Below are positions 1-64,000 of a stretch of 64,000 bases of DNA, one piece after another; within the stretch, counting starts at the first letter, position 1, and the number at the start of each line of letters is the position of its first letter. The stretch lies in assembly GCA_036835125.1 (NCBI GenBank), contig DAITMO010000001.1, positions 421,487 through 485,486 on the forward strand, read 5' to 3'. The position numbers and the translations under genes were made by a program. This stretch comes from Patescibacteria group bacterium (GTDB taxonomy: Bacteria > Patescibacteriota > Microgenomatia > UBA8517). The notes beneath the pieces were generated by a model. That model saw nothing but the letters and a program-made list of their open reading frames with translations, did no database searches and was not told where the DNA came from.

Positions 1-150
1 TCTAAAGAAGTTCAAATAGATACTTTTTTATCTGAATATAATGTTTCAGGAATAAATTCTGAAGATTTCAAATATATTTCAAGATTTGGAATATATTCTT
101 GGTTTTTACTAATATTATCCTATTCATTATTAATTCTTAATATATTCTTT

Positions 151-438
151 TTGCTACATCTAACCAATGAGGGAAGGAAGTTTGTCTTACCTGGGATTTC
201 TTTTATATTTTCGGGTCTAACTTTTCTTGGAATGTATTTTATTGGAAATTCCATTCTAAAGATGTTGAGTTTGAAATATTTTGAAAGCACAAATATTGGA
301 ACGCTTTTAATTACAATAATAACTCCACCCATTGTTTCAAAGATAATACAAATATGGATATGGTTTAGTGTTTCTTCCTTGATAATTGGGGTAATATTGT
401 TTTTTATTAAGAAACCTGTTAAAACTAAACAGAAATGA
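151..438 (+). CDS. hypothetical small integral membrane protein
   Basis: 95-aa ORF with 2-3 hydrophobic segments; overlaps the next ORF by 4 nt (ATGA); no recognisable motif. Confidence 0.3.
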   Translation: MLHLTNEGRKFVLPGISFIFSGLTFLGMYFIGNSILKMLSLKYFESTNIGTLLITIITPPIVSKIIQIWIWFSVSSLIIGVILFFIKKPVKTKQK

Positions 439-884
439 AATACGTTTTAACAATATTAATTACTACAGTTATTGTCTTTTTAGGAGCTACTGTCTATTAC
501 AAAGGATTACCTGAGTTTGTTCGTCCGCAAGGTGTGTCAATAACTTCAGTTGAGACGATAGAATCCCCCCTACCTTCACCAACAGCAGTTCCAGAAGATT
601 TGTCTAGTGTAATCAAAGAAGCATTGATAGCAAAATATGGAAGCTCGTCTGCTGATATGGTTGTAACTGTCTCAAAAATTGAAGGAGAATATGCAAAAGG
701 AATGGTGACAGAACAAGGTGGAGGAGGGATGTGGTTTGCAGCAAAAGAGAATGATTCCTGGACTCTTGTTTGGGATGGAAATGGGATTATAGAATGTGAT
801 GATATTTTTTCTTTCCCCGAATTTCCTATTAGCATGATCCCAGAGTGTTGGGATGCTTCAAAAAGTGCACTTCTTAAACGTTAA
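435..884 (+). CDS. hypothetical N-terminally membrane-anchored protein
   Basis: 149-aa ORF with an N-terminal TM helix followed by a soluble domain; no family recognised. Confidence 0.35.
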   Translation: MKYVLTILITTVIVFLGATVYYKGLPEFVRPQGVSITSVETIESPLPSPTAVPEDLSSVIKEALIAKYGSSSADMVVTVSKIEGEYAKGMVTEQGGGGMWFAAKENDSWTLVWDGNGIIECDDIFSFPEFPISMIPECWDASKSALLKR

Positions 885-902
885 TATTGATATAATGGGT
901 TT

Positions 903-1739
903 ATGGCAAAAGATGAATATACAGCAACCTGGGTTTCTCATTCTTCAATATCAGATTTTTTAAAATGTCCTAGGGCATACTATCTTAGAAATGTATACAA
1001 AAACCCAAAGACGGGGCACAAGATGGCAATTGTTACACCCCCAATGGCTTTAGGGTCGGCTGTTCATGAAGTAATTGAATCCCTTGCAGTTCTCCCTGTC
1101 GAAGAAAGATTAAATATCTCTCTTGTTAAAAAACTAGATCCTGTATGGCTTAAAGTCACAGGGAAAAAAGGAGGATTCAAAAACCATAAAGAAGAAATGG
1201 AATACCGCGAAAGAGCTATCCAAATGCTCATAAATCTTCAAGAGAACCCTGGCCCAATATTAGAAAAAGCCATAAAAATAAAATCAAGAATGAATCTCCC
1301 ACACTTCTGGCTCAATGAAGAAGATGGAATAATTCTTTGTGGAAAAATTGATTGGTTAAAATACAACGAAAATGATGATAGTGTAGAGATAATTGATTTC
1401 AAAACAGGTAAAAATGAAGAAAAAGAAGATTCCTTGCAACTTCCAATTTACCTTCTATTGGCAACAAACACACAGACAAAAGTAGTAACAGGAGCCTCCT
1501 ACTGGTATTTAGATCGTGATGATGGACTTATTGAAAAGAAACTTCCCAATTTGGATGACTCTTATGACAAAGTCTATAAAGTTGCTAAAAGAATTCAGCT
1601 TGCTCGCAAAATTAATCACTTTAAATGTCCAAAAGGTGGGTGTTATGCTTGTCGTCCATACGAAAAGATTTTAGATGGAGAGGCAGAATTTGTGGGAGTT
1701 AGCGATACAAAGCAGGATGTGTATATAATTACCGATTAA
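903..1739 (+). CDS. PD-(D/E)XK nuclease, Cas4/RecB-like (DUF83-type) with Cys cluster
   Basis: N-terminal Cys (CPRAYY) plus C-terminal CPKGGCYACRP gives four Cys as in Cas4/AddB Fe-S nucleases; motif II/III (GKIDWL ... VEIIDFKTGK) and QLPIYLLL (QhxxY) fit RecB-family nucleases. Confidence 0.6.
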   Translation: MAKDEYTATWVSHSSISDFLKCPRAYYLRNVYKNPKTGHKMAIVTPPMALGSAVHEVIESLAVLPVEERLNISLVKKLDPVWLKVTGKKGGFKNHKEEMEYRERAIQMLINLQENPGPILEKAIKIKSRMNLPHFWLNEEDGIILCGKIDWLKYNENDDSVEIIDFKTGKNEEKEDSLQLPIYLLLATNTQTKVVTGASYWYLDRDDGLIEKKLPNLDDSYDKVYKVAKRIQLARKINHFKCPKGGCYACRPYEKILDGEAEFVGVSDTKQDVYIITD

Positions 1740-2785
1740 TTAGAGGTTAACGATTTGATCGCATTTTTTATTTCACTATAGTCAAACGTCCCTGCTTTTG
1801 GATAGAGTACATAGGCACCAATTGGGGATTTTCCTTCTTTCAAGTAGTTTTCAGTTGTTAAATTAATTTCATTTCCTGAATAGACGCTTGTGTCTCCAAA
1901 AACTTCCAAAAGTGTTTTAATCTTTCCAAGGGTAAGATCGGTTTTTACTATATCGATAATAGTGTCTATGGTTGAATCAAGTTTGTTTATTGATTTAATG
2001 GATATTAATTTCTTTAGGATTCCTTTTAAAACGGCAAATTGTCTAGCACTTCTTCCAAAGTCACTGTCTCCATGACGAGACCTGACAAATTTTAGTGCAT
2101 CTTTTCCATCTAGTTTTGCAGGTCCCTTCTCATAACTAATTGTTTCATATCTACAGGTAAACTGTTTTTCTAAATTAAAATCAGAGTATTGGTTTTTAAG
2201 TTGAAATATTTCTTCCTCTGTTTTTCCACAAGTATCATTTTCTTTTCCTTCAACAGGATATAGAGTATCTGTAAATGAAGTAGGAACCTCAACTTCCACT
2301 CCACCAAGATTATCAATCAATTTTACAAAGCTTCCAAAGTCTATTGCTACAAAATTATCTATTGATAAACCAGTAATTCCTCCAACAGCAGCAGATGTTC
2401 CTTGATATCCATTTACGGAAGCCTCTGCATTTACTTTTCTACCACCCTGTACCCATAAATCTCTAGGAATAGAAATCAAAGTATACTTTTTGGTGTTTGA
2501 GTCAACATGAACAACGATAAGACTATCTGTTAGCCCTCCTCCTGAATGATTAGCACCCCCATATCCCAAAAGAAGAACATTGAAAATTCCCTTTTTGGAT
2601 TCATCAACTGGTTCGGCGATTACTTTTGAAAAGGAGCTTGGGTTTATAGAGTTATCTTTAATAAACACTTTTGATATTTGTAAAGTTAAATAAGTTGTAC
2701 CAAACCCAATTGCAAAAACTCCGATAAAAAATGCGATCAAAAGCTTTTTATTACTCTTCAGTTTCTCGATAAATCTTTCTAGCAT
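1736..2785 (-). CDS. LytR-CpsA-Psr (LCP) family cell-envelope transferase
   Basis: N-terminal TM, then LLLGYGGANHSGGGLTDSLIVVHVD ... ISIPRDLWV, characteristic of the LCP domain. Confidence 0.8.
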   Translation of the reverse strand: MLERFIEKLKSNKKLLIAFFIGVFAIGFGTTYLTLQISKVFIKDNSINPSSFSKVIAEPVDESKKGIFNVLLLGYGGANHSGGGLTDSLIVVHVDSNTKKYTLISIPRDLWVQGGRKVNAEASVNGYQGTSAAVGGITGLSIDNFVAIDFGSFVKLIDNLGGVEVEVPTSFTDTLYPVEGKENDTCGKTEEEIFQLKNQYSDFNLEKQFTCRYETISYEKGPAKLDGKDALKFVRSRHGDSDFGRSARQFAVLKGILKKLISIKSINKLDSTIDTIIDIVKTDLTLGKIKTLLEVFGDTSVYSGNEINLTTENYLKEGKSPIGAYVLYPKAGTFDYSEIKNAIKSLTSN

Positions 2786-2821
2786 TGATTCCCATTATAA
2801 TTATATGTTAGGATAAATTGT

Positions 2822-3292
2822 ATGGGTAAAACTGCCAAACTTGTTATCTCAATAGTTATTTGTCTTCTTGCAGGATTTCTTGGTTCTCTCTTTACAACTC
2901 CCGCAATCCCAACCTGGTATGCAGGCTTAATAAAACCTGTTTTTAGTCCACCAAATTATTTATTTGCTCCTGTTTGGACTACTTTATATATCTTGATGGG
3001 AATTTCTTTATACATTGTCTGGGGCAAAAAGAAGGATCAAAAAGTAAAAGAAGCATTGAAACTATTTGCAATTCAACTATTTCTTAATACAATATGGTCA
3101 CCTATTTTTTTTGGAGCCAAGAATTTATTTTTGGCATTAATAATAATTATCTTTATGTGGATTTTTATACTAAAGACAATTCATGCATTTGCAAAAGTTG
3201 ACAAAAAAGCTTCGTATCTTCTGTATCCATATATAGCTTGGGTAAGCTTTGCCTCAATACTTAATTTCTCCGTTTGGTTTTTGAACCGCTAG
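2822..3292 (+). CDS. tspO: TspO/MBR family tryptophan-rich sensory protein
   Basis: 156 aa, five TM segments, PxWYxxLxKPxFxPPxxxFxxVWTxLY signature. Confidence 0.75.
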   Translation: MGKTAKLVISIVICLLAGFLGSLFTTPAIPTWYAGLIKPVFSPPNYLFAPVWTTLYILMGISLYIVWGKKKDQKVKEALKLFAIQLFLNTIWSPIFFGAKNLFLALIIIIFMWIFILKTIHAFAKVDKKASYLLYPYIAWVSFASILNFSVWFLNR

Positions 3293-3310
3293 ATAATATA
3301 ATTCATTTAT

Positions 3311-4594
3311 ATGGATTTAATGGAAAAAATTACTTCACTTGCAAAACGACGTGGGTTCATTTTTCAGGGTAGTGAAATATATGGTGGTTATCAGGGATTT
3401 TGGGATTATGGACCTGCTGGAGTAGAACTAAAAAATAATATCAAAAGAGAGTGGTGGAAATATATGGTTTATAGTAGGGACAATATAGTTGGAATTGACG
3501 CTGCAATAATAATGAACCCTGTTACTTGGGAAAAGTCGGGACACCTTAAGGCTTTCACAGACCCCCTGGTTGAATGCAAGATTTGCCATAAAAGAGTAAG
3601 GGCTGATAATGAAGAAGCGGTTTTACAGCACGAAAAAACTCACAAAGAAGAAAAAGATATTTGGACAGAACCAAAAACTTTCAATCTTATGACAGAAGTT
3701 CTTTTGGGTACAACAGAACCAAAAGAAAAGTCCTACTTAAGAGGAGAAATAACGCAGGGTGTTTTTGTAAACTTTAAGAATGTTGTTGATTCAACCCGCG
3801 TAAAAGTTCCATTTGGTATTTCTCAGATTGGAAAGGCTTTTAGAAATGAAATCACTCCCGGGAATTTAACTTTCCGTTCTCGTGAATTTGAACAGATGGA
3901 ACTGGAATATTTCGTACGACCAGACGAAGAAGAGAGTAAAGACGTCTTTGAGTATTGGAAGGAAGAAAGAAAAAAATGGTATGAAAATCTTGGGATAAAT
4001 CCAGAGAAACTAAGATTCCATGATCATGAACCTGAAAAAAGAGCTCATTATGCTAAGTATGCAACTGATTTGGAATATGAAGCACCATTTGGGTGGAGTG
4101 AATTTGAAGGAATCCATCATAGAGGAGATTTTGACCTTGGGAACCATGGACTGAAATATAAAGATCCTGTAACAAACGAAGAATATACCCCATGGGTAAT
4201 AGAAACATCTGGGGGGGTTGATCGGGCAATGCTATTTTTCTTGATTGATGCGTACAAGGAAGACGGTGATAGAGTCTATCTAAAACTTCATCCCAAACTT
4301 GCTCCATATAAAGTTGCTGTATTTCCACTTCTTGCAAATAAACCAGAGCTTGTTGAAAAGGCTCGAGGTATTTATAAAGAACTTAAAAACGACTTTAGTG
4401 TTGTATGGGATGATAGGGGAAATATTGGGAAACGTTATTTTGCACAGGACGAAATAGGGACTCCATGGTGTATTACGGTAGATTTTGAATCACTTGATGA
4501 TAATACTGTTACTGTTCGTGACAGGGATAGTGGAAAACAAGAAAGAATGGGCATTGACAAACTCTCAGAATATTTTCAAAATAAACTAAGATGA
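3311..4594 (+). CDS. glyQS: glycine--tRNA ligase (single-chain alpha2 type)
   Basis: 427 aa; N-terminus GFIFQGSEIYGGYQGFWDYGPAGVELKNNIKREWW and class II aaRS core typical of dimeric GlyRS. Confidence 0.9.
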   Translation: MDLMEKITSLAKRRGFIFQGSEIYGGYQGFWDYGPAGVELKNNIKREWWKYMVYSRDNIVGIDAAIIMNPVTWEKSGHLKAFTDPLVECKICHKRVRADNEEAVLQHEKTHKEEKDIWTEPKTFNLMTEVLLGTTEPKEKSYLRGEITQGVFVNFKNVVDSTRVKVPFGISQIGKAFRNEITPGNLTFRSREFEQMELEYFVRPDEEESKDVFEYWKEERKKWYENLGINPEKLRFHDHEPEKRAHYAKYATDLEYEAPFGWSEFEGIHHRGDFDLGNHGLKYKDPVTNEEYTPWVIETSGGVDRAMLFFLIDAYKEDGDRVYLKLHPKLAPYKVAVFPLLANKPELVEKARGIYKELKNDFSVVWDDRGNIGKRYFAQDEIGTPWCITVDFESLDDNTVTVRDRDSGKQERMGIDKLSEYFQNKLR

Positions 4595-5262
4595 GTCCTA
4601 AGTTAAAGAAACTTCTACCTATTATTGCAGGAATATTGATAGTTGTAGTGGTAGTTGTTGCATTTTTAGTTAGGGGAAATAAATCAGTTGGTACCACTGA
4701 GGAAGAATCAGGAAGCACTCCAACCCTTTCTGAAGATCAATGGCCAGCAATTTCATTAACACCAACGGAAAAGTCTGACGTTTCAGGATCTCTTGGTAAA
4801 TGGCTTAATTTTAAAGTTGAGAAGATAAATGTTAAAAACGCTAAGAGTATGGATTACCTTTTGGTATATAACACTAGTGATGGAGGACAACAGGGAGTTC
4901 CTGGTTCTGTACAGCTTACAGGTACTAGTATAGAAAAGAAGCTTCTTTTGGGGTCTGAGTCCTCTGGTAAGTATCGATATGATGCTGGGGTAGAAACTGG
5001 AACAATGACAATTACTTTTAGAGATGCAAAAGGTAAATCTTTAGGGAAGCTTGCAACGGAATTTCACCTTCAGACTGGAGTAACTGAATTAACCTCAGTT
5101 GAAAAGACATTCAAATACACTCTTAATAAAGCTGCTAAGAATGTCTATTTCGTAACAATGAAAACTTTTGCCAAGCCAGAAGTACCAACTGTCATTTGGC
5201 AAGATGGTTATGGAATATTTGCTTCAGATGGTGAGGAACACGCAGGATCTGTAGCAGAATAA
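4591..5262 (+). CDS. hypothetical membrane-anchored protein
   Basis: 223 aa with N-terminal TM; start overlaps the glyQS stop (ATGA); no family recognised. Confidence 0.4.
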   Translation: MSPKLKKLLPIIAGILIVVVVVVAFLVRGNKSVGTTEEESGSTPTLSEDQWPAISLTPTEKSDVSGSLGKWLNFKVEKINVKNAKSMDYLLVYNTSDGGQQGVPGSVQLTGTSIEKKLLLGSESSGKYRYDAGVETGTMTITFRDAKGKSLGKLATEFHLQTGVTELTSVEKTFKYTLNKAAKNVYFVTMKTFAKPEVPTVIWQDGYGIFASDGEEHAGSVAE

Positions 5263-5340
5263 CCCCCATTAGATACTTCTTTTTGTTTTTACCTTTCCTT
5301 TTACCCGTGTAGCAATTTAGTGAAAATAGTGAAAAAGGGC

Positions 5341-5369
5341 TTGACATGGTCGTGAAAATAGTATTTAAT
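5341..5369 (+). promoter_or_regulatory. putative sigma70-type promoter of the dcw cluster (TTGACA-17-TTTAAT), overlapped by GTGAAAATAG direct repeats (candidate MraZ boxes)
   Basis: TTGACA at 5341-5346, 17-nt spacer, TTTAAT at 5364-5369. The element gtgaaaatagt occurs twice (about 5321-5331 and 5352-5362), giving TGAAA repeats at ~10-bp phasing. Confidence 0.4.
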
Positions 5370-5449
5370 GGTATCTAATGGCACGAAATGGTGAATAACC
5401 AATCAAACCAGAATGAATATGAACACTGCCCTGTTCAGTATCTATTGCT

Positions 5450-5887
5450 ATGTTACTAGGAACCTATCCTGCAAAGTTTGCTTCGGGACACAGAGTTTCT
5501 GTCCCATCTCAATTTCGAAAAGATCTTGGTCAGCCAATAATTTTAGCCAGGTGGTATGAGGGCTGTTTAGTTTTGGTGGGGAAAGAATTTTGGGAAGCAC
5601 TTTACAAAAGATTAACCGGAGAAAAAGGAATAATTGTTAATCCCGTTCGTGATACTGAGAGGTTCATTTTAGCATCAGCCTACGAGGTTAACCCTGATGA
5701 ACAAGGAAGAATAGTAGTCCCGGAAAGATTGGTTGAGTATTCAAATCTCAAGGATGACATATATTTTATAGGACTTGGGGAAAAAGCCGAGATTTGGGAT
5801 AAAACAATCTGGGAAGAGAAAGAAAAGGAAGTGGTTAAAGGTGCTGCAGGGTACATTGAGGAATTGGCAAAAAGAAATGAACATTAA
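5450..5887 (+). CDS. mraZ: transcriptional regulator MraZ
   Basis: 145 aa, two MraZ half-domains (GHRVSVPSQFRKDL ... RIVVPERLVEY), first gene of the dcw cluster. Confidence 0.85.
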   Translation: MLLGTYPAKFASGHRVSVPSQFRKDLGQPIILARWYEGCLVLVGKEFWEALYKRLTGEKGIIVNPVRDTERFILASAYEVNPDEQGRIVVPERLVEYSNLKDDIYFIGLGEKAEIWDKTIWEEKEKEVVKGAAGYIEELAKRNEH

Positions 5888-6761
5888 TTATCACGAGACA
5901 GTACTGATAAAAGAGACGGTTGAATCTTTGCACATTGAAAAAGGTAAAAAGTATATTGATGCAACTCTTGGAAATGCGGGTCATACTTTAGAGATTTTAA
6001 AAGCTAAAGGACAAGTTTTAGGGATTGATGCGGATCCAACTATGATTTCAATTTCCAAAAACAGATTATCTGAAGCAAATATTCCTGATGAGAATTACAG
6101 GCTTATACAGGGAAATTTTACAGAAATTGATGAAATTGCAGAAAAAATCGGATGGGAAGAAGTTGACGGAATTTTATTTGACCTTGGAGTAACAAATTTG
6201 CATTTGAAAGATCAAGAACGCGGTTTTTCATTCGCGAACCGTCAAGCAGATCTTGATATGAGAGTGGATCCTAAAGCTCAAGGAGTGAAAGCAAGCGATC
6301 TATTAAATGTTTTAAGAGAAGATCAATTAAGAGAAATGTTTGAAGTAACTTTGGAAGCTGGTTCTGCCAAATGGATCACTGGTCGCACAATTCATTCTAG
6401 GAATCAGAAACCCATTAAAACTGTTGGAGATTTCTTGGAAATTTGTGAAGGGTTAAAAACAGGTAAAGGTGGAATAAATGAGGCAACACTTCCCTTTTTA
6501 GCAGTCAGAATTGCAGTCAATAGTGAATTAACAAACTTAGAAGAAGTCTTACCTAAGGCATACGCTCTTCTTAAAAAAGGTGGAAGATTGGTGGTTATAA
6601 GCTTTCACTCAAAAGAAGATGTTTTAGTTAAAAGTTTTTTTAAGGAAAAAGTACTTGAAGGTTCAAAAATGATTACTTTTAAGCCTGTAATGGCAGGTGA
6701 GGAAGAATTATTTGAAAACAAAAGAGCAAGAAGTGCAAAATTAAGAGTTTTAGAAAAATAA
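5877..6761 (+). CDS. rsmH: 16S rRNA (cytosine1402-N4)-methyltransferase RsmH (MraW)
   Basis: HETVLIKETVESL ... IDATLGNAGHT ... DLGVTNLHL motifs. Start trimmed from the tracked 5775 to the internal ATG at 5877, since the upstream part overlaps mraZ. Confidence 0.9.
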   Translation: MNINYHETVLIKETVESLHIEKGKKYIDATLGNAGHTLEILKAKGQVLGIDADPTMISISKNRLSEANIPDENYRLIQGNFTEIDEIAEKIGWEEVDGILFDLGVTNLHLKDQERGFSFANRQADLDMRVDPKAQGVKASDLLNVLREDQLREMFEVTLEAGSAKWITGRTIHSRNQKPIKTVGDFLEICEGLKTGKGGINEATLPFLAVRIAVNSELTNLEEVLPKAYALLKKGGRLVVISFHSKEDVLVKSFFKEKVLEGSKMITFKPVMAGEEELFENKRARSAKLRVLEK

Positions 6762-6772
6762 ATAGTAAAAAA

Positions 6773-7099
6773 ATGAAAAGAAGAATAAAGATAATTAATA
6801 AAGAAGAAAGAAGTGTAAAAAAAGGTGTTACTAAATATCTATTGTTTGCAGTGGGAGGGCTTTTAGCTCTTTCGTCAGTATTTATGACAGTTGAGACTGC
6901 AACTTCTGGGGTTGAGGTCTCAAGTCTTAGAGAAAAGGAAAGAGTTCTTTCAATGGAAAAAAGAAATCTAGAAGCGACTCTAGTTCACTCTCTTTCCGTA
7001 AATGATTTGGGTGAAAAAAGTACAGAAATGGGCTTTGTTAAACCTGTTACAATGGTTTATGTTGCCGAATCTCTTGAGGTTGCAGCAAAACTTCCATAA
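6773..7099 (+). CDS. ftsL: cell division protein FtsL-like (small bitopic membrane protein)
   Basis: 108 aa, single TM plus a coiled-coil-like segment, positioned between rsmH and ftsI. Confidence 0.45.
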   Translation: MKRRIKIINKEERSVKKGVTKYLLFAVGGLLALSSVFMTVETATSGVEVSSLREKERVLSMEKRNLEATLVHSLSVNDLGEKSTEMGFVKPVTMVYVAESLEVAAKLP

Positions 7100-7102
7100 A
7101 AA

Positions 7103-8824
7103 ATGACTGGAAAAATAAGGCTACTCTCTGTAATTTTTCTTTTACTTTTTTCAATTCTTGCAGCAAGACTTTTTTGGTGGCAGGTTGTTAAAGGAAGCTC
7201 ATTAGCAGGACAAGCAAGGAACCAGCATTCTTCATCAACTCTGACATCGGCTCCTAGAGGAAATATTTTAGCGTCTGACGGGACTCCTTGGGTGGCCAGA
7301 GTTCCTGCTTGGAATCTTTGGGCAAATCCTCGTTTGTTGGAGACTTCAAAAGATAAAGTAGCTGATAAAATTGCACCATTAACTTATGAAAAAGAAACGG
7401 AAAATGAGGATGAATATAAAGGTATATTAAATGAAAAAGGTAGATTGGTCTCACTTTTGTCTAAAAATGTAAGTTGGGTATCTCTTAAGCAAAAGATAGA
7501 CAATAACACTAAAACAAACATTGAGGCATTAAACATTAAAGGGATAGGTTTTGATTCTATTGAAAGTTCTTTTTATCCAGAAGCATCAATGGCAGCGCAA
7601 TTATTAGGATTTGTTGGAAAAGAATCTGATGGTACTGATATTGGTTATTTTGGGCTTGAGGGTTATTACAATTTACCTTTAAGTGGAAAACCAGGGTTTT
7701 TAGGTGGTGAAAAGGACGCGAAAGGATCTCCAATTTTGATAGACGGAACTACATCAGTATCGGCAGTTTCTGGAGTTGATCTTTTAACAAATATAGATAA
7801 AAGAATACAGATTGTAACGGAGAATGAATTAATAAAAGGTATTGAAAAGTATGGGGCAGTTGGAGGAAGTGTAACAATAATGGATCCTAAAACTGGCAAA
7901 GTTATCGCTATGGCAAGTTATCCTTCTTTTGACCCGTCAGATTACGGAAGATACAGTGACGCACTTTTTAAAAATCCCATAATCACAGACACTTTTGAAC
8001 CTGGTTCAATTTTTAAGGTTATTGTTATGGCATCAGGCCTTGATGCTGGTGTAATAACACCAGATACAGAATGTGACATCTGTGGTGGTCCCTTAAAACT
8101 GGACAAGTATTACATTAAAACTTGGAGTGACAAATATACTCCCAATATTACGATGACAGAAACAATAGTTGAATCGGATAATGTTGGAATGTCGTTTGTT
8201 GGACAAAAACTAGGGGCAGACACACTTTATGACTATTTAACTAAGTTTGGAATTGGTCAAAAAACTGGAATTGATTTGCAGGGTGAAGTAGCGCCAAAAC
8301 TTAGAGCTAAAGGAACATGGAATGTAGTAGACCTTGCTACAGCTAGTTTTGGACAAGGGGTTGCGGTCACAGGAATTGAAATGGTTAGAGCAGTTGCAGC
8401 AATTGCTAATGGAGGGTATTTAGTTACTCCAAAAGTTGTAGATTCAATAAAAGGTGATGAATGGGAGGAAAAAATTGACACAGACAAGCCTATTAGAATT
8501 ATTAGTGAAAAAGCTGCAGCAGAAATTTCTCAAATGATGGTAAAAGCTGCAAATGAGGGGGAGGCAAAATGGTGTAAAATTCCAGGTTATAACGTTGCAG
8601 GAAAAACTGGTACAGCTCAAATTCCAGTTGCGGGACACTATGACGCAACAAACACAAATCACTCTTTTATTGGTTTTGCTCCAGTGGGAAATGCTAAATT
8701 TGTAATGCTTGTTACTCTAAAATCTCCTCAAACTTCCCCTTGGGCAGCTGAGACTGCAGCACCCCTTTGGTATTCAATTGCTGATGACCTCTTTCCATAT
8801 TTTGGGATAGCGCCTGAGAAATGA
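7103..8824 (+). CDS. ftsI: peptidoglycan D,D-transpeptidase FtsI (class B PBP)
   Basis: N-terminal TM, PBP dimerisation domain, SIFK (SxxK), SDN (SxN) and KTGTA motifs. Confidence 0.85.
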   Translation: MTGKIRLLSVIFLLLFSILAARLFWWQVVKGSSLAGQARNQHSSSTLTSAPRGNILASDGTPWVARVPAWNLWANPRLLETSKDKVADKIAPLTYEKETENEDEYKGILNEKGRLVSLLSKNVSWVSLKQKIDNNTKTNIEALNIKGIGFDSIESSFYPEASMAAQLLGFVGKESDGTDIGYFGLEGYYNLPLSGKPGFLGGEKDAKGSPILIDGTTSVSAVSGVDLLTNIDKRIQIVTENELIKGIEKYGAVGGSVTIMDPKTGKVIAMASYPSFDPSDYGRYSDALFKNPIITDTFEPGSIFKVIVMASGLDAGVITPDTECDICGGPLKLDKYYIKTWSDKYTPNITMTETIVESDNVGMSFVGQKLGADTLYDYLTKFGIGQKTGIDLQGEVAPKLRAKGTWNVVDLATASFGQGVAVTGIEMVRAVAAIANGGYLVTPKVVDSIKGDEWEEKIDTDKPIRIISEKAAAEISQMMVKAANEGEAKWCKIPGYNVAGKTGTAQIPVAGHYDATNTNHSFIGFAPVGNAKFVMLVTLKSPQTSPWAAETAAPLWYSIADDLFPYFGIAPEK

Positions 8825-8842
8825 TACAATACCTAATATAAG

Positions 8843-10111
8843 ATGTCGAAATTTATAGTTGAAGGCGGAAACCGCCTTGAAGGCAAAGTTAAACTTTCCG
8901 GAAATAAAAACTCGGCTTTAAAGCTTATTCCTGCTGCTCTTCTTGGAGATTCTCCAACCACCCTTACAAATGTACCAAGGATACTAGATGTTGACGTAAT
9001 GCTTGAGCTTATAGGCAAGCTCGGGGTAAAAGTGACAAGGAAGGATCATGAAGTGACGATTGATCCTACAGGACTTTCTTCTTTTGATCCAGATCCTGAT
9101 TTATCTGCCAAGTTTAGAGCCTCAGTTGTTTTAGCAGCTCCACTCTTGGTCAAATTTGGGAAAGCAATAGTTACCCCTCCAGGTGGGGATCAAATTGGAG
9201 AAAGACTTTTAGACACCCACTTTGCGATGATGCAAAAACTTGGAGTTGAGATAAAAAGAGTAGATGGACGCTTCTATCTAAAGTGGAAGAAAAAAGTTGG
9301 TGGAAACATATTTTTAGATGAGCCTTCAGTTACTGCAACAGAGATGGGGCTTATGATGGCTTCTGCAATGAATGAGAATATAGTAATTGATGATGCTGCA
9401 ACTGAGCCTCATGTAAATAACCTTGCTGAAATGCTTTCCAAAATGGGAGCAAATATTAATGGTATCGGATCAAATGTTTTGAATATTAAGGGCGGAAACC
9501 TCCACGGAGTTGATCACAAAGTATGCCCGGATCATATTGAGGGAGGGACTTTTGCAATTGCGGCAGCCATTACTGGAGGAAAAATTGAGATAGAAGACTT
9601 TGAATCTGAAAAGTATCCAATGATACTTAATTATTTAGGTTATATGGGTGTTAAATACAAAGCTACTCCCAATACTCTTACAGTTTTACCTTCAAATTTG
9701 GAAGCTACACGAGGAAAGTTTCAGACTCGTCCTTGGCCAGGTTTCCCAACGGATTTGATGAGTCCCTTTATAGTTCTCGCAACTCAAACAAAAGGAACCG
9801 TGGTCTGCCATGACTGGATGTATGAATGGAGAATGTTCTTTGTTGATGATTTGATTTCAATGGGCGCAAAAATATTTATTGCTGATCCACACCGAGTGAT
9901 AGTTAGTGGAGCAACACCCCTGATGAGCGACAGATTATTTTGTAAAGATATTAGAGCAGGAATTTCTGTTATTTTGGCAGCTCTAACCGCAGAGGGTAGA
10001 AGTGAAATAGAAAATGTAGAGGTAGTTGCCAGAGGATACGAAAATATTGACGAAAGATTCCGCCGCCTTGGAGCTAAGATTATAGCCAAGGAAGAAAATG
10101 CAGCAAAATAA
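8843..10111 (+). CDS. murA: UDP-N-acetylglucosamine 1-carboxyvinyltransferase
   Basis: MSKFIVEGGNRLEGKVKLSGNKNSALKLIPAALL is the canonical MurA/EPT N-terminus; 422 aa. Confidence 0.9.
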   Translation: MSKFIVEGGNRLEGKVKLSGNKNSALKLIPAALLGDSPTTLTNVPRILDVDVMLELIGKLGVKVTRKDHEVTIDPTGLSSFDPDPDLSAKFRASVVLAAPLLVKFGKAIVTPPGGDQIGERLLDTHFAMMQKLGVEIKRVDGRFYLKWKKKVGGNIFLDEPSVTATEMGLMMASAMNENIVIDDAATEPHVNNLAEMLSKMGANINGIGSNVLNIKGGNLHGVDHKVCPDHIEGGTFAIAAAITGGKIEIEDFESEKYPMILNYLGYMGVKYKATPNTLTVLPSNLEATRGKFQTRPWPGFPTDLMSPFIVLATQTKGTVVCHDWMYEWRMFFVDDLISMGAKIFIADPHRVIVSGATPLMSDRLFCKDIRAGISVILAALTAEGRSEIENVEVVARGYENIDERFRRLGAKIIAKEENAAK

Positions 10112-11114
10112 ATATAGCTACAAACAGAAGATTGTTACATTTGGCGGGAAAACAGGCCATTTTCAGCTTCTAAATGGATTAAAAAAATTAAATGATTCTT
10201 CTCTCATCACTGCAGTTGTTGGAACATGGGACAGTGGTGGAAGTTCTGGAATATTGAGAAGTGAACTTGGAGTTCTTCCTCCAGGGGATATCAGAGCTTG
10301 TATTCTTGCATTGATGGAGGATGATGAACAACAAAAAGTAGCCCAAAGACTATTTGATGACAGATTAAAAGAAGTTGTAGGACCTCTTAAAGGTCATTCA
10401 CTTGGTAATTTGATCGGTGTAAGGCTGGATCATATTTATCATGGACAGGATAGAGGTACAGAAGCCGAAAAGAAGCTATTTAGAGTTCGTGGAGAGGTTC
10501 TTCCAGCAACCCTAACAGACTTGAACCTTGTTGGGTGTACAAAACATGGTATTGAGATTGATGGGGAAGCCAATATTGATAACAGAAAAGAAAGAGCTGA
10601 TTTTGACCCTAGGGATAGAATTGTGAGGATTAGGTTTACTAGTAGAGCAGATAGCAATCCTAAAGTACTTTCTGCAATTAAAAAGGCTGATAAAATTGTG
10701 TTTGCACCAGGGGACCTTTTTACAAGTGTTTTACCTCATCTTTTAGTTGAGGGAGTGGCTGAGGGGATTCTTAAGTCAAAGGCTAAAGTATATTTTGTGC
10801 TTAATTTAATTCAAAAAGAGGGAGAAACGGACTATTTTAAGGCTTCCGACTTCTTAAGAGCACTAAATTTCTATTTAGGAAGTTCAAGGAGATTAAACTT
10901 TATCGTGGTTAATAATAAAAAATTTGACAAAGATATTGTGAAAGTATTTCAAGGAGAAAGGAAAAGGGCCGTAAATTTAGATGAAGATAATTGTCAAAAA
11001 ATTTGTCCAAACGCAAAGATAATAAAAGCAAATTTAGGGGAATATCTCAAAAAAGAGCATCTGTTACGACACAATCCAGAAAAATTAGCTCTTTCAATTT
11101 TGAGAAACAATTAA
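10098..11114 (+). CDS. YvcK/CofD-like (UPF0052) gluconeogenesis-factor family protein
   Basis: VVGTWDSGGSSGILRSELGVLPPGDIRAC matches the YvcK/CofD P-loop-like signature; overlaps the murA end by 14 nt. Confidence 0.7.
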   Translation: MQQNKYSYKQKIVTFGGKTGHFQLLNGLKKLNDSSLITAVVGTWDSGGSSGILRSELGVLPPGDIRACILALMEDDEQQKVAQRLFDDRLKEVVGPLKGHSLGNLIGVRLDHIYHGQDRGTEAEKKLFRVRGEVLPATLTDLNLVGCTKHGIEIDGEANIDNRKERADFDPRDRIVRIRFTSRADSNPKVLSAIKKADKIVFAPGDLFTSVLPHLLVEGVAEGILKSKAKVYFVLNLIQKEGETDYFKASDFLRALNFYLGSSRRLNFIVVNNKKFDKDIVKVFQGERKRAVNLDEDNCQKICPNAKIIKANLGEYLKKEHLLRHNPEKLALSILRNN

Positions 11115-11153
11115 ATTTGAGCTGGGCACAATTGTTGATATAATATACCTCAG

Positions 11154-13163
11154 ATGATTAAAAACATTGATGAAGTTATTAAAAATATCTCTAACTTTCG
11201 TGGGATAACTGATAACTCAAAAGAGGTAAAAAATGGATTTATTTTTGTAGCTATAAAAGGATTAAAAACAAATGGCCATGATTACATTCCAGATGCCATT
11301 AAAAGAGAGGCTAAGTTAGTAATTGGCGAAAAAGATTTAGATTTTGAGAATTATATAAAAGTTGCTGACGGCCGTGAAGCTTTGGGAACTCTTGCCTCGG
11401 CTTTTTATGGTGATCCTTCACAAAAATTGAAAATTATTGGTGTAACAGGCACAAAAGGTAAAACCACAACATGTCATATAATTGAACATATTCTGAATTC
11501 ACTTGGTAAAAAAGTAGGAGTTTTATCTTCAATTTCTGTACCTGGACTTCATGTTACAACTCCAAATCCAATATTTCTTCAAAAAAAATTAGCAGAATTT
11601 GTAAAAGAAGGAAAAGAATTTGCAGTGATTGAGGTTAGCTCACATGGAATAGCTCAAAAAAGAATTGCCGGTATCAAATTTGATGTTGGGGTACTAACGA
11701 ATATTGCGCGAGAGCATTTGGATTATCACAAGACTTTTTCTGAATATAAAAAAGTTAAAATGTCTTTTATTAACTCCTGTAAAGAAAAAATTATTTCTCC
11801 TAAAACGCCGTCAATAAATATTTTACCTGGTGAATATAATAACTCGAATGCAGAGGCGGCAGTTGATGCTGTTGTTAGATTTGGATTGAATAAAAGCGAA
11901 GCACTTAAATCTCTTGAAACATTTAAGCTTCCAGAAGGCCGTTTGATGGAAATTAAAAACGATTTGGGAATAAATATAGTAATTGATTTTGCGCACACTC
12001 CAGGATCTCTTGAAGCAGTTTTAAAACACTTGAAAAAAGAAACAAAAGGAAACTTGATCTCGGTATTTGGTTGTGCGGGAGAAAGAGATCCAGGAAAAAG
12101 GTTTTTAATGGGAAAGATTTCTGTAAAACTTGCAGATTTGTCTATCTTTACATCAGAAGATCCAAGAACAGAAAATTTGTTTGAAATTATTGCCAAGATA
12201 GCCAAAGGTGCCAAGAGTATTGGAGGGATTGAGGATAAAGATTTTGTGAGAATTTATGAGAGAGGTGAAGCTATAGTTTATGCATTGACTTATGCAAAAA
12301 AAGGAGACACTATTGCAATACTGGGCAAGGGACATGAGAAAAGTATGTCATTTGATGGTTGGGAACACCCATGGAGTGACAAAGAAGTGGTCGAAAATTT
12401 TCTAAATAGAGACAAAAATTTGTCAGCTATTATTTTAGCGGCAGGAAAAGGATCAAGGATGCATTCTTCTTTACCCAAAGTTATTCACAAAATTTGTGGC
12501 AGGCCAATGATCTCATATACTTTAGAAAATTTGAGATTTGCTGGAGTTGGAGATATTACTGCAGTCATTTCGTTTAAAAGAAACGTTGTTTCAAAGTATA
12601 TTAAAGGAGCCATAAAGTTGGCTATTCAAAAAAATCCAAAAGGCGGAACAGCTGACGCTGCAAAAACTGGTTTTGAGAAAGTAGACAAAAACTCCAAAGT
12701 ACTAATTGTTATAAATGGTGACGATAGCGCATTCTACAAATCGGAAACAATTAAAAAAATTATTGATATTCACATGGAAAGAGATAGAAAGCTTACCTTT
12801 GTATCGTTAATAAAAGAAAACCCAACAGGTTTGGGACGAGTCATCAGGGGAGAAAATGGTCTAATTACAAAAATTGTTGAGGAAAAAGATGCAACTTTCG
12901 AAGAAAAGAAAATTAAAGAAGTAAACGATGGTCTTTATGTTTTTGATAGAGATTGGTTTTCAAAAAATATCAATAAAGTTAAAAGAAGTGCATCAGGCGA
13001 GCTTTATTTAGTTGATTTAGTAAAAATGGCAATTGATGAGGGGGTCAAAATGGCTACATATACTCTTCCGAACGATAATGAATGGCAAGGAATAAACACC
13101 CCTGAAGAGTTAGAGAAAGCTAGAAAGAAAATGGAAACAAGACTTAAAGATTTAAATGAATAA
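11154..13163 (+). CDS. murE: bifunctional Mur ligase (MurE-like) fused to a sugar-1-phosphate nucleotidyltransferase (GlmU N-domain-like)
   Basis: Residues 1-~420: IIGVTGTKGKTTTCHI, Mur ligase central and C-terminal domains. Residues ~425-669: LSAIILAAGKGSRMHSSLPKVIHKICGRPMI (NTP_transferase G-x-G-x-R motif), no LbH acetyltransferase repeats. Confidence 0.8.
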   Translation: MIKNIDEVIKNISNFRGITDNSKEVKNGFIFVAIKGLKTNGHDYIPDAIKREAKLVIGEKDLDFENYIKVADGREALGTLASAFYGDPSQKLKIIGVTGTKGKTTTCHIIEHILNSLGKKVGVLSSISVPGLHVTTPNPIFLQKKLAEFVKEGKEFAVIEVSSHGIAQKRIAGIKFDVGVLTNIAREHLDYHKTFSEYKKVKMSFINSCKEKIISPKTPSINILPGEYNNSNAEAAVDAVVRFGLNKSEALKSLETFKLPEGRLMEIKNDLGINIVIDFAHTPGSLEAVLKHLKKETKGNLISVFGCAGERDPGKRFLMGKISVKLADLSIFTSEDPRTENLFEIIAKIAKGAKSIGGIEDKDFVRIYERGEAIVYALTYAKKGDTIAILGKGHEKSMSFDGWEHPWSDKEVVENFLNRDKNLSAIILAAGKGSRMHSSLPKVIHKICGRPMISYTLENLRFAGVGDITAVISFKRNVVSKYIKGAIKLAIQKNPKGGTADAAKTGFEKVDKNSKVLIVINGDDSAFYKSETIKKIIDIHMERDRKLTFVSLIKENPTGLGRVIRGENGLITKIVEEKDATFEEKKIKEVNDGLYVFDRDWFSKNINKVKRSASGELYLVDLVKMAIDEGVKMATYTLPNDNEWQGINTPEELEKARKKMETRLKDLNE

Positions 13164-14364
13164 CATAAAAAAAATTCACATGATGGGGATTGGAGGAAGT
13201 GGAATGAGTGGCGTTGCCTATTTAGCTGAAAAAATGGGCTATATTGTGACAGGTTGTGATCTTGAAGAATCAACTGCTTATACAAAAAACATTTTTAAAG
13301 GACATTCTCCCGATCATTTGAAAGATATTGATTTATTGGTGGTTTCTCCGGCTGTTTTCTATCAGAATTCTGATAATCCCGAACTTCTTGAAGGTAAAAA
13401 AAGGGGAATGGTGATAACCTGGCAAGAATTTGTTGGCAGGTATATGACTGATGGCAAAAAACTAATTTGTGTTGCAGGAACTCACGGGAAGTCTACAACA
13501 ACAGCAATGGTAGGAAAGCTTCTTATTGATGTGGGGCTTAATCCGACAGTTTTGGTTGGAGCCAAAGTTCCTGAGTGGAATGGAAATGCAAGGTATGGCA
13601 CAGGAGAATATTTTGTATTAGAAGCAGATGAGTTTAATAACAATTTTCTTTTTTATCACCCCGACATAATTGTTTTAAATAATATTGAATTTGATCATCC
13701 GGACTTCTTTAAAGATGAGGAAGAAGTAAGGAGTTCCTTTGATAAATTTATCGGAAACCTAAAAGGAGAAAAGATTTTAATTACTTTAAATGACAGTTTG
13801 GACAAACACTTCAATCTCAAAGTAATGGGAGAATATAATCAGAAAAATGCAAATATGGTTTTTGCTTTGGGAAAGAAATTGGGAATTAGTGACGAGGAAA
13901 TTACTAAATCATTAGAATCATTTGAAGGAATAGGGAGAAGGATGGAGCTTATTGCTGACAGAAATGGAGTGAAAGTCTATGATGATTATGCACATCACCC
14001 CACAGCAATAAAGTTAACTCTCGAAGGAGTAAGAGAAAGATTTTCTGATGCTAAAATTTTAGTAATAGATGAACCACATGGATATAAAAGAACAAAAGCA
14101 CTTTTATCCGAATATGGGGGTGTTTTTGGTTCAGTTAATAAAGTAATTATTGGCCCCATATTTCAAGCTCGTGATGAAGTTGATAGTTCGATTACTCCTG
14201 AGGGTGTAGTGAAAGCATTAAAGCATAAAAATGCTATTGGACTAAATAGTTTTAAAGAAATAATTGAAGAGGTCAATAACGAGAGTAGAAAATATGACAT
14301 TATTGTAGTAATGGGAGCAGGCAAAAGCTATCTCTGGGCAAAGGAAATTGCAAAAATTATTTAA
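13156..14364 (+). CDS. murC: UDP-N-acetylmuramate--L-alanine ligase
   Basis: IHMMGIGGSGMSGVAYL N-terminus plus GTHGKSTTTAM P-loop. Confidence 0.85.
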   Translation: MNNIKKIHMMGIGGSGMSGVAYLAEKMGYIVTGCDLEESTAYTKNIFKGHSPDHLKDIDLLVVSPAVFYQNSDNPELLEGKKRGMVITWQEFVGRYMTDGKKLICVAGTHGKSTTTAMVGKLLIDVGLNPTVLVGAKVPEWNGNARYGTGEYFVLEADEFNNNFLFYHPDIIVLNNIEFDHPDFFKDEEEVRSSFDKFIGNLKGEKILITLNDSLDKHFNLKVMGEYNQKNANMVFALGKKLGISDEEITKSLESFEGIGRRMELIADRNGVKVYDDYAHHPTAIKLTLEGVRERFSDAKILVIDEPHGYKRTKALLSEYGGVFGSVNKVIIGPIFQARDEVDSSITPEGVVKALKHKNAIGLNSFKEIIEEVNNESRKYDIIVVMGAGKSYLWAKEIAKII

Positions 14365-14379
14365 CTAGTTTTTTGATTT

Positions 14380-15390
14380 ATGACAATGATAAAAATTGAA
14401 GAAAATAAATATTTTAAAGATCTTACAACTTTTAGAGTTGGTGGAAAAATTAAATATTTTGTGGAAGTAAAAGATGTTGAGGAAACAAAGGAGGCTTTGG
14501 TTTTTGCTAAAAAAAATAATTTAATAATTTTCATTCTTGGTGAAGGAAGTGATCTTTTGGTAAGTGATAATGGTTTTAATGGAATTGTTATAAAATTTGT
14601 CGGAGATTCATATAAAATTGATGGCAATATTGTTACAGCTCAAGCAGGTCTTTCTTGGGACAAACTAGTAGACATAACTGTAGAAAATGACCTTCAGGGT
14701 TTAGAATGCCTTTCGGGAATTCCAGGTACAGTTGGTGCGTCCCCCATTCAAAACATTGGTGCATATGGAGCTGAAATGTCTAATACTTTTGAAAAACTTG
14801 AAGCATTAAATTTGGAAAAAGGAAAAATAGAAGAGTTTGATAAGGAAAGATGTGAATTTGGATACAGAGAAAGTATTTTCAAAACTAAAGAATATTGGCA
14901 AAAGTATTTAATATTAAGTGTTTCATTTAAATTGAATAAAGGTGGCAAACCAACAGTTAACTACGATTCTTTAAAAGGATTGGTGAATAAAAGCTCTACA
15001 ATTTCTGAAATACGCGAAGCGGTAATAAAAACAAGGAATGAAAGACTTGAGAATCCAAAGGAACATGGCAATGCGGGTTCCTTTTTCCAGAATCCAATAA
15101 TTGATAAAAATAAGAAACAAGAATTGGAAGACTTATATCCGGATATAAAAATATTTCCATTTGGAGAAAACTTTAAGGTGTTTGCTGGCTGGTTAATCGA
15201 AAAGGCTGGATGGAAAGGACGTGTTCATAAAGAAGCAGGTGTTTCTCCTAAACATGCATTGATTCTAATTAATAGAACGAATAAAGCTACAGCCATGGAT
15301 ATTTATGAACTATCCCAAAAAATTATAGACGACGTTTCAAACAAATTTGGTGTAGAGATGAAAAGAGAGGTACAGTTAATTAATTTTTGA
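14380..15390 (+). CDS. murB: UDP-N-acetylenolpyruvoylglucosamine reductase
   Basis: FAD-binding PCMH domain (TFRVGGKIKYFVEV ...) and MurB C-terminal domain; 336 aa. Confidence 0.85.
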   Translation: MTMIKIEENKYFKDLTTFRVGGKIKYFVEVKDVEETKEALVFAKKNNLIIFILGEGSDLLVSDNGFNGIVIKFVGDSYKIDGNIVTAQAGLSWDKLVDITVENDLQGLECLSGIPGTVGASPIQNIGAYGAEMSNTFEKLEALNLEKGKIEEFDKERCEFGYRESIFKTKEYWQKYLILSVSFKLNKGGKPTVNYDSLKGLVNKSSTISEIREAVIKTRNERLENPKEHGNAGSFFQNPIIDKNKKQELEDLYPDIKIFPFGENFKVFAGWLIEKAGWKGRVHKEAGVSPKHALILINRTNKATAMDIYELSQKIIDDVSNKFGVEMKREVQLINF

Positions 15391-15393
15391 AAA

Positions 15394-16689
15394 ATGGAAA
15401 AATATAAATTTAAAAAGATTGCTGTGATAGGTTTGGGAATTGAAGGGAAAGATGCTGTAAATTACTTTCTAAGTTGTGGAGGAATAATAACTTTGTTTGA
15501 TAAAAAGAAAGAAAACGAAATAGATTTCACTGGAATTGATAAAAATAAAATTGAGTTAGTTTCTGGAGAAGATTATTTAAAGAATGGTTTTAAAGGTTTT
15601 GATTATATTGTTAGGTCCCCTGGGGTGTATCCATATATTAAAGAGTTGTTTAATGCAAAAAGAGATGGGACAGTTATTACTTCAGTTGTAAAAGTATTCT
15701 TTGACGAATGTCCTGGAAAAATCATTGGGGTAACTGGAACAAAAGGAAAAGGAACAACGTCAACCCTGATTTATGAAATATTAAAAAAAGAAGGGAGTGA
15801 TGTTTATCTTGTTGGAAACATTGGTAAACCTTCGCTTGAGATATTGCCAAAACTTAACAAAGACTCATGGGTTGTAATGGAACTTTCATCATTTCAACTT
15901 ATGGATATGGAAGTAAGTCCTCATATTGCAGTAGTTCTCAATATCACAGAAGACCATATGGATTGGCATAAAGACAGAGAAGAATATATAAAGGCAAAAA
16001 TGAATATAGTTAAATTCCAAAAAGAAGAAGATTTTGCAATTATTAGTGACGATTATGATTTACCAAGATCGTTTTATAAATATACAAAAGCTAAAGTTAA
16101 ATATTTTTCTAAACACAATCTCAGATTTTTAAGTGGTGAAAAATTAAAACTTCGTGGAGAACATAATTTAGAAAATATTTGTGCTTCCATGCATGTGGCA
16201 GAAGTGATTGGTGTTCCCAAAAAGATAATAAAAGAAACTGTTATTAATTTTAAGGGTTTGGAACATAGACTTGAATTAGTTACTGAAATTGACGGAGTTG
16301 CCTATTACAACGATTCATTTGCTACAGGTCCACAACCAACAATTGCGGCAATTAACTCATTTACTGAAGATGAAACGTTAATTTTGGGGGGAAGTGATAA
16401 GGGTTTATCTTTTGAAGAATTAAGAAAAGTAATAGAAGAAAAAAATAATGTTAAAAATCTAATTTTAATAGGAGATATTGGAGAAAAAATTGGCGGTGGA
16501 ATAAAAGGTAAAAACACAATTAATTTAGGGCATACTTCAATAAACAAAATCGTTGAAAAGGCAAATGAAATTACAAAAAAAGGTGGGGTTGTCATTTTTT
16601 CTCCAGCTGCAGCAAGTTTTGATATGTTCAAAAATTACAAAGATAGGGGTAATCAATTTAAAGAAGCGGTTTTAGGATTAAAGAGTTAA
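15394..16689 (+). CDS. murD: UDP-N-acetylmuramoylalanine--D-glutamate ligase
   Basis: KIAVIGLGIEGKDAV Rossmann N-terminus, VTGTKGKGTTSTLI P-loop; 431 aa. Confidence 0.85.
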   Translation: MEKYKFKKIAVIGLGIEGKDAVNYFLSCGGIITLFDKKKENEIDFTGIDKNKIELVSGEDYLKNGFKGFDYIVRSPGVYPYIKELFNAKRDGTVITSVVKVFFDECPGKIIGVTGTKGKGTTSTLIYEILKKEGSDVYLVGNIGKPSLEILPKLNKDSWVVMELSSFQLMDMEVSPHIAVVLNITEDHMDWHKDREEYIKAKMNIVKFQKEEDFAIISDDYDLPRSFYKYTKAKVKYFSKHNLRFLSGEKLKLRGEHNLENICASMHVAEVIGVPKKIIKETVINFKGLEHRLELVTEIDGVAYYNDSFATGPQPTIAAINSFTEDETLILGGSDKGLSFEELRKVIEEKNNVKNLILIGDIGEKIGGGIKGKNTINLGHTSINKIVEKANEITKKGGVVIFSPAAASFDMFKNYKDRGNQFKEAVLGLKS

Positions 16690-16709
16690 ATTTTGTTATA
16701 ATTTCTCCC

Positions 16710-17750
16710 ATGATTTCAGTACAGCCAATATTAAGCTTTAAATATTTTCAGTTAAGGAAAAATAGTTTACCAAAAGGAATTAGGAGCCTGTTCTATCTTT
16801 CTTGGGAAGATGCTTTATGGGATCTTTTATATAAAAAAAATATTAAAAAAGGATCATATATTTTAGTCCCTGACTTTTACTGTAATGATGTAGAAAAAAA
16901 CATTAAGCAACATGGGTATAAAATTGGTCATTACAAAATTAATAAAAACCTTTCTGTTGACAAAAAATCTTTTCAATCAAAAATATCTCAACTGAAACCT
17001 GGTGTAATTGTTGTTTTTCACCCAGTTGGAATTAAAAGTAATTTATTTGAGAATATCACATGGCTTAAAAATGTTACAAAAGAAGCTATTCTAATTGAAG
17101 ACTCGGTTCACAGAGTTATTGATCGAAAAGAAATAAAAATAATTAAAAAAAACCATTTTGCAATTGATAGTTTAAGAAAAGTTGTTCCTCTTCAAGGAGC
17201 AAGGATGTATGGCAAAATTGAAGATTTAAATTTTGATGAACCTACTATCTTTCAATCATTTTTTTATAGAGTTAAGGTGAGTATTTATTGGTTTTTAATG
17301 ATTATTTGTTGGACGTTAGGTTTTGGAATATTGGCAGAAAAACTAATGATTAAAGGTTATGAAATAATAGGGGATTCAAAAAAACCTTCTCGTGGAAGTT
17401 TTCTTTCAAAACTATTTAGTAACCATATTAATATTAGAAGAATTCAAAAAGACAAAGTAAAACAGTTTGGAATCTACATGAATAAAATAACAAACAGATC
17501 TTTAGGTCAATTGAAAATAAAAGAAGAGGACAAAAAACATCTAAGAGGATTTCCAATTATTTTATCAATCAAAAATGCTGATATGATTCTTGGATATTTA
17601 AGGTGTCACGGACTTTTGGTTTGTTATGAACTAGATGGTTCTTTTTGGAGCACTAAACAAAAAATCATATATTTACCGTTTGGACCTCAAATTGACAAAA
17701 AGTCTAATGAAGATATTTGTAATTTGGTTAACAAAGCATTTGAGATATAA
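16710..17750 (+). CDS. DegT/DnrJ/EryC1-like PLP-dependent enzyme fold protein (function unknown), with a C-terminal hydrophobic segment
   Basis: ILVPDFYCNDVEKNIKQHGYKIGHYKIN, AILIEDSVHRV and SLRKVVPLQGARMYG resemble fold-type I sugar aminotransferases (putative Schiff-base Lys in SLRK). Assignment by eye only. Confidence 0.35.
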   Translation: MISVQPILSFKYFQLRKNSLPKGIRSLFYLSWEDALWDLLYKKNIKKGSYILVPDFYCNDVEKNIKQHGYKIGHYKINKNLSVDKKSFQSKISQLKPGVIVVFHPVGIKSNLFENITWLKNVTKEAILIEDSVHRVIDRKEIKIIKKNHFAIDSLRKVVPLQGARMYGKIEDLNFDEPTIFQSFFYRVKVSIYWFLMIICWTLGFGILAEKLMIKGYEIIGDSKKPSRGSFLSKLFSNHINIRRIQKDKVKQFGIYMNKITNRSLGQLKIKEEDKKHLRGFPIILSIKNADMILGYLRCHGLLVCYELDGSFWSTKQKIIYLPFGPQIDKKSNEDICNLVNKAFEI

Positions 17751-17760
17751 AATGTGTTAA

Positions 17761-18912
17761 ATGCTATATATGCAATCTACTAATAAATACAAAACTTGGA
17801 TAGAAATTTCCAAAAAAGCACTTTATCATAACGTTAATGTTTATAAAAAAGCAGTAGGGAAAAATGTAAAAATTGCAGCTGTTGTTAAAGCTAATGCCTA
17901 TGGTCATGGATTAAAAGAAATAGTTTCGCTTCTTGATAAAAAAGTAGATATGTTTGCCGTAGATAGATTAGAAGAAGCTTTCTTAATTCAAAAATATGGT
18001 AGAGAAACTCCGATTTTAATCCTTGGTTACACACGACTTTCAAATCTAAAAGAAGTTATTAATAACAATATATCCTTTGTTGTATATAACATTGAGACAC
18101 TTAAAAAAATTGTGGATTTAGATCTAAATATGCAGGCAAAGGTTCATTTAAAAATAGAAACAGGTCTGAATCGTCAGGGAGTTCAGCTAAAAACTGTTAA
18201 GAAAATCCTTTCCTATATAGAAAAGTATAGAAACAAGATACTTCTTGAAGGCATTTCTACTCATTTTGCCAACATTGAAGACACTCTTGATCCCTCATAC
18301 GCAATGAAACAAAATACTCTGTTTAAAAAAGCCATAAAAGAAATTAAAAAAGCAGGATTTAAGCCTAAATTAGTACATGCTTCTGCTTCAGCAGGAGCCC
18401 TTCTATATCCAGAAACACATTTCTCGATGGTCAGGATTGGATTTGGACTTTATGGTTGGTGGATGTCAACAGAAACAAGAGTAATGCTTTTGGCAAAAAA
18501 TCCAAAACTGGATTTAAAACCTGTAATGACTTGGAAAAGCGTTATTGCTCAGATAAAAACAATTAATGTTGGTGAAGCAGTCGGGTATGGTTTAACGTGG
18601 TTTGCTTCCAGAAAAACAAAGATTGCAATAATCCCAGTCGGATATTCGGATGGTTACGACAGGAAACTTTCAAATATAGGAAGGGTAATAGTAAATGGTA
18701 AACATGCGCCAGTTATTGGAAGAATTGCAATGAACATGTTTGTTGTTGATATTACTGATGTAGGAGACGTAAAGGTTGAAGATGAAGTTGTTCTTTTGGG
18801 GAACAATAGTGGACTAAAAATTTCGGCTGACGAAATTGCTAAAAAGATTGGTACAATTAACTATGAAGTTATTTCTAGAATCAATTCTGATATTCCTAAA
18901 ATAGTAACATGA
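17761..18912 (+). CDS. alr: alanine racemase
   Basis: AAVVKANAYGHG PLP-lysine motif; 383 aa. Confidence 0.85.
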   Translation: MLYMQSTNKYKTWIEISKKALYHNVNVYKKAVGKNVKIAAVVKANAYGHGLKEIVSLLDKKVDMFAVDRLEEAFLIQKYGRETPILILGYTRLSNLKEVINNNISFVVYNIETLKKIVDLDLNMQAKVHLKIETGLNRQGVQLKTVKKILSYIEKYRNKILLEGISTHFANIEDTLDPSYAMKQNTLFKKAIKEIKKAGFKPKLVHASASAGALLYPETHFSMVRIGFGLYGWWMSTETRVMLLAKNPKLDLKPVMTWKSVIAQIKTINVGEAVGYGLTWFASRKTKIAIIPVGYSDGYDRKLSNIGRVIVNGKHAPVIGRIAMNMFVVDITDVGDVKVEDEVVLLGNNSGLKISADEIAKKIGTINYEVISRINSDIPKIVT

Positions 18913-20123
18913 GAAAATTAAATCCAATTATAAGTTGGTGGGTAACCCCCAAGCTTCCATATGAGGATATTGTTGCGAAACACAATTTGATTAGTAAGTG
19001 GATTACTCATCCAATAAAAAGAAGAATAGCTAGAGTTTATCTAAATTTTCTTAAAAAGGTTGGAAAAATAAAAGTAATAGCGATTACAGGTAGTACAGGT
19101 AAAACTACAACTACAGAAATCTTGGCCTCAATTCTTAAAGAAGACGGAGAAACTGTATATTCTGCAACGGGAGTTGATCCTGTTTACAATATTCCAAATA
19201 CAATATTGAGAGCAAAGCTGTCAACTAAATACCTTATTTTAGAAATGTCCGTTGAATATAAAAATGAAATGGATTATTACCTTTGGTTGGCGAGTCCCGA
19301 TGTTGGACTAATAACAAATATTGACGCTACACATATAAAATATTTTGAAAATATAGATGGGGTTTTAGAAGAAAAAGGGAAATTGTTAAAATCTCTTTCT
19401 CGTAAAAATCTGGCTTTAATAAATACTGACGATCTGAAAATAATGTCCTTGAAAAAATACATTAAAGCAAAGATTGTATTCTTTGGTATAAAATCTGAAA
19501 TCTTTTATTCAAAAGTCACGTTCAATTCAGACATGAGTACAGATTTTGTTCTGAATATTAACTCGATTACAAAAAATATTCATATAAACGCTTTTGGTTT
19601 GCCAGTAGTAAATAATGCTCTGGCTTCTATCGCTGTCGCCCATACTCTTGGACTATCACTTGAGAAAATTGCTTCAGGTTTGGAGAAATTCAGAATGCCT
19701 CCACACAGATTAAATATAGTAAATAGTAAAAATAGCGGTCTAGTTTTTGATGATACATACAACAGTAATCCAAAAGCTGCTAGTGAATCTCTTGATGCTT
19801 TTTGTATAGCTGCAGGAAAGAGAAAAAAAATTGTCGTTATTGGGGATATGCTTGAACTTGGAAATATTGAAGAAGGTGCTCACAGAAATTTAGGTAAAAA
19901 AATTGGGAATATTGGCGTTGATTATTTGATAGCCGTTGGTAGTGCTGCAAGGTTTATTTTGGAAGAAGCGTCAAAGAAAATTAATAAATCAAATTGTTAT
20001 CTCGTCCAAAATTACTTGGAAGCGTTTGAGATAGTTAATAAATTAAGAAACTCAAAGAGTGCGATATTTGTTAAAGGATCTCGCTCAATACACTTGGATA
20101 AATTGGTTGAAAAATTAATCTAA
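18909..20123 (+). CDS. murF: UDP-N-acetylmuramoyl-tripeptide--D-alanyl-D-alanine ligase
   Basis: AITGSTGKTTTTEILASIL P-loop and Mur ligase domain architecture; follows alr. Confidence 0.8.
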   Translation: MRKLNPIISWWVTPKLPYEDIVAKHNLISKWITHPIKRRIARVYLNFLKKVGKIKVIAITGSTGKTTTTEILASILKEDGETVYSATGVDPVYNIPNTILRAKLSTKYLILEMSVEYKNEMDYYLWLASPDVGLITNIDATHIKYFENIDGVLEEKGKLLKSLSRKNLALINTDDLKIMSLKKYIKAKIVFFGIKSEIFYSKVTFNSDMSTDFVLNINSITKNIHINAFGLPVVNNALASIAVAHTLGLSLEKIASGLEKFRMPPHRLNIVNSKNSGLVFDDTYNSNPKAASESLDAFCIAAGKRKKIVVIGDMLELGNIEEGAHRNLGKKIGNIGVDYLIAVGSAARFILEEASKKINKSNCYLVQNYLEAFEIVNKLRNSKSAIFVKGSRSIHLDKLVEKLI

Positions 20124-20160
20124 TTGCCTCTTTTTTCACGCAAGTCTATAATCAAATTGT

Positions 20161-21210
20161 ATGACTAATTATTTACCACTTACACTTGGGCTTATAATAT
20201 TCTCATTTCTTATTTGTTCCATCTTTATTGTTCCTTTTATAAACTTTCTATATAAAATAAAACTAACGAGGAGAAAAGAAGCTCCTAAAAATGGCAAAGT
20301 GCCTTTATTTGACAAGCTTCATGATATAAAAGTTGGTACTCCTGTTGGAGGAGGGGTATTGATAATTGCAATTGTTAGTATTCTTTTTGTAATATCATTC
20401 CCCTTAGCTTCCTACCTTGGACTTTATGTTAAAAGTGCTTTTTCGCTTAAATCTGAACTTTTTGCAATATTCTTTACTTTCATTTCATTTGGAATATTGG
20501 GACTTTCTGACGATTTGTTAAAAGTATTTAGCAAGCCTTCTCGTGGAATTCTTGGTTTATGGTTTGGTTTAAGGCGATGGCAAAAATTTATACTTCAGTG
20601 TGTTCTTGGACTTTTTGTAGGGTTTTTCATCTACCATTTTTTGGGAATACACATAATTAACATACCTGGAATAAACGTAGTGTTGGATTTAGGATTTTTT
20701 TACATACCTTTTGCAGCATTTGTTATAGTAGCTTTTTCAAATGCCTTTAATATCACAGATGGACTTGATGGGCTTTCTACAGGACTTCTTTTGATTTGCT
20801 TAGTTGTATTTGGAGTTATTGCTACAGGAAATTTAGACACTCCTCTTTTGTTTTTCATTTCACTTTGGATTGGATGCTTAATATCCTTTTTATACTTCAA
20901 TATCTGGCCTGCAAGAGTATTTTTGGGAGATGCAGGCGCACTATCCTTTGGAGCCACTCTAGCAGTAATAGGTCTTGTTACAGGCAAAATTCTTGCACTT
21001 GTAATAGTAGGGGGTATATTTGTAGTTGAGGCAGCAACATCTTTAATTCAAATTATTGGTTGGAAGTATTTAAAAAGACCGATTTTTCCCTTGGCTCCAA
21101 TTCATCACACATTTCTTGCCCGTGGGTGGAAAGAACCCAAAATCGTGATGCGTGCATGGATTTTAGGAATTCTTCTCGCGGTATTTGGACTTTGGTTGGC
21201 AACAATGTAG
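20161..21210 (+). CDS. mraY: phospho-N-acetylmuramoyl-pentapeptide-transferase
   Basis: 10 TM segments; SNAFNITDGLDGL motif; C-terminal IHHTFLARGW. Confidence 0.9.
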   Translation: MTNYLPLTLGLIIFSFLICSIFIVPFINFLYKIKLTRRKEAPKNGKVPLFDKLHDIKVGTPVGGGVLIIAIVSILFVISFPLASYLGLYVKSAFSLKSELFAIFFTFISFGILGLSDDLLKVFSKPSRGILGLWFGLRRWQKFILQCVLGLFVGFFIYHFLGIHIINIPGINVVLDLGFFYIPFAAFVIVAFSNAFNITDGLDGLSTGLLLICLVVFGVIATGNLDTPLLFFISLWIGCLISFLYFNIWPARVFLGDAGALSFGATLAVIGLVTGKILALVIVGGIFVVEAATSLIQIIGWKYLKRPIFPLAPIHHTFLARGWKEPKIVMRAWILGILLAVFGLWLATM

Positions 21211-21222
21211 TTTTAACCTCAA

Positions 21223-22341
21223 GTGAAAAACAGAAAAAGTACACTTTCAAAACAGAATAAAACTTTTGATAAAAAACTGTTTTTCCTTGTATTGGGACTT
21301 GTTGTAATAGGAATAATCGCTGTTGCAGATGTTTCAGCTCCTCAATCTCTAAACACTTTTGGTAACAAATTTCATCTTTTGAAACAGCAAGCGATATCAG
21401 GTCTTATTGGAGTTGTTGCTTTTATTGTAATTTCTAAGATTAAATATACTTTTTGGGAAAAGCTTGCAACACCACTTTTTTTTGGTTCAGTGGGTTTATT
21501 GATAATGGTACTTATTCAACACTTTGGTGTATCTGCCCTTGGAGCCCAGCGTTGGATAAGCATTGGTCCTGTTAATTTTCAGCCATCTGAAGTAGTTAAG
21601 TTTGCATTATGTTTATATCTTGCCAAGGTGGCAAGTAAGGAAAAAGGACCTCTTTCATACTTTCTTCCGCTTGTTTTAATAGCTGGATTAATAATGTTAC
21701 AGCCTGATCTTGGAACAACACTAGTAATTCTTTTAATTGGCTTTTCTCAAATATTAATATCAAATGTTAAGCTTGTATACATTATAGGATCAGGAATAAT
21801 AGGGGCAATTGGAACTTTTCTTCTTATTATTTTCTCTCCGTATAGAAGAGCACGTCTTATGACTTTTTTTGAAAATACCTCAGACCCCCTAGGAAGCTCA
21901 TACCATATAAGGCAGGTAATGATGGCGTTGGGAAGTGGTGGTATTTTTGGAGTTGGTTTTGGAGCTTCCCGTCAGAAATATTTGTTTTTGCCTGAAGCAT
22001 CAACTGATTCAATTTTTGCTGTAATTGCAGAAGAACTTGGTTTAATTGGAGGGTTTATTATAATTTCTCTTTTTGCATACTTTGTAATTAGGGGTTTAAA
22101 GATTTCAAAAAATGCTCCAGATAGGTTTTCCTCTGTTTTAGCAGGAGGAATTGCAGCATGGATTGGAGGACAGGCATTTCTTAATATTGGTTCTATGGTT
22201 TCTATTGTTCCTCTAACAGGAATTCCTTTGCCATTTATTTCCTATGGTGGAAGCAGCCTTGTTACAATATTAGCTGCTTGCGGTATACTACTTAATATAA
22301 GTAAACACACCAAACATGAAGAAGGGGAGAAAAGAAGATAA
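21223..22341 (+). CDS. ftsW: SEDS peptidoglycan glycosyltransferase FtsW
   Basis: Polytopic membrane protein with FtsW/RodA signatures (LQPDLGT, PEASTDSIFAVIAEELG), in dcw position. Confidence 0.85.
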   Translation: MKNRKSTLSKQNKTFDKKLFFLVLGLVVIGIIAVADVSAPQSLNTFGNKFHLLKQQAISGLIGVVAFIVISKIKYTFWEKLATPLFFGSVGLLIMVLIQHFGVSALGAQRWISIGPVNFQPSEVVKFALCLYLAKVASKEKGPLSYFLPLVLIAGLIMLQPDLGTTLVILLIGFSQILISNVKLVYIIGSGIIGAIGTFLLIIFSPYRRARLMTFFENTSDPLGSSYHIRQVMMALGSGGIFGVGFGASRQKYLFLPEASTDSIFAVIAEELGLIGGFIIISLFAYFVIRGLKISKNAPDRFSSVLAGGIAAWIGGQAFLNIGSMVSIVPLTGIPLPFISYGGSSLVTILAACGILLNISKHTKHEEGEKRR

Positions 22342-22355
22342 GTAAAGAAAAGAAG

Positions 22356-23453
22356 ATGAAAAAAAGATTAATACTGACAGGAGGACATGCCGCCACAACT
22401 GCGGTTGCAGTAGTACAAGAAATAAAAAGTGAAAATAAAGACTGGAGTCTTTATTGGATTGGGGTTAAAAATGCGATAGAAGGTAAAAAAATTGTTACCC
22501 TAGAATCTGAAGTCCTTCCTAGGCTTGGAGTAAAATTTCTTCCTTTAATAATGGGTAGAATTCAGAGGAAGTTTACATTTTGGACAATTCCATCAATATT
22601 AAAAATCCCATTTGGATTTATACAGTCGTTTTATTATTTAGCAAAAATTAGACCCAATCTAATATTATCTTTTGGAGGTTTTGCTTCTTTTCCGGTTGTA
22701 TTTGTTGCAAAACTTTTTAGAATTCCTGTTGTTATCCATGAACAAACCTCAGCAGCAGGAAGAGCAAACATTGTTGCTTCAAAGTTTGCTGAAAAAATAA
22801 CACTTTCTAGAAAGGAAAGTGTGAAATTTTTTGAGGGAATAAGTACAGAAGTAATAGGAAATCCTGTTATGGAAGAGATAAGAATAATAAAATATGTTAA
22901 AAACGATGAACCTCCAGTTGTTTATGTTACAGGTGGTTCTAGAGGATCTCAATCAATAAACCTTGCCATTGAGAAGATATTAAAGACACTCCTTTCTCGT
23001 TATAAAGTAATTCATCAAACTGGAGGATTGGATTATTTAAAATTTTCAGCCATAAGTCAAAAACTTCCTCAGGCATTGAGGGATAATTATGAAGTATTTG
23101 TTAGAGTAAATCCGCTTGAAGTTGCCAAAATATATTCAAAAGCTTCTGTAATTGTTAGTAGATCAGGAGCAAATACAGTTTCTGAAATTATGATCGCAAA
23201 AATTCCTGCAGTGTTAATACCTTTACCAATAAGCTATCAAAACGAGCAATTTAAAAATGCTGAAATAGCCAAAAAATGGGGGATTGCAAAAGTGATTCTT
23301 CAAAATGATTTGACTCCTGAAAAGCTTCTTAAGGCAATTGAATTTCAGATAGAAAATCGTTACCGTATTCAGTCTTTGCTTAAAAGTAAAAAGAGCCAGG
23401 ATTTTGATGCGTCAAAGAAGCTTGTTAAAATAGTTGGAGAATATATGAAGTGA
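22356..23453 (+). CDS. murG: UDP-GlcNAc:undecaprenyl-PP-MurNAc-pentapeptide GlcNAc transferase
   Basis: GT28 two-domain architecture: LTGGHAATTAVAVV N-terminus, C-terminal EQxxNA-like region (NEQFKNAEI). Confidence 0.85.
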   Translation: MKKRLILTGGHAATTAVAVVQEIKSENKDWSLYWIGVKNAIEGKKIVTLESEVLPRLGVKFLPLIMGRIQRKFTFWTIPSILKIPFGFIQSFYYLAKIRPNLILSFGGFASFPVVFVAKLFRIPVVIHEQTSAAGRANIVASKFAEKITLSRKESVKFFEGISTEVIGNPVMEEIRIIKYVKNDEPPVVYVTGGSRGSQSINLAIEKILKTLLSRYKVIHQTGGLDYLKFSAISQKLPQALRDNYEVFVRVNPLEVAKIYSKASVIVSRSGANTVSEIMIAKIPAVLIPLPISYQNEQFKNAEIAKKWGIAKVILQNDLTPEKLLKAIEFQIENRYRIQSLLKSKKSQDFDASKKLVKIVGEYMK

Positions 23454-24118
23454 AAAAGATTCTTTCAATAATTACCCTTGTTCTACTTGTTTTAATTATA
23501 TTTCTTCCTAAATTTTTAATTAAAGTTAATGTTGTTTGTAAAGAACATTCCCAAAACTGTCCAACCTCAATTTTGGAAAAATTAGAGAAAGTAAATGGTA
23601 AAAGTATATATTTGGCAAAAAAAGAAATTGAAAAGCTCTTAAACGAAGATGAATTAATATCGGGTTTTTCAATTCAATTTAAACTTCCCAACATATTAAA
23701 AGTAGATATAGTAGTGAAAAAGTCACTGTTTAGTTTAAAAAGTATGTTGTCACAAAAATACGCAATGACTTCAGAAGATGGAACTGTATTGTCCTATTCT
23801 GATAAGTTTGAACTTCCATCTGTTTATATTAATGAAGATCTTCCCGGTTTAGGAGAAAATGTTGGTGTCAAAAATAAATTAGCCCTGGAATTGATAGATG
23901 GTGTATATAAAATGTATCAGGTTGGGGTAGGGGTTATCAATAACGATACTTTGGTTGTTGATCTACCTGGGGGAATAAGAGTAATATTTCCTTTAGTGGA
24001 TGCTGATAGGTCGACTCTTTTGGGATCATTGAGATTAATATACTCGAATATTCAAAAAGATGAACAGGGGAAGTATTCGGAGATTGATTTGCGTTTTGAG
24101 AATCCTGTATTAAGATAG
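23450..24118 (+). CDS. ftsQ: FtsQ/DivIB-like cell division protein
   Basis: 222 aa bitopic protein with N-terminal TM, located between murG and ftsA; similarity weak, assigned from synteny. Confidence 0.45.
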   Translation: MKKILSIITLVLLVLIIFLPKFLIKVNVVCKEHSQNCPTSILEKLEKVNGKSIYLAKKEIEKLLNEDELISGFSIQFKLPNILKVDIVVKKSLFSLKSMLSQKYAMTSEDGTVLSYSDKFELPSVYINEDLPGLGENVGVKNKLALELIDGVYKMYQVGVGVINNDTLVVDLPGGIRVIFPLVDADRSTLLGSLRLIYSNIQKDEQGKYSEIDLRFENPVLR

Positions 24119-24162
24119 TGTTTAATACAGTTATAATAGGTTAATATAGTTAATATACATAT

Positions 24163-25425
24163 ATGAACAAACCAAGAATAGTAGCAGCAATAGACATAGG
24201 ATCAAGTAAGATTGCAACTTTGGTTAGTCAGGTAATTAATGATCCCATAACAGGTGAGACTTCAGTAAATATTGTTGGAGCTTCCCAAGCAGAGTCAAAA
24301 GGAATTAAAAAAGGTCAGATTGTTGACATAGAAGAAGCAGTTGAGGCAACAATTAATTCAATTGAGGCTGCAGAACGAATGGCTGGATATAATTTAGATA
24401 CTGCATATGTTGCGATAGGTGGGGCCCATATTCATTCACAGAATTCTCACGGTGTTGTTGCTGTTTCAGATCCAAATGGTGAGATCACAATTAGCGATAT
24501 TGACCGTGCAATTGAAGCAGCTTCAGCCGTTTCTCTTCCCGTATCTCGTGAGGTAATCTTTGTAGTACCAAGAGAGTTTATTGTTGATGGTGAAGCAGGG
24601 ATTAGAGATGCAGTAGGAATGAGTGGTGTAAGGCTTGAGGTAGATACACACATAGTCTCGGCAGCAGCCTCTGCCTTAAAAAACACCAAGAAAGCAGTCA
24701 ATGAAGTTGGTATAAAAATTGAAGAAATGGTTTTTTCAGGACTTGCTTCTGCTGAGGCCGTGCTTACCCCAACAGAAAAAGAATTAGGGTGTGTTCTTAT
24801 CGATATTGGTGGAGGAACTACATCTGTTGCTGCATACATTGATGGGGCTATTGTTTATTCAGGAGTAATACCAATTGGAGCAAAAAATGTAACTAATGAT
24901 TTAGCAATCGGTCTTAGAGTTTCTTTAGAAACTGCAGAGAAAATTAAAGTTGCTTTATCTAGAGAGAAATCAAAAAATGCGGAGGAAAGCGACGAATTAG
25001 ACTTGGCAAGTTTAAACATTACTGAGATTAGAAAGATTTCTAAAAAAACATTAACCGAAGGAATTATTCGTCCACGTCTAAACGAAATATTCTCTATGGT
25101 CAAAATTGAGTTAGAGAAAGAGGGAATAGTTAATAGAATTCCATCAGGCGCTATTATCACTGGAGGTGGAGCTGAAACTGCAGGAGTTGTCGATAGTGCA
25201 AAAAGAATGCTTTCGGTTCCTGTAAGAAAAGGTTTACCAAAAGGGATTGGGGGACTAATTGATGACGTTATAACTCCAGCTTTTTCTACTTGTGTGGGAC
25301 TATTACTATATGGAGCAAAATCGGCTCCGAATGAAAACTTGACAAGTTTCTCAAAAAAGATAAAACTACCTTCAGTTGGTATGTTTGGTAAGTTAGTTGA
25401 TAGTATTAAAAATTTATTACCTTAG
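24163..25425 (+). CDS. ftsA: cell division protein FtsA
   Basis: Actin-fold motifs AAIDIGSSKI, VLIDIGGGTTSVA, GAIITGGGAE; 420 aa. Confidence 0.85.
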   Translation: MNKPRIVAAIDIGSSKIATLVSQVINDPITGETSVNIVGASQAESKGIKKGQIVDIEEAVEATINSIEAAERMAGYNLDTAYVAIGGAHIHSQNSHGVVAVSDPNGEITISDIDRAIEAASAVSLPVSREVIFVVPREFIVDGEAGIRDAVGMSGVRLEVDTHIVSAAASALKNTKKAVNEVGIKIEEMVFSGLASAEAVLTPTEKELGCVLIDIGGGTTSVAAYIDGAIVYSGVIPIGAKNVTNDLAIGLRVSLETAEKIKVALSREKSKNAEESDELDLASLNITEIRKISKKTLTEGIIRPRLNEIFSMVKIELEKEGIVNRIPSGAIITGGGAETAGVVDSAKRMLSVPVRKGLPKGIGGLIDDVITPAFSTCVGLLLYGAKSAPNENLTSFSKKIKLPSVGMFGKLVDSIKNLLP

Positions 25426-25502
25426 AAGGTTTTTTAAGCTTGTATTTTTCTTCTGCCCAAGGTACAATTCTGCCACAGTGTGAGTAGGTTCAAATTAATT
25501 AT

Positions 25503-26675
25503 ATGGCACTAGTTAAACCAGATAGCGCAAGAATAGCTAAAATTAAAGTAATTGGTGTTGGTGGTGGTGGTGGAAATGCGATAAGCTCCATGATTGAGGC
25601 AGGAAACATTAACGGTGTGGAGTTTGTAGCAATTAATACAGATGCACAAGTTCTTCTTAATAATAAAGCTCCAACCAAACTTCAAATTGGAGAAAAACTA
25701 ACAAAAGGGTTAGGAGTTGGTGGAAATCCTGAAATTGGAAGACAAGCAGCGGAAGAGTCTATTGAAAAAATGAAAGAGCTTCTAATTGACACAGATATGG
25801 TTTTTGTTACAGCAGGAATGGGTGGAGGAACAGGAACAGGGGCTGCACCAGTTGTTGCACAGCTTGCTAAAGAAGCAGGTGCTCTAACCATTGGAGTTGT
25901 GACTAAACCTTTTGCTTTTGAAGGAACTAGAAGAATGGTTGCAGCTGAGGATGGAATAGAAAGACTAAAAGAGGCAACAGATACTCTAATTGTTATTCCA
26001 AATCAAAGACTAATGGATGTAATTGATCGCAAAATGACTCTTTTAGAAGCTTTCAAGGTTGTTGATTCAGTTTTAGGACAAGGTGTTGGAGGAATTGCTG
26101 ATATTATTACAACTCCAGGTCTTATCAATGTAGACTTTGCTGATGTTAAAACCATTATGAAAGATGCAGGAAGTGCTCTTCTTGGAATTGGAACTGGGGT
26201 TGGAGAGAATAGAGCACAAATGGCTGCTCGTGCAGCGGTTTCTTCACCTCTTCTTGATTTGTCAATAGAAGGGGCTCGTGGAGTCTTGTTTAACATTGCA
26301 GGTGGAAATGATTTGACAATGTTTGAAGTTGATGAGGCAGCACGTGTGATTTCTTCAGCAGCTGATCCAGATGCAAATGTTATTTTTGGTTCAGTAATCA
26401 AACCTGAACTTTCTGACCAAGTAAAAATTACTGTTATTGCTACAGGTTTTGATGAAACAAGGTCCCATCTTGCACAAATGAGCCAGACAGCAGTTCAAAG
26501 ACCAATTGTGCAAGGAGTGGTAAGTGAAACAGCACCAACCCCAATGAATACAGTAGGCTCAAAAGAAGATGAGGAAGATATCGGTGATGAAAATAACGAA
26601 AACACACCAGGAGATAGTGAAGATTCGTTTGGTGAAAAATTCGAAATACCTGCTTTCTTGAGAAAAATTAGATAA
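25503..26675 (+). CDS. ftsZ: cell division GTPase FtsZ
   Basis: GVGGGGGNA tubulin signature, [16 protein letters not shown]; C-terminal acidic linker and conserved C-terminal peptide (IPAFLRK). Confidence 0.95.
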
Positions 26676-26696
26676 TTGTCTATACTTTAATTTGTA

Positions 26697-27311
26697 ATGA
26701 AAAACAAAAAGATAATTGGAATGCTAGCTTTGGTAGTTATTCTTGGTGTCACAGGTTTTATTTTTAAGGACAAAATATTTTTCGGAAAAGTAAAAGAGGC
26801 ACAAATTGAAACAAACTCTCCAAAAACTCTTAAAGATCTTCTTGGTATGGGTATAGCTCAGAAATGTACATATGATGGTGGAACAATTTATATAACAGGC
26901 TCGAAGTTTAGAGGTGATTTTGAGTCAATTTCTCAAGAAAAAGTTATTAAATCTCATATGATAGTTGATAACAATGTGAGTTATATATGGACAGAAGGAG
27001 AAACATCTGGAATAAAAATGGCATTTGATGATTCTGATTTTAAGGATGAGGGTACCACAGATAATACTACAGAAAATGTGGGTTTTGATCCTTCCGCACC
27101 TCTAAATTATTCATGTTCTGCCTGGATTGTAGATGGGTCCTATTTTGAATTACCAAAGGGTGTGAACTTTACTGACATGAGTGCTATTTTTACACCTGAA
27201 ACCTCAGGAACAACGGAAAATGGTAATGTGTCAAACTCTCAGTGTTCATATTGCAATATGCTTTCGGGTGAGGACAAAGAAAGCTGTCTTTCGTCTTTAA
27301 ATTGTGAATAA
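26697..27311 (+). CDS. hypothetical secreted/anchored Cys-rich protein
   Basis: 204 aa, N-terminal TM/signal, C-terminal region with six Cys (CSAW, CSYCN, CLSSLNCE). Confidence 0.4.
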   Translation: MKNKKIIGMLALVVILGVTGFIFKDKIFFGKVKEAQIETNSPKTLKDLLGMGIAQKCTYDGGTIYITGSKFRGDFESISQEKVIKSHMIVDNNVSYIWTEGETSGIKMAFDDSDFKDEGTTDNTTENVGFDPSAPLNYSCSAWIVDGSYFELPKGVNFTDMSAIFTPETSGTTENGNVSNSQCSYCNMLSGEDKESCLSSLNCE

Positions 27312-27618
27312 TATGTCAGTCAAAAAATTAGGATTTCTTCAAGCCTTAGGAGTTTCTTTCTATATTCTTTTAATTGGACTTTTTATAAATAATGTTGAAA
27401 AGTATATTGGGAATATTGGCCTTCCCTTTGGTCCAATATTAATGCTTCTATTATTGTCTACCTCTGTACTAATTTGTGCGGTTTTGGTCTTATATAAACC
27501 ATACAAACTTTTTATTGAAGGTAAGAAAAAAGAAGCACTAAGCGTTATAATTGCAACTACAATATCACTTTTTGGATTTTTGACTCTTTTCTTAATAGGA
27601 TTAGCTGTTTTTAAGTAA
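27304..27618 (+). CDS. hypothetical small membrane protein
   Basis: 104 aa, three predicted TM segments, overlaps the upstream ORF by 8 nt. Confidence 0.35.
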   Translation: MNNMSVKKLGFLQALGVSFYILLIGLFINNVEKYIGNIGLPFGPILMLLLLSTSVLICAVLVLYKPYKLFIEGKKKEALSVIIATTISLFGFLTLFLIGLAVFK

Positions 27619-27666
27619 TATTTATTTTTACTGGTTTTGCTTCACTTATACTGCTAGAATAGCTTA

Positions 27667-27990
27667 ATGATAATTAAAAAAAAGGCTACAGAAGAAGAAC
27701 TAAAAACACTTGCGAGCCACTTTAATGGATATATAAAAGTTGTTGTTGATGTTGAGAAAAAGATATTAGCAGGAGGTAGTGACAGGCATTTTGATAATGA
27801 ACAGGATCTTATTTTAGATGGATCTTTTCAGAAAAACTTGTGGGGAGGTGGATTTGATTCTGAAACAAAAGAGATAGATTATAATTCGATAATTAATTTA
27901 AGACCCAACCAAAATAATCCCTCGCGCGACATTCTTTCAATTGAGATAAGAAAACAGTTCGATGAAATCGTAAATAAACTTTTAAAATGA
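27667..27990 (+). CDS. hypothetical protein
   Basis: 107-aa ORF, no motif; its 3' end overlaps the next ORF by 4 nt (ATGA). Confidence 0.35.
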   Translation: MIIKKKATEEELKTLASHFNGYIKVVVDVEKKILAGGSDRHFDNEQDLILDGSFQKNLWGGGFDSETKEIDYNSIINLRPNQNNPSRDILSIEIRKQFDEIVNKLLK

Positions 27991-28298
27991 CACAAAAAGC
28001 AATAATACTAGATATTGCAATGAATTTAAATAGAATTGGCAATTGGGCTGCTGATGATTATGTTGGAAAAAAAGATAGAATAATAACATTTTTATCAAAC
28101 ACCTCTGGATATTTGGAAGATATAAATAAGGAAACATTCCCGTCTTCATTTGAAGGTATATTATCAAAGTTTACTGGTGAATATAAAACACTTGAGGAGG
28201 AAGGGTTTAACGGGCCGAAAGATACAATGCTTTGGGCAGAAAAAATGATGACTTGGGGAAATATTTTGACACACCGTTCAAAACTTCTTGATCTTTAA
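27987..28298 (+). CDS. hypothetical protein
   Basis: 103-aa ORF translationally coupled to 27667..27990. Confidence 0.35.
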   Translation: MTQKAIILDIAMNLNRIGNWAADDYVGKKDRIITFLSNTSGYLEDINKETFPSSFEGILSKFTGEYKTLEEEGFNGPKDTMLWAEKMMTWGNILTHRSKLLDL

Positions 28299-28339
28299 GA
28301 AACAATCCCCATAAAGCAGTAATAGGTTATAATTCACAT

Positions 28340-29290
28340 ATGATAAATTTTTGGCAAAAACTTTCCGTGCCCTTTACTATTATGGCACCGATGGATGATG
28401 TCACAGATAGTGTTTTCAGAAAAGTTATGTTGAAAGCGGGAAGACCCGATGTTTTTTTTACAGAATTTACCAACATTGATGGTCTTGTTCATGGAGGAAA
28501 TGGAATTCCATTAAGAAAACTTAAGTTTAGTTTTAAGGAACACCCTATTGTTGCTCAATTATGGGGAACCAATTTAGAAAACATGGAGAAATCGGCAAAG
28601 ATGGTTGTCAAGCTTGGTTTTGACGGGATTGATATAAACATGGGTTGCCCCGTTAAGGATGTGATTAAAAAGGGAGCGGGATCAGCTCTTATTGGAAATT
28701 TTGATTTGGCTGGAAATTTAATTGAAGCTGTCAAAAAGGGAGCAAAAGGACTTCCGGTTAGTGTAAAAACCAGGCTTGGAAGAAATATTAATATTGCAGA
28801 AGAATGGACAGAGTTTCTCTTGAAAAAAGACATTGCTGCTCTTACTGTTCATGGAAGATTGGCAAAAGATATGTCAAAAGGTCTTGCTAGTTGGGAAGAA
28901 ATAGGAAAAGTTGTAGAAAGAAAAAATAAAATTGCACCAAACACATTGATTATTGGGAATGGGGATATTAATAGTTATCAAGAAGTTTTAGAAAAAAATG
29001 AGAAGTATGGAGTAGATGGGGTGATGATAGGAAGAGGGGTATTTGCAAATCCTTGGGTGTTTAAAAAAGAAAACCAATTACCAACTAAACAAGATTTATT
29101 AAAATTACTTACATATCATATTGATATATATAAAGAAACATGGGAAGAAAGGAAAAATTTTGCATCTCTTAAGAAGTTTTTTAAGATGTATGTAAAAGGA
29201 TATGATGGAGCTAGTGAATTAAGAATGAAACTAATGAAAACAAAAAGTTTGAAGGAAATTAAAACTATCGTTGAGTCTTTAGATTCTTGA
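28340..29290 (+). CDS. tRNA-dihydrouridine synthase
   Basis: IMAPMDDVTDSVFRKV ... GFDGIDINMGCPVKDV (catalytic Cys) TIM-barrel Dus signature. Confidence 0.85.
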   Translation: MINFWQKLSVPFTIMAPMDDVTDSVFRKVMLKAGRPDVFFTEFTNIDGLVHGGNGIPLRKLKFSFKEHPIVAQLWGTNLENMEKSAKMVVKLGFDGIDINMGCPVKDVIKKGAGSALIGNFDLAGNLIEAVKKGAKGLPVSVKTRLGRNINIAEEWTEFLLKKDIAALTVHGRLAKDMSKGLASWEEIGKVVERKNKIAPNTLIIGNGDINSYQEVLEKNEKYGVDGVMIGRGVFANPWVFKKENQLPTKQDLLKLLTYHIDIYKETWEERKNFASLKKFFKMYVKGYDGASELRMKLMKTKSLKEIKTIVESLDS

Positions 29291-29693
29291 AGCCAATTGC
29301 ATCAAGTTGTTCGGCTATTCTTTTCTTTAAGCTTGTTAAATCACCTGTATTATGTGCAAGATCTTTATCTTGCTCCGTAATATTAATAACTCGAATTTGA
29401 ATACCATTGTTGTCCAATATGGATTTTAATTTTTTATCTTTATCAAACAATTTTTTTTCATAAATCGAAGAGAAAACAACATTCCCCACGTTTACTAAGT
29501 CCTCTCGAGTTACATAATTGTAATTATGATTAACACCAGCATTTGTAGCAAAATAACCACGATTATTTAATTCGTCTGCAATATAACGGCTTCTATCAGA
29601 GCCAGCTGCACAAATTGCCAAAACAGATTTCTTTATAAAATTCTCAGGACTTGAATTGGCCTCAGTACTTTCCATGATTCTAATATAAAACAA
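29265..29693 (-). CDS. low-molecular-weight phosphatase-like protein (CX5R P-loop)
   Basis: LAICAAGSDRSRYIADE contains C-x5-R-S as in LMW-PTP/ArsC-type P-loops; rest of the fold not verifiable by eye. Confidence 0.4.
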   Translation of the reverse strand: MFYIRIMESTEANSSPENFIKKSVLAICAAGSDRSRYIADELNNRGYFATNAGVNHNYNYVTREDLVNVGNVVFSSIYEKKLFDKDKKLKSILDNNGIQIRVINITEQDKDLAHNTGDLTSLKKRIAEQLDAIGFKNLKTQR

Positions 29694-29739
29694 TTATTCT
29701 AAAAAGTAAAAATTATATATAGAAACGATTGAGAAGTTG

Positions 29740-29979
29740 TTAACTATTATTTTCTTTATCTCTTTTCTTTTTTAAAGCAAGTTCCTTGGCACGCTCTTCT
29801 TGTTCCAGATACATTACTTTTCTTTTGTTTTCCTCAACTAATAGACCTTTTTCAACCAATTTTTGACATTCAGGATCTGGGCATATTGTTACAGTGTGTG
29901 TAATTATAGAATTTCCAATTTTTTCAACACGAGAAGACTTAACAATTCGTTCTTTTCCACATTTTGTGCATTTACTCAT
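29740..29979 (-). CDS. zinc-ribbon domain small protein
   Basis: CTKCG ... CPDPEC four-Cys ribbon followed by a Lys/Glu-rich tail. Tracked ORF 29740..30120 trimmed to the internal Met (MSKCTKCG) because its upstream part overlaps the RRM gene in another frame. Confidence 0.35.
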   Translation of the reverse strand: MSKCTKCGKERIVKSSRVEKIGNSIITHTVTICPDPECQKLVEKGLLVEENKRKVMYLEQEERAKELALKKKRDKENNS

Positions 29980-29980
29980 A

Positions 29981-30385
29981 TTAGTGTTTTCCAGTATAGC
30001 CTCGCCTTCCCCCACCTTTTCCATCTCTACCAAAATTTCCACGTCCTCCTTCACGCCTTTCACCAAACGGTCTTCTTTGTCTTCTAAAACCCCCTGGTTT
30101 TGACCCAAGTCTATATCCATGATTCTGAGACCTTTCCTCTTTAGGTTTAGCTATAGTTACAATAATCTTTCTTTCGCCAAGTTCAGTATCATGAAGCTTT
30201 GAAATAGCATTTTGAGATTCTTCCTCAGTTTCCATTTCAACAAAACCAAAACCTTTAGACTTTCCAGTGTCTCTGTCTTTGATAATAACAGCTGAAACCA
30301 CAGTTCCAATATTTTGAAAAAGATTTTTTAATTCTTCATCTGTGGTTGAAAAAGGCAAGCCTGCAACAAAAAGACGTTTATTCAT
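29981..30385 (-). CDS. RRM-domain RNA-binding protein with RGG/Gly-Arg-rich tail
   Basis: RNP2 LFVAGLPF and RNP1 KGFGFVEM motifs, C-terminal GGFRRQRRPFGERREGGRGNFGRDGKGGGRRG. Confidence 0.75.
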   Translation of the reverse strand: MNKRLFVAGLPFSTTDEELKNLFQNIGTVVSAVIIKDRDTGKSKGFGFVEMETEEESQNAISKLHDTELGERKIIVTIAKPKEERSQNHGYRLGSKPGGFRRQRRPFGERREGGRGNFGRDGKGGGRRGYTGKH

Positions 30386-30570
30386 TGTTTAAGCATTGAA
30401 AAGAGAAGTTGTTTAAACCGCTAAATGCAAGCTATGAGATATTATATCATAATCTCGGGATAATTTTTGACATTTTTATAAATTCACTATTATTAAGTAA
30501 CACAAGATGCTAAAACATTTAAAAATTGCCAATTTTGTGTATACCTTCATAAGTGTTAAAATAGCTTCAT

Positions 30571-33500
30571 ATGACAAAAGCGTATTTTGAACCCGTTAAC
30601 TTGCAGGTTAACTTTCCTGAGCTTGAGAAAGCATTACTTGATAAGTGGTATAAAAAAGGGATTGTTAAGAAGTATTTAGGAAGAAACAAAAACTCCAAGA
30701 AATATTTTAGCTTTATAGATGGACCTATTACAGCCAACAATCCAATGGGGGTACATCATGCTTGGGGAAGAACATATAAAGATCTTTGGCAGAGATTTAA
30801 AAATATGCAAGGTTACCGACAAAGGTTTCAAAATGGATTTGATTGTCAGGGTCTATGGGTAGAGGTTGAAGTAGAAAAGGAACTGGGTTTTAAAAATAAA
30901 AAAGATATTGAAGAATTTGGAGTTGCCAAGTTTGTTCAGCTTTGCCGTGATAGAGTTAAAAAATATTCAGAGATCCAAACTGATCAAAGTAAACGTTTAG
31001 GGTACTTTATGGACTGGGAACATTCCTATTACACATTGGGAGAGGACAACAACTATATGATTTGGCATTTTTTGAAGGTATGTAATGAAAAAGGTTGGAT
31101 ATATAAAGGTCAGGATGCTGCTCCCTGGTGTCCAAGATGTGAGACTGCCATTTCTCAGCACGAAATGCTAACTGAAGATTATAAAGAACTAACTCATGAT
31201 TCAGTGTTTTTGGCTTTCCCTGTTGTGGGATCTGACGAAGAGTATTTAATGGTTTGGACAACAACACCATGGACAATACCTGCAAACGTAGCGGTTGCTT
31301 TGGATGCAGATTTAGATTATGTTCTAGTTGAAACAGAAAAGAAAAAATATTGGGTTGCTAAAGAAGCAAAAGAAAGAATTTTTGCAGGAGTTAAGATTAA
31401 GGAAATTAAATCTACAAAAGGATCTAAGCTTGTTGGATTAAGATATAAAGGAGCTTTTGATAATCTTTCTAAAGTTTTTGAAGCTGCCAAAAATGATAAA
31501 TTCCATACAGTTGTAGCAACAGACGACCAGATTTTGCCAATTAGTACTGAGGAAGGAACTGGAATGGTACATATTGCAACTTCCTCTGGTTCTGAAGACT
31601 TTAATCTTGGTAAAAAGCTTGGACTTCCTGTAATAAAAGTAATTCATGATGATGCTTCCTATTTGGACAATTTAGGGTTTTTGTCGAATCAAAATGCTAA
31701 AAAACATCCTGAACTTATTGTTGATTTTCTTCAAAAAGAAAATGAGGATGGAAAACACTTTGTCTATAAGGTTGAAAAATATACTCACAGATATCCAGCT
31801 TGTTGGAGATGTAAAACAGAGCTTGTTTGGAAGATAACTGATGAATGGTACATCTCAATGGATAAACCTGCAAAGATTCAAAGTGTAAAACACCAAAATT
31901 CTACATTGGATGATTGGAGTAGGGAAGAACAACCCAAAGAAGAACCTGACACAAGAACCTTAAGAGAAAGAATGAAGGCGGTTGCTGAGAAAATCACTTG
32001 GATTCCAGGATTTGGGTTAGATCGTGAAATGGATTGGCTTACTAACATGCACGATTGGTTGATAAGTAAAAAGAATAGATATTGGGGTTTGGCACTTCCT
32101 ATTTGGGAATGCACCAAATGTCATCATTTTGAAGTGGTTGGATCAAAGGAAGAGTTGGAAGAAAAAGCGGTTGAAGGAATTAAGGAATTTAAAGACAAAA
32201 CTCCTCATAAACCACAAATTGATGCAGTAAAAATCAAATGTGAGAAGTGTGGGAACATTATGAATAGAATAGAACCTGTAGGGAATCCATGGTTAGATGC
32301 TGGAATTGTACCTTTTTCTACCATAAGTAGGGACAACAAAGCCTGTAACTTTGAAAAGACTAATAGAAAACCTTTGTATGTTGAGGATAAAGAGGAGTGG
32401 CAAAAATGGTTTCCTGCAAATTTTATTACAGAGAGCTTCCCTGGACAGTTTAAAAATTGGTTCTATGCCCTAATTGCAATGAGTACAGTTCTTGAAGACA
32501 CAAATCCATATAAAACTGTTTTGGGATTCGGTACTTTACTTGGAGAGGATGGAAGGCCCATGCATAAAAGTTGGGGTAATTCTATTGAATTTAATGAAGG
32601 TGCAGATAAGATTGGGGCAGATGTTATGAGATGGATGTATGTGAGGAGTAACCCTTCTGATAATATGTTATTTGGTTACAAAATTGCAGATGAGGTAAGG
32701 CGAAGGTTCCATCTTAAACTTTGGAATGTCTATAACTTCTTTATCACATATGCCAACTTGGATGGTTGGAAACCAGGCTTTCATAAAAAACCAGGGAAAT
32801 TGACAGGCGCTTTAGATAGGTGGATTATTTCAAGACTAAATGAAACTGTTGGATTGGTAACTAAAGCTCTTGAAAAACATGATGCGATGTTTGCTTCAAA
32901 TGAAATTGAAAAATTTGTTGACGATTTGTCGCTTTGGTATGTGAGGCGTTCTCGCGATAGAGTAGGACCTGCTAAAGAATCTGAAAAGGATGCTAATGCA
33001 TTTTATTCAACAACCTATTATGTTCTTTATACTGTTTCTAAGCTTCTTGCTCCATTTACACCTTTTATTGCTGATTTTATTTATACAAATTTAACAAGAG
33101 AGACTTCCGTTCACTTAACAGATTGGCCAGAAACAATTGAAGTTGACAAAAAAGACTTAATTTTAATAAAGGAAATGGAAGAAGTCCGAGAAATAGTTGA
33201 GAAAGTACATGCAAAAAGAAAAGAAGCTACGATTCCTGTAAGGCAACCTCTTTTAGAAGCCATAGTTTATGTCAAAGAAAAAGAAAATCTTTCCAAGGAG
33301 GTTTTGGAGGTGGCAAAGGTAGAACTTAATATTAAGAGTATTAAACTTGTTCAAGGAGATAAAGAGGTTAAGTTGGATACTAATATTACTCAAGAATTAT
33401 TGGAGGAAGCTATTGTTCGTGATATTGTTCGAAAAATCCAAGGTGAAAGAAAAAATCTAGGTCTTAATCTTACACAAAAGGTGGATGTGTCTTTTGAAAG

Positions 33501-33597
33501 AATTCCAAAAAGCAAAGAATTACTTGCCTGGATAGTTAAAAAAGCTCAAGTTGCAAAAATTACTGAAGGACCTTTTAAAGTCACAAAATCTTCTTAA
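30571..33597 (+). CDS. ileS: isoleucine--tRNA ligase (class I aaRS)
   Basis: 1008 aa; HIGH-region (PMGVHHAWG), GFDCQGLWVE (GwDchGlP-like), DWLISKKNRYWGLALPIW (IleRS DWcISRQRyWG-like) and MHKSWGN (KMSKS variant). IleRS versus ValRS decided by these motifs only. Confidence 0.75.
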   Translation: MTKAYFEPVNLQVNFPELEKALLDKWYKKGIVKKYLGRNKNSKKYFSFIDGPITANNPMGVHHAWGRTYKDLWQRFKNMQGYRQRFQNGFDCQGLWVEVEVEKELGFKNKKDIEEFGVAKFVQLCRDRVKKYSEIQTDQSKRLGYFMDWEHSYYTLGEDNNYMIWHFLKVCNEKGWIYKGQDAAPWCPRCETAISQHEMLTEDYKELTHDSVFLAFPVVGSDEEYLMVWTTTPWTIPANVAVALDADLDYVLVETEKKKYWVAKEAKERIFAGVKIKEIKSTKGSKLVGLRYKGAFDNLSKVFEAAKNDKFHTVVATDDQILPISTEEGTGMVHIATSSGSEDFNLGKKLGLPVIKVIHDDASYLDNLGFLSNQNAKKHPELIVDFLQKENEDGKHFVYKVEKYTHRYPACWRCKTELVWKITDEWYISMDKPAKIQSVKHQNSTLDDWSREEQPKEEPDTRTLRERMKAVAEKITWIPGFGLDREMDWLTNMHDWLISKKNRYWGLALPIWECTKCHHFEVVGSKEELEEKAVEGIKEFKDKTPHKPQIDAVKIKCEKCGNIMNRIEPVGNPWLDAGIVPFSTISRDNKACNFEKTNRKPLYVEDKEEWQKWFPANFITESFPGQFKNWFYALIAMSTVLEDTNPYKTVLGFGTLLGEDGRPMHKSWGNSIEFNEGADKIGADVMRWMYVRSNPSDNMLFGYKIADEVRRRFHLKLWNVYNFFITYANLDGWKPGFHKKPGKLTGALDRWIISRLNETVGLVTKALEKHDAMFASNEIEKFVDDLSLWYVRRSRDRVGPAKESEKDANAFYSTTYYVLYTVSKLLAPFTPFIADFIYTNLTRETSVHLTDWPETIEVDKKDLILIKEMEEVREIVEKVHAKRKEATIPVRQPLLEAIVYVKEKENLSKEVLEVAKVELNIKSIKLVQGDKEVKLDTNITQELLEEAIVRDIVRKIQGERKNLGLNLTQKVDVSFERIPKSKELLAWIVKKAQVAKITEGPFKVTKSS

Positions 33598-33599
33598 AA

Positions 33600-34646
33600 A
33601 TGCGTAAATTTTTATTCAAAGATCCACTTATGGGTGGGTCAATTATGTTTTTAATGGTCTTTAGTTCACTTGTTTTAAATTCTCTAGATAATACACTTTT
33701 TCCACAGTACTTTTTATATATTTTTCTAGGTATTGCTGTCTTTATCATTTTTTCACTTATCGATTTTGATATTATTTCTCTTTTTTCAAAACATTTTTAT
33801 ATTATTAGTCTTGTGCTTTTGGCTGGAACTTTAATACTGGGGCAAGTTACAAGAGGAACTGTACGCTGGATTCAGCTGGGTGCTGGGAGTTTTCAGCCTG
33901 CAGAATTAGTTAGACCTTTTTTGCTTCTTTTCTTTGCAAACTATCTTGGTGGTGGAGAAATAAGTTTGAAAAAATTTGGAAAGGCTTTATTTTTACTCAT
34001 AATTCCAGTTGTTTTGATTTTAGTTCAACCTTCACTAGGGGTATCAATACTAACTACAGTGGGTTTTTTGGGTGTACTATTGGCGTCGAGGTTTAAAAAG
34101 AAATACATATTAATAGGATTTTTGATTTGTTTAGCTTTGCTTCCTGTGGGATGGAAAGTAATGGCTCCATATCAAAAAGAAAGGATTACAACGTTTTTAA
34201 ATCCCACAAGTGATCCAAAAGGTGCAGGGTATAACAGTATTCAAGCGACAATTGCAGCTGGCTCTGGAAAAATATTTGGAACAGGTTTGGGGAAGGGTGT
34301 ACAAACACAACTTGCGTTCTTGCCTGAAAAACAAACAGATTTCATTTTTGCTTCCACCGCAGAAGAACTTGGTCTATTTGGAGTTCTTCTGGTTTTGACT
34401 GCAAGTTTCATAATTCTTTGGAGGTTAACAAAAATTATGGAAAACTCAATTAATCCAAGTGGTAGAGCTTATGTTGCAGGATTCTTTTTAACATATATTC
34501 TTCAGATTTTTGTACATGCAGGTATGAATATGGGAATGCTTCCTATTACAGGTCTTCCTTTTCCCCTTCTCTCAGCTGGTGGTTCATCACTTTTAGCTAC
34601 AATGATAGGATTTGGGATTGCGCTAGGTGCATACAAAAAGAACTAA
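33600..34646 (+). CDS. rodA: SEDS family peptidoglycan glycosyltransferase RodA-like
   Basis: 10-TM protein with NPTSDPKGAGYNSIQATIAAGSGKIFGTGLG and LPEKQTDFIFA motifs; second SEDS paralog, outside the dcw cluster. Confidence 0.8.
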   Translation: MRKFLFKDPLMGGSIMFLMVFSSLVLNSLDNTLFPQYFLYIFLGIAVFIIFSLIDFDIISLFSKHFYIISLVLLAGTLILGQVTRGTVRWIQLGAGSFQPAELVRPFLLLFFANYLGGGEISLKKFGKALFLLIIPVVLILVQPSLGVSILTTVGFLGVLLASRFKKKYILIGFLICLALLPVGWKVMAPYQKERITTFLNPTSDPKGAGYNSIQATIAAGSGKIFGTGLGKGVQTQLAFLPEKQTDFIFASTAEELGLFGVLLVLTASFIILWRLTKIMENSINPSGRAYVAGFFLTYILQIFVHAGMNMGMLPITGLPFPLLSAGGSSLLATMIGFGIALGAYKKN

Positions 34647-34686
34647 TCTTGTTTTTAGGTTCATATTCAAATATAATACACAATAT

Positions 34687-34989
34687 ATGAAATACGCAGT
34701 TATCAGAATTGGTGGAAAACAGTATAAAGTTGAGGAAAAAGAGGAGATTCTAGTTGATAAACTTGTAGATCCTAAAAAATTTGTTTCTGAAACTCTTCTT
34801 GTTGTTGATGGAGAAAAGGTTGAAGTAGGTAAGCCTACACTTAAAACAGAAGTTAAACTCAAGGTAGTTTCTGAAATGGAAAAAGGGGAGAAAGTTGAAA
34901 TTTATAAATTCAAAGCTAAAAGCAGATACAAAAGACACACTGGTTTTAGAGCTCAATATTCAAAGCTTCTAGTTGAGAAGATTGGTTAA
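34687..34989 (+). CDS. rplU: 50S ribosomal protein L21
   Basis: MKYAVIRIGGKQYKVEEKE canonical L21 N-terminus. Start moved from the tracked 34627 to the ATG at 34687. Confidence 0.85.
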   Translation: MKYAVIRIGGKQYKVEEKEEILVDKLVDPKKFVSETLLVVDGEKVEVGKPTLKTEVKLKVVSEMEKGEKVEIYKFKAKSRYKRHTGFRAQYSKLLVEKIG

Positions 34990-35067
34990 TATATCAATCT
35001 ATAACTTTCTGTCCTCTTGACAACTGTGAAAACATCAATTATATTGTCATAAGTTCAATTAACTAAT

Positions 35068-35319
35068 ATGTCAACACACAAAGCGGGAGGAAAAGCTTCA
35101 CAACATGTAAGTCCAGAAGGCAAAAGGCTTGGCCCAAAAGTTTCTGATGGTCAAAAAGTAGGAAAAGGAGAAATTTTAATTAGACAAAGAGGAACAAAGT
35201 TTGCAAAAGGAGTAGGGGTCAAAGAAGGACGCGATCACAGCCTTTATTCTATTGTTGATGGTGTAGTTAAAGTAGGGAAAAAGTTGGGTAAGCAGGTAAT
35301 ATCTGTGGTTTCCAAATAA
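35068..35319 (+). CDS. rpmA: 50S ribosomal protein L27
   Basis: MSTHKAGGKASQHVSPEGKRLGPK ... canonical L27. Confidence 0.9.
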   Translation: MSTHKAGGKASQHVSPEGKRLGPKVSDGQKVGKGEILIRQRGTKFAKGVGVKEGRDHSLYSIVDGVVKVGKKLGKQVISVVSK

Positions 35320-35320
35320 C

Positions 35321-36169
35321 ATGGCAGAAGAAATAATACAGTTAGACATTAATCAGCTTCAACCAAATCCTCTTCAGCCTCGTGGAGCAATTACTCCTGA
35401 AAGTTTAGTAGATCTTGTTGATTCAATTCGTGAGCATGGGATACTGGAACCCTTAGTTGTTGCCAAAACGCCAGCAGGTTTCCAAATTATTGCAGGAGAA
35501 AGACGTTGGAGAGCTTCAAAATTAGCAGGTCTTACACATGTACCAGTAATTATTCGTGAAACTTCTCCAAAAGGCATGCTTGAGATGGCTCTTGTTGAGA
35601 ATGTACAAAGAGTTGATCTTAACCCTCTAGACCGCGCTAAGGGCTTTGAGAGGCTTATGAACGAGTTTGGACTAACCACCAGTGAAATTGCCGTCAGAAT
35701 CGGTAAAAGTGTTGCTTATGTAAGTAATTCCTTAAGACTTCTTTCTTTACCAGATGCTTTAAAAGATGGACTTTTATCAGGGCTCATTAGTGAAGGACAT
35801 GCAAGGGCATTGGCTGCAATCGATGATAGTAATCTCATGATTGAGGCCTACAAAATAGTACTTAAGGAAAGCGGTTCAGTCAGAAGGGCAGAAGAGCTTG
35901 CAAGAAGAATGAAAGTTAAAAGCAATCAGGAAGCTAGAAAAAATGATGAGCATGTTAGGATTGTTTCTGAGGAAATCGATAAAATGCAAGAAACAATGGA
36001 AAAGGCGCTTGCTGTCAGGTTAGAGAATGGGACAGAAAGTATAAGAAAGAATTCAGTAAAGTTAATAAGAAGTAGACGCGAGACAAGAGTTGTTTTTATA
36101 CTTAAAGGTGGGCTTGATGAAACAGAAGCTACACTTCAAAGAATCTATAAATCAGTTACTTCAGAATAA
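35321..36169 (+). CDS. parB: ParB/Spo0J family partition protein
   Basis: ParB N-terminal domain: LQPNPLQPRG, PLVVAKTPAGFQIIAGERRWRASKLAG, HTH segment; no parA adjacent. Confidence 0.85.
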   Translation: MAEEIIQLDINQLQPNPLQPRGAITPESLVDLVDSIREHGILEPLVVAKTPAGFQIIAGERRWRASKLAGLTHVPVIIRETSPKGMLEMALVENVQRVDLNPLDRAKGFERLMNEFGLTTSEIAVRIGKSVAYVSNSLRLLSLPDALKDGLLSGLISEGHARALAAIDDSNLMIEAYKIVLKESGSVRRAEELARRMKVKSNQEARKNDEHVRIVSEEIDKMQETMEKALAVRLENGTESIRKNSVKLIRSRRETRVVFILKGGLDETEATLQRIYKSVTSE

Positions 36170-36175
36170 TTTTTG

Positions 36176-36739
36176 TTATTCGGAAAATGAATAAATTGGA
36201 GTTCCAACATTACCTGCAAGTTTTAGTGGCCAATAGATAATCCAAGCACGCCCGCTCATAGATTTTTTAGTAATAGGTCCCCAATATCTTGAGTCTGAGG
36301 AATTTGGGCGATTATCTCCCATTACAAAATATTCTTCTTCAGGAACAACATAATTTTCTCCTTCTTCAAGAAACGCTCCACTTCCTGTGCATACAGCATT
36401 TTCGATATATGGTTCATTTAATAATTTTCCGTTTATATATATTTTGCAGTCTTTAATCATTATACTTTCACCAGGTAGAGCAATAACTCTTTTAATATAT
36501 TCATCCAAATTGGTTACTGGTGGAGTGAAAACCACAACATCACCTCTTTCAGGATTTCTAAGATAGTAGCTTACTTTTTCTGTTAATAAGTATTCACTGT
36601 CAGGAAAATTTGGCATCATGGATTGACCATCAATTTTGTGAGGACGCATTATAAGAAGATAGACAAAAAAGAAGATTCCAACAGCAAAAACAATTACTTC
36701 AAAAACATCCAAAAAAAATGAGCCCAAACGTTTAAACAT
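36176..36739 (-). CDS. lepB: signal peptidase I
   Basis: S26 motifs GQSMMPNF (Ser), YIKRVIALPG (Lys), GDNRPNSSDSRYWG. Confidence 0.85.
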   Translation of the reverse strand: MFKRLGSFFLDVFEVIVFAVGIFFFVYLLIMRPHKIDGQSMMPNFPDSEYLLTEKVSYYLRNPERGDVVVFTPPVTNLDEYIKRVIALPGESIMIKDCKIYINGKLLNEPYIENAVCTGSGAFLEEGENYVVPEEEYFVMGDNRPNSSDSRYWGPITKKSMSGRAWIIYWPLKLAGNVGTPIYSFSE

Positions 36740-36777
36740 ATTTCATTATATTTGTCTAAGAGGTAACTTTACAAGGA

Positions 36778-37812
36778 CTACCTTACATTAACATCGTGTG
36801 CTCCGTTTTCTCTTGCGCCAAGCGTGCTCACTCTAATAAATTTTGCTTTTTCCCAAAGTTCCTCTATATTCTTTGCACCTTCATATGAAAAACCTGACCG
36901 AATATTCTCTAATATGTTTTCTAAGTTTGGTGCAAGCTCACCAATATATGGAACAAGGGTTGCCACTCCTTCAATATGTTTTACTCCAGTTTTTGATCTT
37001 TTTGCTTTTTCAGCAATTGAAGTTGATCCGTTATATTCTTTATATTCAATTCCATCCTTTGTTACTATTCTTCCTGCGGTTTCTTTAAGACCAGCAAACA
37101 TGTGTCCCGTCATAACCGCTGATCCTCCCGCAGCGAGCCCTTTCACTATATCTCCAGAATTTTTCATACCACCATCACAAATTAACGTTTTCTTGTATTT
37201 TCTTGCAGCTTTTGCACAATCAAGCATTGCAGTTATTTGAGGAACACCACAACCGGTTTGAATTCTTGTAATACATGTTGATCCAGGTCCAACTCCAACT
37301 TTTACACAGTCAGCTCCTGCTTTAAAAAGGTCATTGGCAGCTTCATAGGTGGCAGCATTTCCTGAAACAATTCCAACCTTATTACCAAATAGACTTCTTA
37401 ATTTTTTGGTCATTTCTATAGCTTGAAACATGTGTCCATGAGCAACATCTAGAACTAGTAGATCTACACCGGCAGAAACAAGTAGTTTAGCTCTTTTTGT
37501 ACTTTCTTCACGTACTCCGACAGCAGCTCCAACCTTTACCCTTTCCTTTTTTACTTTTTCTACAATTTTTGCTTCTTCTTCTGATGTTGAAAATCTTGGA
37601 ATAATCCCAAGTCCTCCAAGTTTTCCTAGGGCAATTGCAAAATTAGCATCAGTTATAGTACTCATGTTGGAGCTAATTAAAGGTATATCTAGTTTTAAGT
37701 CAGGAGTAATTTGAGTTGAGAGATCGACTTCAGACCTACTTTTTATCTCAGAATATTGAGGTACCAATAATACATCGTCGTAGGACAGACCGAGAGAAAA
37801 TTTTTGATCCAT
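36778..37812 (-). CDS. IMP dehydrogenase/GMP reductase family enzyme lacking CBS domains
   Basis: TIM-barrel IMPDH signature IVSGNAATYEAANDLFKAGADCVKVGVGPGSTCITRIQTGCGVPQ (catalytic Cys), 344 aa, no CBS pair. Confidence 0.8.
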   Translation of the reverse strand: MDQKFSLGLSYDDVLLVPQYSEIKSRSEVDLSTQITPDLKLDIPLISSNMSTITDANFAIALGKLGGLGIIPRFSTSEEEAKIVEKVKKERVKVGAAVGVREESTKRAKLLVSAGVDLLVLDVAHGHMFQAIEMTKKLRSLFGNKVGIVSGNAATYEAANDLFKAGADCVKVGVGPGSTCITRIQTGCGVPQITAMLDCAKAARKYKKTLICDGGMKNSGDIVKGLAAGGSAVMTGHMFAGLKETAGRIVTKDGIEYKEYNGSTSIAEKAKRSKTGVKHIEGVATLVPYIGELAPNLENILENIRSGFSYEGAKNIEELWEKAKFIRVSTLGARENGAHDVNVR

Positions 37813-37899
37813 ATTTTGTAATGTCCATATGGATCATTACAGTTAAATTTATTTTAATTTACCCTTTCTGTCAATATGTTAGAATATGTCAGTTGGTAA

Positions 37900-37971
37900 G
37901 GACGACTGGCTCAGTGGTAGAGCGCTTCGTTCACATCGAAGAGGCCGTTGGTTCGAATCCAACGTCGTCCA
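37900..37971 (+). tRNA. tRNA-Val (anticodon CAC)
   Basis: Hand-folded cloverleaf: acceptor ggacgac/gtcgtcc, D-arm gctc-agtggta-gagc, anticodon arm cttcg-ttCACat-cgaag, T-arm gttgg-ttcgaat-ccaac, discriminator A, CCA not encoded; 72 nt. Confidence 0.85.
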
Positions 37972-37976
37972 CAAGA

Positions 37977-38642
37977 ATGAAAAAAATATTATTTATTGTA
38001 ACACTAATTATTCTTGTTTCTGTTCCTATTTTTACTATTTTTAAAGCATTTGATCCATCTTTTGTTTTAGAATATCCAACAAGAATAACTAATTTTATTG
38101 AAAGAGGTTTGGGCCTTATTGTTTTTAACCTTCTTTTCGTTCAAATAATTTTAGGAGCTTTTGTGGAAAAATTTGCAAAAAAGCTAGGACAATGGGTGTT
38201 TAAATTTCATACATTTAATGGAATTTTTGTGTATTTACTTGTATTTCTTCACGCTTTTTCTTATGTAATGATTAATTATTTTTCTGGTCATGGAATGGAT
38301 CCTTATGTAGCATTTATTAACGTGTGTTTAATATGCAAAGAACCCGCTAATTATTATCTAACAATAGGAAGAATAAGCTTTTGGATATTAACAATCGGTG
38401 TTTTTGCAGCAATATTCAGAAAATACAATTCATGGTTTAGTAGAAACTGGAGAAATTTGCACATTGTAAACTACATTGTGTTTATTTTTGTAGCCATACA
38501 CGGTTTTCTTCTTGGTACAGACTTTAAGATAATGCCATTTTTTGCATTGGCAATTATTGAAACAATTTGTGTTTTACTAATTTTGGTATTTGTTAAAATT
38601 CCTCAACTTCAAAAGTCTATTAATAATTGGTTAAGAAGCTAA
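37977..38642 (+). CDS. polytopic membrane protein with conserved His pairs (possible ferric-reductase/MsrQ-like heme-binding TM domain)
   Basis: 221 aa, ~6 TM segments, His in consecutive helices (FHTFNG, LHAFSY, LHIVNY, AIHGF). Tracked ORF 37716..38642 trimmed because its first 87 codons run across tRNA-Val. Confidence 0.4.
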   Translation: MKKILFIVTLIILVSVPIFTIFKAFDPSFVLEYPTRITNFIERGLGLIVFNLLFVQIILGAFVEKFAKKLGQWVFKFHTFNGIFVYLLVFLHAFSYVMINYFSGHGMDPYVAFINVCLICKEPANYYLTIGRISFWILTIGVFAAIFRKYNSWFSRNWRNLHIVNYIVFIFVAIHGFLLGTDFKIMPFFALAIIETICVLLILVFVKIPQLQKSINNWLRS

Positions 38643-38643
38643 T

Positions 38644-40467
38644 TTATCTACGGTACCTAATCCACCATTTCCAAAACCCATGCCAGAAGATTGGAAAATG
38701 TGGCTTTTTGTATTCTTTAACTTCATGAATAGGATTAATATTAACTCTTTTAGAATTAAATTCTAGTATTTTTACGTCAGTTGGTGCTTTTGAATATTTA
38801 TATTCTTTATATGAAGTTTGTCCGTTTGCAAGAAACTGATCAACTATAAGAGTTGTTCTTGAGTTATTTGGATCAAACTGTATTTGATAATTAGAATTAG
38901 TAGGATTCATTACAGCAATCATTCCGTTTTCGCTTGATATTGTTTCACCTTTCTCGTTTGTTATTTTGAAATCACCTGGATATCCAATAAGAATCAAAGC
39001 AGAAGTATCATCACTGTAGGGAGGATCATCGATTCCTGGAGAACCAAGAAAAGATAGAATTGAATTTATTCCTTCAGTTGAACCCACAAGTCCTCTATGT
39101 GATTGAGATATCACATCATTTTGAAATGCACCAAGTAATTGACTGCTATTATTAAGTACTGTTCCATCTCCTTCGTTGGTGTATTCTCTACTCACAGGTA
39201 CTCCATCAATCCAGTTTCCGAGTCTAATATCAAATTTTGAAGGGTTTATTACCTTAATAATGTCTAACGTCTTTTGGTCATTTCCTGATAAAGTTCCCAC
39301 CTTTACATTCCAGAATGGGGCAACAAAGAAGTCTGTAATAAAATTGTTTTTAACTTTCATTGAAGAAATTTCCTTTAAATTTTCTGAAGACTTGTCTCGA
39401 AGATAGGGTAGGGTGGGTAATAAGTTTTGAATTGATGGAAATAAAGATTGAACAGTTAAACGATTATTTGAATTAATACCGCCACAATGTTTCAGATAAA
39501 GATCAATTCCAATTTTTTCAATTAAATTGTTTGTCCAGACTTCCCCACCTTCCCAGGGTGCATATGAAAGAGAAGATCCTTGATGAGGCGTTCCAGCTGA
39601 ATAGTATTTTGAAAGTTTTCCTCCAGAATATTCTTCCATATAACCACGTCCAACAAGACCACCCATACTATGACCAACAAGGTTTAATTTTTCATCTTCT
39701 GAAGTGTTACTTTTTATATATTCCGACAAAAGTTGAGAATTTTCAGATACATTTTGTCTCCAATCATAATAAAAAGGTAAAGTTGTCCAACCAGCATTTT
39801 GTAAAGCTGCTAATACATTCGTATATACACTTTTAGCATAAGGTGCAAGAGACCAATTATCTCTGTTGGAAGATTTTGTACAATTTATAAAATCATTTAA
39901 ACTCCAACTTGCTCCAAGACCTGGAACAAAAACAGTTTTTGTGATTGGGGTTTCTGTGAGATCAATCAGTTTAAGATTTGTTGTAAAACAACTATTTGAA
40001 AGCGAACATCCAGAGCCTTGTAAAAAATAAACAGTATTAGATAATGCAGTAAACGTAATTTCCCAACCATCATGAGAACAATCACTGGTAGGACATATCC
40101 AATCCTTTCCACCTGAATAATTATATCCAGACGCATCGATTAAATGATTTGCTATAAAATCACCATTAGTTCCAACAAAATCAGTTTCTACAGAAAATTT
40201 ATAAGAATGATCTTTAATTGTATTTATTAAAATTGCGGGATCGTTGTTGTGAATCCAAGAAGTTGTACTGTTGACCCCATTTTGATTATAACAAAGATTA
40301 TCAAAACTTTGTCCGTCACCACCTTGCCCTGAACAGTCGGTAGTATTGCTTAGCTGCCAAACTAATGTTTCAGCAGAACATGTGTTTGGATAGAAGAAAC
40401 TAACAATAATAAAACAAACAAATAGAGAAATAAACAAACTAAACAGTTTCAAATATTCTCTTACCAT
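38644..40467 (-). CDS. secreted alpha/beta-hydrolase, lipase-like (GHSMGG nucleophile elbow)
   Basis: Signal peptide ending in a Cys-containing signal-peptide C-region (NTCSAE), VGHSMGGLVGRGY lipase class 2/PGAP1-like motif, Cys-rich N-terminal region, 607 aa. Confidence 0.6.
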   Translation of the reverse strand: MVREYLKLFSLFISLFVCFIIVSFFYPNTCSAETLVWQLSNTTDCSGQGGDGQSFDNLCYNQNGVNSTTSWIHNNDPAILINTIKDHSYKFSVETDFVGTNGDFIANHLIDASGYNYSGGKDWICPTSDCSHDGWEITFTALSNTVYFLQGSGCSLSNSCFTTNLKLIDLTETPITKTVFVPGLGASWSLNDFINCTKSSNRDNWSLAPYAKSVYTNVLAALQNAGWTTLPFYYDWRQNVSENSQLLSEYIKSNTSEDEKLNLVGHSMGGLVGRGYMEEYSGGKLSKYYSAGTPHQGSSLSYAPWEGGEVWTNNLIEKIGIDLYLKHCGGINSNNRLTVQSLFPSIQNLLPTLPYLRDKSSENLKEISSMKVKNNFITDFFVAPFWNVKVGTLSGNDQKTLDIIKVINPSKFDIRLGNWIDGVPVSREYTNEGDGTVLNNSSQLLGAFQNDVISQSHRGLVGSTEGINSILSFLGSPGIDDPPYSDDTSALILIGYPGDFKITNEKGETISSENGMIAVMNPTNSNYQIQFDPNNSRTTLIVDQFLANGQTSYKEYKYSKAPTDVKILEFNSKRVNINPIHEVKEYKKPHFPIFWHGFWKWWIRYRR

Positions 40468-40577
40468 TATCTAATTAATATTAGATATATATTAATTATT
40501 ATGTCAATATTCAATTTCATATAGTTGAGCCTTTGTATTTGATGATATTCATTTTTGTTATATGTTAAACTTGCGAT

Positions 40578-41513
40578 ATGAAGGTAATATATATAACTAA
40601 ATTCTTTTTTCCAAACATAGGGGGTGTTGAAAATCATGTATTACAAACAGTTAAAAAAGCAAACATTAATGGCATAAATACGGTAGTCATATGCTCAAAA
40701 ACAATGTCAACAATGTCATTTAAGAAAGGTAAGTTTAAATCTATTGACATAGAGATAAAGCACATTGATTACCCAAAAACTAAAATATTTGGATTAATAT
40801 ATATATGGAATTGGTTAATAAGAAACAAAAATTTATTAGCAGGTGTAAAAGTTGTTCATGTCCATGACGTAATGCTGTGGGCTATCCCATTAAGAATATT
40901 ATTTCCAAGTTTAAAATTTATAGTTACTTTTCATGGATGGGAAGAAATTTGGCCGATTCCTTTTAAAAATATATTAATAAGAAAGTTGGTAAAAAAACTA
41001 TCTAGCTATTCTTATTCTGTTGGTCATTATGTAGATAAATACTACAGAATTAAATCAAATAAGATAATTTATGGAGCAGCAGATATTCATAATTATAAAA
41101 ACCAGAAGGATGGGAATAGAATTGTGTATGTAGGTAGACTTGAAGAGAATACAGGTTTATTAAAGTTTTTAAAGTGGCTTGATAATAATCCTGGTTTTAA
41201 GGTTGATTTTTGTGGAGATGGTAATTTAAGAAGTGAGTGTGAGAGGTATGGGGAAGTACATGGATTCACTGATCCTAATCCTTTCTATAAAACATGTAAA
41301 ACTGTTGTTCCAGGAGGATACTTGGCAGCACTCGAAGCATTAAACTCTGGTTGTGATATAAAATTATTCTGGAATAATAAACTTAAAGAAGATTATTGGA
41401 AAATGTCTCCCTTTTACAAATTAAATGGGGATAAACTAAAAAAGTGGGCAAGGGCTCAAACTTGGGAAAAACTAGCAAATGAATACATCAATTTGTATAA
41501 CAGTATTAAATGA
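40578..41513 (+). CDS. glycosyltransferase family 4-like
   Basis: MKVIYITKFFFPNIGGVENHV GT4 N-terminal signature and C-terminal YVGRLEENTGL ... FCGDG motif. Confidence 0.5.
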   Translation: MKVIYITKFFFPNIGGVENHVLQTVKKANINGINTVVICSKTMSTMSFKKGKFKSIDIEIKHIDYPKTKIFGLIYIWNWLIRNKNLLAGVKVVHVHDVMLWAIPLRILFPSLKFIVTFHGWEEIWPIPFKNILIRKLVKKLSSYSYSVGHYVDKYYRIKSNKIIYGAADIHNYKNQKDGNRIVYVGRLEENTGLLKFLKWLDNNPGFKVDFCGDGNLRSECERYGEVHGFTDPNPFYKTCKTVVPGGYLAALEALNSGCDIKLFWNNKLKEDYWKMSPFYKLNGDKLKKWARAQTWEKLANEYINLYNSIK

Positions 41514-42420
41514 GGAATATTCAATAAGTAAACTTCTTGATTCTCTTCTTGTTCAATCAAAGAAATCATCCGAAATAATTATCGTTGATGGTGGCTCCAT
41601 TGATAAAACAGTAGAGATAATTAAACATTATCAAAAAAAATACTCTTTAATTAAATTGGTTGTTAATAAGTCCACTCGTGCAGAAGCAAGAAATATTGCA
41701 GTAGATTTTGCAAAGAGTGAAATTGTTGCAATGACGGATGCAGGGTGTATTACAGACCTAGATTGGTTAAAAAACATAACAACTCCATTTGAAACAGGAA
41801 AGGTTGATGTTGTTGCCGGTTTCTACACTATGACAGGAAAAACAAAACTACAGAAAGCAATGAGTGTATATATGGGAGTGACCCCTAAAAGATTTAATCA
41901 GAAATTTCTTCCTTCAACTCGTTCAATAGCTTTTACGAAAAAAATATGGGAAGAGGTTGGTGGTTTTCCTGAGAAAGCAGAAGGAACTGCTGAAGACACT
42001 TTGTTTAATCTTAAACTAGTACAAAATAAAGCAAAAATTTCACGCATGAAAAATGCAACAGTAGAGTGGGGGATGCCAGAGACAATTTCTGACTTTTATT
42101 TGAAAATAAAAAATTATGCAAAGGGTGATGCAAAGAGTAATAATTGGATATTTCCTGGTAAAGGTATAATGTCGCACAATATTAAAGCAATCTCGATCTT
42201 TTTAAGATATATATTAGCTTTTGTATTTATTGTAATTTGCCTATTCAACACTTCCCTATTTGTTTACTGGATAATGGGTCTCTTTATTTATTTATTCTGG
42301 GCTTTTAGAAAAGTGTATTTGGAATTTAGCGATTGGAAGCTAGCACTATATAGTCCTGTTCTTCAAATTGTTTCTGATTTTGCAGTGATGAGAGGATTCT
42401 TATCAGGTATAATCGGTTAA
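41479..42420 (+). CDS. glycosyltransferase family 2
   Basis: ICITVLNEEYSISKLLDSLLVQSKKSSEIIIVDGGSIDKT (GT2 N-terminus, DGGS), D-A-G acceptor region, C-terminal TM segments. Confidence 0.75.
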   Translation: MNTSICITVLNEEYSISKLLDSLLVQSKKSSEIIIVDGGSIDKTVEIIKHYQKKYSLIKLVVNKSTRAEARNIAVDFAKSEIVAMTDAGCITDLDWLKNITTPFETGKVDVVAGFYTMTGKTKLQKAMSVYMGVTPKRFNQKFLPSTRSIAFTKKIWEEVGGFPEKAEGTAEDTLFNLKLVQNKAKISRMKNATVEWGMPETISDFYLKIKNYAKGDAKSNNWIFPGKGIMSHNIKAISIFLRYILAFVFIVICLFNTSLFVYWIMGLFIYLFWAFRKVYLEFSDWKLALYSPVLQIVSDFAVMRGFLSGIIG

Positions 42421-43640
42421 TGGGTTATTTTAAAGAAACAGTTCGTGGAATTAGCTGGATGACTGCATTTCGTGCTGCATATAGAGGTCTTGGAATTGTT
42501 AGGATTGGAATAATTGCTCATATACTATCTCCATACTCACTTGGTGTTTTTGCTGTAGCTACAATTTCATTAGGGTTTCTTGAGATCATTACTGAAACAG
42601 GAATAAATGTTTTTCTAATTCAGGAAAAAGAGGATATTGAAGGTTTTATAAATTCTGCCTGGGTAGTGTCTATTGTTAGAGGAATTTTAATTGGAATACT
42701 TATTGCGGCAACTGCTGTTCCAGTTTCTAATTTTTTTGGTTCTGTTGAATCAAGAAACTTACTTTACTTAGTAGCTATTGTTCCTGTCCTTCGCGGTTTT
42801 ATTAATCCTTCTATAGTTAAATTTCAAAAAAATCTTCAGTTTAATAAAGAATTTTTTTATCGGTTTTCAATGTATTTGGCAGAATCTATTTTTTCAGTAG
42901 CCGGAGCATTATTCTTAAAAAATCCTTTAGGTCTAGTATTAGGGCTTATTGGAGGAGCTTTATACGAGATTATTTATACATTTGTTGCAGCACGTCCTCT
43001 TCCAAAGTTAGTTATTGAGTGGAATAAAGTAGTTAAAGTTATAAAAAGAGGAGTTTGGGTAACCCTCTTTGGAATATTTGATTATATTTACACACAATTT
43101 GATAATGTGATAGTAGGGCGCATGCTTGGAGTATCTCCTTTGGGTATTTATCAAAATGCATATAAAATTTCTACAACTCCTTTAACAGAAGTAGGAGATG
43201 TGTTTTTCAGAGTTACTTTCCCTGTATTTTCCAAAATATCAGACGAGGGAGTAAGACTAAAGAAGGCATTTGTCAAAAATGTTTTGGTTAATTCGGTACT
43301 TATGATAGTTGCGGGTGTAATTATTTTTATCTTTGCTTCTCCAATTGTAAATATTGTGTTTGGGCCAGGTTGGGAGGCTGCGATTCCTGTAGTTAAACTT
43401 CTTTCTATACTTGGAGTGGTAAGAGGAGTTGCTTCATCAACAAATTCCATGCTTGTTGCCAAACAAAAACAAAAATACTGTGCAATTATTACTTTTGTAA
43501 GTGCAGCAGGACTTCTTGCCTCAATTGTCCCTCTTATTAATAAATTTGGAATCATGGGAGCAGGAATTGCTGCAATTTTTGGAACAATAATTTCTCTTCC
43601 TTTTACTATCTATTTTGTTTCAAAAACCTTAAAATCCTAA
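42420..43640 (+). CDS. polysaccharide biosynthesis/flippase family membrane protein (Wzx/MOP-like)
   Basis: 406 aa, ~12 TM segments, typical oligosaccharide-flippase topology, placed inside the glycosyltransferase cluster. Confidence 0.6.
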   Translation: MGYFKETVRGISWMTAFRAAYRGLGIVRIGIIAHILSPYSLGVFAVATISLGFLEIITETGINVFLIQEKEDIEGFINSAWVVSIVRGILIGILIAATAVPVSNFFGSVESRNLLYLVAIVPVLRGFINPSIVKFQKNLQFNKEFFYRFSMYLAESIFSVAGALFLKNPLGLVLGLIGGALYEIIYTFVAARPLPKLVIEWNKVVKVIKRGVWVTLFGIFDYIYTQFDNVIVGRMLGVSPLGIYQNAYKISTTPLTEVGDVFFRVTFPVFSKISDEGVRLKKAFVKNVLVNSVLMIVAGVIIFIFASPIVNIVFGPGWEAAIPVVKLLSILGVVRGVASSTNSMLVAKQKQKYCAIITFVSAAGLLASIVPLINKFGIMGAGIAAIFGTIISLPFTIYFVSKTLKS

Positions 43641-43644
43641 GGCA

Positions 43645-45660
43645 ATGAAAGATTTTAGGAAACTATCAAAAATTCTTTTTATCAATCAATCTTTGAGTAT
43701 TGGTGGAGCAGAAAATTTTGTCCTCGCACTTTTTTCTTGGTTTGTTAAAAATGGAGTTAATGTTAAAGCCTATACCAATTCAACTTCTTTTATTGGAAAA
43801 CTAAAAAAAAGTGGAATAAAGACCAAAAGGATTCCAATTGTTATAGATATCATTGGTGATTGGAAAGGATTTTTAAAAGGAGTAATACTTTTTATACCTG
43901 GAGTTATTTATTATGCAAAATTAGTATTTCAAAATAGAAATGAAGGAGTGGTGTTCCTTTCGGGATATATTGAAAAGATTCTGGTAACACCCTGGACAAA
44001 ACTTTTAAACATTCCAACGGTTTGGGTTGAGCACGGTCCGCTTGCCCCAATTCTCAACAAGTTTTTTGGTATACCAAAGACTTTATACAGGTTTGTTTCA
44101 AAGTATCCAGATTATGTTATTTTTCCAAGTCATTTTTCGATGGAAAGTAACATTAAAATTTCAGGAATTGATAAGAAAAAAATGTTAGTAGTTAATGATG
44201 GGATAATTCCCATAAAAAGATATCCAGGAAAAATTATTCCAAATACAGCATATTGTGCATCTCGTCTTGAAGAAGGAAAAGGTCAGGATATCCTTATTAA
44301 AGCTTGGAAGAAAGTTATAGAAGTTTTCCCTGAAGCAAAACTTTATATTATTGGAACAGGAGACTTTCGTATTAAACTAGAGAAGCTTATAGAAGAGTTA
44401 CAACTTCAAAAAAACGTTATTCTAACAGGTTGGATAAAAGAAATAGCATCAAAGGCTTCATTTGCCGAACTTGGGGTTTTCCCTTCTGTTTGGGATTTGG
44501 AAGGGTTTGGCGTGGTTCTCCTTGAAGCAATGAATATGAGCAAACCCACCATTTGTTTTGATCATGGTCCCTACTCAGAGGTTGTTGATAGTAAATGTGC
44601 TGTGATAGTAAAAGAAAAAAGTCCTGAAGCTTTGGCAAGGGCAATTGTTAAAGTGTTTTCAGATAAAAAGCTGTCAGATAGTTTGGGTAAAAATGGAAGA
44701 ATAAGATTTAACAAACTTTTTACAATTAACATTTGTGGTTTGGAATATGGGAAAGTATTTGAAAAAGCGATAATGGATAGAACTCTATTTAAGAGAAGCT
44801 CTAGGTTTTCAATATATTTATATGATTTAATGAACAAAGGTTTAACTTTATTTATCACCGAGAGAATTAAAAAACGAAAACTTGGTAGAAAACTCTTTTA
44901 TCTTTTTAAAAAGCCGTATGTAAACGTCTTAGGAAAGAAATTATACATAAACAAAATGGATACTGTTGTTTCAGAAAGTCTTTTGGGGAAAGAAACCTGG
45001 GAGCCACAAATGACAAAACTTCTTTTAAAATATCTTTCTAAATATAGAACTTTTGTTGATATTGGAGCGAATATTGGATATTTTAGCTTGATCATCGGTA
45101 ATACTCTTATAGACAAAGGAAAGGTGTTTGCTTTTGAACCTGCTAGTAATAATTTTAAGTTTTTAGAAAAAACAATTAATGAAGCGAATTTGGGAAACAT
45201 TACGATTGAGAAATTGGCTCTAGGAGATAGTGAATCAGAAGGTTTTATTTATCTTAATGATGAAAATTTTGGAGACCAGAGACTTTGGGGAGAAAAAACC
45301 AAGAAAAAAGAGAAAATTCAAATTACAACACTTGATAGATATTTTTCTAATATTTCAACAAACCCGGAATTGGTTAAGATTGATGTTCAAGGATATGAGT
45401 TAAAAGTATTAAAAGGTGCAATAAGTCTATTAAAAAAGAAACGTATAAAAGTAATAGTTAGTGAGCTTTGGCCGAGTGGTTTAAAAAGTGCAGGTGATTC
45501 TTGGGAGAAATATGTAGCATACTTAAGAAAATACGGATTTAATCTATTTGAAATTTTGGATTCAGGAAAGACAATTCCATTTTCTGATAGATATATAAAA
45601 GAAGAATATTTAGAAGACAATGAATTTACAACAAATATATTAGCAATACTCAAAAGATGA
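43645..45660 (+). CDS. glycosyltransferase family 4 fused to FkbM-family methyltransferase
   Basis: N-terminal ~370 aa: GT1/GT4 C-domain EGFGVVLLEAMNMSKPTICFDHGPYSEVV. C-terminal ~240 aa: TFVDIGANIGYFSL ... FAFEPASNNFKFL (FkbM/Methyltransf_21 signature). Confidence 0.65.
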   Translation: MKDFRKLSKILFINQSLSIGGAENFVLALFSWFVKNGVNVKAYTNSTSFIGKLKKSGIKTKRIPIVIDIIGDWKGFLKGVILFIPGVIYYAKLVFQNRNEGVVFLSGYIEKILVTPWTKLLNIPTVWVEHGPLAPILNKFFGIPKTLYRFVSKYPDYVIFPSHFSMESNIKISGIDKKKMLVVNDGIIPIKRYPGKIIPNTAYCASRLEEGKGQDILIKAWKKVIEVFPEAKLYIIGTGDFRIKLEKLIEELQLQKNVILTGWIKEIASKASFAELGVFPSVWDLEGFGVVLLEAMNMSKPTICFDHGPYSEVVDSKCAVIVKEKSPEALARAIVKVFSDKKLSDSLGKNGRIRFNKLFTINICGLEYGKVFEKAIMDRTLFKRSSRFSIYLYDLMNKGLTLFITERIKKRKLGRKLFYLFKKPYVNVLGKKLYINKMDTVVSESLLGKETWEPQMTKLLLKYLSKYRTFVDIGANIGYFSLIIGNTLIDKGKVFAFEPASNNFKFLEKTINEANLGNITIEKLALGDSESEGFIYLNDENFGDQRLWGEKTKKKEKIQITTLDRYFSNISTNPELVKIDVQGYELKVLKGAISLLKKKRIKVIVSELWPSGLKSAGDSWEKYVAYLRKYGFNLFEILDSGKTIPFSDRYIKEEYLEDNEFTTNILAILKR

Positions 45661-47069
45661 AACCTAAAAAAAGATTATTAGTACCACTCACAATAATTTT
45701 AATAACTCTTCTTGCACTTATTTTGAGATTCTATAGATTTTATCCAAACTTAATTTTTAATGGTGAGATGGGAACGGACTACATAAATGTCTGGAACATG
45801 CTTTATAATAATCGCACATGGTTAATTGGACCAAGAACTTCTCATGAATGGTTTTTTATTCCCCCTTTTGCCTACTATATTTATGCAGGTGTAATGTTTT
45901 TGGGAAAAATGAGCCCAATATCAATAAATGTATTTTGGGGAATTGTTGGTAGTATTGCAGTACCAATTTGCTATTTCTATATCAAAAAATTGTTTGATAC
46001 GAAAACTGCCTTGATTTCTGCATTATTTATTGCAGTTTCACCTGCATGGATCACCCAAACCCGTGATGCACGTTATAACCTCCTTGTTTCAATTCTATTT
46101 CTGCCATATTTATATTATTTAAAAAGATCAGTAGAAGATAAGGGAAAAAGTCTTCTAAAGCTTGGTTTGGTTTTGGGTCTTATGATGAGTTTTTTCCCAA
46201 GCCCACTTCTGCTTATTCCGGGAGTATTGATAAGCTTTGCGTTTTTTAAAGTTAAACCAAGGTTAAAATATGTTGGAAATTTTATTTTAGGATTTATAAT
46301 TCCAAACATAACATTTTTAATTTATGAAATTGGAAACAGATTTGAAATAACAACAAAACTTATTACTTGGATTCCTTATAGAATATTAGGATTTTTTGGT
46401 TTTTATCCTAAAAACACAATAGATAGTGAAATATTTACTCAAAATACAATTTCAATTTATAGATTTATATCTAGTTTGTTTTCACTAAAGATTGGAATGA
46501 TAGCGGGTTCCATTTTTGTATTATTAACACTTGGACTTATTGTTTATTCAATCAGAAATTACAATAATAGAAAAAAAGAAGTTTCCTATTACCTTCTTTT
46601 AATCAATTTACTAACGTGTGTGGTTGGACTTTTTGTACATGGAAATCCTCCATCTCATTATTACTACACAATCTATGCAGTTCCTTTAGTTTTTCTTGCA
46701 TATTTCATGGTTAGATTATTTAAAAGTAAGTTTCTTCTTTGGCTTTCTGTAATATCGATTGGTGGAATTTGTATTTCATCTCTAATTACCGATAAATGGT
46801 TTTTCCAAGACAGATTGCCAGTAGACTATCAAAATAGACCAGTTGCCTATGAAACACAAATAAAATTGGCAGACTCTATTATTCAAATGTCACAAGGAAG
46901 ACCCTTTAATCTTAAAAGAATTGGGACAAATGATCATTTTGAAAATAATTTTGCTAATAATTATATCTATCTTTTATTATTGAAAGGGGTTAAGGTTGAT
47001 CTAAACTCAACAGATACATATACAATAGTTGAAGAACCCAATAACGTTTTTGTATATAAAGAATATTAA
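45657..47069 (+). CDS. GT-C fold membrane glycosyltransferase (GT39/ArnT/PMT-like)
   Basis: 470 aa, ~11 TM segments, N-terminal loop FNGEMGTDYINVWN typical of ArnT/PMT-like GT-C enzymes. Confidence 0.55.
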   Translation: MKPKKRLLVPLTIILITLLALILRFYRFYPNLIFNGEMGTDYINVWNMLYNNRTWLIGPRTSHEWFFIPPFAYYIYAGVMFLGKMSPISINVFWGIVGSIAVPICYFYIKKLFDTKTALISALFIAVSPAWITQTRDARYNLLVSILFLPYLYYLKRSVEDKGKSLLKLGLVLGLMMSFFPSPLLLIPGVLISFAFFKVKPRLKYVGNFILGFIIPNITFLIYEIGNRFEITTKLITWIPYRILGFFGFYPKNTIDSEIFTQNTISIYRFISSLFSLKIGMIAGSIFVLLTLGLIVYSIRNYNNRKKEVSYYLLLINLLTCVVGLFVHGNPPSHYYYTIYAVPLVFLAYFMVRLFKSKFLLWLSVISIGGICISSLITDKWFFQDRLPVDYQNRPVAYETQIKLADSIIQMSQGRPFNLKRIGTNDHFENNFANNYIYLLLLKGVKVDLNSTDTYTIVEEPNNVFVYKEY

Positions 47070-47641
47070 TGAAATACGAAATAATCACTCTTAATCAGAA
47101 GAATATTACTGATTTTGCCATGGCTAGAAATGAGCTTTTGAAAAGAGTAAAAAAAGATTGGGTGTTATTTTTGGATACAGACGAAAGGCTCTCATCAGAG
47201 TTAAAAAGAGAAATTGATAATATTGATTTAAAAAACTACAGTGGATTTTACATTAAAAGAAAAATTAATTTTTTGGGTAAAAATGTAGGTGAAGATAAAG
47301 TTTTACGTTTTGCCAAAAAAAACGCAGGTATGTGGCAAAGAGCAGTTCATGAGAAGTGGATTATAAAAGGGAAAACAAAAATTCTAATGAATTATATAAT
47401 TCATGACACGGCAAGTGATTTACATTCATACATTGATAAAATTAATTATTATTCGACTATTCATGCCAGAGAGAATATGAAGGAGGGGAAGAAATCAAAT
47501 CTTTTTAAAATTATTTTCTTTCCATTTGCAAAATTTATTCAAAACATACTCTTGGGACGTGGGGTTCTATTTAGCATGTTACAATCATTACATTCATTTC
47601 TAGGATGGAGTAAATTATGGGAATTACAACAAAAGCATTAG
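47069..47641 (+). CDS. short glycosyltransferase family 2-like protein
   Basis: NITDFAMARNELLKRVKKDWVLFLDTDERLS matches the GT2 region around the DxD motif, but the ~50 N-terminal residues of a typical GT2 are missing; 190 aa. Confidence 0.45.
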   Translation: MKYEIITLNQKNITDFAMARNELLKRVKKDWVLFLDTDERLSSELKREIDNIDLKNYSGFYIKRKINFLGKNVGEDKVLRFAKKNAGMWQRAVHEKWIIKGKTKILMNYIIHDTASDLHSYIDKINYYSTIHARENMKEGKKSNLFKIIFFPFAKFIQNILLGRGVLFSMLQSLHSFLGWSKLWELQQKH

Positions 47642-48813
47642 TTTTGGTAAAAAAGATTTTTTCCTTTGAATATTTATTTGTGTTTTTGTTTTTATGTCTT
47701 CTTCCTTTTGGTCAATTGGGCCGTTTTAACATTCACATAGGTAGTTTTACAGTGCCATTCCTACTTGCAGATGCTGCTGTTGGTTTAGGGGCTTTATATA
47801 GCATCATTTTTCAAAAAAAGAGAACAATGATTTTTAAGTATTTGATGTTTTTCCTTTTTGCCTGTCTTTTTTCGTTTATTTTGTCCTATTTCTATTTTGG
47901 TACAAAAATTATCTATGGATCACTTTATCTTCTTCGTATTTCTTCCTATTTTATTTTTGTAAATTATGTTTGGAATTATATAAAAGGAATTGAAAAGAGA
48001 AGAAGGCTTCTGGTTGACAGTTTAATTGCAGTTTCAATAATCTCAGCCTTATTTGGATGGATTCAAATGGTGGTATTACCTGATTTAAAAATCCTTTTCT
48101 ATATAGGTTGGGATATGCATCTTTTTAGACTTGCGGGAACATTTTTTGATCCAACATTTCTAGGCTTGATAATTGTTTTTGGACTTCTAATATCAATAAA
48201 CAGATATTTTGAGGTAAAGAAAAAATTCTATATTGCAATAATACTGTTTCTATTAATTTCTCTAGCGTTTACATATACAAGAGCATGTTTTCTAGCTTTT
48301 TTGGGAGGATTAACTGTTTTAGCATATGTAAAGAAAAAACTAAAAGTATTTATTGGTCTTTTGGTTGGATTAGCTTTAATGTTATTTCTTCTTCCAACCA
48401 GCGGTAACTTAAGTAATAAACTAACAAGAACTTTTAGTATTGATGCCAGACTTCAAAATTACAAAGAAGCGGAAAATATAATAGAAAAATACCCTCTATT
48501 TGGTGTGGGGTATAACAATTTCTGTGTTGCAAGAAATATTTATATTGGAGAAGAAGAATACTCTTCTCATGCATGTTCTGGGTCTGACTCGAGTTTGCTA
48601 TTAGTTTTGGGAACAACAGGAATTGTGGGACTAATGGTTTTTATCGGAATGATTATAAAAACAAGGTTATTTATAAAAAAGGACAGTTATGGAGTATTGC
48701 TTACAGCTATTTTAGTTTCTGTATTTACCCACAGCCTATTTTCAAACTCACTATTCTATCCGTTTACCTTGGGGTATATAGCAATTATTCTGGCAACTTC
48801 ACTTAAGGAGTAA
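47617..48813 (+). CDS. O-antigen ligase/polymerase (Wzy_C) family membrane protein
   Basis: 398 aa, ~10 TM segments, Wzy_C-like loop (TYTRACFLAFLGG ... periplasmic loop). Confidence 0.6.
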   Translation: MGITTKALVLVKKIFSFEYLFVFLFLCLLPFGQLGRFNIHIGSFTVPFLLADAAVGLGALYSIIFQKKRTMIFKYLMFFLFACLFSFILSYFYFGTKIIYGSLYLLRISSYFIFVNYVWNYIKGIEKRRRLLVDSLIAVSIISALFGWIQMVVLPDLKILFYIGWDMHLFRLAGTFFDPTFLGLIIVFGLLISINRYFEVKKKFYIAIILFLLISLAFTYTRACFLAFLGGLTVLAYVKKKLKVFIGLLVGLALMLFLLPTSGNLSNKLTRTFSIDARLQNYKEAENIIEKYPLFGVGYNNFCVARNIYIGEEEYSSHACSGSDSSLLLVLGTTGIVGLMVFIGMIIKTRLFIKKDSYGVLLTAILVSVFTHSLFSNSLFYPFTLGYIAIILATSLKE

Positions 48814-49507
48814 AGTTTAGGGTTATACTTTTTTCTGTGGTATTTTCTGCTTTATCCTTAGCTTTAACACTAAAAGTGTTAGCTCCTTCGTTTAGTGTGG
48901 TTGTATATTGAAATTTGCCTTCATCGTCAATTGTAATAAATCTATCGTTTATTGTAATTTGTACATCAGTTTCTGTTTCTCCTTGAATGGTAACCTGTCT
49001 TTGACCTGATCCATAATAACTAGAATTATCAGTTGGAGAAGTAATAGACAAATCGGGTGGTTCATTATCAAACGTTATTTGGTGATCATCTGATTTTTGA
49101 CTCATGTTTCCTGCTTGGTCTATTGCTATAGCGTTAAAAGAATTTATACCATTACCCAGGTTTAGAGTAAAAGAAAATTGACCATTATTATCAGACAGCA
49201 CTTCTTGCTCCTCTCCATTAAAAGTTAATTTGACTGTTGCACCCCCCTCAGTATTGCCTAGAAGTGTCACACTTTTTTGATTTGTGTATTCGTTAAAATA
49301 TTTAAACTTTGGTGGTGGAGGTGGAGTTGTGTCAGAACTAACTATGGAACCACCTTTTCCTTTGAATCCTGAGACCAAAGAGGCAAGTTTTCCTAATGCA
49401 GGAATACCTAAAAAGTACAAAATAGCCAATGCTGCAATTGTGAGTCCAATGTATAAAAGAGCGCTTCTAGTATTTTTCTTTTGTTCGTAATTAATGTATT
49501 TTCTCAT
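48803..49507 (-). CDS. membrane-anchored protein with tandem bacterial Ig-like domains
   Basis: N-terminal TM, Pro-rich linker (PPPPPKF), then two ~80-aa beta-rich repeats (VTLLGNTEGGATVKLTFNGEEQ ... / VTIQGETETDVQITINDRF ...). Confidence 0.5.
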   Translation of the reverse strand: MRKYINYEQKKNTRSALLYIGLTIAALAILYFLGIPALGKLASLVSGFKGKGGSIVSSDTTPPPPPKFKYFNEYTNQKSVTLLGNTEGGATVKLTFNGEEQEVLSDNNGQFSFTLNLGNGINSFNAIAIDQAGNMSQKSDDHQITFDNEPPDLSITSPTDNSSYYGSGQRQVTIQGETETDVQITINDRFITIDDEGKFQYTTTLNEGANTFSVKAKDKAENTTEKSITLNFTP

Positions 49508-49514
49508 TATCTTG

Positions 49515-49587
49515 AGCCGAGGGTGGGGATCGAACCCACTACCTGCGGTTTACGATACCGCCGCTCTACCAACTGAGCTACCTCGGC
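49515..49587 (-). tRNA. tRNA-Thr (anticodon CGU)
   Basis: Reverse complement folds as acceptor gccgagg/cctcggc, D-arm gctc-agttggta-gagc, anticodon arm gcggt-atCGTaa-accgc, T-arm gtggg-ttcgatc-cccac, discriminator U; 73 nt, no CCA. Confidence 0.85.
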
Positions 49588-49618
49588 AAGGTAGTCAATT
49601 ATATCATTTACTCTCTTT

Positions 49619-49633
49619 TGGAGCGGGTGAGCG
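49619..49633. repeat. 15-bp direct repeat identical to the 3' end of tRNA-Gly (att-like; partner at 51032..51046)
   Basis: tggagcgggtgagcg is identical at 49619-49633 and 51032-51046. Flanks diverge immediately, and the second copy is the 3' acceptor/CCA end of the minus-strand tRNA-Gly. Confidence 0.8.
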
Positions 49634-49960
49634 TAATTGGCTCGGACCTATTTAGCCAGGACGAGTATATCAAACAATATCTACTCGATCCCACCTTACC
49701 ACTTATTTTTAAAGTTAAAATAGGTCTTCGCTATTACATTACCAGTGACCTTATTTTACAGCTAAACGTATTCAAAGACTATCTTGAGAAAATTAATCCA
49801 TTTCTGTTTCGAGATATATTTGGTAAACATCGCAAAGATCGAAAAATATGCTAACATTTGGATACCGAATGATCCCTGTAGTGAAAGTACCTTATTTTAG
49901 GAAGCGAATGTTGACAGTTAATTACTGATCCATCTTGGCTACAGGGACCGAAATTTATTT

Positions 49961-50491
49961 ATGATCGAAACACACCCGTTTGGAAGTTTTGTTCCTCCTA
50001 AAGCAAAATATTTATTACTGGGAAGCTTTACGACCAAAGAAGCTTTTGATGACAAGAAAAAAGCAGCCTACGTTTGGTTTTACTCCAATGGCGGAAGAAA
50101 TCAGTTTTGGCCAATTTTACAAGAGATCTATGGAATTAAGCTGCAAACCAGGGATGAGATGCAACAACTTTTTACCGATTTGTATATGGCTCTGGCGGAT
50201 ATTATTTATCAGTGCGAAAGAAAGAAGACAAGTAATTTGGATATTAACCTAACAAATATTGTTTACGCGTTGGATGACATAACCAAGATTTTAAAAGAAA
50301 ATAAGATCGAAAAAATATTTTTTTCTAGTCGATTCGTCGAAAATACATTCCGACGAGTTTTTAAACATGTTGTAAACCAATATCCTAAGATAGAACTGAT
50401 TACATTACCAAGTCCATCTCCACGGTACGTCCAAATGACAAAGATTGAGAAAGTTAAACGGTATAAAGAATTATTACCCAAACTAAGGTAA
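49961..50491 (+). CDS. uracil-DNA glycosylase superfamily protein (Mug/TDG-like)
   Basis: YLLLGSFTTKEAF ... YSNGGRNQFWPIL (compare Mug GINPG ... NRFW) and C-terminal LPSPSPRY (UDG motif B, HPS/LPNPS-like). Confidence 0.5.
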   Translation: MIETHPFGSFVPPKAKYLLLGSFTTKEAFDDKKKAAYVWFYSNGGRNQFWPILQEIYGIKLQTRDEMQQLFTDLYMALADIIYQCERKKTSNLDINLTNIVYALDDITKILKENKIEKIFFSSRFVENTFRRVFKHVVNQYPKIELITLPSPSPRYVQMTKIEKVKRYKELLPKLR

Positions 50492-50980
50492 TACTTGCAA
50501 GACTTGATCTATAATTGACTCATTCTTGTCAAATATAAATTCTGCTTCGACATCTTTTCCTTCAAGAACTAAAGGTAACCAAAGTTTTTCGTCAGGCCAC
50601 ATCTTTTCAAACGGAATGTCATCTTTATTGAACCATTGTGGATTCATTTCTTCTGTTTCAACAGGATCGCCATTCCATTCACTGACCAAAAATACGCTAA
50701 CTTGTTGACCCCATTCTGGATTGTCGGGGAAATAGCACTTCAAAGTCGCTTTTTTGGTTAAGTTGCTAACAACAACATTAATTTCTTCTTGAGTCTCCCG
50801 TATCGCTGCATTTTCAATAGTTTCATCATCATTCTTCTTTCCGCCAATTCCATTAAACTTTCCAACAGCAAAACCACGCTTTTTCATAGCCAAAAGGACT
50901 TGATCTCCTTTAATTAGAAAACACAAAGTGGCTTGTCGAAGGGGATGTGTGAATGATTTTTTATAGTCAAAAATATTCAT
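50483..50980 (-). CDS. NUDIX hydrolase
   Basis: Nudix box GGKKNDDETIENAAIRETQEEINV (Gx5Ex7REUxEExGU); 165 aa. Confidence 0.8.
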   Translation of the reverse strand: MNIFDYKKSFTHPLRQATLCFLIKGDQVLLAMKKRGFAVGKFNGIGGKKNDDETIENAAIRETQEEINVVVSNLTKKATLKCYFPDNPEWGQQVSVFLVSEWNGDPVETEEMNPQWFNKDDIPFEKMWPDEKLWLPLVLEGKDVEAEFIFDKNESIIDQVLQVLP

Positions 50981-51031
50981 TTATGTATTTGTCAAGCAAC
51001 TTTGTGTACATTTCTGTAGGTAATTCTCATA

Positions 51032-51105
51032 TGGAGCGGGTGAGCGGAGTCGAACCGCCCTTTCTACCTTGGGAAGGTAGCGTTGAGCCGATCAACTACA
51101 CCCGC
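51032..51105 (-). tRNA. tRNA-Gly (anticodon CCC)
   Basis: Reverse complement: acceptor gcgggtg/cacccgc, D-arm gttg-atcggct-caac, anticodon arm ctacc-ttCCCaa-ggtag, T-arm ggcgg-ttcgact-ccgct, discriminator U, CCA encoded; 74 nt. Confidence 0.85.
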
Positions 51106-51174
51106 ATAGGGCTCAAACCACACAAACAATTATACCTCATCCTAATTGTTCAAATTAGTTAGAAAGCTTTTTGT

Positions 51175-51717
51175 TTACCTTGGCAATATTAATATATTTC
51201 CTGTGTGGATAATATTTGGATTATCAAGATTGTTTACTCTAGCAATCTCTGTCCATACAAATCCATCTCCATATGCTCTAACTGCAATATCCCAAAGACA
51301 ATCACCTTCAGAAACTGTATAAGTATCTGCTGTTATAGATGTTAAATCTGTAACTTCAGCTTTTGCTGTAACAGTTGGGGTTTTTGCTTCAACATCATTA
51401 GGAATTATTAATTTTTGTCCAATTTCTAAAGAGTCTGATGTTAAATTATTTGCACTTTTTAGATCAACCCAGTTATATCCAGAACCATATGAATCTTCAG
51501 CTACAGACCAAAGTGATTCACCTTGGGTAACTATATGCTCATTTTGACTCATTGTTGCTTGAGTAGAACTATCAGTAATAACTCCTGAATTTTTATCTTT
51601 AAAGTAATTAACTATCAACACTCCAACTATCACTATAACCAAAGCACCTAAAACCATACTAATATTTTCTTCGTTTAGTTTGATAGTTTTTAGAAGTTTT
51701 TTTAAATTGAATTTCAA
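51175..51717 (-). CDS. LysM-domain protein (two LysM repeats), membrane-anchored
   Basis: N-terminal TM; two LysM repeats (VTQGESLWSVAEDSYGSGYNWVDLKSANNL ... and YTVSEGDCLWDIAVRAYGDGFVWTEIARVNNL ...). Confidence 0.8.
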   Translation of the reverse strand: MKFNLKKLLKTIKLNEENISMVLGALVIVIVGVLIVNYFKDKNSGVITDSSTQATMSQNEHIVTQGESLWSVAEDSYGSGYNWVDLKSANNLTSDSLEIGQKLIIPNDVEAKTPTVTAKAEVTDLTSITADTYTVSEGDCLWDIAVRAYGDGFVWTEIARVNNLDNPNIIHTGNILILPR

Positions 51718-51796
51718 ATTATTTCACCTCCCCCTTAAGGCAGGTAAGTTAGCCTGAATTTAGATGAAGTGGGGTGTGAAGTCAAGTACCTATTTT

Positions 51797-51836
51797 TCCA
51801 AAATAAAAACCTCTAAAATGGCACATATTTTAGGGG
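51797..51836 (-). terminator. rho-independent terminator for the 51913..52341 gene
   Basis: 10-bp stem cctctaaaat/attttagggg (one mismatch), 7-nt loop, followed on the minus strand by ggTTTTTATTTTgg. Confidence 0.45.
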
Positions 51837-51912
51837 TTTATCTTTCACTTACTAATTTTGTTACTTTTGAAATATCTTCCGATTTTTGATCGCATTGATC
51901 AATTTAACAAAT

Positions 51913-52341
51913 CTATCGATGATATTTCGAAAAAAGTTTTTTAACAGATTGTTGTAATGATTTTTGCAAAGATGCTAACGAGCGGACAAAGTGGTGCCAG
52001 AGAGATTCTGGAGAAAGTTCAACTTCCTTATCAATCTTCTGTCCCATCAGAATCTTCTCGATTACCGAGACATAATCTATCGGATCGAAAAGATCTGCAA
52101 TTTTGACAGACAATTCATACCGTTGTATAAAAATCTCAGTAACACCGCGCATTTTCATGATTTTTTTAACAATTTCTTTTCCGACTGGGCCCGTTTCATT
52201 CAAGTATTTATTGCTTTTGTCACGAAGTGGCCAGTTAAATGACTGGATGGTGCAATCGCAAATTTGAAAATTGGTGTGAAAAGTTAAAAAATGAGTGTTA
52301 ACATCACCATTTTCCAACATAACTTCCTTCTTGGAACTCAT
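51913..52341 (-). CDS. hypothetical protein
   Basis: 142-aa ORF between tRNA-Gly and tRNA-Asp; noticeably higher GC than the flanks; no motif recognised. Confidence 0.35.
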   Translation of the reverse strand: MSSKKEVMLENGDVNTHFLTFHTNFQICDCTIQSFNWPLRDKSNKYLNETGPVGKEIVKKIMKMRGVTEIFIQRYELSVKIADLFDPIDYVSVIEKILMGQKIDKEVELSPESLWHHFVRSLASLQKSLQQSVKKLFSKYHR

Positions 52342-52462
52342 ATCATCCTCACTTTCTCATCATCATCAGAATGTCAAAGTGCCCTTGTGCCTAAGGCGAA
52401 AACAATTTTAGCATAATAATATGATTTGTCAATACTACAGGATATAATAATCAACATCTGAT

Positions 52463-52491
52463 TTGCGACTGGTGGTATTTGTTGATAAAAT
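52463..52491 (+). promoter_or_regulatory. putative promoter for tRNA-Asp (TTGCGA-17-TAAAAT)
   Basis: TTGCGA at 52463-52468, 17-nt spacer, TAAAAT at 52486-52491, about 10 nt upstream of the tRNA 5' end. Confidence 0.4.
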
Positions 52492-52501
52492 ACACTCTTG
52501 A

Positions 52502-52782
52502 GAGGTCGTAGCTCAATTGGTTAGAGCGCTTCCCTGTATAAAGTGGCAGCTCTTAAGAGTAATCTTGAGATGATAATCAGGCTAATTCGGGAAATGCCTT
52601 TGAAAGAAGGAGAATCCCGAGCTAAATCTACGCTCAATTAAAAAATGAACGTAGTAAATGTGTAGAGACTATATACCTGATATCCTACCTGGTTCACCCA
52701 GGGGATAATGAGATAGTCCACCTTTTCAGAAATGAAAAGTTTTGCACGGAAGAGGTTGCGAGTTCGAGTCTCGTCGACCCCG
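52502..52782 (+). tRNA. tRNA-Asp (anticodon GUC) interrupted by a group I intron between nt 35 and 36
   Basis: 5' exon 52502-52537: acceptor gaggtcg, D-arm gctc-aattggtta-gagc, anticodon stem cttcc, then loop nt ctgt. 3' exon 52745-52782: cac-ggaag (stem partner)-aggtt-gcgag-ttcgagt-ctcgt-cgacccc-G. Spliced loop is CUGUCAC (as in E. coli tRNA-Asp), discriminator G; one A-C mismatch at 2:71. Confidence 0.8.
52538..52744 (+). ncRNA. group I self-splicing intron (207 nt) in the tRNA-Asp anticodon loop
   Basis: Internal guide GUGGCAG (52543-52549) pairs with 3' exon CAC (P10) and 5' exon CUGU (P1, U.G at the 5' splice site); terminal omega-G at 52744. Conserved P (aattcgggaaa), Q (aatcccgagc), R (gtgtagagactata) and S (gagatagtcc) elements, with gacta/tagtc forming P7. 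Confidence 0.8.
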
Positions 52783-54267
52783 CCCAGAGTGACGGTACTC
52801 AGGTTTTAGGAGTACATCATAGGGCATTTTGAAGCTAAAAACAGGGTTTTTGTTATCCAAATAGAAGTTCTCACCGATATCCATAAGTAATTTTCTCTTC
52901 TCTAAAATTTTATCGCTTTCCATAACACTTCGTGCGTAAAAAGCGTTATCTAGAAATTCTTCAGCTAGTTCCAACCAATTTTCTTCTGAATTTTTGACAT
53001 CCCTAATTAATCCCTCGATTCTAGCCTGTTCACTTAAAGATATATTCTTTTGGATCATAAATTCATCTCTAGTAAGTTCATTATTTGCACGCATTTCAAT
53101 TAATCTACTTATTTTGGTCTGAATCATTCTTTCTTCCTTATTCAGGTGTTCAATTTGTTCATTGTTTCTATTCGATTGATCCTTATTTTTAGCTTTTAAA
53201 AGTTTCACTCCAAGCTCCCAAACATCTTTATCAATCGATATCTTGGAGATTTTATATAACAATCTACCTTCAAAATTTTCCAATCTAACTGGTGATTGAT
53301 CACAATTTCCTTTACGTTTTGTGCAGTGTAAATAAACATATCTGACTGTTCGGTTGGTTTCTTTGTAATATTTAGTTTTGAATGTTGTGGTTATGGCGGA
53401 ATTACATGATGGACATTTTAAAAGGCCATTATAGCTCATTTTATTCCAAATATTCACTTGCGGCTTTGATCGGTCTTTTAACTTTTCTTGTGCGGTATCA
53501 AACAGCGTCTTAGTGATTAGTGGATCATAATTCCCTTTGTAAAGTTGCCCTTTATATTTGAAATAACCATAATAGGATGGATTTGTAAGCATTCGGTGAA
53601 TTTGTTCTTTACAAAGTTTTTCACCATTCCTAGCAGTTAAACCTTGTGAATATAAAAAATTCGCAATGTTTGTAAGCGAATACTGACCAGTAGCTTCCAT
53701 TTCAAAAATTTTTTTAATCAACGGAGCTTCAAATCCGTCTGGAATTAGATTCTTTTTACCTTTCTCGCCGACCATTTTATAACCAAAGAACGAATAACCA
53801 GGATATTCTCCTCGTTCAACCTTGTGCTTTAAACCTCTCAAAACATTTTGGCTCAATACTCGAGAATATTGATTAGCCATTCCAAAATGAATTTGAAGTA
53901 TTAGGTGGTCTGAGTCTGGATTATAAATTTCTCCCGTGGGTGTTCTTATTTCTTTTAAAACACCATCTTGCAATAACTGAAGTATTTCACCCCCTTCTTT
54001 TGGATTTCTACTTAACCTATCTGGTTTCCAGGTAAGTATTGCATCAGCCTTATTAGATTTAATAAGTTCTAACATTTCATTAAACACGACACGTTTATTT
54101 GGTTTGTAGGCAGATTTACTTTCTTGTAAACGGTAAACAATGGGCAAAGATTCTTTCAATGCATATTCTTCACATTCTAAATTCTGGTCGTTTATTGAAG
54201 CCACTTGTTTCTCTTTTGCTTCAGAGGACTTCCTGGAATATCTAATATATCTTAATTTGTTATTCAT
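52726..54267 (-). CDS. large serine recombinase (integrase)
   Basis: N-terminal resolvase catalytic domain (RYIRYSRKSSEAKEKQVASINDQ ... ILTWKPDRLSRN), recombinase domain and Cys4 zinc ribbon (CPSCNS ... LHCTKRKGNC); 513 aa. The last ~19 codons are the antisense of the tRNA-Asp 3' exon. Confidence 0.85.
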   Translation of the reverse strand: MNNKLRYIRYSRKSSEAKEKQVASINDQNLECEEYALKESLPIVYRLQESKSAYKPNKRVVFNEMLELIKSNKADAILTWKPDRLSRNPKEGGEILQLLQDGVLKEIRTPTGEIYNPDSDHLILQIHFGMANQYSRVLSQNVLRGLKHKVERGEYPGYSFFGYKMVGEKGKKNLIPDGFEAPLIKKIFEMEATGQYSLTNIANFLYSQGLTARNGEKLCKEQIHRMLTNPSYYGYFKYKGQLYKGNYDPLITKTLFDTAQEKLKDRSKPQVNIWNKMSYNGLLKCPSCNSAITTTFKTKYYKETNRTVRYVYLHCTKRKGNCDQSPVRLENFEGRLLYKISKISIDKDVWELGVKLLKAKNKDQSNRNNEQIEHLNKEERMIQTKISRLIEMRANNELTRDEFMIQKNISLSEQARIEGLIRDVKNSEENWLELAEEFLDNAFYARSVMESDKILEKRKLLMDIGENFYLDNKNPVFSFKMPYDVLLKPEYRHSGRGRRDSNSQPLPCKTFHF

Positions 54268-54308
54268 AATTAAAAACCTTATTCTAATCTTAAAAGAAAT
54301 GTAAAAGA

Positions 54309-54749
54309 CTAGGATATTTTGATCTCATCATCTTTCTTATCTGATAAATTGAACATTATTTTTGACAACTCGTCTTCTGATTTTAAATAGTATATTGCCA
54401 CATTTGGCAATGACTTTTTTGTTAGGATATTTGCTGTATTTACCTTGAACATGTCCAAGTTTTTTATATACGAGACTCCATTATTTTCCTCCAACAACCC
54501 CTTTTTTATTAATAATTTTCTCAACCTATGAACTTTACTATAACTACAACCCCAAAGTTCTGAGAACTCCTCATCACTTTTAAGTATAGCTCTATAATAC
54601 TTATGTTTTCTATCCCAGTCTGCTTGCATTGAAAACAAAATGTATGCACTTAATTCTATTAAATTCACGACCCCTCTACTGAGTAGATATTGTATACATC
54701 TCAATATTACAATATAACCAGAGTATTTTGTAGAGTATTCAATATTCAT
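54309..54749 (-). CDS. hypothetical protein with putative winged-helix DNA-binding segment
   Basis: 146 aa; WGCSYSKVHRLRKLLIKKGLLEE resembles an HTH recognition helix; no family assigned. Confidence 0.3.
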   Translation of the reverse strand: MNIEYSTKYSGYIVILRCIQYLLSRGVVNLIELSAYILFSMQADWDRKHKYYRAILKSDEEFSELWGCSYSKVHRLRKLLIKKGLLEENNGVSYIKNLDMFKVNTANILTKKSLPNVAIYYLKSEDELSKIMFNLSDKKDDEIKIS

Positions 54750-54766
54750 ATTAAATTTGTATATCT

Positions 54767-55000
54767 TTACCTAAAAATTATTGTTTTTAATCTTCCAATT
54801 GATTCATAGTATGTTCTGGCGTTAACTAACAATTCTCCAAAAAAGTATTTTTTTGATATGCTTTCGCAAAGACCTATATTTTCAAAAACAAAAAAACAAA
54901 TGTTTTTGATACGTTCTATTTTTGAGATTTGTATGCCATAAGTAATCAAGGCGGCTGCTTCTGCCAAATCTCGTGTTTTGTATTCTTCAGAATTTCTCAT
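54767..55000 (-). CDS. hypothetical small protein
   Basis: 77-aa ORF immediately upstream of 54309..54749 on the same strand. Confidence 0.3.
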   Translation of the reverse strand: MRNSEEYKTRDLAEAAALITYGIQISKIERIKNICFFVFENIGLCESISKKYFFGELLVNARTYYESIGRLKTIIFR

Positions 55001-55185
55001 ATTGCATTTTCTTTATAAATCTAAAAGCATTTTCTATATATGAGGTAAGATTTACGGCTATTTGTTTAATTTCCAAATCAGACAGTTGCCTTTTATATCG
55101 AGGTTCAAAAACTTTTTTTATGTTTAATTTTAGTGTGTTATCAAGCCATGTAATTTCCATATCCATTGATTAAAGATTTGCCAAC

Positions 55186-55211
55186 AAAAAACCAGGCCAA
55201 GCAAGCCTGGT
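55186..55211 (-). terminator. rho-independent terminator (minus strand)
   Basis: Stem accaggc/gcctggt with loop caagcaa, followed on the minus strand by TTTTTT (plus strand: aaaaaaccaggccaagcaagcctggt). Confidence 0.45.
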
Positions 55212-55607
55212 ATTACAATCCTTAATTAGCCTAATGGCTAAAACCTAAACAGGTTATGGATATGGCTTTCGACAATACTATTGTCTGTAGCTTCCAAAAA
55301 TAATTTTAGTTAGGTGTTTACTAATTTGTCAACACGACGCAATGTAATAAATGTGGAACCTAAAAACTGTAACGAGGGTACTGGTAGTTCAATCTTAAGG
55401 ATTATTCATTTTGTTAAAAGTCATTGCATACACAGAGTGGAGGGGATACTACTTGCTAGTGCTTGTTAATATTTGTCAAGTTCTTGCATAGTCATTTATT
55501 TAAATATGTTATGCTCTTATTGTTATTGCTGGTTGGAAGGCAATAACTGGCAGAATCCTGTGCCTAATCCATCGCAAAAAGGGTATAGTTCCCATACACA
55601 TAAAGCC

Positions 55608-56225
55608 CTAGTTACTTTGTGGTCTTACTGCACAGGAAGTTTGATACCATATGGGGGTAAATTTTCCTTTATTGTAAGTGTATCTAGTGACTCTATATTC
55701 ACCATTGTTCCAATCAATAGTCTCATGTAGAAAGAAACCATTACTATCTCCGGCTTTTGATATATTCACACTGGCTCCCTGGTATTTAAAAACTATGAAT
55801 CCATCCTTAACAATCACTACATCATTTGGAGTGTGATTCATTGCAGTATTTGCTGTTAAAATTCTTTCATCTATTTGATCACTATCAACATCAAACTTGG
55901 TTTCTGTCCAAGGATTGATACTTTCAGGGGTTGTATAAAATTCACCTCCAAATGGTTCTTTTGTCGAATCAAATTTTTCTTTAAGAGAAATGATTTTTTT
56001 ATTTGAAGTAACCAGAGAAGGAGGATATGAAGCAATTACTTCATATAGCACATCCGAAAGATATTCTTTAGGAAATTCTTTTCCTACATAATGTGGACAT
56101 ATAATTTGAGTAAAGTTTGGTTGTCTAAGATTTTTTGACCTATCAAATATTGTGTTACTAACTAATAAATAAGTTCCAATTATCGAGACTAATGATACTG
56201 CGATGTGGGAGAGTAACTTTCTCAT
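55608..56225 (-). CDS. hypothetical secreted protein
   Basis: 205 aa with N-terminal signal/TM (MRKLLSHIAVSLVSIIGTYLLVSN); overlaps the upstream ORF by 4 nt. Confidence 0.4.
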   Translation of the reverse strand: MRKLLSHIAVSLVSIIGTYLLVSNTIFDRSKNLRQPNFTQIICPHYVGKEFPKEYLSDVLYEVIASYPPSLVTSNKKIISLKEKFDSTKEPFGGEFYTTPESINPWTETKFDVDSDQIDERILTANTAMNHTPNDVVIVKDGFIVFKYQGASVNISKAGDSNGFFLHETIDWNNGEYRVTRYTYNKGKFTPIWYQTSCAVRPQSN

Positions 56226-56437
56226 TTACAAGGTTTATAAACATTAAACCTTTCACATCCAATTCCAGTAAAGTTATTTATCTCTGTTTCCCAGCCACCT
56301 TTAGTGTATGAGAACCTGTTCAACCAAAGCAACAGAATTTGGAGCAAGACAATAATGATTAGAATCACTCTCGCGAAGTATTTTTGATCAACTATTTTTT
56401 TTATTATTTGTAAAAACTTATTCAAAGATTTTTTCAT
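56222..56437 (-). CDS. hypothetical small membrane protein
   Basis: 71 aa with one TM; translationally coupled between the S26 peptidase gene and the secreted-protein gene. Confidence 0.35.
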   Translation of the reverse strand: MKKSLNKFLQIIKKIVDQKYFARVILIIIVLLQILLLWLNRFSYTKGGWETEINNFTGIGCERFNVYKPCK

Positions 56438-57141
56438 TTTGAAAATAATTTAAACATAAATTTGCCAATAATATTTTGTTTTTTGACGACTTGGATATCG
56501 CCACCTCTTTTGTCAAAAAGTACAAGATATTCATCATCTTTCAGTGAAACATTTTGTACCCTATTTTCAGCCCACTGAATCCAATCTGCATATGGTTCAC
56601 TAAGACTATTACCATTAACTACAAGCTCACCTGGGGCAATCTGGAGTGTTTCATTTGGCAAACCCACTATTCTACCCATCCTCTCACTATTGCTAGATAT
56701 GTAGTCAATAACATCGCCTCTCTTCGGAGGGTTTATCTTATAAATAAATTTATTTACCAAGTATGTATCATCATGCACATACAATGGTTCCATTGAGAAT
56801 CCATCAACAATGGCATAGCGAAAGAGACTGGCCCATAAAATCACAATAACAATAAGGCTTGCTACAAGAATTCCGACAATCCTTATTATTTTCCAGATTA
56901 GTTTTTTAGAATGAAGCCAGATTATCATCCAAATAGGAAAACTAAATATACAGGTGAGTAAAGAAATAATTAATGGTAAAGATATCCATAAAGGAGCCGT
57001 ATTAGAAATAAAACCTATTCTAAAAACATCCAGGATAAGAAAAATTACAAATACTATAAACGAATACAGAGAGATTTTCTTTAACAAATTATTTTCATAT
57101 AATTTGTTCTTATTTAGTCCAGGCACGGATTTTTTATCCAT
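56434..57141 (-). CDS. S26 family signal peptidase (SipW/TraF-like) with extended N-terminal multi-TM region
   Basis: IVDGFSMEPLYVHDDTYLVNKF ... PKRGDVIDY ... GLPNETLQIAPGELVVNGN (S26 Ser/Lys dyad context), preceded by ~100 aa with 3 TM helices. Confidence 0.65.
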   Translation of the reverse strand: MDKKSVPGLNKNKLYENNLLKKISLYSFIVFVIFLILDVFRIGFISNTAPLWISLPLIISLLTCIFSFPIWMIIWLHSKKLIWKIIRIVGILVASLIVIVILWASLFRYAIVDGFSMEPLYVHDDTYLVNKFIYKINPPKRGDVIDYISSNSERMGRIVGLPNETLQIAPGELVVNGNSLSEPYADWIQWAENRVQNVSLKDDEYLVLFDKRGGDIQVVKKQNIIGKFMFKLFSK

Positions 57142-57238
57142 ATGAAAGTAATAATTAATCAGATTTTACGCCCTTATTGTAAATAATTGCAAGATATATC
57201 TGGTAAATATATAGCTGGTAATTTATTAACCTTTAGAA

Positions 57239-57451
57239 ATGAATTACCAAACAATATACAGAAAGCTAGGTGAAAGAATTGAATGGTTCAGAAAAGAGAA
57301 AGGAATGACACAAGAGGAGTTGGCAGAAAAAGCTGGTTTACATAGGGCATATTTTTGGGATATAGAAAGGGGTAGAAATATCTCAGTAAGAACAGCGTAT
57401 TTGATATCCAGGGCGTTAGAGATTAAACTATCCACACTTTTCGATTTTTAG
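57239..57451 (+). CDS. XRE-family helix-turn-helix transcriptional regulator
   Basis: 70 aa; MTQEELAEKAGLHRAYFWDIERG is a canonical Cro/C1-type HTH; divergent from the S26 operon. Confidence 0.8.
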   Translation: MNYQTIYRKLGERIEWFRKEKGMTQEELAEKAGLHRAYFWDIERGRNISVRTAYLISRALEIKLSTLFDF

Positions 57452-57521
57452 TTAAAATATTACTTTAATTTTGCATGTTTGCATCTTTGTTATAAAATAA
57501 CTTAGTTCTGTCTAAAACTGA

Positions 57522-58511
57522 ATGACCAAAGCTCAATTAGAAACAAGTATTAAGACATTGGCTGAATTAAGAGATTCTAACGAGATTATCTTTTATTTGA
57601 CTAGTGACAAAAAACCTCCAGAATTGTTTGCAACGGCGATTGCAACAGATACGTTAGCTATATTTGAAAAACATCTATCAAAGATTGGTCAGAAAAATAA
57701 AATTTCACTTTTTCTTAATACAACTGGAGGTAGTCTCGAGGCACCATGGCCGATAGTGTCTTTAATACGTGAGTATTGCAAAGAGCTTGAAGTAATTGTA
57801 CCTTTTCAGGCCTTGAGTGCGGGTACACTTATTTGTTTGGGTGCTGATAAAATTGTTATGACTCCATCAAGTTTTTTAAGCCCAATTGATCCGAGAGGTT
57901 CTTACAGACTTGGTGCTGAAACGAAAAGTATTCAAATAGAGGATGTTGTTGGTTTTATTGACTTTGCTAAGAATAAAGTTGGACTATCGGAACAGGGTTC
58001 TTTAGCCGAGGTTATGAAACTACTATCATCAGAGATACCTCCTTCGATATTGGGATCGGTGAACAGAACCCATTCACTTATAAGAATGCTTGCTGGAAAA
58101 ATGTTGAAATTGCATAAAACAAAACTGGATGATAATCAAATTCGACAGATTGTAGAAAATCTAACTGAAAAGCTATATTCACACCAATATTTAATTGGTA
58201 GAAAAGAAGCGAAAACCGTAGTTGGTTTCCATGGCATAATTCATAATGCGACCTCAGATGAAGAAAAACTAATAAAACAATTAATGAAATATTTTTCTGA
58301 CGAGATGGAATTATCCAAAAAATTTGACCCTGCCGAATATTTACAAGGTGATGCTGTTGAAAATACAATTCGAGTTTCTAGGGCTATTATAAAAAGTTCT
58401 GCTGGTCAGGACACTTATACAACTGATTATAGAATACAGAAAATACAAGATCCGGCTGCTCCCAAACCATTTAATGTAAGTTGGTCTGACAAAGAATGGA
58501 TAGAAAAATAA
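57522..58511 (+). CDS. ClpP-fold serine peptidase of the SDH (serine dehydrogenase proteinase)/S49-like family
   Basis: LFLNTTGGSLEAPWPIVSLIREY (compare ClpP INSPGG) and VPFQALSAGTLICLGADKIVM (nucleophile Ser in LSAG, as in SDH-family AKSAATLIALGADEIVM); 329 aa. Confidence 0.45.
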   Translation: MTKAQLETSIKTLAELRDSNEIIFYLTSDKKPPELFATAIATDTLAIFEKHLSKIGQKNKISLFLNTTGGSLEAPWPIVSLIREYCKELEVIVPFQALSAGTLICLGADKIVMTPSSFLSPIDPRGSYRLGAETKSIQIEDVVGFIDFAKNKVGLSEQGSLAEVMKLLSSEIPPSILGSVNRTHSLIRMLAGKMLKLHKTKLDDNQIRQIVENLTEKLYSHQYLIGRKEAKTVVGFHGIIHNATSDEEKLIKQLMKYFSDEMELSKKFDPAEYLQGDAVENTIRVSRAIIKSSAGQDTYTTDYRIQKIQDPAAPKPFNVSWSDKEWIEK

Positions 58512-58567
58512 GTATTTATGAAGATGACAAAACTGGTTTGAAAAGGGGGTGAAAATATAAAAGATAT

Positions 58568-58810
58568 ATGACAAACAACGACAAATTTGTAAAAACTACC
58601 AGCTATACTGGACAGTTACCAAACACGGGTATTGTTCAAGAAAATACAGCAAAAACCTCGTCTGAACGTGACTATATAGTAATTGATCAACAAGAGCCAT
58701 TTTCAAGCCATCAGTTTTTAACAGTTGATAATAATGATGAAGTAGATGAGGAGATAATAAAAGAAATATCTAATATAAATTACAAACCGATATTATCGTC
58801 GGCTTTATAA
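58568..58810 (+). CDS. hypothetical small acidic protein
   Basis: 80-aa ORF following the protease gene; acidic C-terminus (DNNDEVDEEIIKE). Confidence 0.3.
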   Translation: MTNNDKFVKTTSYTGQLPNTGIVQENTAKTSSERDYIVIDQQEPFSSHQFLTVDNNDEVDEEIIKEISNINYKPILSSAL

Positions 58811-58817
58811 TCCATGA

Positions 58818-59369
58818 ATGTATACGGCAATAAATCCTCAAGAAATTCTTCAAGGAGATTTGATAGTTGATTATGAATTTATTGCACCACCAACAGATGA
58901 ATTGTTGGTGGTTGAGAGGAACCAAAGTGGTGTTTTGATTACTAAACCAGTTTCACAGGTGGTTAAGCCATATATAGGTGGTAAGATAGCCGTCGTAGCT
59001 AATTCTTTCGTTTCAGATGCTATGGTGATATCACAGTCGTGCGATATCCAACGGCGAGATTATGTGCATTTATGTCCAGTACATAAATTAGGAAACCTAA
59101 TTACAGAATTAAGTTCTAAAGGATTTGAACAAAAAAGAATAGATGGCGTTTTGGACGGCTTGAGAAAAAATACAATAAATTATTATTTTTATCTACCACC
59201 AGGCTCAATAAACGAGATTCCTATCGAAGAAAGCTATGTAGATTTACAGTTTGTGGGAATGGCACCTCTTTTAACACTTGGGACTTATTCTAGAACCCTA
59301 TCACTTACTGATTTAGGCAGACATCGTCTTACATTCAAGCTAACTAATTTGTATAGTAGACCTATTTAG
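58818..59369 (+). CDS. hypothetical protein
   Basis: 183-aa ORF, no motif; followed by a clear terminator. Confidence 0.35.
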   Translation: MYTAINPQEILQGDLIVDYEFIAPPTDELLVVERNQSGVLITKPVSQVVKPYIGGKIAVVANSFVSDAMVISQSCDIQRRDYVHLCPVHKLGNLITELSSKGFEQKRIDGVLDGLRKNTINYYFYLPPGSINEIPIEESYVDLQFVGMAPLLTLGTYSRTLSLTDLGRHRLTFKLTNLYSRPI

Positions 59370-59466
59370 AACAGTGAAAAAGTTCTGGAGATAGTCAACT
59401 AAAGCCCGCTTGTATATTGTAATTTTGACTTCCATCTTCAGTTGTAGTAGTATGCACTTATAATTT

Positions 59467-59499
59467 CAGGCTAAATGCAGCCTGATTTTTTGTTTTTTT
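59467..59499 (+). terminator. rho-independent terminator
   Basis: caggct-aaatgc-agcctg hairpin followed by aTTTTTTgTTTTTTT. Confidence 0.6.
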
Positions 59500-59640
59500 A
59501 GGCTTAAGCTATCTTGTACTTTAAAAGTTGCGGATTATTAGAAAAAACTCCTTCTTAAGTGGGTAGTTTTCTGGATATTACGTATCTGGAAAAATACCCA
59601 CTTGGGTAGAAAATTTTTTTTCGGAAAAGGAGTGTGTCAA

Positions 59641-60093
59641 ATGAAAACAAAAACAATCGGTTACATAATTTGGACGATTGTAGTTATCGCTGCCCTTATC
59701 TTCGTTGGTATTCAAGTTACGAAGGACCGAGTGTACATCGGGACCAAGCATGAATTCAGCACCGACAGGACGATTCAAATTGATGCTAATAAAGTAACCT
59801 TTCAGGCGGCATCGTCTGATTTCTTCGTTCTTCGAAAGGTGAGTGGTGAAACCATCATAGGTTCTCCCGCACCCGCCCCGCTAAGATGGTCAAGTGATTT
59901 GTATTTCACTGCTGGACCACAAGAAGTTCCCGGCGGCACATGGTTATTCGCGTATGGAACTGCTACAGTGAATATCACGAGCGACAGACCTGTAACTGTA
60001 CGATTGATCCAAGCAGATCAGGGAAGGTATTGGGTTTTAATAATAATGTCTGCTTTTCTCGTGTGGATATTAGGCATCTTTTTAAATCCCTAA
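59641..60093 (+). CDS. hypothetical membrane-anchored/secreted protein
   Basis: N-terminal TM (IGYIIWTIVVIAALIFVGI) and C-terminal TM. AAGGAG RBS 8 nt upstream of the ATG at 59641, preferred over the tracked 59602 start. Confidence 0.4.
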   Translation: MKTKTIGYIIWTIVVIAALIFVGIQVTKDRVYIGTKHEFSTDRTIQIDANKVTFQAASSDFFVLRKVSGETIIGSPAPAPLRWSSDLYFTAGPQEVPGGTWLFAYGTATVNITSDRPVTVRLIQADQGRYWVLIIMSAFLVWILGIFLNP

Positions 60094-60255
60094 TGAGTAC
60101 ACCCGTAACAATGTCCAAGAAACAGACCCTCGGTAGAGAAATTATTAGGCTAATATAGCTAATTTTTTTTATCAATACCGAGGGTGTTTTCAATTATTGA
60201 AGATAAAAATTCTAAATACATAATAGTAAGCTTACCTAGTGTTATATAATGGTTT

Positions 60256-61968
60256 ATGCCTCAAAAACCATTAACTAATCTCCAAATTGCAGAATTACTT
60301 CGTGATGTAGCAGCTTCGTATCAATTAAAAGACGATCGAAAATATAAATTTCAAATAATTGCATATGAACGTGCCTCAGATGCAGTTGAGCACGCTACAA
60401 GTGAACTAAAAGACCTTTGGGATGATGGGAAATTGGAAGAAGTTCCTGGTATTGGACCCTCAATTGCGGAGCATTTAGGAGAATTATTCAAAAATGGGTA
60501 TTCCAAACATTTTGAGAAATTAATGGAAGGTATTCCGAAAGAAGCATTTAAGCTAATGGAACTGCCTGGAATTGGAATAAAAACTGCAATGAAGCTTTTA
60601 AAAGAAGGTAATCCAAAAGAAGTTAAGGCAAAACTTATTGAAGTAGAAAAGAAAAACAAAAAGGTTAAAAGACACCTTTTGCCATATGCTGCAATGGTAG
60701 CAAATGAAGTAATGGATTATCTTTTGACTTGTCCTGAAACATTGCGTGTAGACCCACTAGGAAGCCTTAGACGCCAAGCTTCAACCATTGGGGATATAGA
60801 CATCGCTGTAGCCACAAATGACCCAGGAACAGTCTTGGAATATTTCACTAAATATCCAAAATCAAATAAAACTATTGATATAGGAGACACTTCAGCCTCA
60901 ATCTTGCTACCAGGGGATATTAGAGTTGACCTTAAAGCACAACCTTTAAAGACTTATGGATCACTTCTGCAACATTTTACAGGTTCAAAACACCATAATA
61001 TTGCACTTCGTGAATACTCACTAAAAAAAGGCCTATCACTATCTGAATATGGTATTAAAAATATCTCAACTGGTAAGATGTCGAAATTTAGCGATGAAAA
61101 AGATTTCTATGAGTATTTGGGGTTGGAATATATAGAACCTGAATTAAGAGAAGACACTGGTGAAATTGAGGCTGCAAAAGAACATAAACTTCCAAAACTA
61201 GTAAATATTTCTGACATTAAAGGTGATCTACAGATTCATTCAGATTTTGATATAGAAACTAGTCATGATCTTGGAGAAAGCTCTATGGAAGAAATTATTG
61301 ATAAAGGAAACGAACTGGGATATGAATATTTAGCTTTCACTGAACATAATCCAAGTCAAAAAGGTCACAGTCAAAAAGATATTGTGGAAATACTAAAAAG
61401 AAAGCGTGAAAAGATTGATAAACTAAATTACTCAATTAAAGAAAAGGGTAATAATAGTATACATAAAGTATTTAACAGCCTTGAGATAGATATTCTTTCA
61501 GATGGTTTAATTCCTGTACCAGACGCGGGATTAGATTTATTAGATTTTGCCTTAGTTTCAATTCACTCAAGTTTTAATTTGTCTCGTGACCAAATGACAA
61601 ATAGAGTTTTAAAAGCATTAACACACCCAAAGTGTAAAATCTTTGCACACCCAACAGCCAGGAAATTAAATGAACGTGAGGGTGTGGAACTTGATTGGCC
61701 AAAAATTTTTGATTTTTGTTTGAAGAATGATAAATGGATAGAGATAGATGCAGACCCCATGCGTCTTGATTTACCAGACAATTTAGTTCGTGAGGCAGTG
61801 AAAAGTGGTGTGAAACTAACAATAGGTACGGATGCCCATCATAAAGACGGACTGAACAATATGATATTTGGAGTGTCTGTGGCAAGACGAGGATGGGCAG
61901 ATGCTCATGATATAATAAATACTTGTAATTTAGATGAGTTTGAAAAAGAATTAAAAGGAGGTGAATAA
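60256..61968 (+). CDS. DNA polymerase X family protein with C-terminal PHP domain
   Basis: N-terminal HhH/Pol-beta-like region (IGPSIAEHL ... GIGIKTAMKLL), nucleotidyltransferase GDIDIAV, C-terminal PHP His-rich motifs (DLQIHSDFD ... HNPS ... IHSS). Confidence 0.85.
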   Translation: MPQKPLTNLQIAELLRDVAASYQLKDDRKYKFQIIAYERASDAVEHATSELKDLWDDGKLEEVPGIGPSIAEHLGELFKNGYSKHFEKLMEGIPKEAFKLMELPGIGIKTAMKLLKEGNPKEVKAKLIEVEKKNKKVKRHLLPYAAMVANEVMDYLLTCPETLRVDPLGSLRRQASTIGDIDIAVATNDPGTVLEYFTKYPKSNKTIDIGDTSASILLPGDIRVDLKAQPLKTYGSLLQHFTGSKHHNIALREYSLKKGLSLSEYGIKNISTGKMSKFSDEKDFYEYLGLEYIEPELREDTGEIEAAKEHKLPKLVNISDIKGDLQIHSDFDIETSHDLGESSMEEIIDKGNELGYEYLAFTEHNPSQKGHSQKDIVEILKRKREKIDKLNYSIKEKGNNSIHKVFNSLEIDILSDGLIPVPDAGLDLLDFALVSIHSSFNLSRDQMTNRVLKALTHPKCKIFAHPTARKLNEREGVELDWPKIFDFCLKNDKWIEIDADPMRLDLPDNLVREAVKSGVKLTIGTDAHHKDGLNNMIFGVSVARRGWADAHDIINTCNLDEFEKELKGGE

Positions 61969-61971
61969 AAT

Positions 61972-62526
61972 ATGATTTATGTACTAATTGCTATAGCTAT
62001 CGTAATACTTTTTTGGGTTATATCTACTTACAATTTTTTTGTAAGTACAAAAACAAGAGTTGAAGCTTCTACCCAGGAAATAGGAAATCAATTAAAAAGA
62101 CAATCTGAGCTTATTCCAAATCTTGAGTCATCAGTAAAAGGTTATCTTACACACGAAAAAGGAATACTAGAAATGCTTTCTGAAGCCAGAAAGATGACAG
62201 CAAAAGGACAAGATGCAAGTAAAAAGATTTCAGAATTGTTACCAAAGCTTCAAGTTGTAGTTGAAAGTAATCCAGAGCTTAAAGGAGCTAGTGTTGTAAC
62301 AAATTTGATGGATGAGCTTAGAGATACAAGCGATAAAGTAATGTATGCTAGGCGTCTCCTTATAGATCTAACAGCTGACTATAATGTTAAAATTATTACT
62401 TTTCCAAGCAAAATTGTTGCCAATGCGTTTCATTTTGGCAAATTGAAGGGTTTGGAAACGGACGAAAATGGAGATTTTCTTAAAGTAAAAAGTGAAGAAA
62501 TGAAAACTCCAAAAGTAAATTTGTGA
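61972..62526 (+). CDS. lemA: LemA family protein
   Basis: N-terminal TM followed by the LemA domain; 184 aa; immediately upstream of htpX. Confidence 0.75.
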   Translation: MIYVLIAIAIVILFWVISTYNFFVSTKTRVEASTQEIGNQLKRQSELIPNLESSVKGYLTHEKGILEMLSEARKMTAKGQDASKKISELLPKLQVVVESNPELKGASVVTNLMDELRDTSDKVMYARRLLIDLTADYNVKIITFPSKIVANAFHFGKLKGLETDENGDFLKVKSEEMKTPKVNL

Positions 62527-62527
62527 G

Positions 62528-63451
62528 ATGAAAAACATTTACGAAGCTCAAAGGTCAAACAAGATTAAGAGTGCTACTGTTGTGGTGCTTTTTGTCTTGT
62601 TTGTAGCAATATCAACATATTTTATATCTAAAGCATTTGGGGTATATCTTGGTTACGAACCAAGTGAACTTGGGTTTGTGGGGATTGCACTTATTGTTTC
62701 TGGAATATCTAGCTTTGTAAGCTATTATTTCTCAGATCAAATAATTCTTGGAATTTCAGGAGCAAGAGAGGCAGATAGAAAACGTGATTTTCTTTTTTAC
62801 ACAGTTTCCGAAAACCTAAGTATTGGAGCAGGTATCCCAAAGCCAAGACTTTATGTAATTGCTGACTCGGCTCCAAACGCATTTGCTACAGGAAGAGATC
62901 CAAAACACGCAGTAATTTGTGCTACGACAGGACTCCTTGAGAAACTAAACAGAACAGAGCTTGAGGGAGTTGTTGCCCATGAAATGAGCCATATAAAAAA
63001 TTATGACATAAGGCTTATGTCTATTGTTTCTGTTATGGTGGGGTTAATCGCACTTTTGGGGGATTGGTTTTTAAGAGTTTCTTTTAGGGGGAAAAGCAGA
63101 GATGATAACAATGGTGCTGCTGGAATTTTTATTCTTGTAGGGCTTATTTTTGCAATACTTTCACCTATTATTGGACAGCTAATTCAACTTGCAATAAGTA
63201 GAAGACGTGAATTTTTGGCAGATAATGGTTCAGTTTCAATTACCAGGCAGCCTCAAGGGCTTATCTCAGCTTTAGAAAAAATTTCAAACGATAATGAACC
63301 ACTTGAAGTGGCAAATAAGGCGACAGCTCATCTTTACATAGTTAGTCCCTTTAAAAACAAGAATAAAAACAACAGAAGTACTTTTGCGAGTTTATTCAAT
63401 ACACACCCTCCTGTTTCAGAAAGAATTAAGGCATTAAAACTCATGGCTTAA
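62528..63451 (+). CDS. htpX: zinc metalloprotease HtpX (M48 family)
   Basis: HEMSHI (HExxH) zinc motif, 4 TM segments, typical lemA-htpX pairing. Confidence 0.85.
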   Translation: MKNIYEAQRSNKIKSATVVVLFVLFVAISTYFISKAFGVYLGYEPSELGFVGIALIVSGISSFVSYYFSDQIILGISGAREADRKRDFLFYTVSENLSIGAGIPKPRLYVIADSAPNAFATGRDPKHAVICATTGLLEKLNRTELEGVVAHEMSHIKNYDIRLMSIVSVMVGLIALLGDWFLRVSFRGKSRDDNNGAAGIFILVGLIFAILSPIIGQLIQLAISRRREFLADNGSVSITRQPQGLISALEKISNDNEPLEVANKATAHLYIVSPFKNKNKNNRSTFASLFNTHPPVSERIKALKLMA

Positions 63452-63494
63452 ACTCTTGTTTTGATATCCTTTTGAGGTTATCATTACAAAAGAT

Positions 63495-63806
63495 ATGGCC
63501 AAACTTACAGATAAGGAAGTGCTCCATGTAGCAAAGCTTGCAAAACTTGAATTAAGTAAAGAAGAAATTGAAAAATTTACTCTTCAATTATCAAGTGTTG
63601 TTGATTATTTTGGGGACTTGAATGAAGTTGATACAAAAGACATAGAACCAACTAGTCAAACAACTGGACTCGAAAACGTTAGAAGAGAAGATTTGGTAAA
63701 AAGTGATGAATCTATAAACCAGGAAGAAGCTCTTTCAAATACAGACAAATCTCATAATGGTTACTTTAAAGTCGATGCAATATTAGGAGAAAGGAGTGAT
63801 AAATGA
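63495..63806 (+). CDS. gatC: Asp-tRNA(Asn)/Glu-tRNA(Gln) amidotransferase subunit C
   Basis: ~100 aa with the characteristic GatC start (MAKLTDKEVLHVAKLAKLEL ...), followed by gatA. Confidence 0.8.
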   Translation: MAKLTDKEVLHVAKLAKLELSKEEIEKFTLQLSSVVDYFGDLNEVDTKDIEPTSQTTGLENVRREDLVKSDESINQEEALSNTDKSHNGYFKVDAILGERSDK

Positions 63807-64000
63807 AGGCACCTTTAACAATTGAGGACACACAAAAAGGTTTGTTAAACAAAGATTTTTCTACAGTGGAATTAGTTGATGAGTATTTAAGAAAAATTAA
63901 AAAAGAAAGTAAACTAAACGCTTTTATTACTGTAACAGAAGAAGAAGCTTACAAAAAAGCAAAAGAAACAGATAAATTAATTTCGATAGACAAAGAAATA
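63803..64000 (+). CDS. gatA: Glu-tRNA(Gln) amidotransferase subunit A (5' partial, runs off window)
   Basis: Start overlaps the gatC stop (ATGA); N-terminus ... LNKDFSTVELVDEYLRKIK ... LNAFITV matches GatA; open to the window end. Confidence 0.75.
   Translation, partial: MKAPLTIEDTQKGLLNKDFSTVELVDEYLRKIKKESKLNAFITVTEEEAYKKAKETDKLISIDKEI

Follow-up and report, generated by a model that had tools for sequence, protein, structure and literature searches.

A MurE ligase fused to the uridyltransferase domain of GlmU in the division/cell-wall cluster of a Microgenomates-type bacterium

A single open reading frame (ORF) located at positions 11154..13163 (+ strand) of the window, the 64,000-nucleotide stretch of DNA analyzed here, encodes a MurE ligase joined to GlmU's N-terminal domain (GlmU-N; GlcNAc-1-P uridylyltransferase/pyrophosphorylase), the latter without its LbH domain. 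The source is a Woesebacteria-like CPR/Patescibacteria bacterium of the Microgenomates. Probably, the protein is a bifunctional enzyme which arose by read-through fusion of neighboring genes and which is kept for co-production or stabilization, with no direct hand-over between its two halves. The names currently in use, "MurE" or "NTP transferase domain-containing protein", each hide one of the two functions.

The ORF comprises 669 aa, begins with ATG and includes its stop codon. Pfam matches above the gathering scores were obtained for Mur_ligase N (PF01225, aa 16-85), Mur_ligase_M (PF08245, aa 97-249), Mur_ligase_C (PF02875, aa 263-393), and NTP_transferase (aa 425-661); a Hexapep domain was not matched by Pfam in this ORF. 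The MurE module, made up of the N-terminal, the ATP-binding central, and the C-terminal domain of a Mur ligase, extends over aa 1-417 (11154..12404, +), and GlmU-N, as delimited by profile, PDB match, and superposition, over aa 424-669 (12423..13160, +). Between the last MurE helix and the first GlmU-N strand lies a linker of about six residues (aa 418-423; 12405..12422, +): the MurE alignment stops at aa 417, the GlmU alignment begins at aa 424-425, and the length of this segment is constant in 117 of 121 sequences. The GC content of the two halves is alike (0.334 and 0.332). The ORF list together with Pfam and NCBIfam confirmed a preliminary description of this DNA, according to which one in-frame ORF of 669 aa combines a Mur ligase with an NTP-transferase domain.

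Neighboring genes of the cluster overlap or are separated by a few bases only, so that one sequencing or assembly error, a missed stop codon or frameshift, could merge two of them. The probability of such an artefact is practically nil, and this reading is effectively refuted already. The junction, for which a check at 12400-12430 had been proposed, is clean DNA with neither a stop codon nor a frameshift. The identical 669-aa protein was found on six contigs of independent assemblies, among them NCBI GCA_964443015.1 (642,871 bp) along with two assemblies from ENA. Furthermore, at least 120 diverged clusters with 58-93% identity from NCBI, JGI, ENA, and Logan sources retain the frame and contain both sets of domains, one of them (P0076, CP066686.1) being labelled "Candidatus Woesebacteria". 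Both halves are present in 11 of the 150 closest representatives at 50% identity, and every catalytic residue checked in either half is invariant in 121 sequences. A scan of genome contigs with peptide patterns derived from a single protein, which were too specific, yielded five loci, none of them a clear fusion.

The C-terminal 250 aa were assigned to GlmU by profile and by structure. With GlmU model NF010934, which has 447 positions, a score of 205 bits was obtained over positions 2-241. GlmU models overall scored 189-205 bits as compared to full-length cutoffs of 367-450, with only the pyrophosphorylase half covered; the equivalog TIGR01173 for bifunctional GlmU was not passed (189-193 bits, cutoff 366.85), as expected for half a protein. 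The PDB match of this half is GlmU of Streptococcus pneumoniae (1g95/1hm0, E 2.5e-37), and Foldseek superposed it on the UDP-GlcNAc/Mg2+ complex 1g97 with 1.6 Å over 247 columns. Identity to the bifunctional enzymes of E. coli (1hv9/2oi6) and S. pneumoniae (1g97) amounts to 31-33%, with superpositions of 1.6-2.0 Å. The nucleotide-binding signature LAAGKGSRM noticed earlier was indeed located at aa 428-436 (12435..12461, +), followed by LPK at aa 440-442; the GlmU pyrophosphorylase signature L-x2-G-x-G-T/S-x-M-x4-P-K is thus matched by LAAGKGSRMHSSLPK.

Within this domain G431, R435, M436, P441, K442, Q492, G497-G498-T499, G522-D523, G559, G561, R562, E576, N591, G615-E616, and N648 are invariant in 121 sequences. 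According to the alignment with the S. pneumoniae enzyme, and with the E. coli numbering, these positions correspond to the catalytic Arg and Lys, to residues which bind uridine and GlcNAc, and to both Mg2+ ligands. Catalytic and metal-binding residues of a nucleotidyltransferase, whose presence had been left to be checked, are therefore all in place, and the domain would catalyze the formation of UDP-GlcNAc from UTP and GlcNAc-1-P.

Alternatively, the domain might act on another substrate: on MurNAc-1-P in a MurU-like salvage, on GlcN-1-P with subsequent acetylation of UDP-GlcN by a GNAT, or on a different hexose-1-P for surface glycans. With the acetyltransferase half missing, the usual supply of GlcNAc-1-P is not evident, and GlmU can uridylylate ahead of acetylation, though poorly (PMC10087520). 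In some relatives a GNAT is a conserved neighbor, and UDP-amino-sugar GNATs occur among its structural neighbors (PseH, rank 47). Some positions of the sugar pocket also deviate, with N-D-G replacing the N-T-G of E. coli and S. pneumoniae GlmU and with N521 at a position occupied by Tyr in the E. coli enzyme. However, the positions aligned with the GlcNAc contacts of GlmU (T499, G561, E576, and N591) are all invariant, and the structure nearest to the domain is that of GlmU in complex with UDP-GlcNAc. The GlmU profiles reached about five times the score of MurU (205 vs. 40 bits; the MurU model NF045761 was not passed with 40.4 bits, cutoff 250) and clearly exceeded RmlA (52-59 bits) and AglF (67 bits). 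Moreover, the cluster contains the complete de novo MurA/MurB route which needs UDP-GlcNAc. We thus regard a substrate other than GlcNAc-1-P as unlikely.

The protein ends with a helix at aa 650-668 (13101..13157, +; AF2 secondary structure), which corresponds to the helical arm of GlmU. This arm normally leads into the LbH domain. In E. coli it is formed by Leu230-Ala250 (PMC10087520). Here, the chain terminates as few as 18-25 residues past N648, its final Mg2+ ligand, in 121 of 121 sequences. The C-terminal LbH (hexapeptide) acetyltransferase/trimerization domain is absent as judged by Pfam, by profile coverage (positions 2-241 only of GlmU profiles with 447-452 positions), and by the protein ends in 121 sequences, in agreement with the initial description; apparently, it was lost. 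Signature motif, Mg2+ ligands, sugar- and uridine-binding residues, and helical arm of bifunctional GlmU are all kept, whereas a MurE is attached in place of the LbH domain. In PMC10087520, which cites Pompeo 2001, the isolated N-domain of GlmU is described as catalytically autonomous without the need for a trimer, and inter-domain contacts as aiding its stability.

The MurE half passed the MurE profile TIGR01085 (423 bits, cutoff 257) and the meso-DAP-ligase equivalog NF001126 (406, cutoff 373), but not the NCBIfam model of Lys-ligases (230, cutoff 536). Its best solved relative by sequence is MurE of Thermotoga maritima (4bub, E 1.6e-79), and Foldseek gave TM values of 0.72-0.74 against 1e8c and 4bub. 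The P-loop GTKGKTTT is located at aa 99-106 (11448..11471, +), with G99, T100, G102, K103, T104, and T105 conserved in 121/121 sequences, K101 in 119/121, and T106 in 120/121. E160, H188, K202, R311, and GKGHE at 391-395 are likewise invariant in 121 sequences. According to the alignment and to the E. coli residues of 1e8c, K202 is the carbamyl-Lys position, and E160 and H188 are the catalytic Glu and His.

The Mur ligase had been called complete. All three domains are present, but the central one is about 47-55 residues short as compared to solved MurE structures (4bub and 2wtz). Split PDB alignments placed the deletion at aa 212-226 (11787..11831, +), replacing about 61-71 residues of other MurE proteins; the segment from 212 to 226 corresponds to 229 to 290 of 4bub and to 268 to 339 of 2wtz. 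Pfam Mur_ligase_M was accordingly matched over positions 1-151 of 200 only. Longer fusions (loci L014, L015, and L021) keep the segment deleted here. Streamlined MurE and MurC proteins of this kind would define a minimal Mur ligase core.

The DNPR motif of meso-DAP-adding MurE was not matched in the alignment of 121 sequences; the counterpart of this motif for third-residue specificity is EDPR at aa 335-338 (12156..12167, +), aligning with "DDNPRDED" of Mtb and "TDDPRGED" of T. maritima. E335, D336, and R338 are found in 121/121 sequences and P337 in 113/121; counterparts of R389, G464, and E468 are kept. T. maritima MurE (4bub), a ligase adding L- and D-lysine, also has an acidic residue instead of Asn in this motif (DDPR), yet the MurE described here is about 47 central-domain residues shorter. 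The amino acid substrate is uncertain because EDPR replaces DNPR and about 47-55 central-domain residues are gone. The MurE half may be a streamlined enzyme adding the third residue to UDP-MurNAc-L-Ala-D-Glu, probably in the form of a diamino acid that carries a distal carboxylate.

The fusion gene occupies the murE position of the dcw order, as originally proposed, being flanked on the + strand by murA (8843..10111; Pfam EPSP_synthase, 225 bits), the first consumer of UDP-GlcNAc, by a yvcK/glmR-family gene directly upstream (10098..11114; TIGR01826, 229.6 bits, cutoff 196) encoding a UDP-GlcNAc-binding protein, and by murC (13156..14364), murB (14380..15390), and murD (15394..16689), all three identified by Pfam. 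The start of murC overlaps the end of the fusion ORF by 8 nt, and it is this border which is fused in lineages with a GlmU-N::MurC protein. Within the 64-kb window, a separate glmU or acetyltransferase gene was not found. Listeria GlmR was reported to be an accessory uridyltransferase (PMC10128056); GlmU-N may therefore not be the sole source of this activity. A promoter/terminator scan of the cluster found 68 elements as compared to 69 expected by chance, and we make no claim on operon structure. Two ORFs located in such clusters, 16710-17750 of the window and 12036-13100 of locus L001, had no match in Pfam, NCBIfam, or PDB, and a comparison ruled out that they belong to one family.

In Microgenomates-type CPR bacteria a GlmU-N which lacks LbH has a constant place in the division/cell-wall cluster, behind murE, and is either fused to MurE, fused to MurC (loci L023-L026 and L032), or free with 247-255 aa (L029, L039, L046, and L047). 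In some relatives (loci L003, L029, L097, and L098) the place directly after murE is taken by an archaeal-type bifunctional sugar-1-P nucleotidylyltransferase/acetyltransferase (ST0452-like; TIGR03992). This enzyme belongs to another NTP-transferase lineage without a BLAST match to GlmU-N at 1e-5 and presumably serves the same pathway; unlike the fusion in the window, it keeps its LbH domain and is not linked to MurE. Among the 120 matches listed of 809, none of the fusion-carrying genomes contained the archaeal-type enzyme as well, which is no more than suggestive. Additionally, unfused MurE genes whose neighbor is a GlmU-type gene of another kind are nested in the fused clade; the trees used for the evolutionary scenario were built by simple NJ and carry no support values. 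The variable partner of GlmU-N therefore points to a fusion of neighboring genes that supplies the uridyltransferase step, not to a specific MurE-GlmU channel. Very likely, the fusion is the way in which a reduced genome obtains this step, as had been suggested from the outset.

A GlmU-N which lost its partner domain and became permanently tethered to another enzyme could also have turned into a regulatory domain that senses UDP-GlcNAc or UTP and tunes MurE, no longer being an enzyme itself; a UDP-GlcNAc-binding regulator, YvcK/GlmR, is encoded in the same locus. However, across 121 sequences with identities as low as 58%, none of the residues for catalysis and Mg2+ binding varies, which is unexpected for pure binding, and the module also occurs free-standing and fused to MurC. 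A purely sensory role is thus very improbable, and a catalytically active GlmU-N is preferred.

The preliminary description further assumed that the fusion physically couples UDP-GlcNAc formation to assembly of the peptide stem. Such a coupling, either through channelling or through a dependence of MurE activity on local production of the UDP-sugar, would be consistent with a linker of about six residues and fixed length, and with the AF2 model (pLDDT 90.3, pTM 0.87), in which the overall arrangement is confident, helix 409-417 is followed by strand 420-429 with no stretch of low confidence at the junction, and the linker is not disordered. The high pTM and the very short, fixed linker of this model could indicate that the two domains meet in a specific, rigid interface which has a function. 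Complex formation by Mur enzymes was also proposed, and in MurE-MurF chimeras the active sites lie next to each other (PMC10214165). However, four steps separate the two reactions: UDP-GlcNAc has to pass MurA, MurB, MurC, and MurD before MurE acts. Sister lineages manage with GlmU-N fused to MurC or free, and the unfused MurE genes nested in the fused clade argue against coupling as well. Furthermore, Mur chimeras of non-sequential steps are already known, for which channelling is no explanation (PMC10214165). As a specific mechanism the coupling was thus not borne out, and we consider it quite improbable.

We favor read-through fusion of two adjacent, translationally coupled dcw genes. In this radiation, a glmU-N without LbH lies between murE and murC; one clade would have joined it to MurE, another to MurC. 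The benefit may consist in equimolar co-production with Mur enzymes and in stabilization of a domain deprived of its LbH partner, perhaps as part of a loose assembly of Mur enzymes. The product would not pass directly between the two active sites.

Natural Mur chimeras were surveyed by Shirakawa et al. (2023, PNAS, PMC10214165) and comprise MurE-MurF, MurC-MurB, MurC-Ddl, MurG-MurC, MurD-FtsW, and MraY-MurG. Like these, the fusion unites two peptidoglycan-precursor enzymes of neighboring dcw genes in one conserved polypeptide, head-to-tail, with little or no linker, and partners need not catalyze consecutive steps. Unlike these, its partner is a nucleotidyltransferase forming UDP-GlcNAc and not a Mur, Ddl, FtsW, or MraY protein; it belongs to none of the types in that survey, the text of which does not contain the term GlmU. 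CPR MAGs were outside the survey because unidentified species were excluded. The chimeras in the CPR loci studied here (C-B, B-D, C-B-D, C-D-E, E-C, HAD-C, U-C, and E-U) are much more varied than those surveyed, and the very high frequency and variety of dcw fusions in CPR bacteria support the idea that these enzymes work side by side. A literature search, covering few papers from subscription journals, revealed neither a MurE-GlmU fusion nor a description of UDP-GlcNAc synthesis in Woesebacteria. The MurE-GlmU-N chimera is a real but modest addition to the known fusions of cell-wall enzymes and extends the catalogue of natural Mur chimeras past the Mur/Ddl/FtsW/MraY set.

GlmU, long regarded as a drug target, was taken to be universal and essential for the formation of UDP-GlcNAc in bacteria, with exceptions emerging from recent work. 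The fusion family would add a large uncultivated lineage, with GlmU's two activities separated from each other and with the uridyltransferase half residing on Mur ligases. GlmU homologues consisting of the N-terminal part only, for example in Polystyrenella longa, likewise possess the uridyltransferase domain without the acetyltransferase half and imply an "unidentified acetyltransferase" (Fong et al. 2026 preprint, 10.64898/2026.06.23.733835). Those were reported as stand-alone truncated genes of NagU-containing taxa, whereas the module described here lies inside the dcw cluster and is fused to Mur ligases; the preprint mentions neither a fusion nor MurE, GNAT, or Patescibacteria.

Conserved GNAT and HAD neighbors of the fusion gene are testable candidates for the acetyltransferase step that is missing, and perhaps for the mutase step as well. 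Some of the relatives have a dedicated GNAT gene, which is located divergently beside the fusion gene and is often fused to a HAD module; this module also occurs joined to the archaeal-type NTP+LbH enzyme, joined to MurC, or on its own. The GNAT of the relatives showed no specific likeness to GNA1-type glucosamine-6-phosphate N-acetyltransferase beyond the general GNAT fold. Tentatively, Microgenomates-type CPR bacteria may possess a modular, dcw-encoded route to UDP-GlcNAc, in which GlmU-N carries out uridylyl transfer only, a lineage-specific GNAT acetylates, and the small HAD module takes over the sugar-phosphate mutase or phosphatase step instead of GlmM; genomes without local GNAT and HAD, such as that of the window, would scavenge GlcNAc. 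If so, the GNAT would be the acetyltransferase postulated for bacteria with N-only GlmU. The GNAT on which this route would depend was found only beside the fusion gene. Two other candidates were ruled out by Pfam: a 154-aa ORF following a GATase gene of locus L025, considered as GNAT, is a PNPOx protein, and a 433-aa ORF considered as GlmM is a class II aaRS. In relatives, glmS adjoins the fusion gene.

A single open reading frame with an ATG start was identified at 11154–13163 on the plus strand of the window, encoding a protein of 669 amino acids. Pfam matches above the gathering threshold comprised Mur_ligase N (aa 16–85), Mur_ligase_M (aa 97–249), Mur_ligase_C (aa 263–393), and NTP_transferase (aa 425–661); a hexapeptide domain was not matched by Pfam on this protein. 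With NCBIfam, the murE model TIGR01085 exceeded its cutoff of 257 with 423 bits, and the C-terminal 250 residues matched the GlmU models of about 450 positions at positions 2–241 only. The top GlmU model was NF010934 with 205 bits; other NTP-transferase models reached 40 bits (MurU) and 52–59 bits (RmlA). ORF list, Pfam, and NCBIfam thus agree with the preliminary description, which had claimed an in-frame combination of a Mur ligase with a GlmU-like nucleotidyltransferase domain (here GlmU-N, the uridyltransferase half of GlmU), devoid of the hexapeptide acetyltransferase domain (LbH). The motifs quoted there, GTKGKTTT and LAAGKGSRM, were located at aa 99–106 and aa 428–436.

A missed frameshift or stop had been considered for positions 12400–12430; the junction DNA was open throughout and the frame unchanged. 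The same protein was called, 100% identical, on six contigs, among them a 642,871-bp contig of GCA_964443015.1 (NCBI) and two from independent ENA assemblies. A collection of 5.8 billion proteins yielded 120 top clusters (58–93% identity, 630–714 aa; sources NCBI, JGI, ENA, and Logan), all of which carried both domain sets. The junction-spanning stretch was equal in length in 117 of 121 sequences aligned with MAFFT, and the GC content of the two halves was alike (0.334 and 0.332). The fusion is not an assembly artefact. After clustering at 50% identity, MurE+GlmU-N proteins made up 11 of the 150 closest representatives, eight of them full-length, which indicates a sizeable and phylogenetically confined family. 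Database names are partial, either "MurE" or "NTP transferase domain-containing protein".

Across the 121 sequences, little or no variation was seen in the MurE half at the P-loop, E160, H188 (EHLDYH), K202 at the carbamylated-lysine position, R311, and GKGHE (aa 391–395). Invariant in GlmU-N were G431, R435, P441-K442, Q492, G497-G498-T499, G522-D523, G559/G561/R562, E576, N591, G615-E616, and N648. By alignment to S. pneumoniae GlmU, and with residue roles as in GlmU structures (E. coli numbering), these positions correspond to the catalytic Arg and Lys, the uracil- and GlcNAc-binding residues, and the two Mg2+ ligands. Catalytic residues of nucleotidyltransferases are thus present in the C-terminal domain, and, judged from residue conservation, both halves look catalytically competent. 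An AlphaFold2 model based on a 41-sequence alignment (mean pLDDT 90.3, pTM 0.87) contained no low-confidence stretch in the linker: the last predicted MurE helix (aa 409–417) is followed two residues on by the first GlmU-N strand (aa 420–429). The predicted terminal helix (aa 650–668) is the counterpart of the GlmU "helical arm" defined in PMC10087520. Foldseek paired the N-terminal region with MurE structures (TM 0.72–0.74, normalised to target) and, separately, the C-terminal region with 1g97, S. pneumoniae GlmU with UDP-GlcNAc and Mg2+ (1.6 A over 247 columns); none of the matched PDB chains spanned both parts.

The PDB alignments of the MurE half fell into two pieces, query 212→226 aligning with residues 229→290 of T. 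maritima 4bub and 268→339 of M. tuberculosis 2wtz. Hence, of the "complete Mur ligase" proposed initially, the three domains were found, but about 47–55 central-domain residues are missing relative to solved MurE structures. Longer fusions from other lineages (loci L014, L015, and L021; 751–775 aa) retain this segment. The MurC encoded in the window (13156–14364) has just 402 aa, and Mur_ligase_M is covered over positions 1–125 of 200. Both it and the MurE part (11154–12404) are thus streamlined, and they delimit a minimal core of Mur ligases as it occurs in nature. Concerning the third peptide residue, the fusion carries EDPR where meso-DAP-adding enzymes have DNPR; all 121 sequences share E335, D336, and R338, and 113 of them also have P337. 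T. maritima MurE, the nearest solved relative, is lysine-adding and has DDPR, yet the fusion passed the DAP-ligase equivalog NF001126 (406 vs. 373) and failed the Lys-ligase model (230 vs. 536).

The fusion gene lies inside a complete division and cell-wall cluster with all genes on the plus strand and gaps of −14 to +77 nt: rsmH, ftsL-like, ftsI, murA, YvcK/GlmR-family, murE::glmU-N, murC, murB, murD, a 346-aa ORF, alr, murF, mraY, ftsW, murG, ftsQ-like, ftsA, and ftsZ. The murE position assigned to it earlier thus holds, and the first 8 nt of murC lie within the fusion ORF. The YvcK/GlmR family binds UDP-GlcNAc; its member directly upstream of the fusion (10098–11114, plus strand; TIGR01826 229.6 bits, cutoff 196) has a counterpart beside murA or beside the fusion gene in almost every related locus. 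In Listeria this family is reported to act as an accessory uridyltransferase (PMC10128056), so that two routes to this step may exist within the locus. A promoter-like TTGAGC-N16-(TG)TATAAT (11117–11144, plus strand) lies upstream of the fusion gene in the one gap of appreciable size, such matches being at chance level overall across the region. The −10 box stops 9 nt short of the ATG, and no obvious Shine-Dalgarno sequence was seen; a transcript from this site could therefore have no leader or a very short one. The 346-aa ORF between murD and alr (16710–17750, plus strand) had no match in Pfam, NCBIfam, or PDB sequences; it occupies the murI/ddl site of relatives, the window cluster being without ddl and murI, and is kept at the equivalent place in L008 and in L003 (7853–8926, 48% identity).

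In loci retrieved around homologues, ORFs were called anew and named through BLAST comparison with reference proteins, key genes being checked with Pfam and NCBIfam. LbH-less GlmU-N kept a constant cluster position in several fusion states. It was attached to the MurE C-terminus in the window, L001/L002, L008–L016, L021, and L091–L093. In L023–L026, L032, and L050, MurE was separate and GlmU-N formed the N-terminus of MurC (666–669 aa), as confirmed by NCBIfam (glmU positions 2–241 plus murC). A free GlmU-N of 247–255 aa occurred in L029, L039, L046, and L047. An archaeal-type bifunctional NTP-transferase+LbH enzyme (TIGR03992, 233–269 bits) directly followed a short unfused murE in L003, L097, and L098; L029 contained both this enzyme and free GlmU-N.

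The analysis thus shows a genuine, conserved fusion protein with two intact active sites, in which the partner of GlmU-N is interchangeable. According to PMC10087520, citing Pompeo et al. 2001, the GlmU N-terminal domain has autonomous activity without needing the trimer, and contacts with the rest of GlmU aid its folding and stability. Most likely, fused GlmU-N would convert UTP and GlcNAc-1-P to UDP-GlcNAc for MurA, encoded two genes upstream, and MurG, the fusion being kept for equimolar co-production with Mur enzymes and for stabilising an orphaned GlmU-N domain. The preliminary description had instead suggested physical coupling of UDP-GlcNAc formation to peptide-stem assembly. This was not upheld: MurE acts four steps later and the partner is interchangeable, and product hand-over to MurE is presumably not why the fusion is kept. 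Mur chimeras of non-sequential enzymes are known, and PMC10214165 explains them by stability, by stoichiometric expression, or by the assembly of complexes instead of channelling.

That 2023 survey, from which unidentified species were excluded, listed MurE-MurF, MurC-Ddl, MurC-MurB, MurG-MurC, MurD-FtsW, and MraY-MurG; GlmU is unmentioned there, whereas it is the partner here. We regard the fusion as a Mur chimera whose partner is of a new type; neighbouring genes are fused unusually often in this lineage, and mechanistically the fusion is not surprising. Related loci also contained murC::murB, murB::murD, murC::murB::murD (1170 aa), murC::murD::murE (1341 aa), and HAD::murC, and the 50%-identity representatives included MurE+MurC, MurE+MurC+MurB (1251 aa), MurE+MurD, and MurD+MurE. 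Examples are L010/L011 12003–15515, L020 7274–11299, L003 5482–7842 and 3773–5515, L001 13097–15289, and proteins P0130, P0135, and P0143. This variety in CPR dcw clusters is unusual; unlike murC::murB, the types murB::murD, murC::murB::murD, murC::murD::murE, HAD::murC, MurE+MurC, and MurE+MurC+MurB are missing from the published survey.

Neighbour-joining domain trees, calculated without support values, placed LbH-less GlmU-N apart from canonical GlmU, with free forms basal and one group each of MurE and MurC fusions. In the MurE-domain tree, long-MurE fusions were basal, and unfused MurEs beside the archaeal-type enzyme nested within the fused short-MurE group. The simplest reading, tentatively, starts from a glmU in the dcw cluster that lost its LbH domain; independent read-through fusions to the upstream or downstream neighbour would have followed, the MurE central domain may have been trimmed later, and in some lineages a different GlmU-type gene may have replaced the GlmU-N module.

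No hexapeptide protein, second NTP-transferase, glmS, or glmM was found within the 64-kb window. In relatives, a divergent GNAT-family gene lay 19–64 bp from the fusion start in four of 11 distinct, unbiased fusion loci (L001 9496–9981, L009 8765–9979, L010/L011 with L010 9294–9980, and L012 1782–2366, all minus strand); in L091–L093 the GNAT gene is at 7001–8173. These GNATs are orthologous (42–47% identity over the GNAT core). A profile search returned only 45 clusters, labelled Patescibacteria or Woesebacteria, and all three members picked regardless of context again adjoined a murE::glmU-N gene. Wherever this small family was seen, it lay divergently, 19–64 bp from such a gene, and often beside glmS, which is adjacent in L001, L091, and L092. 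In many family members a HAD-superfamily module bearing the DFDxT motif forms the N-terminal part. This module also occurs as a gene for about 160 aa right after the archaeal-type enzyme (L097 9283–9768, L098 9242–9721), fused to that enzyme in P0417 (643 aa), and fused to MurC in L003 (3791–4255). As Rosetta-stone evidence, these arrangements point to GNAT and HAD as members of the UDP-GlcNAc branch, the HAD module being a candidate sugar-phosphate mutase or phosphatase.

Neither the GNAT nor the HAD gene of relatives was found within the 64-kb window. None of the best 120 of 809 archaeal-type NTP+LbH matches lay on a contig equal in length to a long fusion-carrying contig, which hints that enzyme and fusion are mutually exclusive. 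For GlcNAc-1-P, the window genome may draw on GlcNAc salvage or on an acetyltransferase encoded in another part of the contig. A 2026 preprint (10.64898/2026.06.23.733835) describes the N-terminal GlmU domain alone in some bacteria and postulates an acetyltransferase yet to be identified; fusions, MurE, GNATs, and Patescibacteria are not mentioned there. With the fusion family, uncoupling of the GlmU activities is documented for one more large lineage, and the GNAT and HAD neighbours are testable candidates in the search for the acetyltransferase.

Additionally, several single genes were observed. In L001, the locus of a complete Woesebacteria genome, a 354-aa ORF (12036–13100, plus strand) between murE::glmU-N and murC::murB had no Pfam or NCBIfam match and is unrelated to the 346-aa ORF of the window. 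L029 encodes PgeF (peptidoglycan editing factor; 13170–13886) between glmU-N and murC, L013 a NagB-like Glucosamine_iso gene (15921–16670, minus strand) beside glmS, and L098 a MurL-type epimerase (12980–14212) replacing MurI. L003 (CAZSGY010000002.1) is titled "uncultured Gammaproteobacteria bacterium"; its cell-wall genes are 56–75% identical to those of the window and it shares the rare 346-aa ORF, so this bin label is probably wrong. Within the window, 52726–57451 may be an integrated mobile element, comprising a large serine recombinase (resolvase and recombinase domains, 513 aa, minus strand), after which come small ORFs, a second gene resembling S26 signal peptidases, and one HTH gene.

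Follow-up and report, generated by a model that had tools for sequence, protein, structure and literature searches.

Introduction

In a 64-kb window (the whole stretch of DNA that was analysed, 64,000 nucleotides from a Patescibacteria group bacterium of the Microgenomatia), the last 15 nucleotides of a tRNA-Gly(CCC) gene recur next to a tRNA-Thr gene. An earlier note, made from the sequence alone, read the two copies as an attL/attR footprint of integration into a tRNA 3' end. It took the enclosed 1.4-kb islet, which carries a glycosylase gene and a Nudix hydrolase gene, to be either a decayed island or an element mobilised in trans, possibly by a serine recombinase (LSR) encoded 1.7 kb away. 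Is the islet an insertion, what is it made of, and by what means could it move?

Results

An exact copy of the tRNA-Gly 3' end bounds the islet

The 15-mer TGGAGCGGGTGAGCG was found exactly twice in the window (49619-49633 and 51032-51046; Table 1), identical in 15 of 15 nt and in the correct orientation. The chance expectation is 0.01 matches per window, and no third copy was present within the 64 kb, even at up to 2 mismatches. The right copy is the final 15 nt of tRNA-Gly(CCC), CCA included; between the left copy and the 5' end of tRNA-Thr(CGT) there are 31 nt. Both observations agree with the earlier note. The orientation fits insertion at a tRNA 3' end: an intact tRNA, the insert and a displaced copy of the 3' end downstream. 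Counting one copy of the repeat, the islet (49619-51031) is 1,413 bp long.

At its right end the islet has a conserved spacer ('class 1') containing two TTT(G/C)TGTA repeats about 10 nt apart. This spacer recurs immediately to the left of a tRNA-Gly 3' end, or of an internal start of the small open reading frame (sORF) described below, at L009, L011, L014, L018, L027, L055 and other loci. The islet had been thought GC-richer than its host. Its bulk GC content is ordinary (0.349, with 0.338 +/- 0.026 as the mean of the window, which places it at the 66th percentile of 1.4-kb windows), and only GC at the third codon position is somewhat raised (0.30-0.34 versus 0.14-0.28 in neighbouring genes).

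Table 1. Positions of the islet's parts and of its flanking genes in the 64-kb window
Feature	Position	Strand	Remarks
tRNA-Thr(CGT), chromosomal flank	49514..49587	-	ARAGORN; Rfam tRNA 67 bits; same gene and spacer in L132
31-nt chromosomal spacer aaggtagtcaattatatcatttactctcttt, tRNA-Thr to left junction	49588..49618	.	Identical in L132 and L137
sORF, conserved small ORF	49618..49854	+	78 codons; TTG start here
Left 15-bp repeat copy, distal junction, attL-like core	49619..49633	.	Equals sORF codons 1-5
Structured RNA leader	49863..49952	+	Covariation, 66 distinct copies
Cargo gene 1, UDG-superfamily glycosylase, family-6 (hypoxanthine-DNA glycosylase)-like	49961..50491	+	
Cargo gene 2, Nudix hydrolase	50483..50980	-	Convergent with the UDG gene, 9-nt overlap
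Right-end spacer 'class 1', conserved, tttatgtatttgtcaagcaactttgtgtacatttctgtaggtaattctcata	50981..51031	.	Recurs in other loci
Right 15-bp repeat copy, 3' end of functional tRNA-Gly	51032..51046	.	L132 right-flank alignment begins at 51025
tRNA-Gly(CCC), intact target gene	51032..51105	-	ARAGORN; Rfam 54 bits

A closely related strain has an empty site

The contig L132 comes from a strain 98.7% identical to the window in the flanks, and codes for an identical Ig-like protein and a 180-aa LysM protein in the same position. In L132, tRNA-Thr, the same 31-nt spacer and tRNA-Gly(CCC) are contiguous, and the 1,413 bp are absent. L132 aligned to 43803-49633 and 51025-51768 of the window with a 22-nt overlap that aligns to both junctions, and its breakpoints fall inside the 15-mer. 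Since a strain so closely related has an empty site that lacks exactly these 1,413 bp, the 1.4 kb is a genuine insertion, a gene cassette with exact boundaries. The ancestral arrangement proposed earlier, with tRNA-Gly directly upstream of tRNA-Thr, is thus seen in an existing genome, and the footprint of insertion at the tRNA 3' end is borne out by an empty site that ends exactly at the repeat.

The empty allele of L132 differs by one base from both junction copies (TTGAGC versus TGGAGC); with either base allowed, an empty junction is expected to read ...ACTCTCTTTT[T/G]GAGCGGGTGAGCGGAGTCGAACC... A simple single crossover is insufficient, and strain polymorphism or heteroduplex repair is needed to account for the difference. 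A third allelic state was found in L137, where another insert comes after the same spacer and TTTTGGAGC. At this site, strains whose Ig-like protein is identical show three states: empty, occupied by the UDG-Nudix cassette, or occupied by another insert. L139, considered as a fourth state, does not differ in sequence from the window; its gene call only has a shorter Nudix start. Occupancy is also polymorphic at a second site, where tRNA-Val(TAC) and tRNA-Gly(GCC) are adjacent in L036, L087 and L092 but split by an sORF and cargo in L065.

The left repeat copy is also the start of a conserved small gene

The left copy is an exact copy of the tRNA-Gly 3' end, as the earlier note held, but it is not merely a tRNA copy: it is also the beginning of a conserved small gene. 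The first ~30 nt of the sORF are antisense to the 3' half of tRNA-Gly and include an invariant GGCTCGGAC box at 49639. The sORF is coding, and its 77-aa product is predicted to be a four-helix protein. In an exhaustive HMMER search of 1.84 billion representatives, the sORF matched only proteins of 50-164 aa; all 120 listed homologues are short, and the family had no member in the viral contigs searched. We also considered the sORF as the C-terminal remainder of an LSR split by integration (SSV-type), since the LSR gene of L044 has the sORF's reading frame with respect to the core. This was rejected, the search having returned short proteins alone and no LSR-sORF fusion.

When the islet ends are joined over the 15-mer, they give ...CTCAT ATG GAG CGG GTG AGC GTA ATT GGC..., that is, an sORF with a proper ATG and the conserved upstream spacer, exactly as at the internal junctions of the tandem arrays described below. 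The predicted circular junction sequence is ...GTAATTCTCATATGGAGCGGGTGAGCGTAATTGGCTCGGACC... Because joining the ends restores the ATG and the spacer, integration parts the sORF from its ATG and upstream region. A simple scan for the sigma-70 consensus gave fewer matches at the junction than in shuffled sequences, with none in the spacer, and so does not favour a promoter at the junction.

A structured RNA leader follows the small gene

A conserved TAAYAT box (49852-49857), which overlaps the stop codon of the sORF, precedes a structured RNA leader of ~85 nt. Its outer stem, P1, pairs 49871-49881 with 49939-49949 and encloses a short P2 and a hairpin P3. The 9-bp inverted repeat noticed earlier (49873-49881 / 49939-49947) is present and forms part of P1. 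In 66 distinct copies, pairing was observed in 91% of cells, as compared to 34-46% with the partner slid; 15 of the 21 pairs have changed on both sides, and none of 500 shuffles matched the covariation score. The G-U pairs are on the + strand. The leader follows some copies of the sORF, and inside arrays it is also found without one.

A + strand ORF begins within 150 nt after the leader in 48 of 83 copies, usually 4-20 nt past the motif. The genes 3' of leader copies encode an HNH nuclease, phosphatases, peptidases, a beta-lactamase, APH, a GajA-like protein, Nudix and UDG proteins. A metabolite riboswitch is unlikely because these genes are functionally unrelated. No Rfam 15 family matched the leader at E<=1 (window 48500-55500; L056, L065, L066), and the 'class 2' element found at right ends corresponded to no known RNA family. 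A pseudoknot of GGTACC, upstream of P1, with GTACC inside the leader was judged by eye on few sequences and dropped.

The cargo genes are under strong purifying selection

Both cargo reading frames lie where the earlier note placed them, and the two assignments hold. For the 176-aa glycosylase, called Mug/TDG-like before, the best sequence family was family 6 UDG (TIGR04274), at 52.5 bits and below the cutoff of 80. By itself the protein also falls below Pfam UDG, which its homologue P0118 passes; JGI labels the homologues 'hypoxanthine-DNA glycosylase'. The AlphaFold2 model (pLDDT 84, pTM 0.84) supported the UDG-superfamily fold: the top Foldseek match was 2L3F from Methanosarcina (E 3e-6), followed by MUG, TDG and SMUG1, with TM-scores of 0.65-0.70 to 2L3F and 0.54-0.63 to family 2 MUG/TDG. 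UDG motifs 1 and 2 are represented, at the corresponding positions, by LLGSF and LPSPSPR.

The second protein scored 54 bits against Pfam NUDIX (PF00293; cutoff 21), with weak MutT-type matches far below their cutoffs. Its Nudix box, GKKNDDETIENAAIRETQEEIN in translation, fits GX5EX7REUXEEXGU save for the last G. Both genes are under strong purifying selection (dN/dS 0.05-0.06 for the UDG-like gene and 0.06-0.08 for the Nudix gene). The pair would plausibly serve in damaged-base removal and nucleotide-pool sanitation.

Recombinase-less cassettes form a family in Microgenomates

The sORF is carried by 122 loci of Microgenomates (CPR bacteria), to which the cassette family is restricted. At 84 of these loci a tRNA-Gly gene lies on the opposite strand 0.3-6.4 kb downstream (36 CCC, 35 TCC and 13 GCC), and 35 of the remaining 38 loci end within 3.5 kb. 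Cassettes stand single or in tandem behind tRNA-Gly(CCC), (TCC) or (GCC), and 15 of the 84 arrays contain 2-3 copies of the sORF. The units, of 0.3-6 kb, share one plan: a core resembling the tRNA-Gly 3' end (its last 12-15 nt), the 77-aa ORF beginning in the core, the RNA leader (after some sORF copies), cargo and a right-end spacer. At more than 100 loci, homology to the window starts at 49599-49672, mostly at 49612-49621, i.e., at the core, with unrelated DNA beyond.

Each cassette carries one to several unrelated genes. The cargo of the family is hypervariable (137 ORFs, 110 of them singletons) and includes Gabija, EcoRI restriction-modification, an AriA/OLD-like ATPase, Nudix hydrolases and many unknown genes. 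Recombinase-less cassettes behind glycine-tRNA genes in CPR bacteria thus constitute a large family, one that appears not to have been described before.

The unit of sORF, RNA, UDG and NUDIX occurs in three different contexts, each time cut at the core. Positions 49619-51013 of the window are 87.6% identical to L055 3837-5225, where other cassettes and near-perfect direct repeats of ~52 nt lie on either side of the copy. Positions 49621-51041 are 81.9% identical to L011, where the unit is the distal of three cassettes at tRNA-Gly(TCC). The dS of the L055 and L011 copies relative to that of the window is 0.5-1.65; therefore, transfer between these genomes was not recent.

Across the family, the data do not support the core as a copy of the local tRNA. 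In 79 distinct pairs, sORF cores matched the local tRNA-Gly at 4.35 of 9 positions and foreign tRNA-Gly at 4.27 of 9 (p about 0.16), and the window was the only pair with 9 of 9. Among 1,302 core-by-tRNA combinations, 9 of 9 occurred twice, one of the two being the window's own pair. As the cores are no closer to the local tRNA-Gly than to others, most arrays could be old and fixed.

The neighbouring serine recombinase belongs to another element

As the earlier note stated, the islet encodes no integrase: it contains the sORF, the UDG-like gene and the Nudix gene alone. No tyrosine recombinase was found in any array of the family. The LSR 1.7 kb away (52726-54267) belongs to its own 7.45-kb element at tRNA-Asp. 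Checked against the empty site of L132, the junctions of that element share 2-3 nt only, and a long direct repeat sought there was not found. This makes the neighbouring recombinase, the candidate named before, a poor one for a 15-bp repeat. An LSR element has its LSR inside and a crossover of about 2 bp without a long repeat; the 7.45-kb element shows both features and the islet neither.

A probable mechanism for cassette movement

We consider it probable that the islet is a discrete mobile cassette at the extreme 3' end of tRNA-Gly(CCC), inserted by conservative site-specific recombination via a circle with the recombinase acting in trans. The tRNA-Gly 3' end would recombine with the spacer-core-sORF junction of the circular cassette, and the recombinase would come from another place in the genome or from a related autonomous element. 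The circular intermediate and the trans-acting recombinase are inferences, as is whatever part the sORF or the RNA may play in recombination or expression. Among the loci analysed, neither an excised circle nor a molecule with attP alone was seen.

More tentatively, and as something possible rather than probable, the family may represent a hitherto undescribed Microgenomates system of cassette capture that resembles integrons in its outcome and is unrelated to them in its parts. Circles would enter the 3' ends of three tRNA-Gly genes, through a recombinase that is chromosomal or a tRNA-targeting LSR acting in trans. Only when circular or in tandem would the sORF have its ATG and upstream region back, and for that reason it could be a switch or directionality factor. 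The RNA leader would be a portable expression or regulatory module for the cargo behind it.

A more specific proposal, which we regard as doubtful, is that the cognate recombinase is an LSR of the tRNA-targeting clade of these genomes, most cassettes being derivatives that lost it; mobilisation by the LSR at 52726-54267, as in the earlier note, would be a special case. LSR genes run with their 3' ends antisense into tRNA 3' ends at tRNA-Asp (window), tRNA-Thr (L044) and tRNA-Leu (L025), and the LSR gene of L050 stops about 200 nt short of tRNA-Pro. A frameshifted LSR gene lies in the sORF array of L029, directly against tRNA-Gly(TCC). The box GGCT[CA]G[AG]AC, which does not vary at sORF starts or in 'class 2' right ends, is present as two copies 104 nt apart in the 3' regions of the LSR genes of L029, L044 and L050, and was counted 182 times on the + strand versus 8 on the - strand. 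The Dehalococcoides ssrA islands, moreover, show that an LSR can give rise to tandem islands, some of them without integrase, and to 20-bp repeats that match a tRNA-like 3' end (PMC3146451). Against this, the window LSR lacks the box, shares about 31% identity with the LSRs of L029 and L044 that have it, and left no repeat at its own junctions. LSRs occur at a handful of the 122 loci and in one array only, and the 1.84 billion representatives held no LSR-sORF fusion protein.

Homologous recombination could also swap cassettes with no dedicated recombinase. The sORF-RNA module and the tRNA-Gly/spacer would then serve as homology arms for transformed cargo, and the repeat would be a by-product. 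The module (~340 bp) is 75-88% identical between genomes, though the flanking host proteins (Ig-like, LysM and Wzy) are only 25-72% identical to those of the window. The absence of a recombinase in or beside the arrays and cores that are not copies of the local tRNA would also suit this account. However, both the sORF module and the spacer are missing from the empty site of L132, which leaves gain or loss there without a left homology arm. The ends of the indel coincide precisely with the 15-mer; in more than 100 loci the homology stops on the left at the core, where unrelated DNA takes over; and L137 diverges right after TTTTGGAGC. We consider this explanation improbable.

We find it quite improbable that the islet is a decayed, immobile remnant of a larger integrase-bearing island, in which case the repeat would be the fossil of an attL/attR pair and the island would never have reached the empty strain. 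The missing integrase, the dS of 0.5-1.65 between cassette copies of different genomes and the degeneracy of the family's cores relative to local tRNAs are consistent with decay. But three different array positions have retained this integrase-less 1.4-kb unit as a discrete cassette with unchanged ends, which independent decay would not produce. Moreover, three allelic states exist among strains with an identical Ig-like protein, and both 15-mers are still perfect, unlike those of the other 78 distinct pairs. The decayed island of the earlier note is accordingly unlikely.

A repeat arisen by chance or local duplication, without any insertion, might be argued from the resemblance of the sORF start to any tRNA-Gly 3' end (5-7 of 9 variable positions often match), but it is refuted by L132, whose empty site ends exactly at the repeat, and is opposed by the expectation of 0.01 matches per window and by the rarity of 9-of-9 matches (2 of 1,302).

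Discussion

Site-specific recombination of a circular cassette, the reading that we prefer, invites comparison with known systems. Integrons employ the tyrosine recombinase IntI, attC sites that are imperfect palindromes and an attI insertion point, and CALINs are clusters of attC sites without an integrase. Like integron cassettes and CALINs, the tRNA-Gly cassettes are small, of one to a few genes, form arrays without an adjacent integrase, have one recombination-associated repeat per cassette and carry hypervariable cargo that includes defence genes. Unlike integrons, they have no IntI and no attC-type palindrome; their module is a protein and a folded RNA, and they are inserted at a tRNA 3' end rather than at attI.

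A CIME (cis-mobilizable element) is by definition a deletion derivative of an ICE or IME (PMC5704250). As in ICESt1/CIME of Streptococcus thermophilus, there are direct repeats of the att type and no integration or transfer genes, with tandem accretion at one target and movement presumably through the recombinase of another element (PMC5704250). The cassette resembles CIMEs in that attL and attR are kept, recombination and transfer genes are absent, and units stand in tandem in L055 and L011. In contrast to CIMEs, the units are very small (0.3-6 kb), have a conserved sORF and often a structured RNA leader, and occur behind three tRNA-Gly genes across more than 100 CPR genomes. An intact autonomous relative with the same ends was not found; the links to one are the frameshifted LSR of L029 and the box common to LSR 3' ends.

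The ssrA islands of Dehalococcoides similarly lie in tandem 3' of a tRNA-like gene and have a short direct repeat of its 3' end, a motif beside the repeat and variable cargo (PMC3146451). They typically have an integration module of six genes in which the serine recombinase DsiB adjoins attL; some islands are without this module (PMC3146451). The cassette arrays differ in having no intact recombinase, in their target (tRNA-Gly, not tmRNA) and in their module of a small ORF and an RNA.

CPR genomes are tiny, and the routes by which they gain accessory genes are little known. Three conserved tRNA-Gly loci are hotspots at which defence, repair, nucleotide-sanitation and unknown genes are found in units with the same ends. 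The family offers two conserved parts, a 77-aa protein and a structured RNA of ~85 nt, each with many natural variants. Given the strain-level polymorphism (empty, UDG-Nudix cassette, other insert), read sets that already exist allow the system to be tested directly. Should the units indeed move in the way that we infer, they would constitute a compact, widespread gene-shuffling system whose recombinase is encoded outside the cassette.

The islet was inserted behind a tRNA-Gly gene

The islet between tRNA-Thr(CGT) and tRNA-Gly(CCC) is bounded by a 15-bp repeat, TGGAGCGGGTGAGCG, which the earlier note had described as a duplication of the tRNA-Gly 3' end. The duplication is exact: the window contains exactly two copies, against a chance expectation of 0.01, and no third copy was found in the 64 kb even when two mismatches were allowed. 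This layout is that of an insertion at a tRNA 3' end. The GC-rich composition ascribed to the islet did not hold up, as its bulk GC is ordinary and only GC3 is modestly higher than in neighbouring genes.

Layout of the islet and the flanking tRNA genes (window coordinates)
Feature	Position	Strand	Remark
tRNA-Thr(CGT)	49514-49587	-	
Left repeat copy	49619-49633		31 nt from 5' end of tRNA-Thr(CGT)
sORF, 78 codons	49618-49854	+	starts inside left repeat
176-aa ORF (UDG-like)	49961-50491	+	
165-aa ORF (Nudix)	50483-50980	-	convergent with 176-aa ORF
Right repeat copy	51032-51046		last 15 nt of tRNA-Gly(CCC), CCA included
tRNA-Gly(CCC)	51032-51105	-	

We searched for the predicted empty site, with tRNA-Gly adjoining tRNA-Thr, by exact look-up of the 234-aa Ig-like protein whose gene lies left of tRNA-Thr, and found it in L132, a 24-kb contig from another sample. 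There, only ~250 nt separate the Ig-like protein from a 180-aa LysM protein, and the DNA reads tRNA-Thr, the identical 31-nt spacer, tRNA-Gly(CCC). L132 aligned gap-free with window 43803-49633 and 51025-51768, both at 98.7% identity, with a 22-nt overlap that aligns to both junctions; therefore, relative to this strain of the same species, the window has 1,413 extra bp bounded exactly by the repeat. Insertion of the islet itself is certain. The empty allele differs by a single base (TTGAGC vs. TGGAGC in both junction copies), so the tRNA-Gly gene of L132 ends with CAA, not CCA.

In a short contig (L137, 1-260, Logan SRR31593249), the identical 31-nt spacer plus TTTTGGAGC is followed by a different GC-rich insert, which opens with another tRNA-3'-end-like stretch. 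Among strains that encode the identical Ig-like protein, at least three alleles of the site thus exist. At a second polymorphic site, tRNA-Val(TAC) and tRNA-Gly(GCC) are adjacent in three loci (L036, L087 and L092) and split by a small ORF (sORF) plus cargo in L065. Because the sORF is absent from empty sites, it is part of the inserted DNA.

The same unit recurs in other genomes

Going by source names of homologues, the window comes from a member of the Microgenomates (CPR bacteria). Two other genomes contain the whole unit, running from the left repeat through the spacer that adjoins the right one. The copy in L055 (87.6% identity over window 49619-51013) has other cassettes on both sides and is bounded on both sides by ~52-nt near-perfect direct repeats. 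The copy in L011 (81.9% identity over window 49621-51041) belongs to a row of three units behind tRNA-Gly(TCC); it is the distal one, and LytR_C borders it on the other side. In both genomes, the DNA after the unit opens with TGGAGCTGGT(C/A)ACCG and an sORF paralogue. Synonymous divergence among the three copies is 0.5-1.65, and dN/dS of both cargo genes is 0.05-0.08. The unit is old and functional, and has stayed intact in changing surroundings.

A cassette family at tRNA-Gly genes

A profile search with the sORF yielded 39 loci from species-representative genomes and 80 from metagenomes. A tRNA-Gly gene lies on the opposite strand, 0.3-6.4 kb downstream of the sORF, in 84 of 122 loci (36 CCC, 35 TCC and 13 GCC); 35 of the remaining 38 break off no more than 3.5 kb from the sORF. 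The sORF is present in two or three copies in 15 arrays. The block Wzy, Ig-like, tRNA-Thr(CGT), array, tRNA-Gly(CCC), LysM is conserved where the proteins match those of the window at only 25-72% identity. In more than 100 loci, homology to the window ends on the left at 49599-49672, mostly at 49612-49621; the DNA beyond is unrelated. The cassette family and its parts, including those described below, are well supported. Beside tRNA-Gly(GCC), three related loci also carry a CTA-anticodon tRNA (ARAGORN 'tRNA-Pyl'; L012 8308-8383, L053 from 11668, L054 from 8243), which may be of the amber-suppressor type.

The 33 full sORF copies are free of internal stops and have indels in multiples of three; their identity by codon position is 0.66/0.75/0.56, and dN/dS is 0.24. 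The protein has 240 homologues (62-124 aa among the matches listed), and an exhaustive search gave 57 clusters of 50-164 aa; no homologue has a Pfam family. A four-helix fold was predicted with moderate confidence only, and no structural neighbour of it was found. The start codon is often missing in leftmost copies and is ATG in internal ones.

The start of the sORF, (A/T)TGGAGC(T/G)GGT(A/C/G)ACCG, parallels the tRNA-Gly 3' end position by position through the discriminator, the acceptor strand and the first T-stem bases. Given a 5-6-nt insertion, the similarity extends to the T-loop (GGCTCGGACC vs. GAGTCGAACC in the tRNA). This core is no closer to the local tRNA-Gly than to foreign ones (4.35 vs. 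4.27 of 9 variable positions, p ~0.16, 79 distinct pairs). The window alone among the pairs reaches 9/9, a score found in 2 of 1,302 core-by-tRNA combinations. It follows that its perfect 15-mer arose locally, presumably not long ago, on top of an older resemblance shared by the whole family. A box, GGCT[CA]G[AG]AC, was found 182 times on the sORF strand vs. 8 times on the opposite strand; 99 occurrences are at the start of an sORF, and 49 are no more than 200 nt to the left of a junction.

Right ends fall into two classes, both of which directly adjoin a tRNA-Gly or an internal sORF on its left side. Class 1, the type present in the window, is a ~50-nt spacer with two TTT(G/C)TGTA repeats one helical turn apart. 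Class 2 is a highly conserved ~150-nt element (32 distinct copies, e.g., L065 3020-3155 and L012 7990-8136) with an inverted pseudo-tRNA-Gly 3' half and the box. This half, AGGTCCGACTCCGGTTACCGGTA, opens the element in sense orientation, opposite to that of the real tRNA; the element includes the GGCTAGAAC box and has no match in Rfam.

A structured RNA leader

The 9-bp inverted repeat noticed earlier in the islet proved to be the outer stem of a ~85-nt structured motif. This motif occurs in 87 places (72 distinct sequences), many directly after an sORF and others inside arrays without one. Among 66 sequences, 91% of cells are paired vs. 34-46% with the partner slid, and both-sided changes were found in 15 of 21 pairs (e.g., P1 CG:32/UA:23; P2 CG:51/UA:12; P3 GAUGG/CCAUC to GACAG/CUGUC); no shuffle reached the observed covariation score. 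G-U pairs assign the RNA to the + strand. Upstream of the motif is a TAAYAT box, and in 48 of 83 copies a + strand ORF begins within 150 nt, usually 4-20 nt past the motif. Because the genes that follow are functionally unrelated, we read the motif as a portable leader and set aside a metabolite riboswitch. No Rfam family matches it.

Proposed mechanism of cassette movement

The insertion is present or absent with breakpoints exact to the core, one and the same unit is found at several array positions, and units are delimited at the core across the family. We infer that cassettes move by conservative site-specific recombination. Homologous exchange is a far poorer fit, as the left side of the empty site lacks homology. 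Joined over the 15-mer, the islet ends read CTCAT-ATG-GAG-CGG-GTG-AGC-GTA-ATT-GGC, an sORF with ATG plus the conserved spacer, as at internal junctions in L009, L011 and L055. This rebuilt arrangement points to a circular intermediate, whose attP would span the sORF start.

No tyrosine recombinase was found in any array, the sole one being Xer-like and 7 kb from the L019 array. Serine recombinases overlapping tRNA 3' ends are present in cassette-bearing genomes. Related large serine recombinase (LSR) genes (L044 488-2047, L029 6518-8032, L025 1109-2641, L050 14917-16194) stop inside the 3' end of a tRNA-Thr, tRNA-Leu or tRNA-Pro gene or ~200 nt before it. In L044 (243-139) and L029 (5979-5857), an inverted copy of the C-terminal 35-41 LSR codons lies 250-540 bp upstream of the gene. 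A frameshifted LSR abuts tRNA-Gly(TCC) inside the L029 array, and three tRNA-overlapping LSR genes have two copies of the box, spaced 104 nt apart, in their 3' regions. With the ssrA islands of Dehalococcoides as a precedent (PMC3146451), these observations are suggestive of a tRNA-targeting LSR as the cassette recombinase.

The LSR 1.7 kb from the islet, suggested earlier as its possible mobiliser, is a poor candidate. Comparison with L132 places it in a separate 7,453-bp insertion (window 52784-60236) at the very 3' terminus of tRNA-Asp, whose junctions share only 2-3 nt and no long direct repeat, and its gene lacks the box. The LSR (513 aa) has its last ~20 codons antisense through the tRNA-Asp 3' exon; the insertion also encodes DUF5659, an S26 peptidase, a Cro/CI-type HTH protein, a ClpP/SDH-type protease and unknowns. 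The tRNA-Asp(GTC) gene (window 52502-52784, + strand), missed by default ARAGORN and found by intron-aware ARAGORN, has a 207-nt group I intron in its anticodon loop (Rfam RF00028, 75 bits) and is also present, 98% identical, in L132. The two strains differ at two further places: at window 51768-52483, L132 has ~475 nt of unrelated sequence in place of a 142-aa ORF region (51913-52341), and at window 62526/62528 it has an extra ~460 nt, where a HicA-toxin-family protein (Pfam PF07927) is encoded together with a small partner ORF.

The islet behaves like a cis-mobilizable element in a tandem array, although such an element would have to stem from an autonomous one, and like the integrase-less members of the Dehalococcoides ssrA islands. 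It resembles integron cassettes in outcome but has neither IntI nor attC; unlike an LSR element, it has no LSR and has a long repeat. We found no description of this cassette system in the literature searched.

Cargo of the cassettes

Both enzymes named for the islet, a UDG-superfamily protein and a NUDIX hydrolase, were borne out. The 176-aa protein itself has no Pfam match. It scores 52.5 bits against TIGR04274, the model for family-6 hypoxanthine-DNA glycosylase, whose cutoff is 80; Pfam UDG is reached by a homologue 59% identical to it. Its predicted model (pLDDT 84) best matches 2L3F (Methanosarcina), then MUG, TDG, SMUG1 and family 4. The best 120 of its 955 homologues are 58-96% identical and come from across CPR lineages. 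In Woesebacteria CP065002 (L009 8001-8531), an 84%-identical gene stands alone, without sORF, leader or Nudix partner; the glycosylase is thus a chromosomal gene in some places and cassette cargo in others. The 165-aa protein has a readable Nudix box, and its MutT-type matches are far below cutoff.

Cargo is hypervariable, 110 of 137 ORFs having no relative in the set. Its families include Nudix, HXXEE, DUF5677, peptidases, an EcoRI restriction-modification pair, complete Gabija (GajA 746 bits, GajB 656 bits) and an AriA/OLD-like ATPase (L044 8278-11983; L020 10328-12154). Given this defence cargo, the tRNA-Gly arrays act as small defence islands.

Follow-up and report, generated by a model that had tools for sequence, protein, structure and literature searches.

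A 207-nt group I intron at position 35/36 of a tRNA-Asp(GUC) gene from a Microgenomatia-class Patescibacterium

The 64-kb stretch of Patescibacterial DNA that was analyzed here (the window; G+C content, 33.7%) contains at positions 52502-52782 of the forward strand a real tRNA-Asp(GUC) gene that is interrupted by a group I intron between anticodon positions 35 and 36. The 5′ exon (52502..52537, +), GAGGTCGTAGCTCAATTGGTTAGAGCGCTTCCCTGT, provides the 5′ strand of the acceptor stem, the D arm, the 5′ strand of the anticodon stem, and the loop bases C32, U33, G34, and U35, and ends in ...CCCUGU. It is followed by the 207-nt intron (52538..52744, +), which ends in G, and by the 3′ exon (52745..52782, +), CACGGAAGAGGTTGCGAGTTCGAGTCTCGTCGACCCCG, which starts with CACGG and supplies C36, A37, and C38, the 3′ strand of the anticodon stem, the variable loop, the T arm, the 3′ strand of the acceptor stem, and the discriminator G73, with CCA not encoded. 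When introns were allowed, ARAGORN called a tRNA-Asp(gtc) whose 207-nt intron had, to the base, the boundaries proposed in an initial annotation that had been made from the DNA letters. The spliced exons folded into a 76-nt tRNA-Asp cloverleaf with a GUC anticodon and G73. The group I identity that had been claimed for the intervening sequence was borne out by an Rfam scan of the whole window, in which RF00028 (group I intron) matched positions 52522-52739 (+) with 75.2 bits (gathering score, 50 bits; E = 2.8e-17); this match spans the full model (positions 1-253) and is the sole non-tRNA Rfam match in the window. The predicted folding energy of the intron RNA was -59.3 kcal/mol, as compared with a mean of -40.4 kcal/mol for shuffled sequences (z = -5.08).

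At default settings, ARAGORN did not report the split tRNA-Asp anywhere in the window, and called only tRNA-Val(CAC), tRNA-Thr(CGU), and tRNA-Gly(CCC). A search with blastn-short detected no second copy of either tRNA-Asp exon in the 64-kb window, and the locus is the only tRNA-Asp there, as had been proposed. A promoter-like site upstream of the gene (52463-52491, 9/12 matches) was no better than those in shuffled sequence. The tRNA-Thr(CGU) and tRNA-Gly(CCC) genes (49514-51105, -) were located within 3 kb upstream of tRNA-Asp among NUDIX and LysM genes, and tRNA-Val(CAC) was found at 37900; none of these three genes is interrupted. Genes for PolX, LemA, an M48 peptidase, and GatC occupy positions 60256-63806. 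In relatives that belong to Woesebacteria and Microgenomates, genes of the PolX, LemA, and M48 type are found no more than about 1 kb away from tRNA-Asp, and the PolX, LemA, and M48 proteins of the window share 57-74% amino-acid identity with those encoded beside tRNA-Asp in such metagenome-assembled genomes (MAGs). The closest relatives of the tRNA and its intron, as well as of the syntenic genes, were found in Woesebacteria, Microgenomates, and Daviesbacteria MAGs. All known occurrences of the sequence are in metagenome assemblies (ENA ERZ724081, ERZ724083, ERZ724084, and ERZ724086; Logan SRR3330207 and SRR3330211), and seven independently assembled contigs are 100% identical over the locus.

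The intron can be folded into the group I helices P1 to P10, and all elements described below are on the forward strand. The internal guide sequence GUGGCAG, which was read from the sequence and confirms the guide and pairings put forward in the initial annotation, lies at 52543-52549. Its GCAG part (52546-52549) pairs with the exon end CUGU (52534-52537) to form P1, in which U35 (52537) faces G52546 as a U·G pair at the 5′ splice site, and its GUG part (52543-52545) forms P10 with the CAC that opens the 3′ exon (52745-52747). P2 is an 8-bp hairpin with a GUAA tetraloop (52551-52570), and P3 joins AUCAGG (52576-52581) to CCUGAU (52676-52681) in a pseudoknot with P7; these two strands are also paired in the minimum free energy (MFE) fold. 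P4, formed by UCGGGA (52587-52592) and UCCCGA (52615-52620), corresponds to the P and Q elements and encloses P5, a hairpin of the sequence CCUUU-GAAA-GAAGG (52597-52610). The region of P4 and P5 (52587-52620) was supported by the Rfam alignment and by RNAalifold, with 96% of the alignment cells paired. P6/P6a is a hairpin (CUACG...CGUAG, 52628-52654) that varies in length among relatives. The P, Q, R, and S strings that had been picked out by eye were all recovered, at 52585-52595, 52613-52622, 52660-52673, and 52710-52719, respectively.

The R element contains J6/7 and the 5′ strand of P7 (together 52660-52672) and agrees with the Rfam core consensus AGACUA, whereas the 3′ strand of P7 is contained in the S element (gagatagtcc) and is likewise part of the Rfam core. 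P7 itself, which had also been anticipated, is formed by GACUAU (52667-52672) and AUAGUC (52713-52718). P8 is a single hairpin (AUCC..CCUGG-UUCAC-CCAGG GGAU, 52682-52706), and no P7.1/P7.2 is present between the 3′ strand of P3 and P8 in the drawn fold. P9 is a 7-bp hairpin with a GAAA tetraloop (52722-52739). The hairpins P2, P8, and P9 all appear in the MFE fold, in which P2, P5, P8, and P9, the peripheral helices, show complete pairing and GNRA loops. The predicted terminal G was found at 52744, where it marks the 3′ splice site (omega-G) and is followed by CACG in the window gene, as it is in each of the 26 relatives. An intron of 207 nt has no room for an open reading frame or a homing endonuclease gene.

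These relatives were sought in a collection of species-representative genomes with a pattern composed of the omega-G and the 3′ exon. This search yielded 26 further split tRNA-Asp loci (L003-L028), nearly all of which were from Patescibacteria and most of which carried the labels Woesebacteria, Daviesbacteria, Microgenomates, Paceibacteria, Yanofskybacteria, Nomurabacteria, Lloydbacteria, or Saccharibacteria. All 26 loci have the arrangement CUGU|intron...G|CACG together with a GCAGC guide, and their introns range from 184 to 269 nt. Two sub-lineages can be told apart by the intron core, namely, a Microgenomatia type with the motifs GGCUAAUUCGGG...GUGUAGAGACUAUAUACC and a Paceibacteria type with GGGAUAWCGGUGAAGG...CCGUAGAGACUAGAUACC. 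The window intron belongs to the Microgenomatia type and shares 71-75% identity with its nine nearest loci. Of 20 related loci searched, only seven reached the RF00028 gathering threshold (six of the Microgenomatia type and one of the Paceibacteria type), in agreement with the published observation that RF00028 alone misses some Patescibacteria tRNA introns (Nakagawa et al., mSystems 2026, PMC13011429).

Eleven Microgenomatia-type introns were aligned with MAFFT for the analysis of covariation. Without further guidance, RNAalifold recovered P1, P2, P4, P5, P6, P7, P8, and P9, and in the hand-drawn P1-P9 structure, which includes the P3 pseudoknot, 94.8% of the cells were paired, as compared with 31-44% when the partners were slid against each other. 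Both sides had changed in 22 of the 47 pairs, and none of 500 shuffles reached the observed values. Covariation was carried by P2 (compensatory changes in 5/7 counted pairs), P3 (double changes in two pairs), P5, P6 (4/4 counted pairs), P8 (4/4 counted basal pairs), and P9 (5/7 pairs). The four pairs of P1, including the U·G pair, and both strands of P7 with the J6/7 segment were invariant in 11/11 introns; because P1, P7, and most of P4 do not vary, these helices provide no covariation evidence in either direction. Three long-range helices proposed by RNAalifold (an exon-exon helix in columns 1-4/262-265, GGC-GCU in columns 53-55/96-98, and a pairing of GUGUAG with the 3′ end in columns 154-159/256-261) were dropped because they do not vary and are in conflict with P3 and P7.

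Introns at this site have been described before. A survey of 95 complete Patescibacteria genomes reported 15 tRNA-Asn(GUU) and three tRNA-Asp(GUC) group I introns at position 35/36, a site that had first come to light through the tFind tool, and gave intron lengths in Patescibacteria tRNAs from 184 nt upwards (Nakagawa et al., 2026). One Asn gene and one Asp gene of this set underwent precise GTP-dependent self-splicing in vitro, the ligated tRNAs were sequenced, and exon ligation was lost when the omega-G of the tRNA-Asp gene was mutated to C (Nakagawa et al., 2026). The experimentally validated tRNA-Asp is that of Candidatus Woesebacteria GW2011_GWF1_31_35 (GCA_001029755.1/CP011214.1), which is identical to L007 among the present loci and scored 82 bits with RF00028. 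Its exons and those in the window agree at 72 of 74 positions (97%; 35 of 36 in the 5′ exon and 37 of 38 in the 3′ exon), and the exon junction CCUGU|CACGG is the same in the window and in the published tRNA-Asp genes. The two introns also have in common the 35/36 site, the guide logic of GGCAG with CUGU, GNRA loops on P2 and P9, and the lack of an open reading frame. The core that consists of P3, P4, P7, R, and S is almost identical, with the near-identical blocks ggctaattcggg, aatcccgagctaaatc, gtaaatgtgtagagactatatacct, and agatagtcc, and the peripheral stems are divergent but compensated. On the other hand, the Woesebacteria intron is shorter (196 nt vs. 207 nt), and the overall identity is about 60-75%. 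The window intron differs from it in the length and sequence of P6 and P8 and in its P5, whose longer 5-bp stem with a GAAA loop is common only to one further locus (L020). Moreover, GCA_001029755.1 has G2-C71 and a C as the first intron base, whereas the window gene has A2×C71 and an A, and the two also differ in species and local gene order.

The identity of the window intron to the three published tRNA-Asp introns was 60-64% for the two from Microgenomatia and 43% for the one from Paceibacteria. The tRNA-Asn(GUU) introns at 35/36 are from the same phylum, follow the same exon end (...CUGU), use a GCAGC guide of a related kind, and are likewise capable of self-splicing in vitro (Nakagawa et al., 2026). 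However, they are about 205-606 nt in length with extra elements between the 3′ strand of P3 and P8, and some of the Patescibacteria copies carry HNH homing endonuclease genes, in contrast to the single P8 hairpin and the lack of an open reading frame in the window intron. The initial annotation had regarded tRNA-Asp 35/36 as an unusual host site; this view was overtaken by the published 35/36 introns of tRNA-Asp and tRNA-Asn and by the self-splicing of a tRNA-Asp with 97% identical exons (Nakagawa et al., 2026). Judged by these sequence comparisons, the window intron is a new species-level member of a family that was described and experimentally validated in the literature of 2025-2026. The integrase island that follows the gene and the A2×C71 mismatch in its acceptor stem are the only features for which no published description was found.

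The window intron also resembles the classical introns in Azoarcus tRNA-Ile(CAU), Anabaena/Nostoc tRNA-Leu(UAA), and Agrobacterium tRNA-Arg(CCU), which are likewise small, free of open reading frames, located in the anticodon loop, and built on a P1-P9 architecture with tetraloops on peripheral helices. The Azoarcus intron is about 205 nt in length and belongs to subgroup IC, and the classical bacterial tRNA introns are assigned to IC3. The Nostoc tRNA-Leu intron is 249 nt long, as compared with 207 nt in the window. The host tRNAs and the sites of the classical introns (33/34, 34/35, and 36/37) differ from tRNA-Asp 35/36, as do the core sequences, for example GUGUAGAGACUAUA/AUAGUCC in the window intron. 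The "Azoarcus-type" label that had been attached to the window intron lacks support in the published covariance-model classification, which places 25 of the 28 introns at 35/36 in IA and leaves IC without any tRNA intron from Patescibacteria (Nakagawa et al., 2026). In the accessible rows of Table S5 of that study, Asn 35/36 introns from Cyanobacteriota, Bipolaricaulota, and Nitrospirota are labeled IA1 or IA2, and most tRNA introns from other phyla are labeled IC3. The helix inventory of the window intron, as drawn, resembles that of compact introns without P7.1/P7.2, which is a likeness and not a subgroup assignment.

Downstream of the tRNA, the likeness of the window to its relatives stops about 7 nt past G73. 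The following region of ~7.4 kb (roughly 52783-60250), which separates tRNA-Asp from PolX, LemA, M48, and GatC, has no counterpart at the syntenic site in the Microgenomatia relatives. It begins with a 513-aa large serine recombinase of the phage type that contains Resolvase, Recombinase, and zinc-ribbon domains and matched a PHROG annotated as integrase (E = 3e-69). The region also encodes an XRE-type repressor, a ClpP/SDH-type protease, an S26-like peptidase, a DUF5659 protein, a protein with a weak DnaD-like or replication-initiator match, and several open reading frames without a family match. The region probably represents a small integrative element or the remnant of a prophage in the Patescibacterium. 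Direct repeats of the att type or a displaced tRNA 3′ end were sought at the far side of the island, where only short AT-rich chance matches were found, and the absence of such repeats is as expected for serine recombinases.

The integrase reading frame (52726-54267, -) runs antisense over the whole 3′ exon, overlaps the tRNA by 57 nt, and stops within P9 of the intron. A similar convergent arrangement was identified in a Nomurabacteria contig (L015), in which an integrase gene (3526-5091, +) overlaps its own split tRNA-Asp (5031-5310) by 61 nt. The two integrases are 28% identical, and in both cases the frame leaves the element, crosses the 3′ exon in antisense, and stops inside the intron. 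The overlaps are in different reading phases; therefore, the overlap itself is not a conserved coding sequence. It probably represents read-through across the attachment junction, and since the integrase frame runs out of the element into the tRNA and the intron, integration would change the C-terminus of the integrase. The recurrence of this arrangement suggests that the 3′ end of tRNA-Asp may serve as a recurrent attachment site, with the integrase frame crossing the junction. The crossover is predicted to fall no more than about 10 nt 3′ of G73.

The best explanation of the locus is that a Microgenomatia-class (Woesebacteria-like) Patescibacterium has a functional tRNA-Asp(GUC) gene with a 207-nt self-splicing intron between U35 and C36 (probability about 0.9). 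After transcription of the precursor, the guide GCAG would pair with the exon end CUGU to form P1 and thereby place the U35·G pair at the splice site, and an exogenous guanosine docked in the P7 pocket would attack after U35. The GUG segment would then pair with CAC of the 3′ exon to form P10, with the terminal G (52744) occupying the guanosine site, and the freed 3′-OH of U35 would attack after G52744, which would join the exons as ...CCUGU|CACGG... and restore the GUC anticodon. The intron is real and very probably functional, and we infer that splicing takes place at this locus and that the genome has no other tRNA-Asp. The dependence of aspartate decoding on splicing, which had been put forward in the initial annotation, is plausible.

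The alternative that best withstands the evidence, although an improbable one, is that the window gene is a decaying or poorly functional copy and that aspartate is decoded via another tRNA-Asp outside the window. The gene does deviate from its relatives. The acceptor pair 2:71 is an A×C mismatch (52503 and 52780) that is unique among the 27 genes, as this pair is G-C or C-G in all 26 relatives, with G or C at position 2 in 26/26 and A in the window gene. Position 69 is C (G4-C69), whereas the closest relatives have U (G4·U69). The first base of the intron is A, whereas 10 of 11 relatives have C, which adds one pair to P1; this extension is therefore lost in the window intron, and its shortened P1 has four exon pairs only. 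In addition, an integrase-bearing island directly adjoins the 3′ end of the tRNA. In E. coli, G2-C71 contributes to Asp identity. A single A·C mismatch in an acceptor stem is usually tolerated. A2×C71 and C69 are not assembly errors because the bases are identical in seven independent contigs, and the fixation of the sequence across independent assemblies also argues against decay. Furthermore, the catalytic core has kept all its elements, which do not differ from those in functional relatives, and the peripheral helices with their GNRA loops have kept their full pairing. [quoted passage not shown] As a weaker speculation, A2×C71 and C69, which are both unique to the window tRNA, could be scars of integrase-type recombination events.

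A still less probable reading shifts the same 207 nt two bases upstream, so that the gene would be a tRNA-Ala(UGC) with an intron at 33/34 and the exons ...CCCU|UGCACGG.... ARAGORN called 4 of the 26 homologs Ala(tgc) and accepted the shifted splice product of the window gene as a tRNA-Ala(tgc). The same ambiguity in ARAGORN and tFind calls has been noted, and such genes have been misannotated as Thr or Ala through a two-base shift of the boundary (Nakagawa et al., 2026). However, the shifted intron would have U instead of G as its last base, which group I chemistry does not allow, and the pairing of the guide GCAG with CUGU puts the U·G pair at U35. Ala identity needs G3·U70 and normally A73, whereas the tRNA body of the window gene has G3-C70 and G73. 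The ligated product of the homolog with 97% identical exons was sequenced and proved to be an Asp tRNA joined at 35/36 (Nakagawa et al., 2026). The Ala reading was rejected on these grounds. A chance or low-complexity match to group I introns between two tRNA-like fragments, for which only the low G+C content of the AT-rich window speaks, was dismissed as next to impossible in view of the RF00028 E-value, the covariation of the helices across 11 homologs, and a gene structure that is kept in 26 genomes.

With respect to the intron, the locus is of mainly confirmatory value. Default tRNA finders miss this gene, and thus a genome bin would wrongly seem to lack tRNA-Asp; the annotation gap for such split tRNAs has already been raised (Nakagawa et al., 2026). 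The 26 further species-level genomes extend the published count of three tRNA-Asp cases among complete genomes (Nakagawa et al., 2026). With lengths down to 184 nt, these introns form a natural series of very small ribozymes, and the neighboring island provides a lead on the mobile elements of Patescibacteria, which have been little studied. Three of the MAGs with a Microgenomatia-type split tRNA-Asp (L003, L020, and L027; TPA assemblies) are labeled "uncultured Gammaproteobacteria", and L003 also has PolX/LemA synteny to the window. These labels look wrong and seem to stem from binning.
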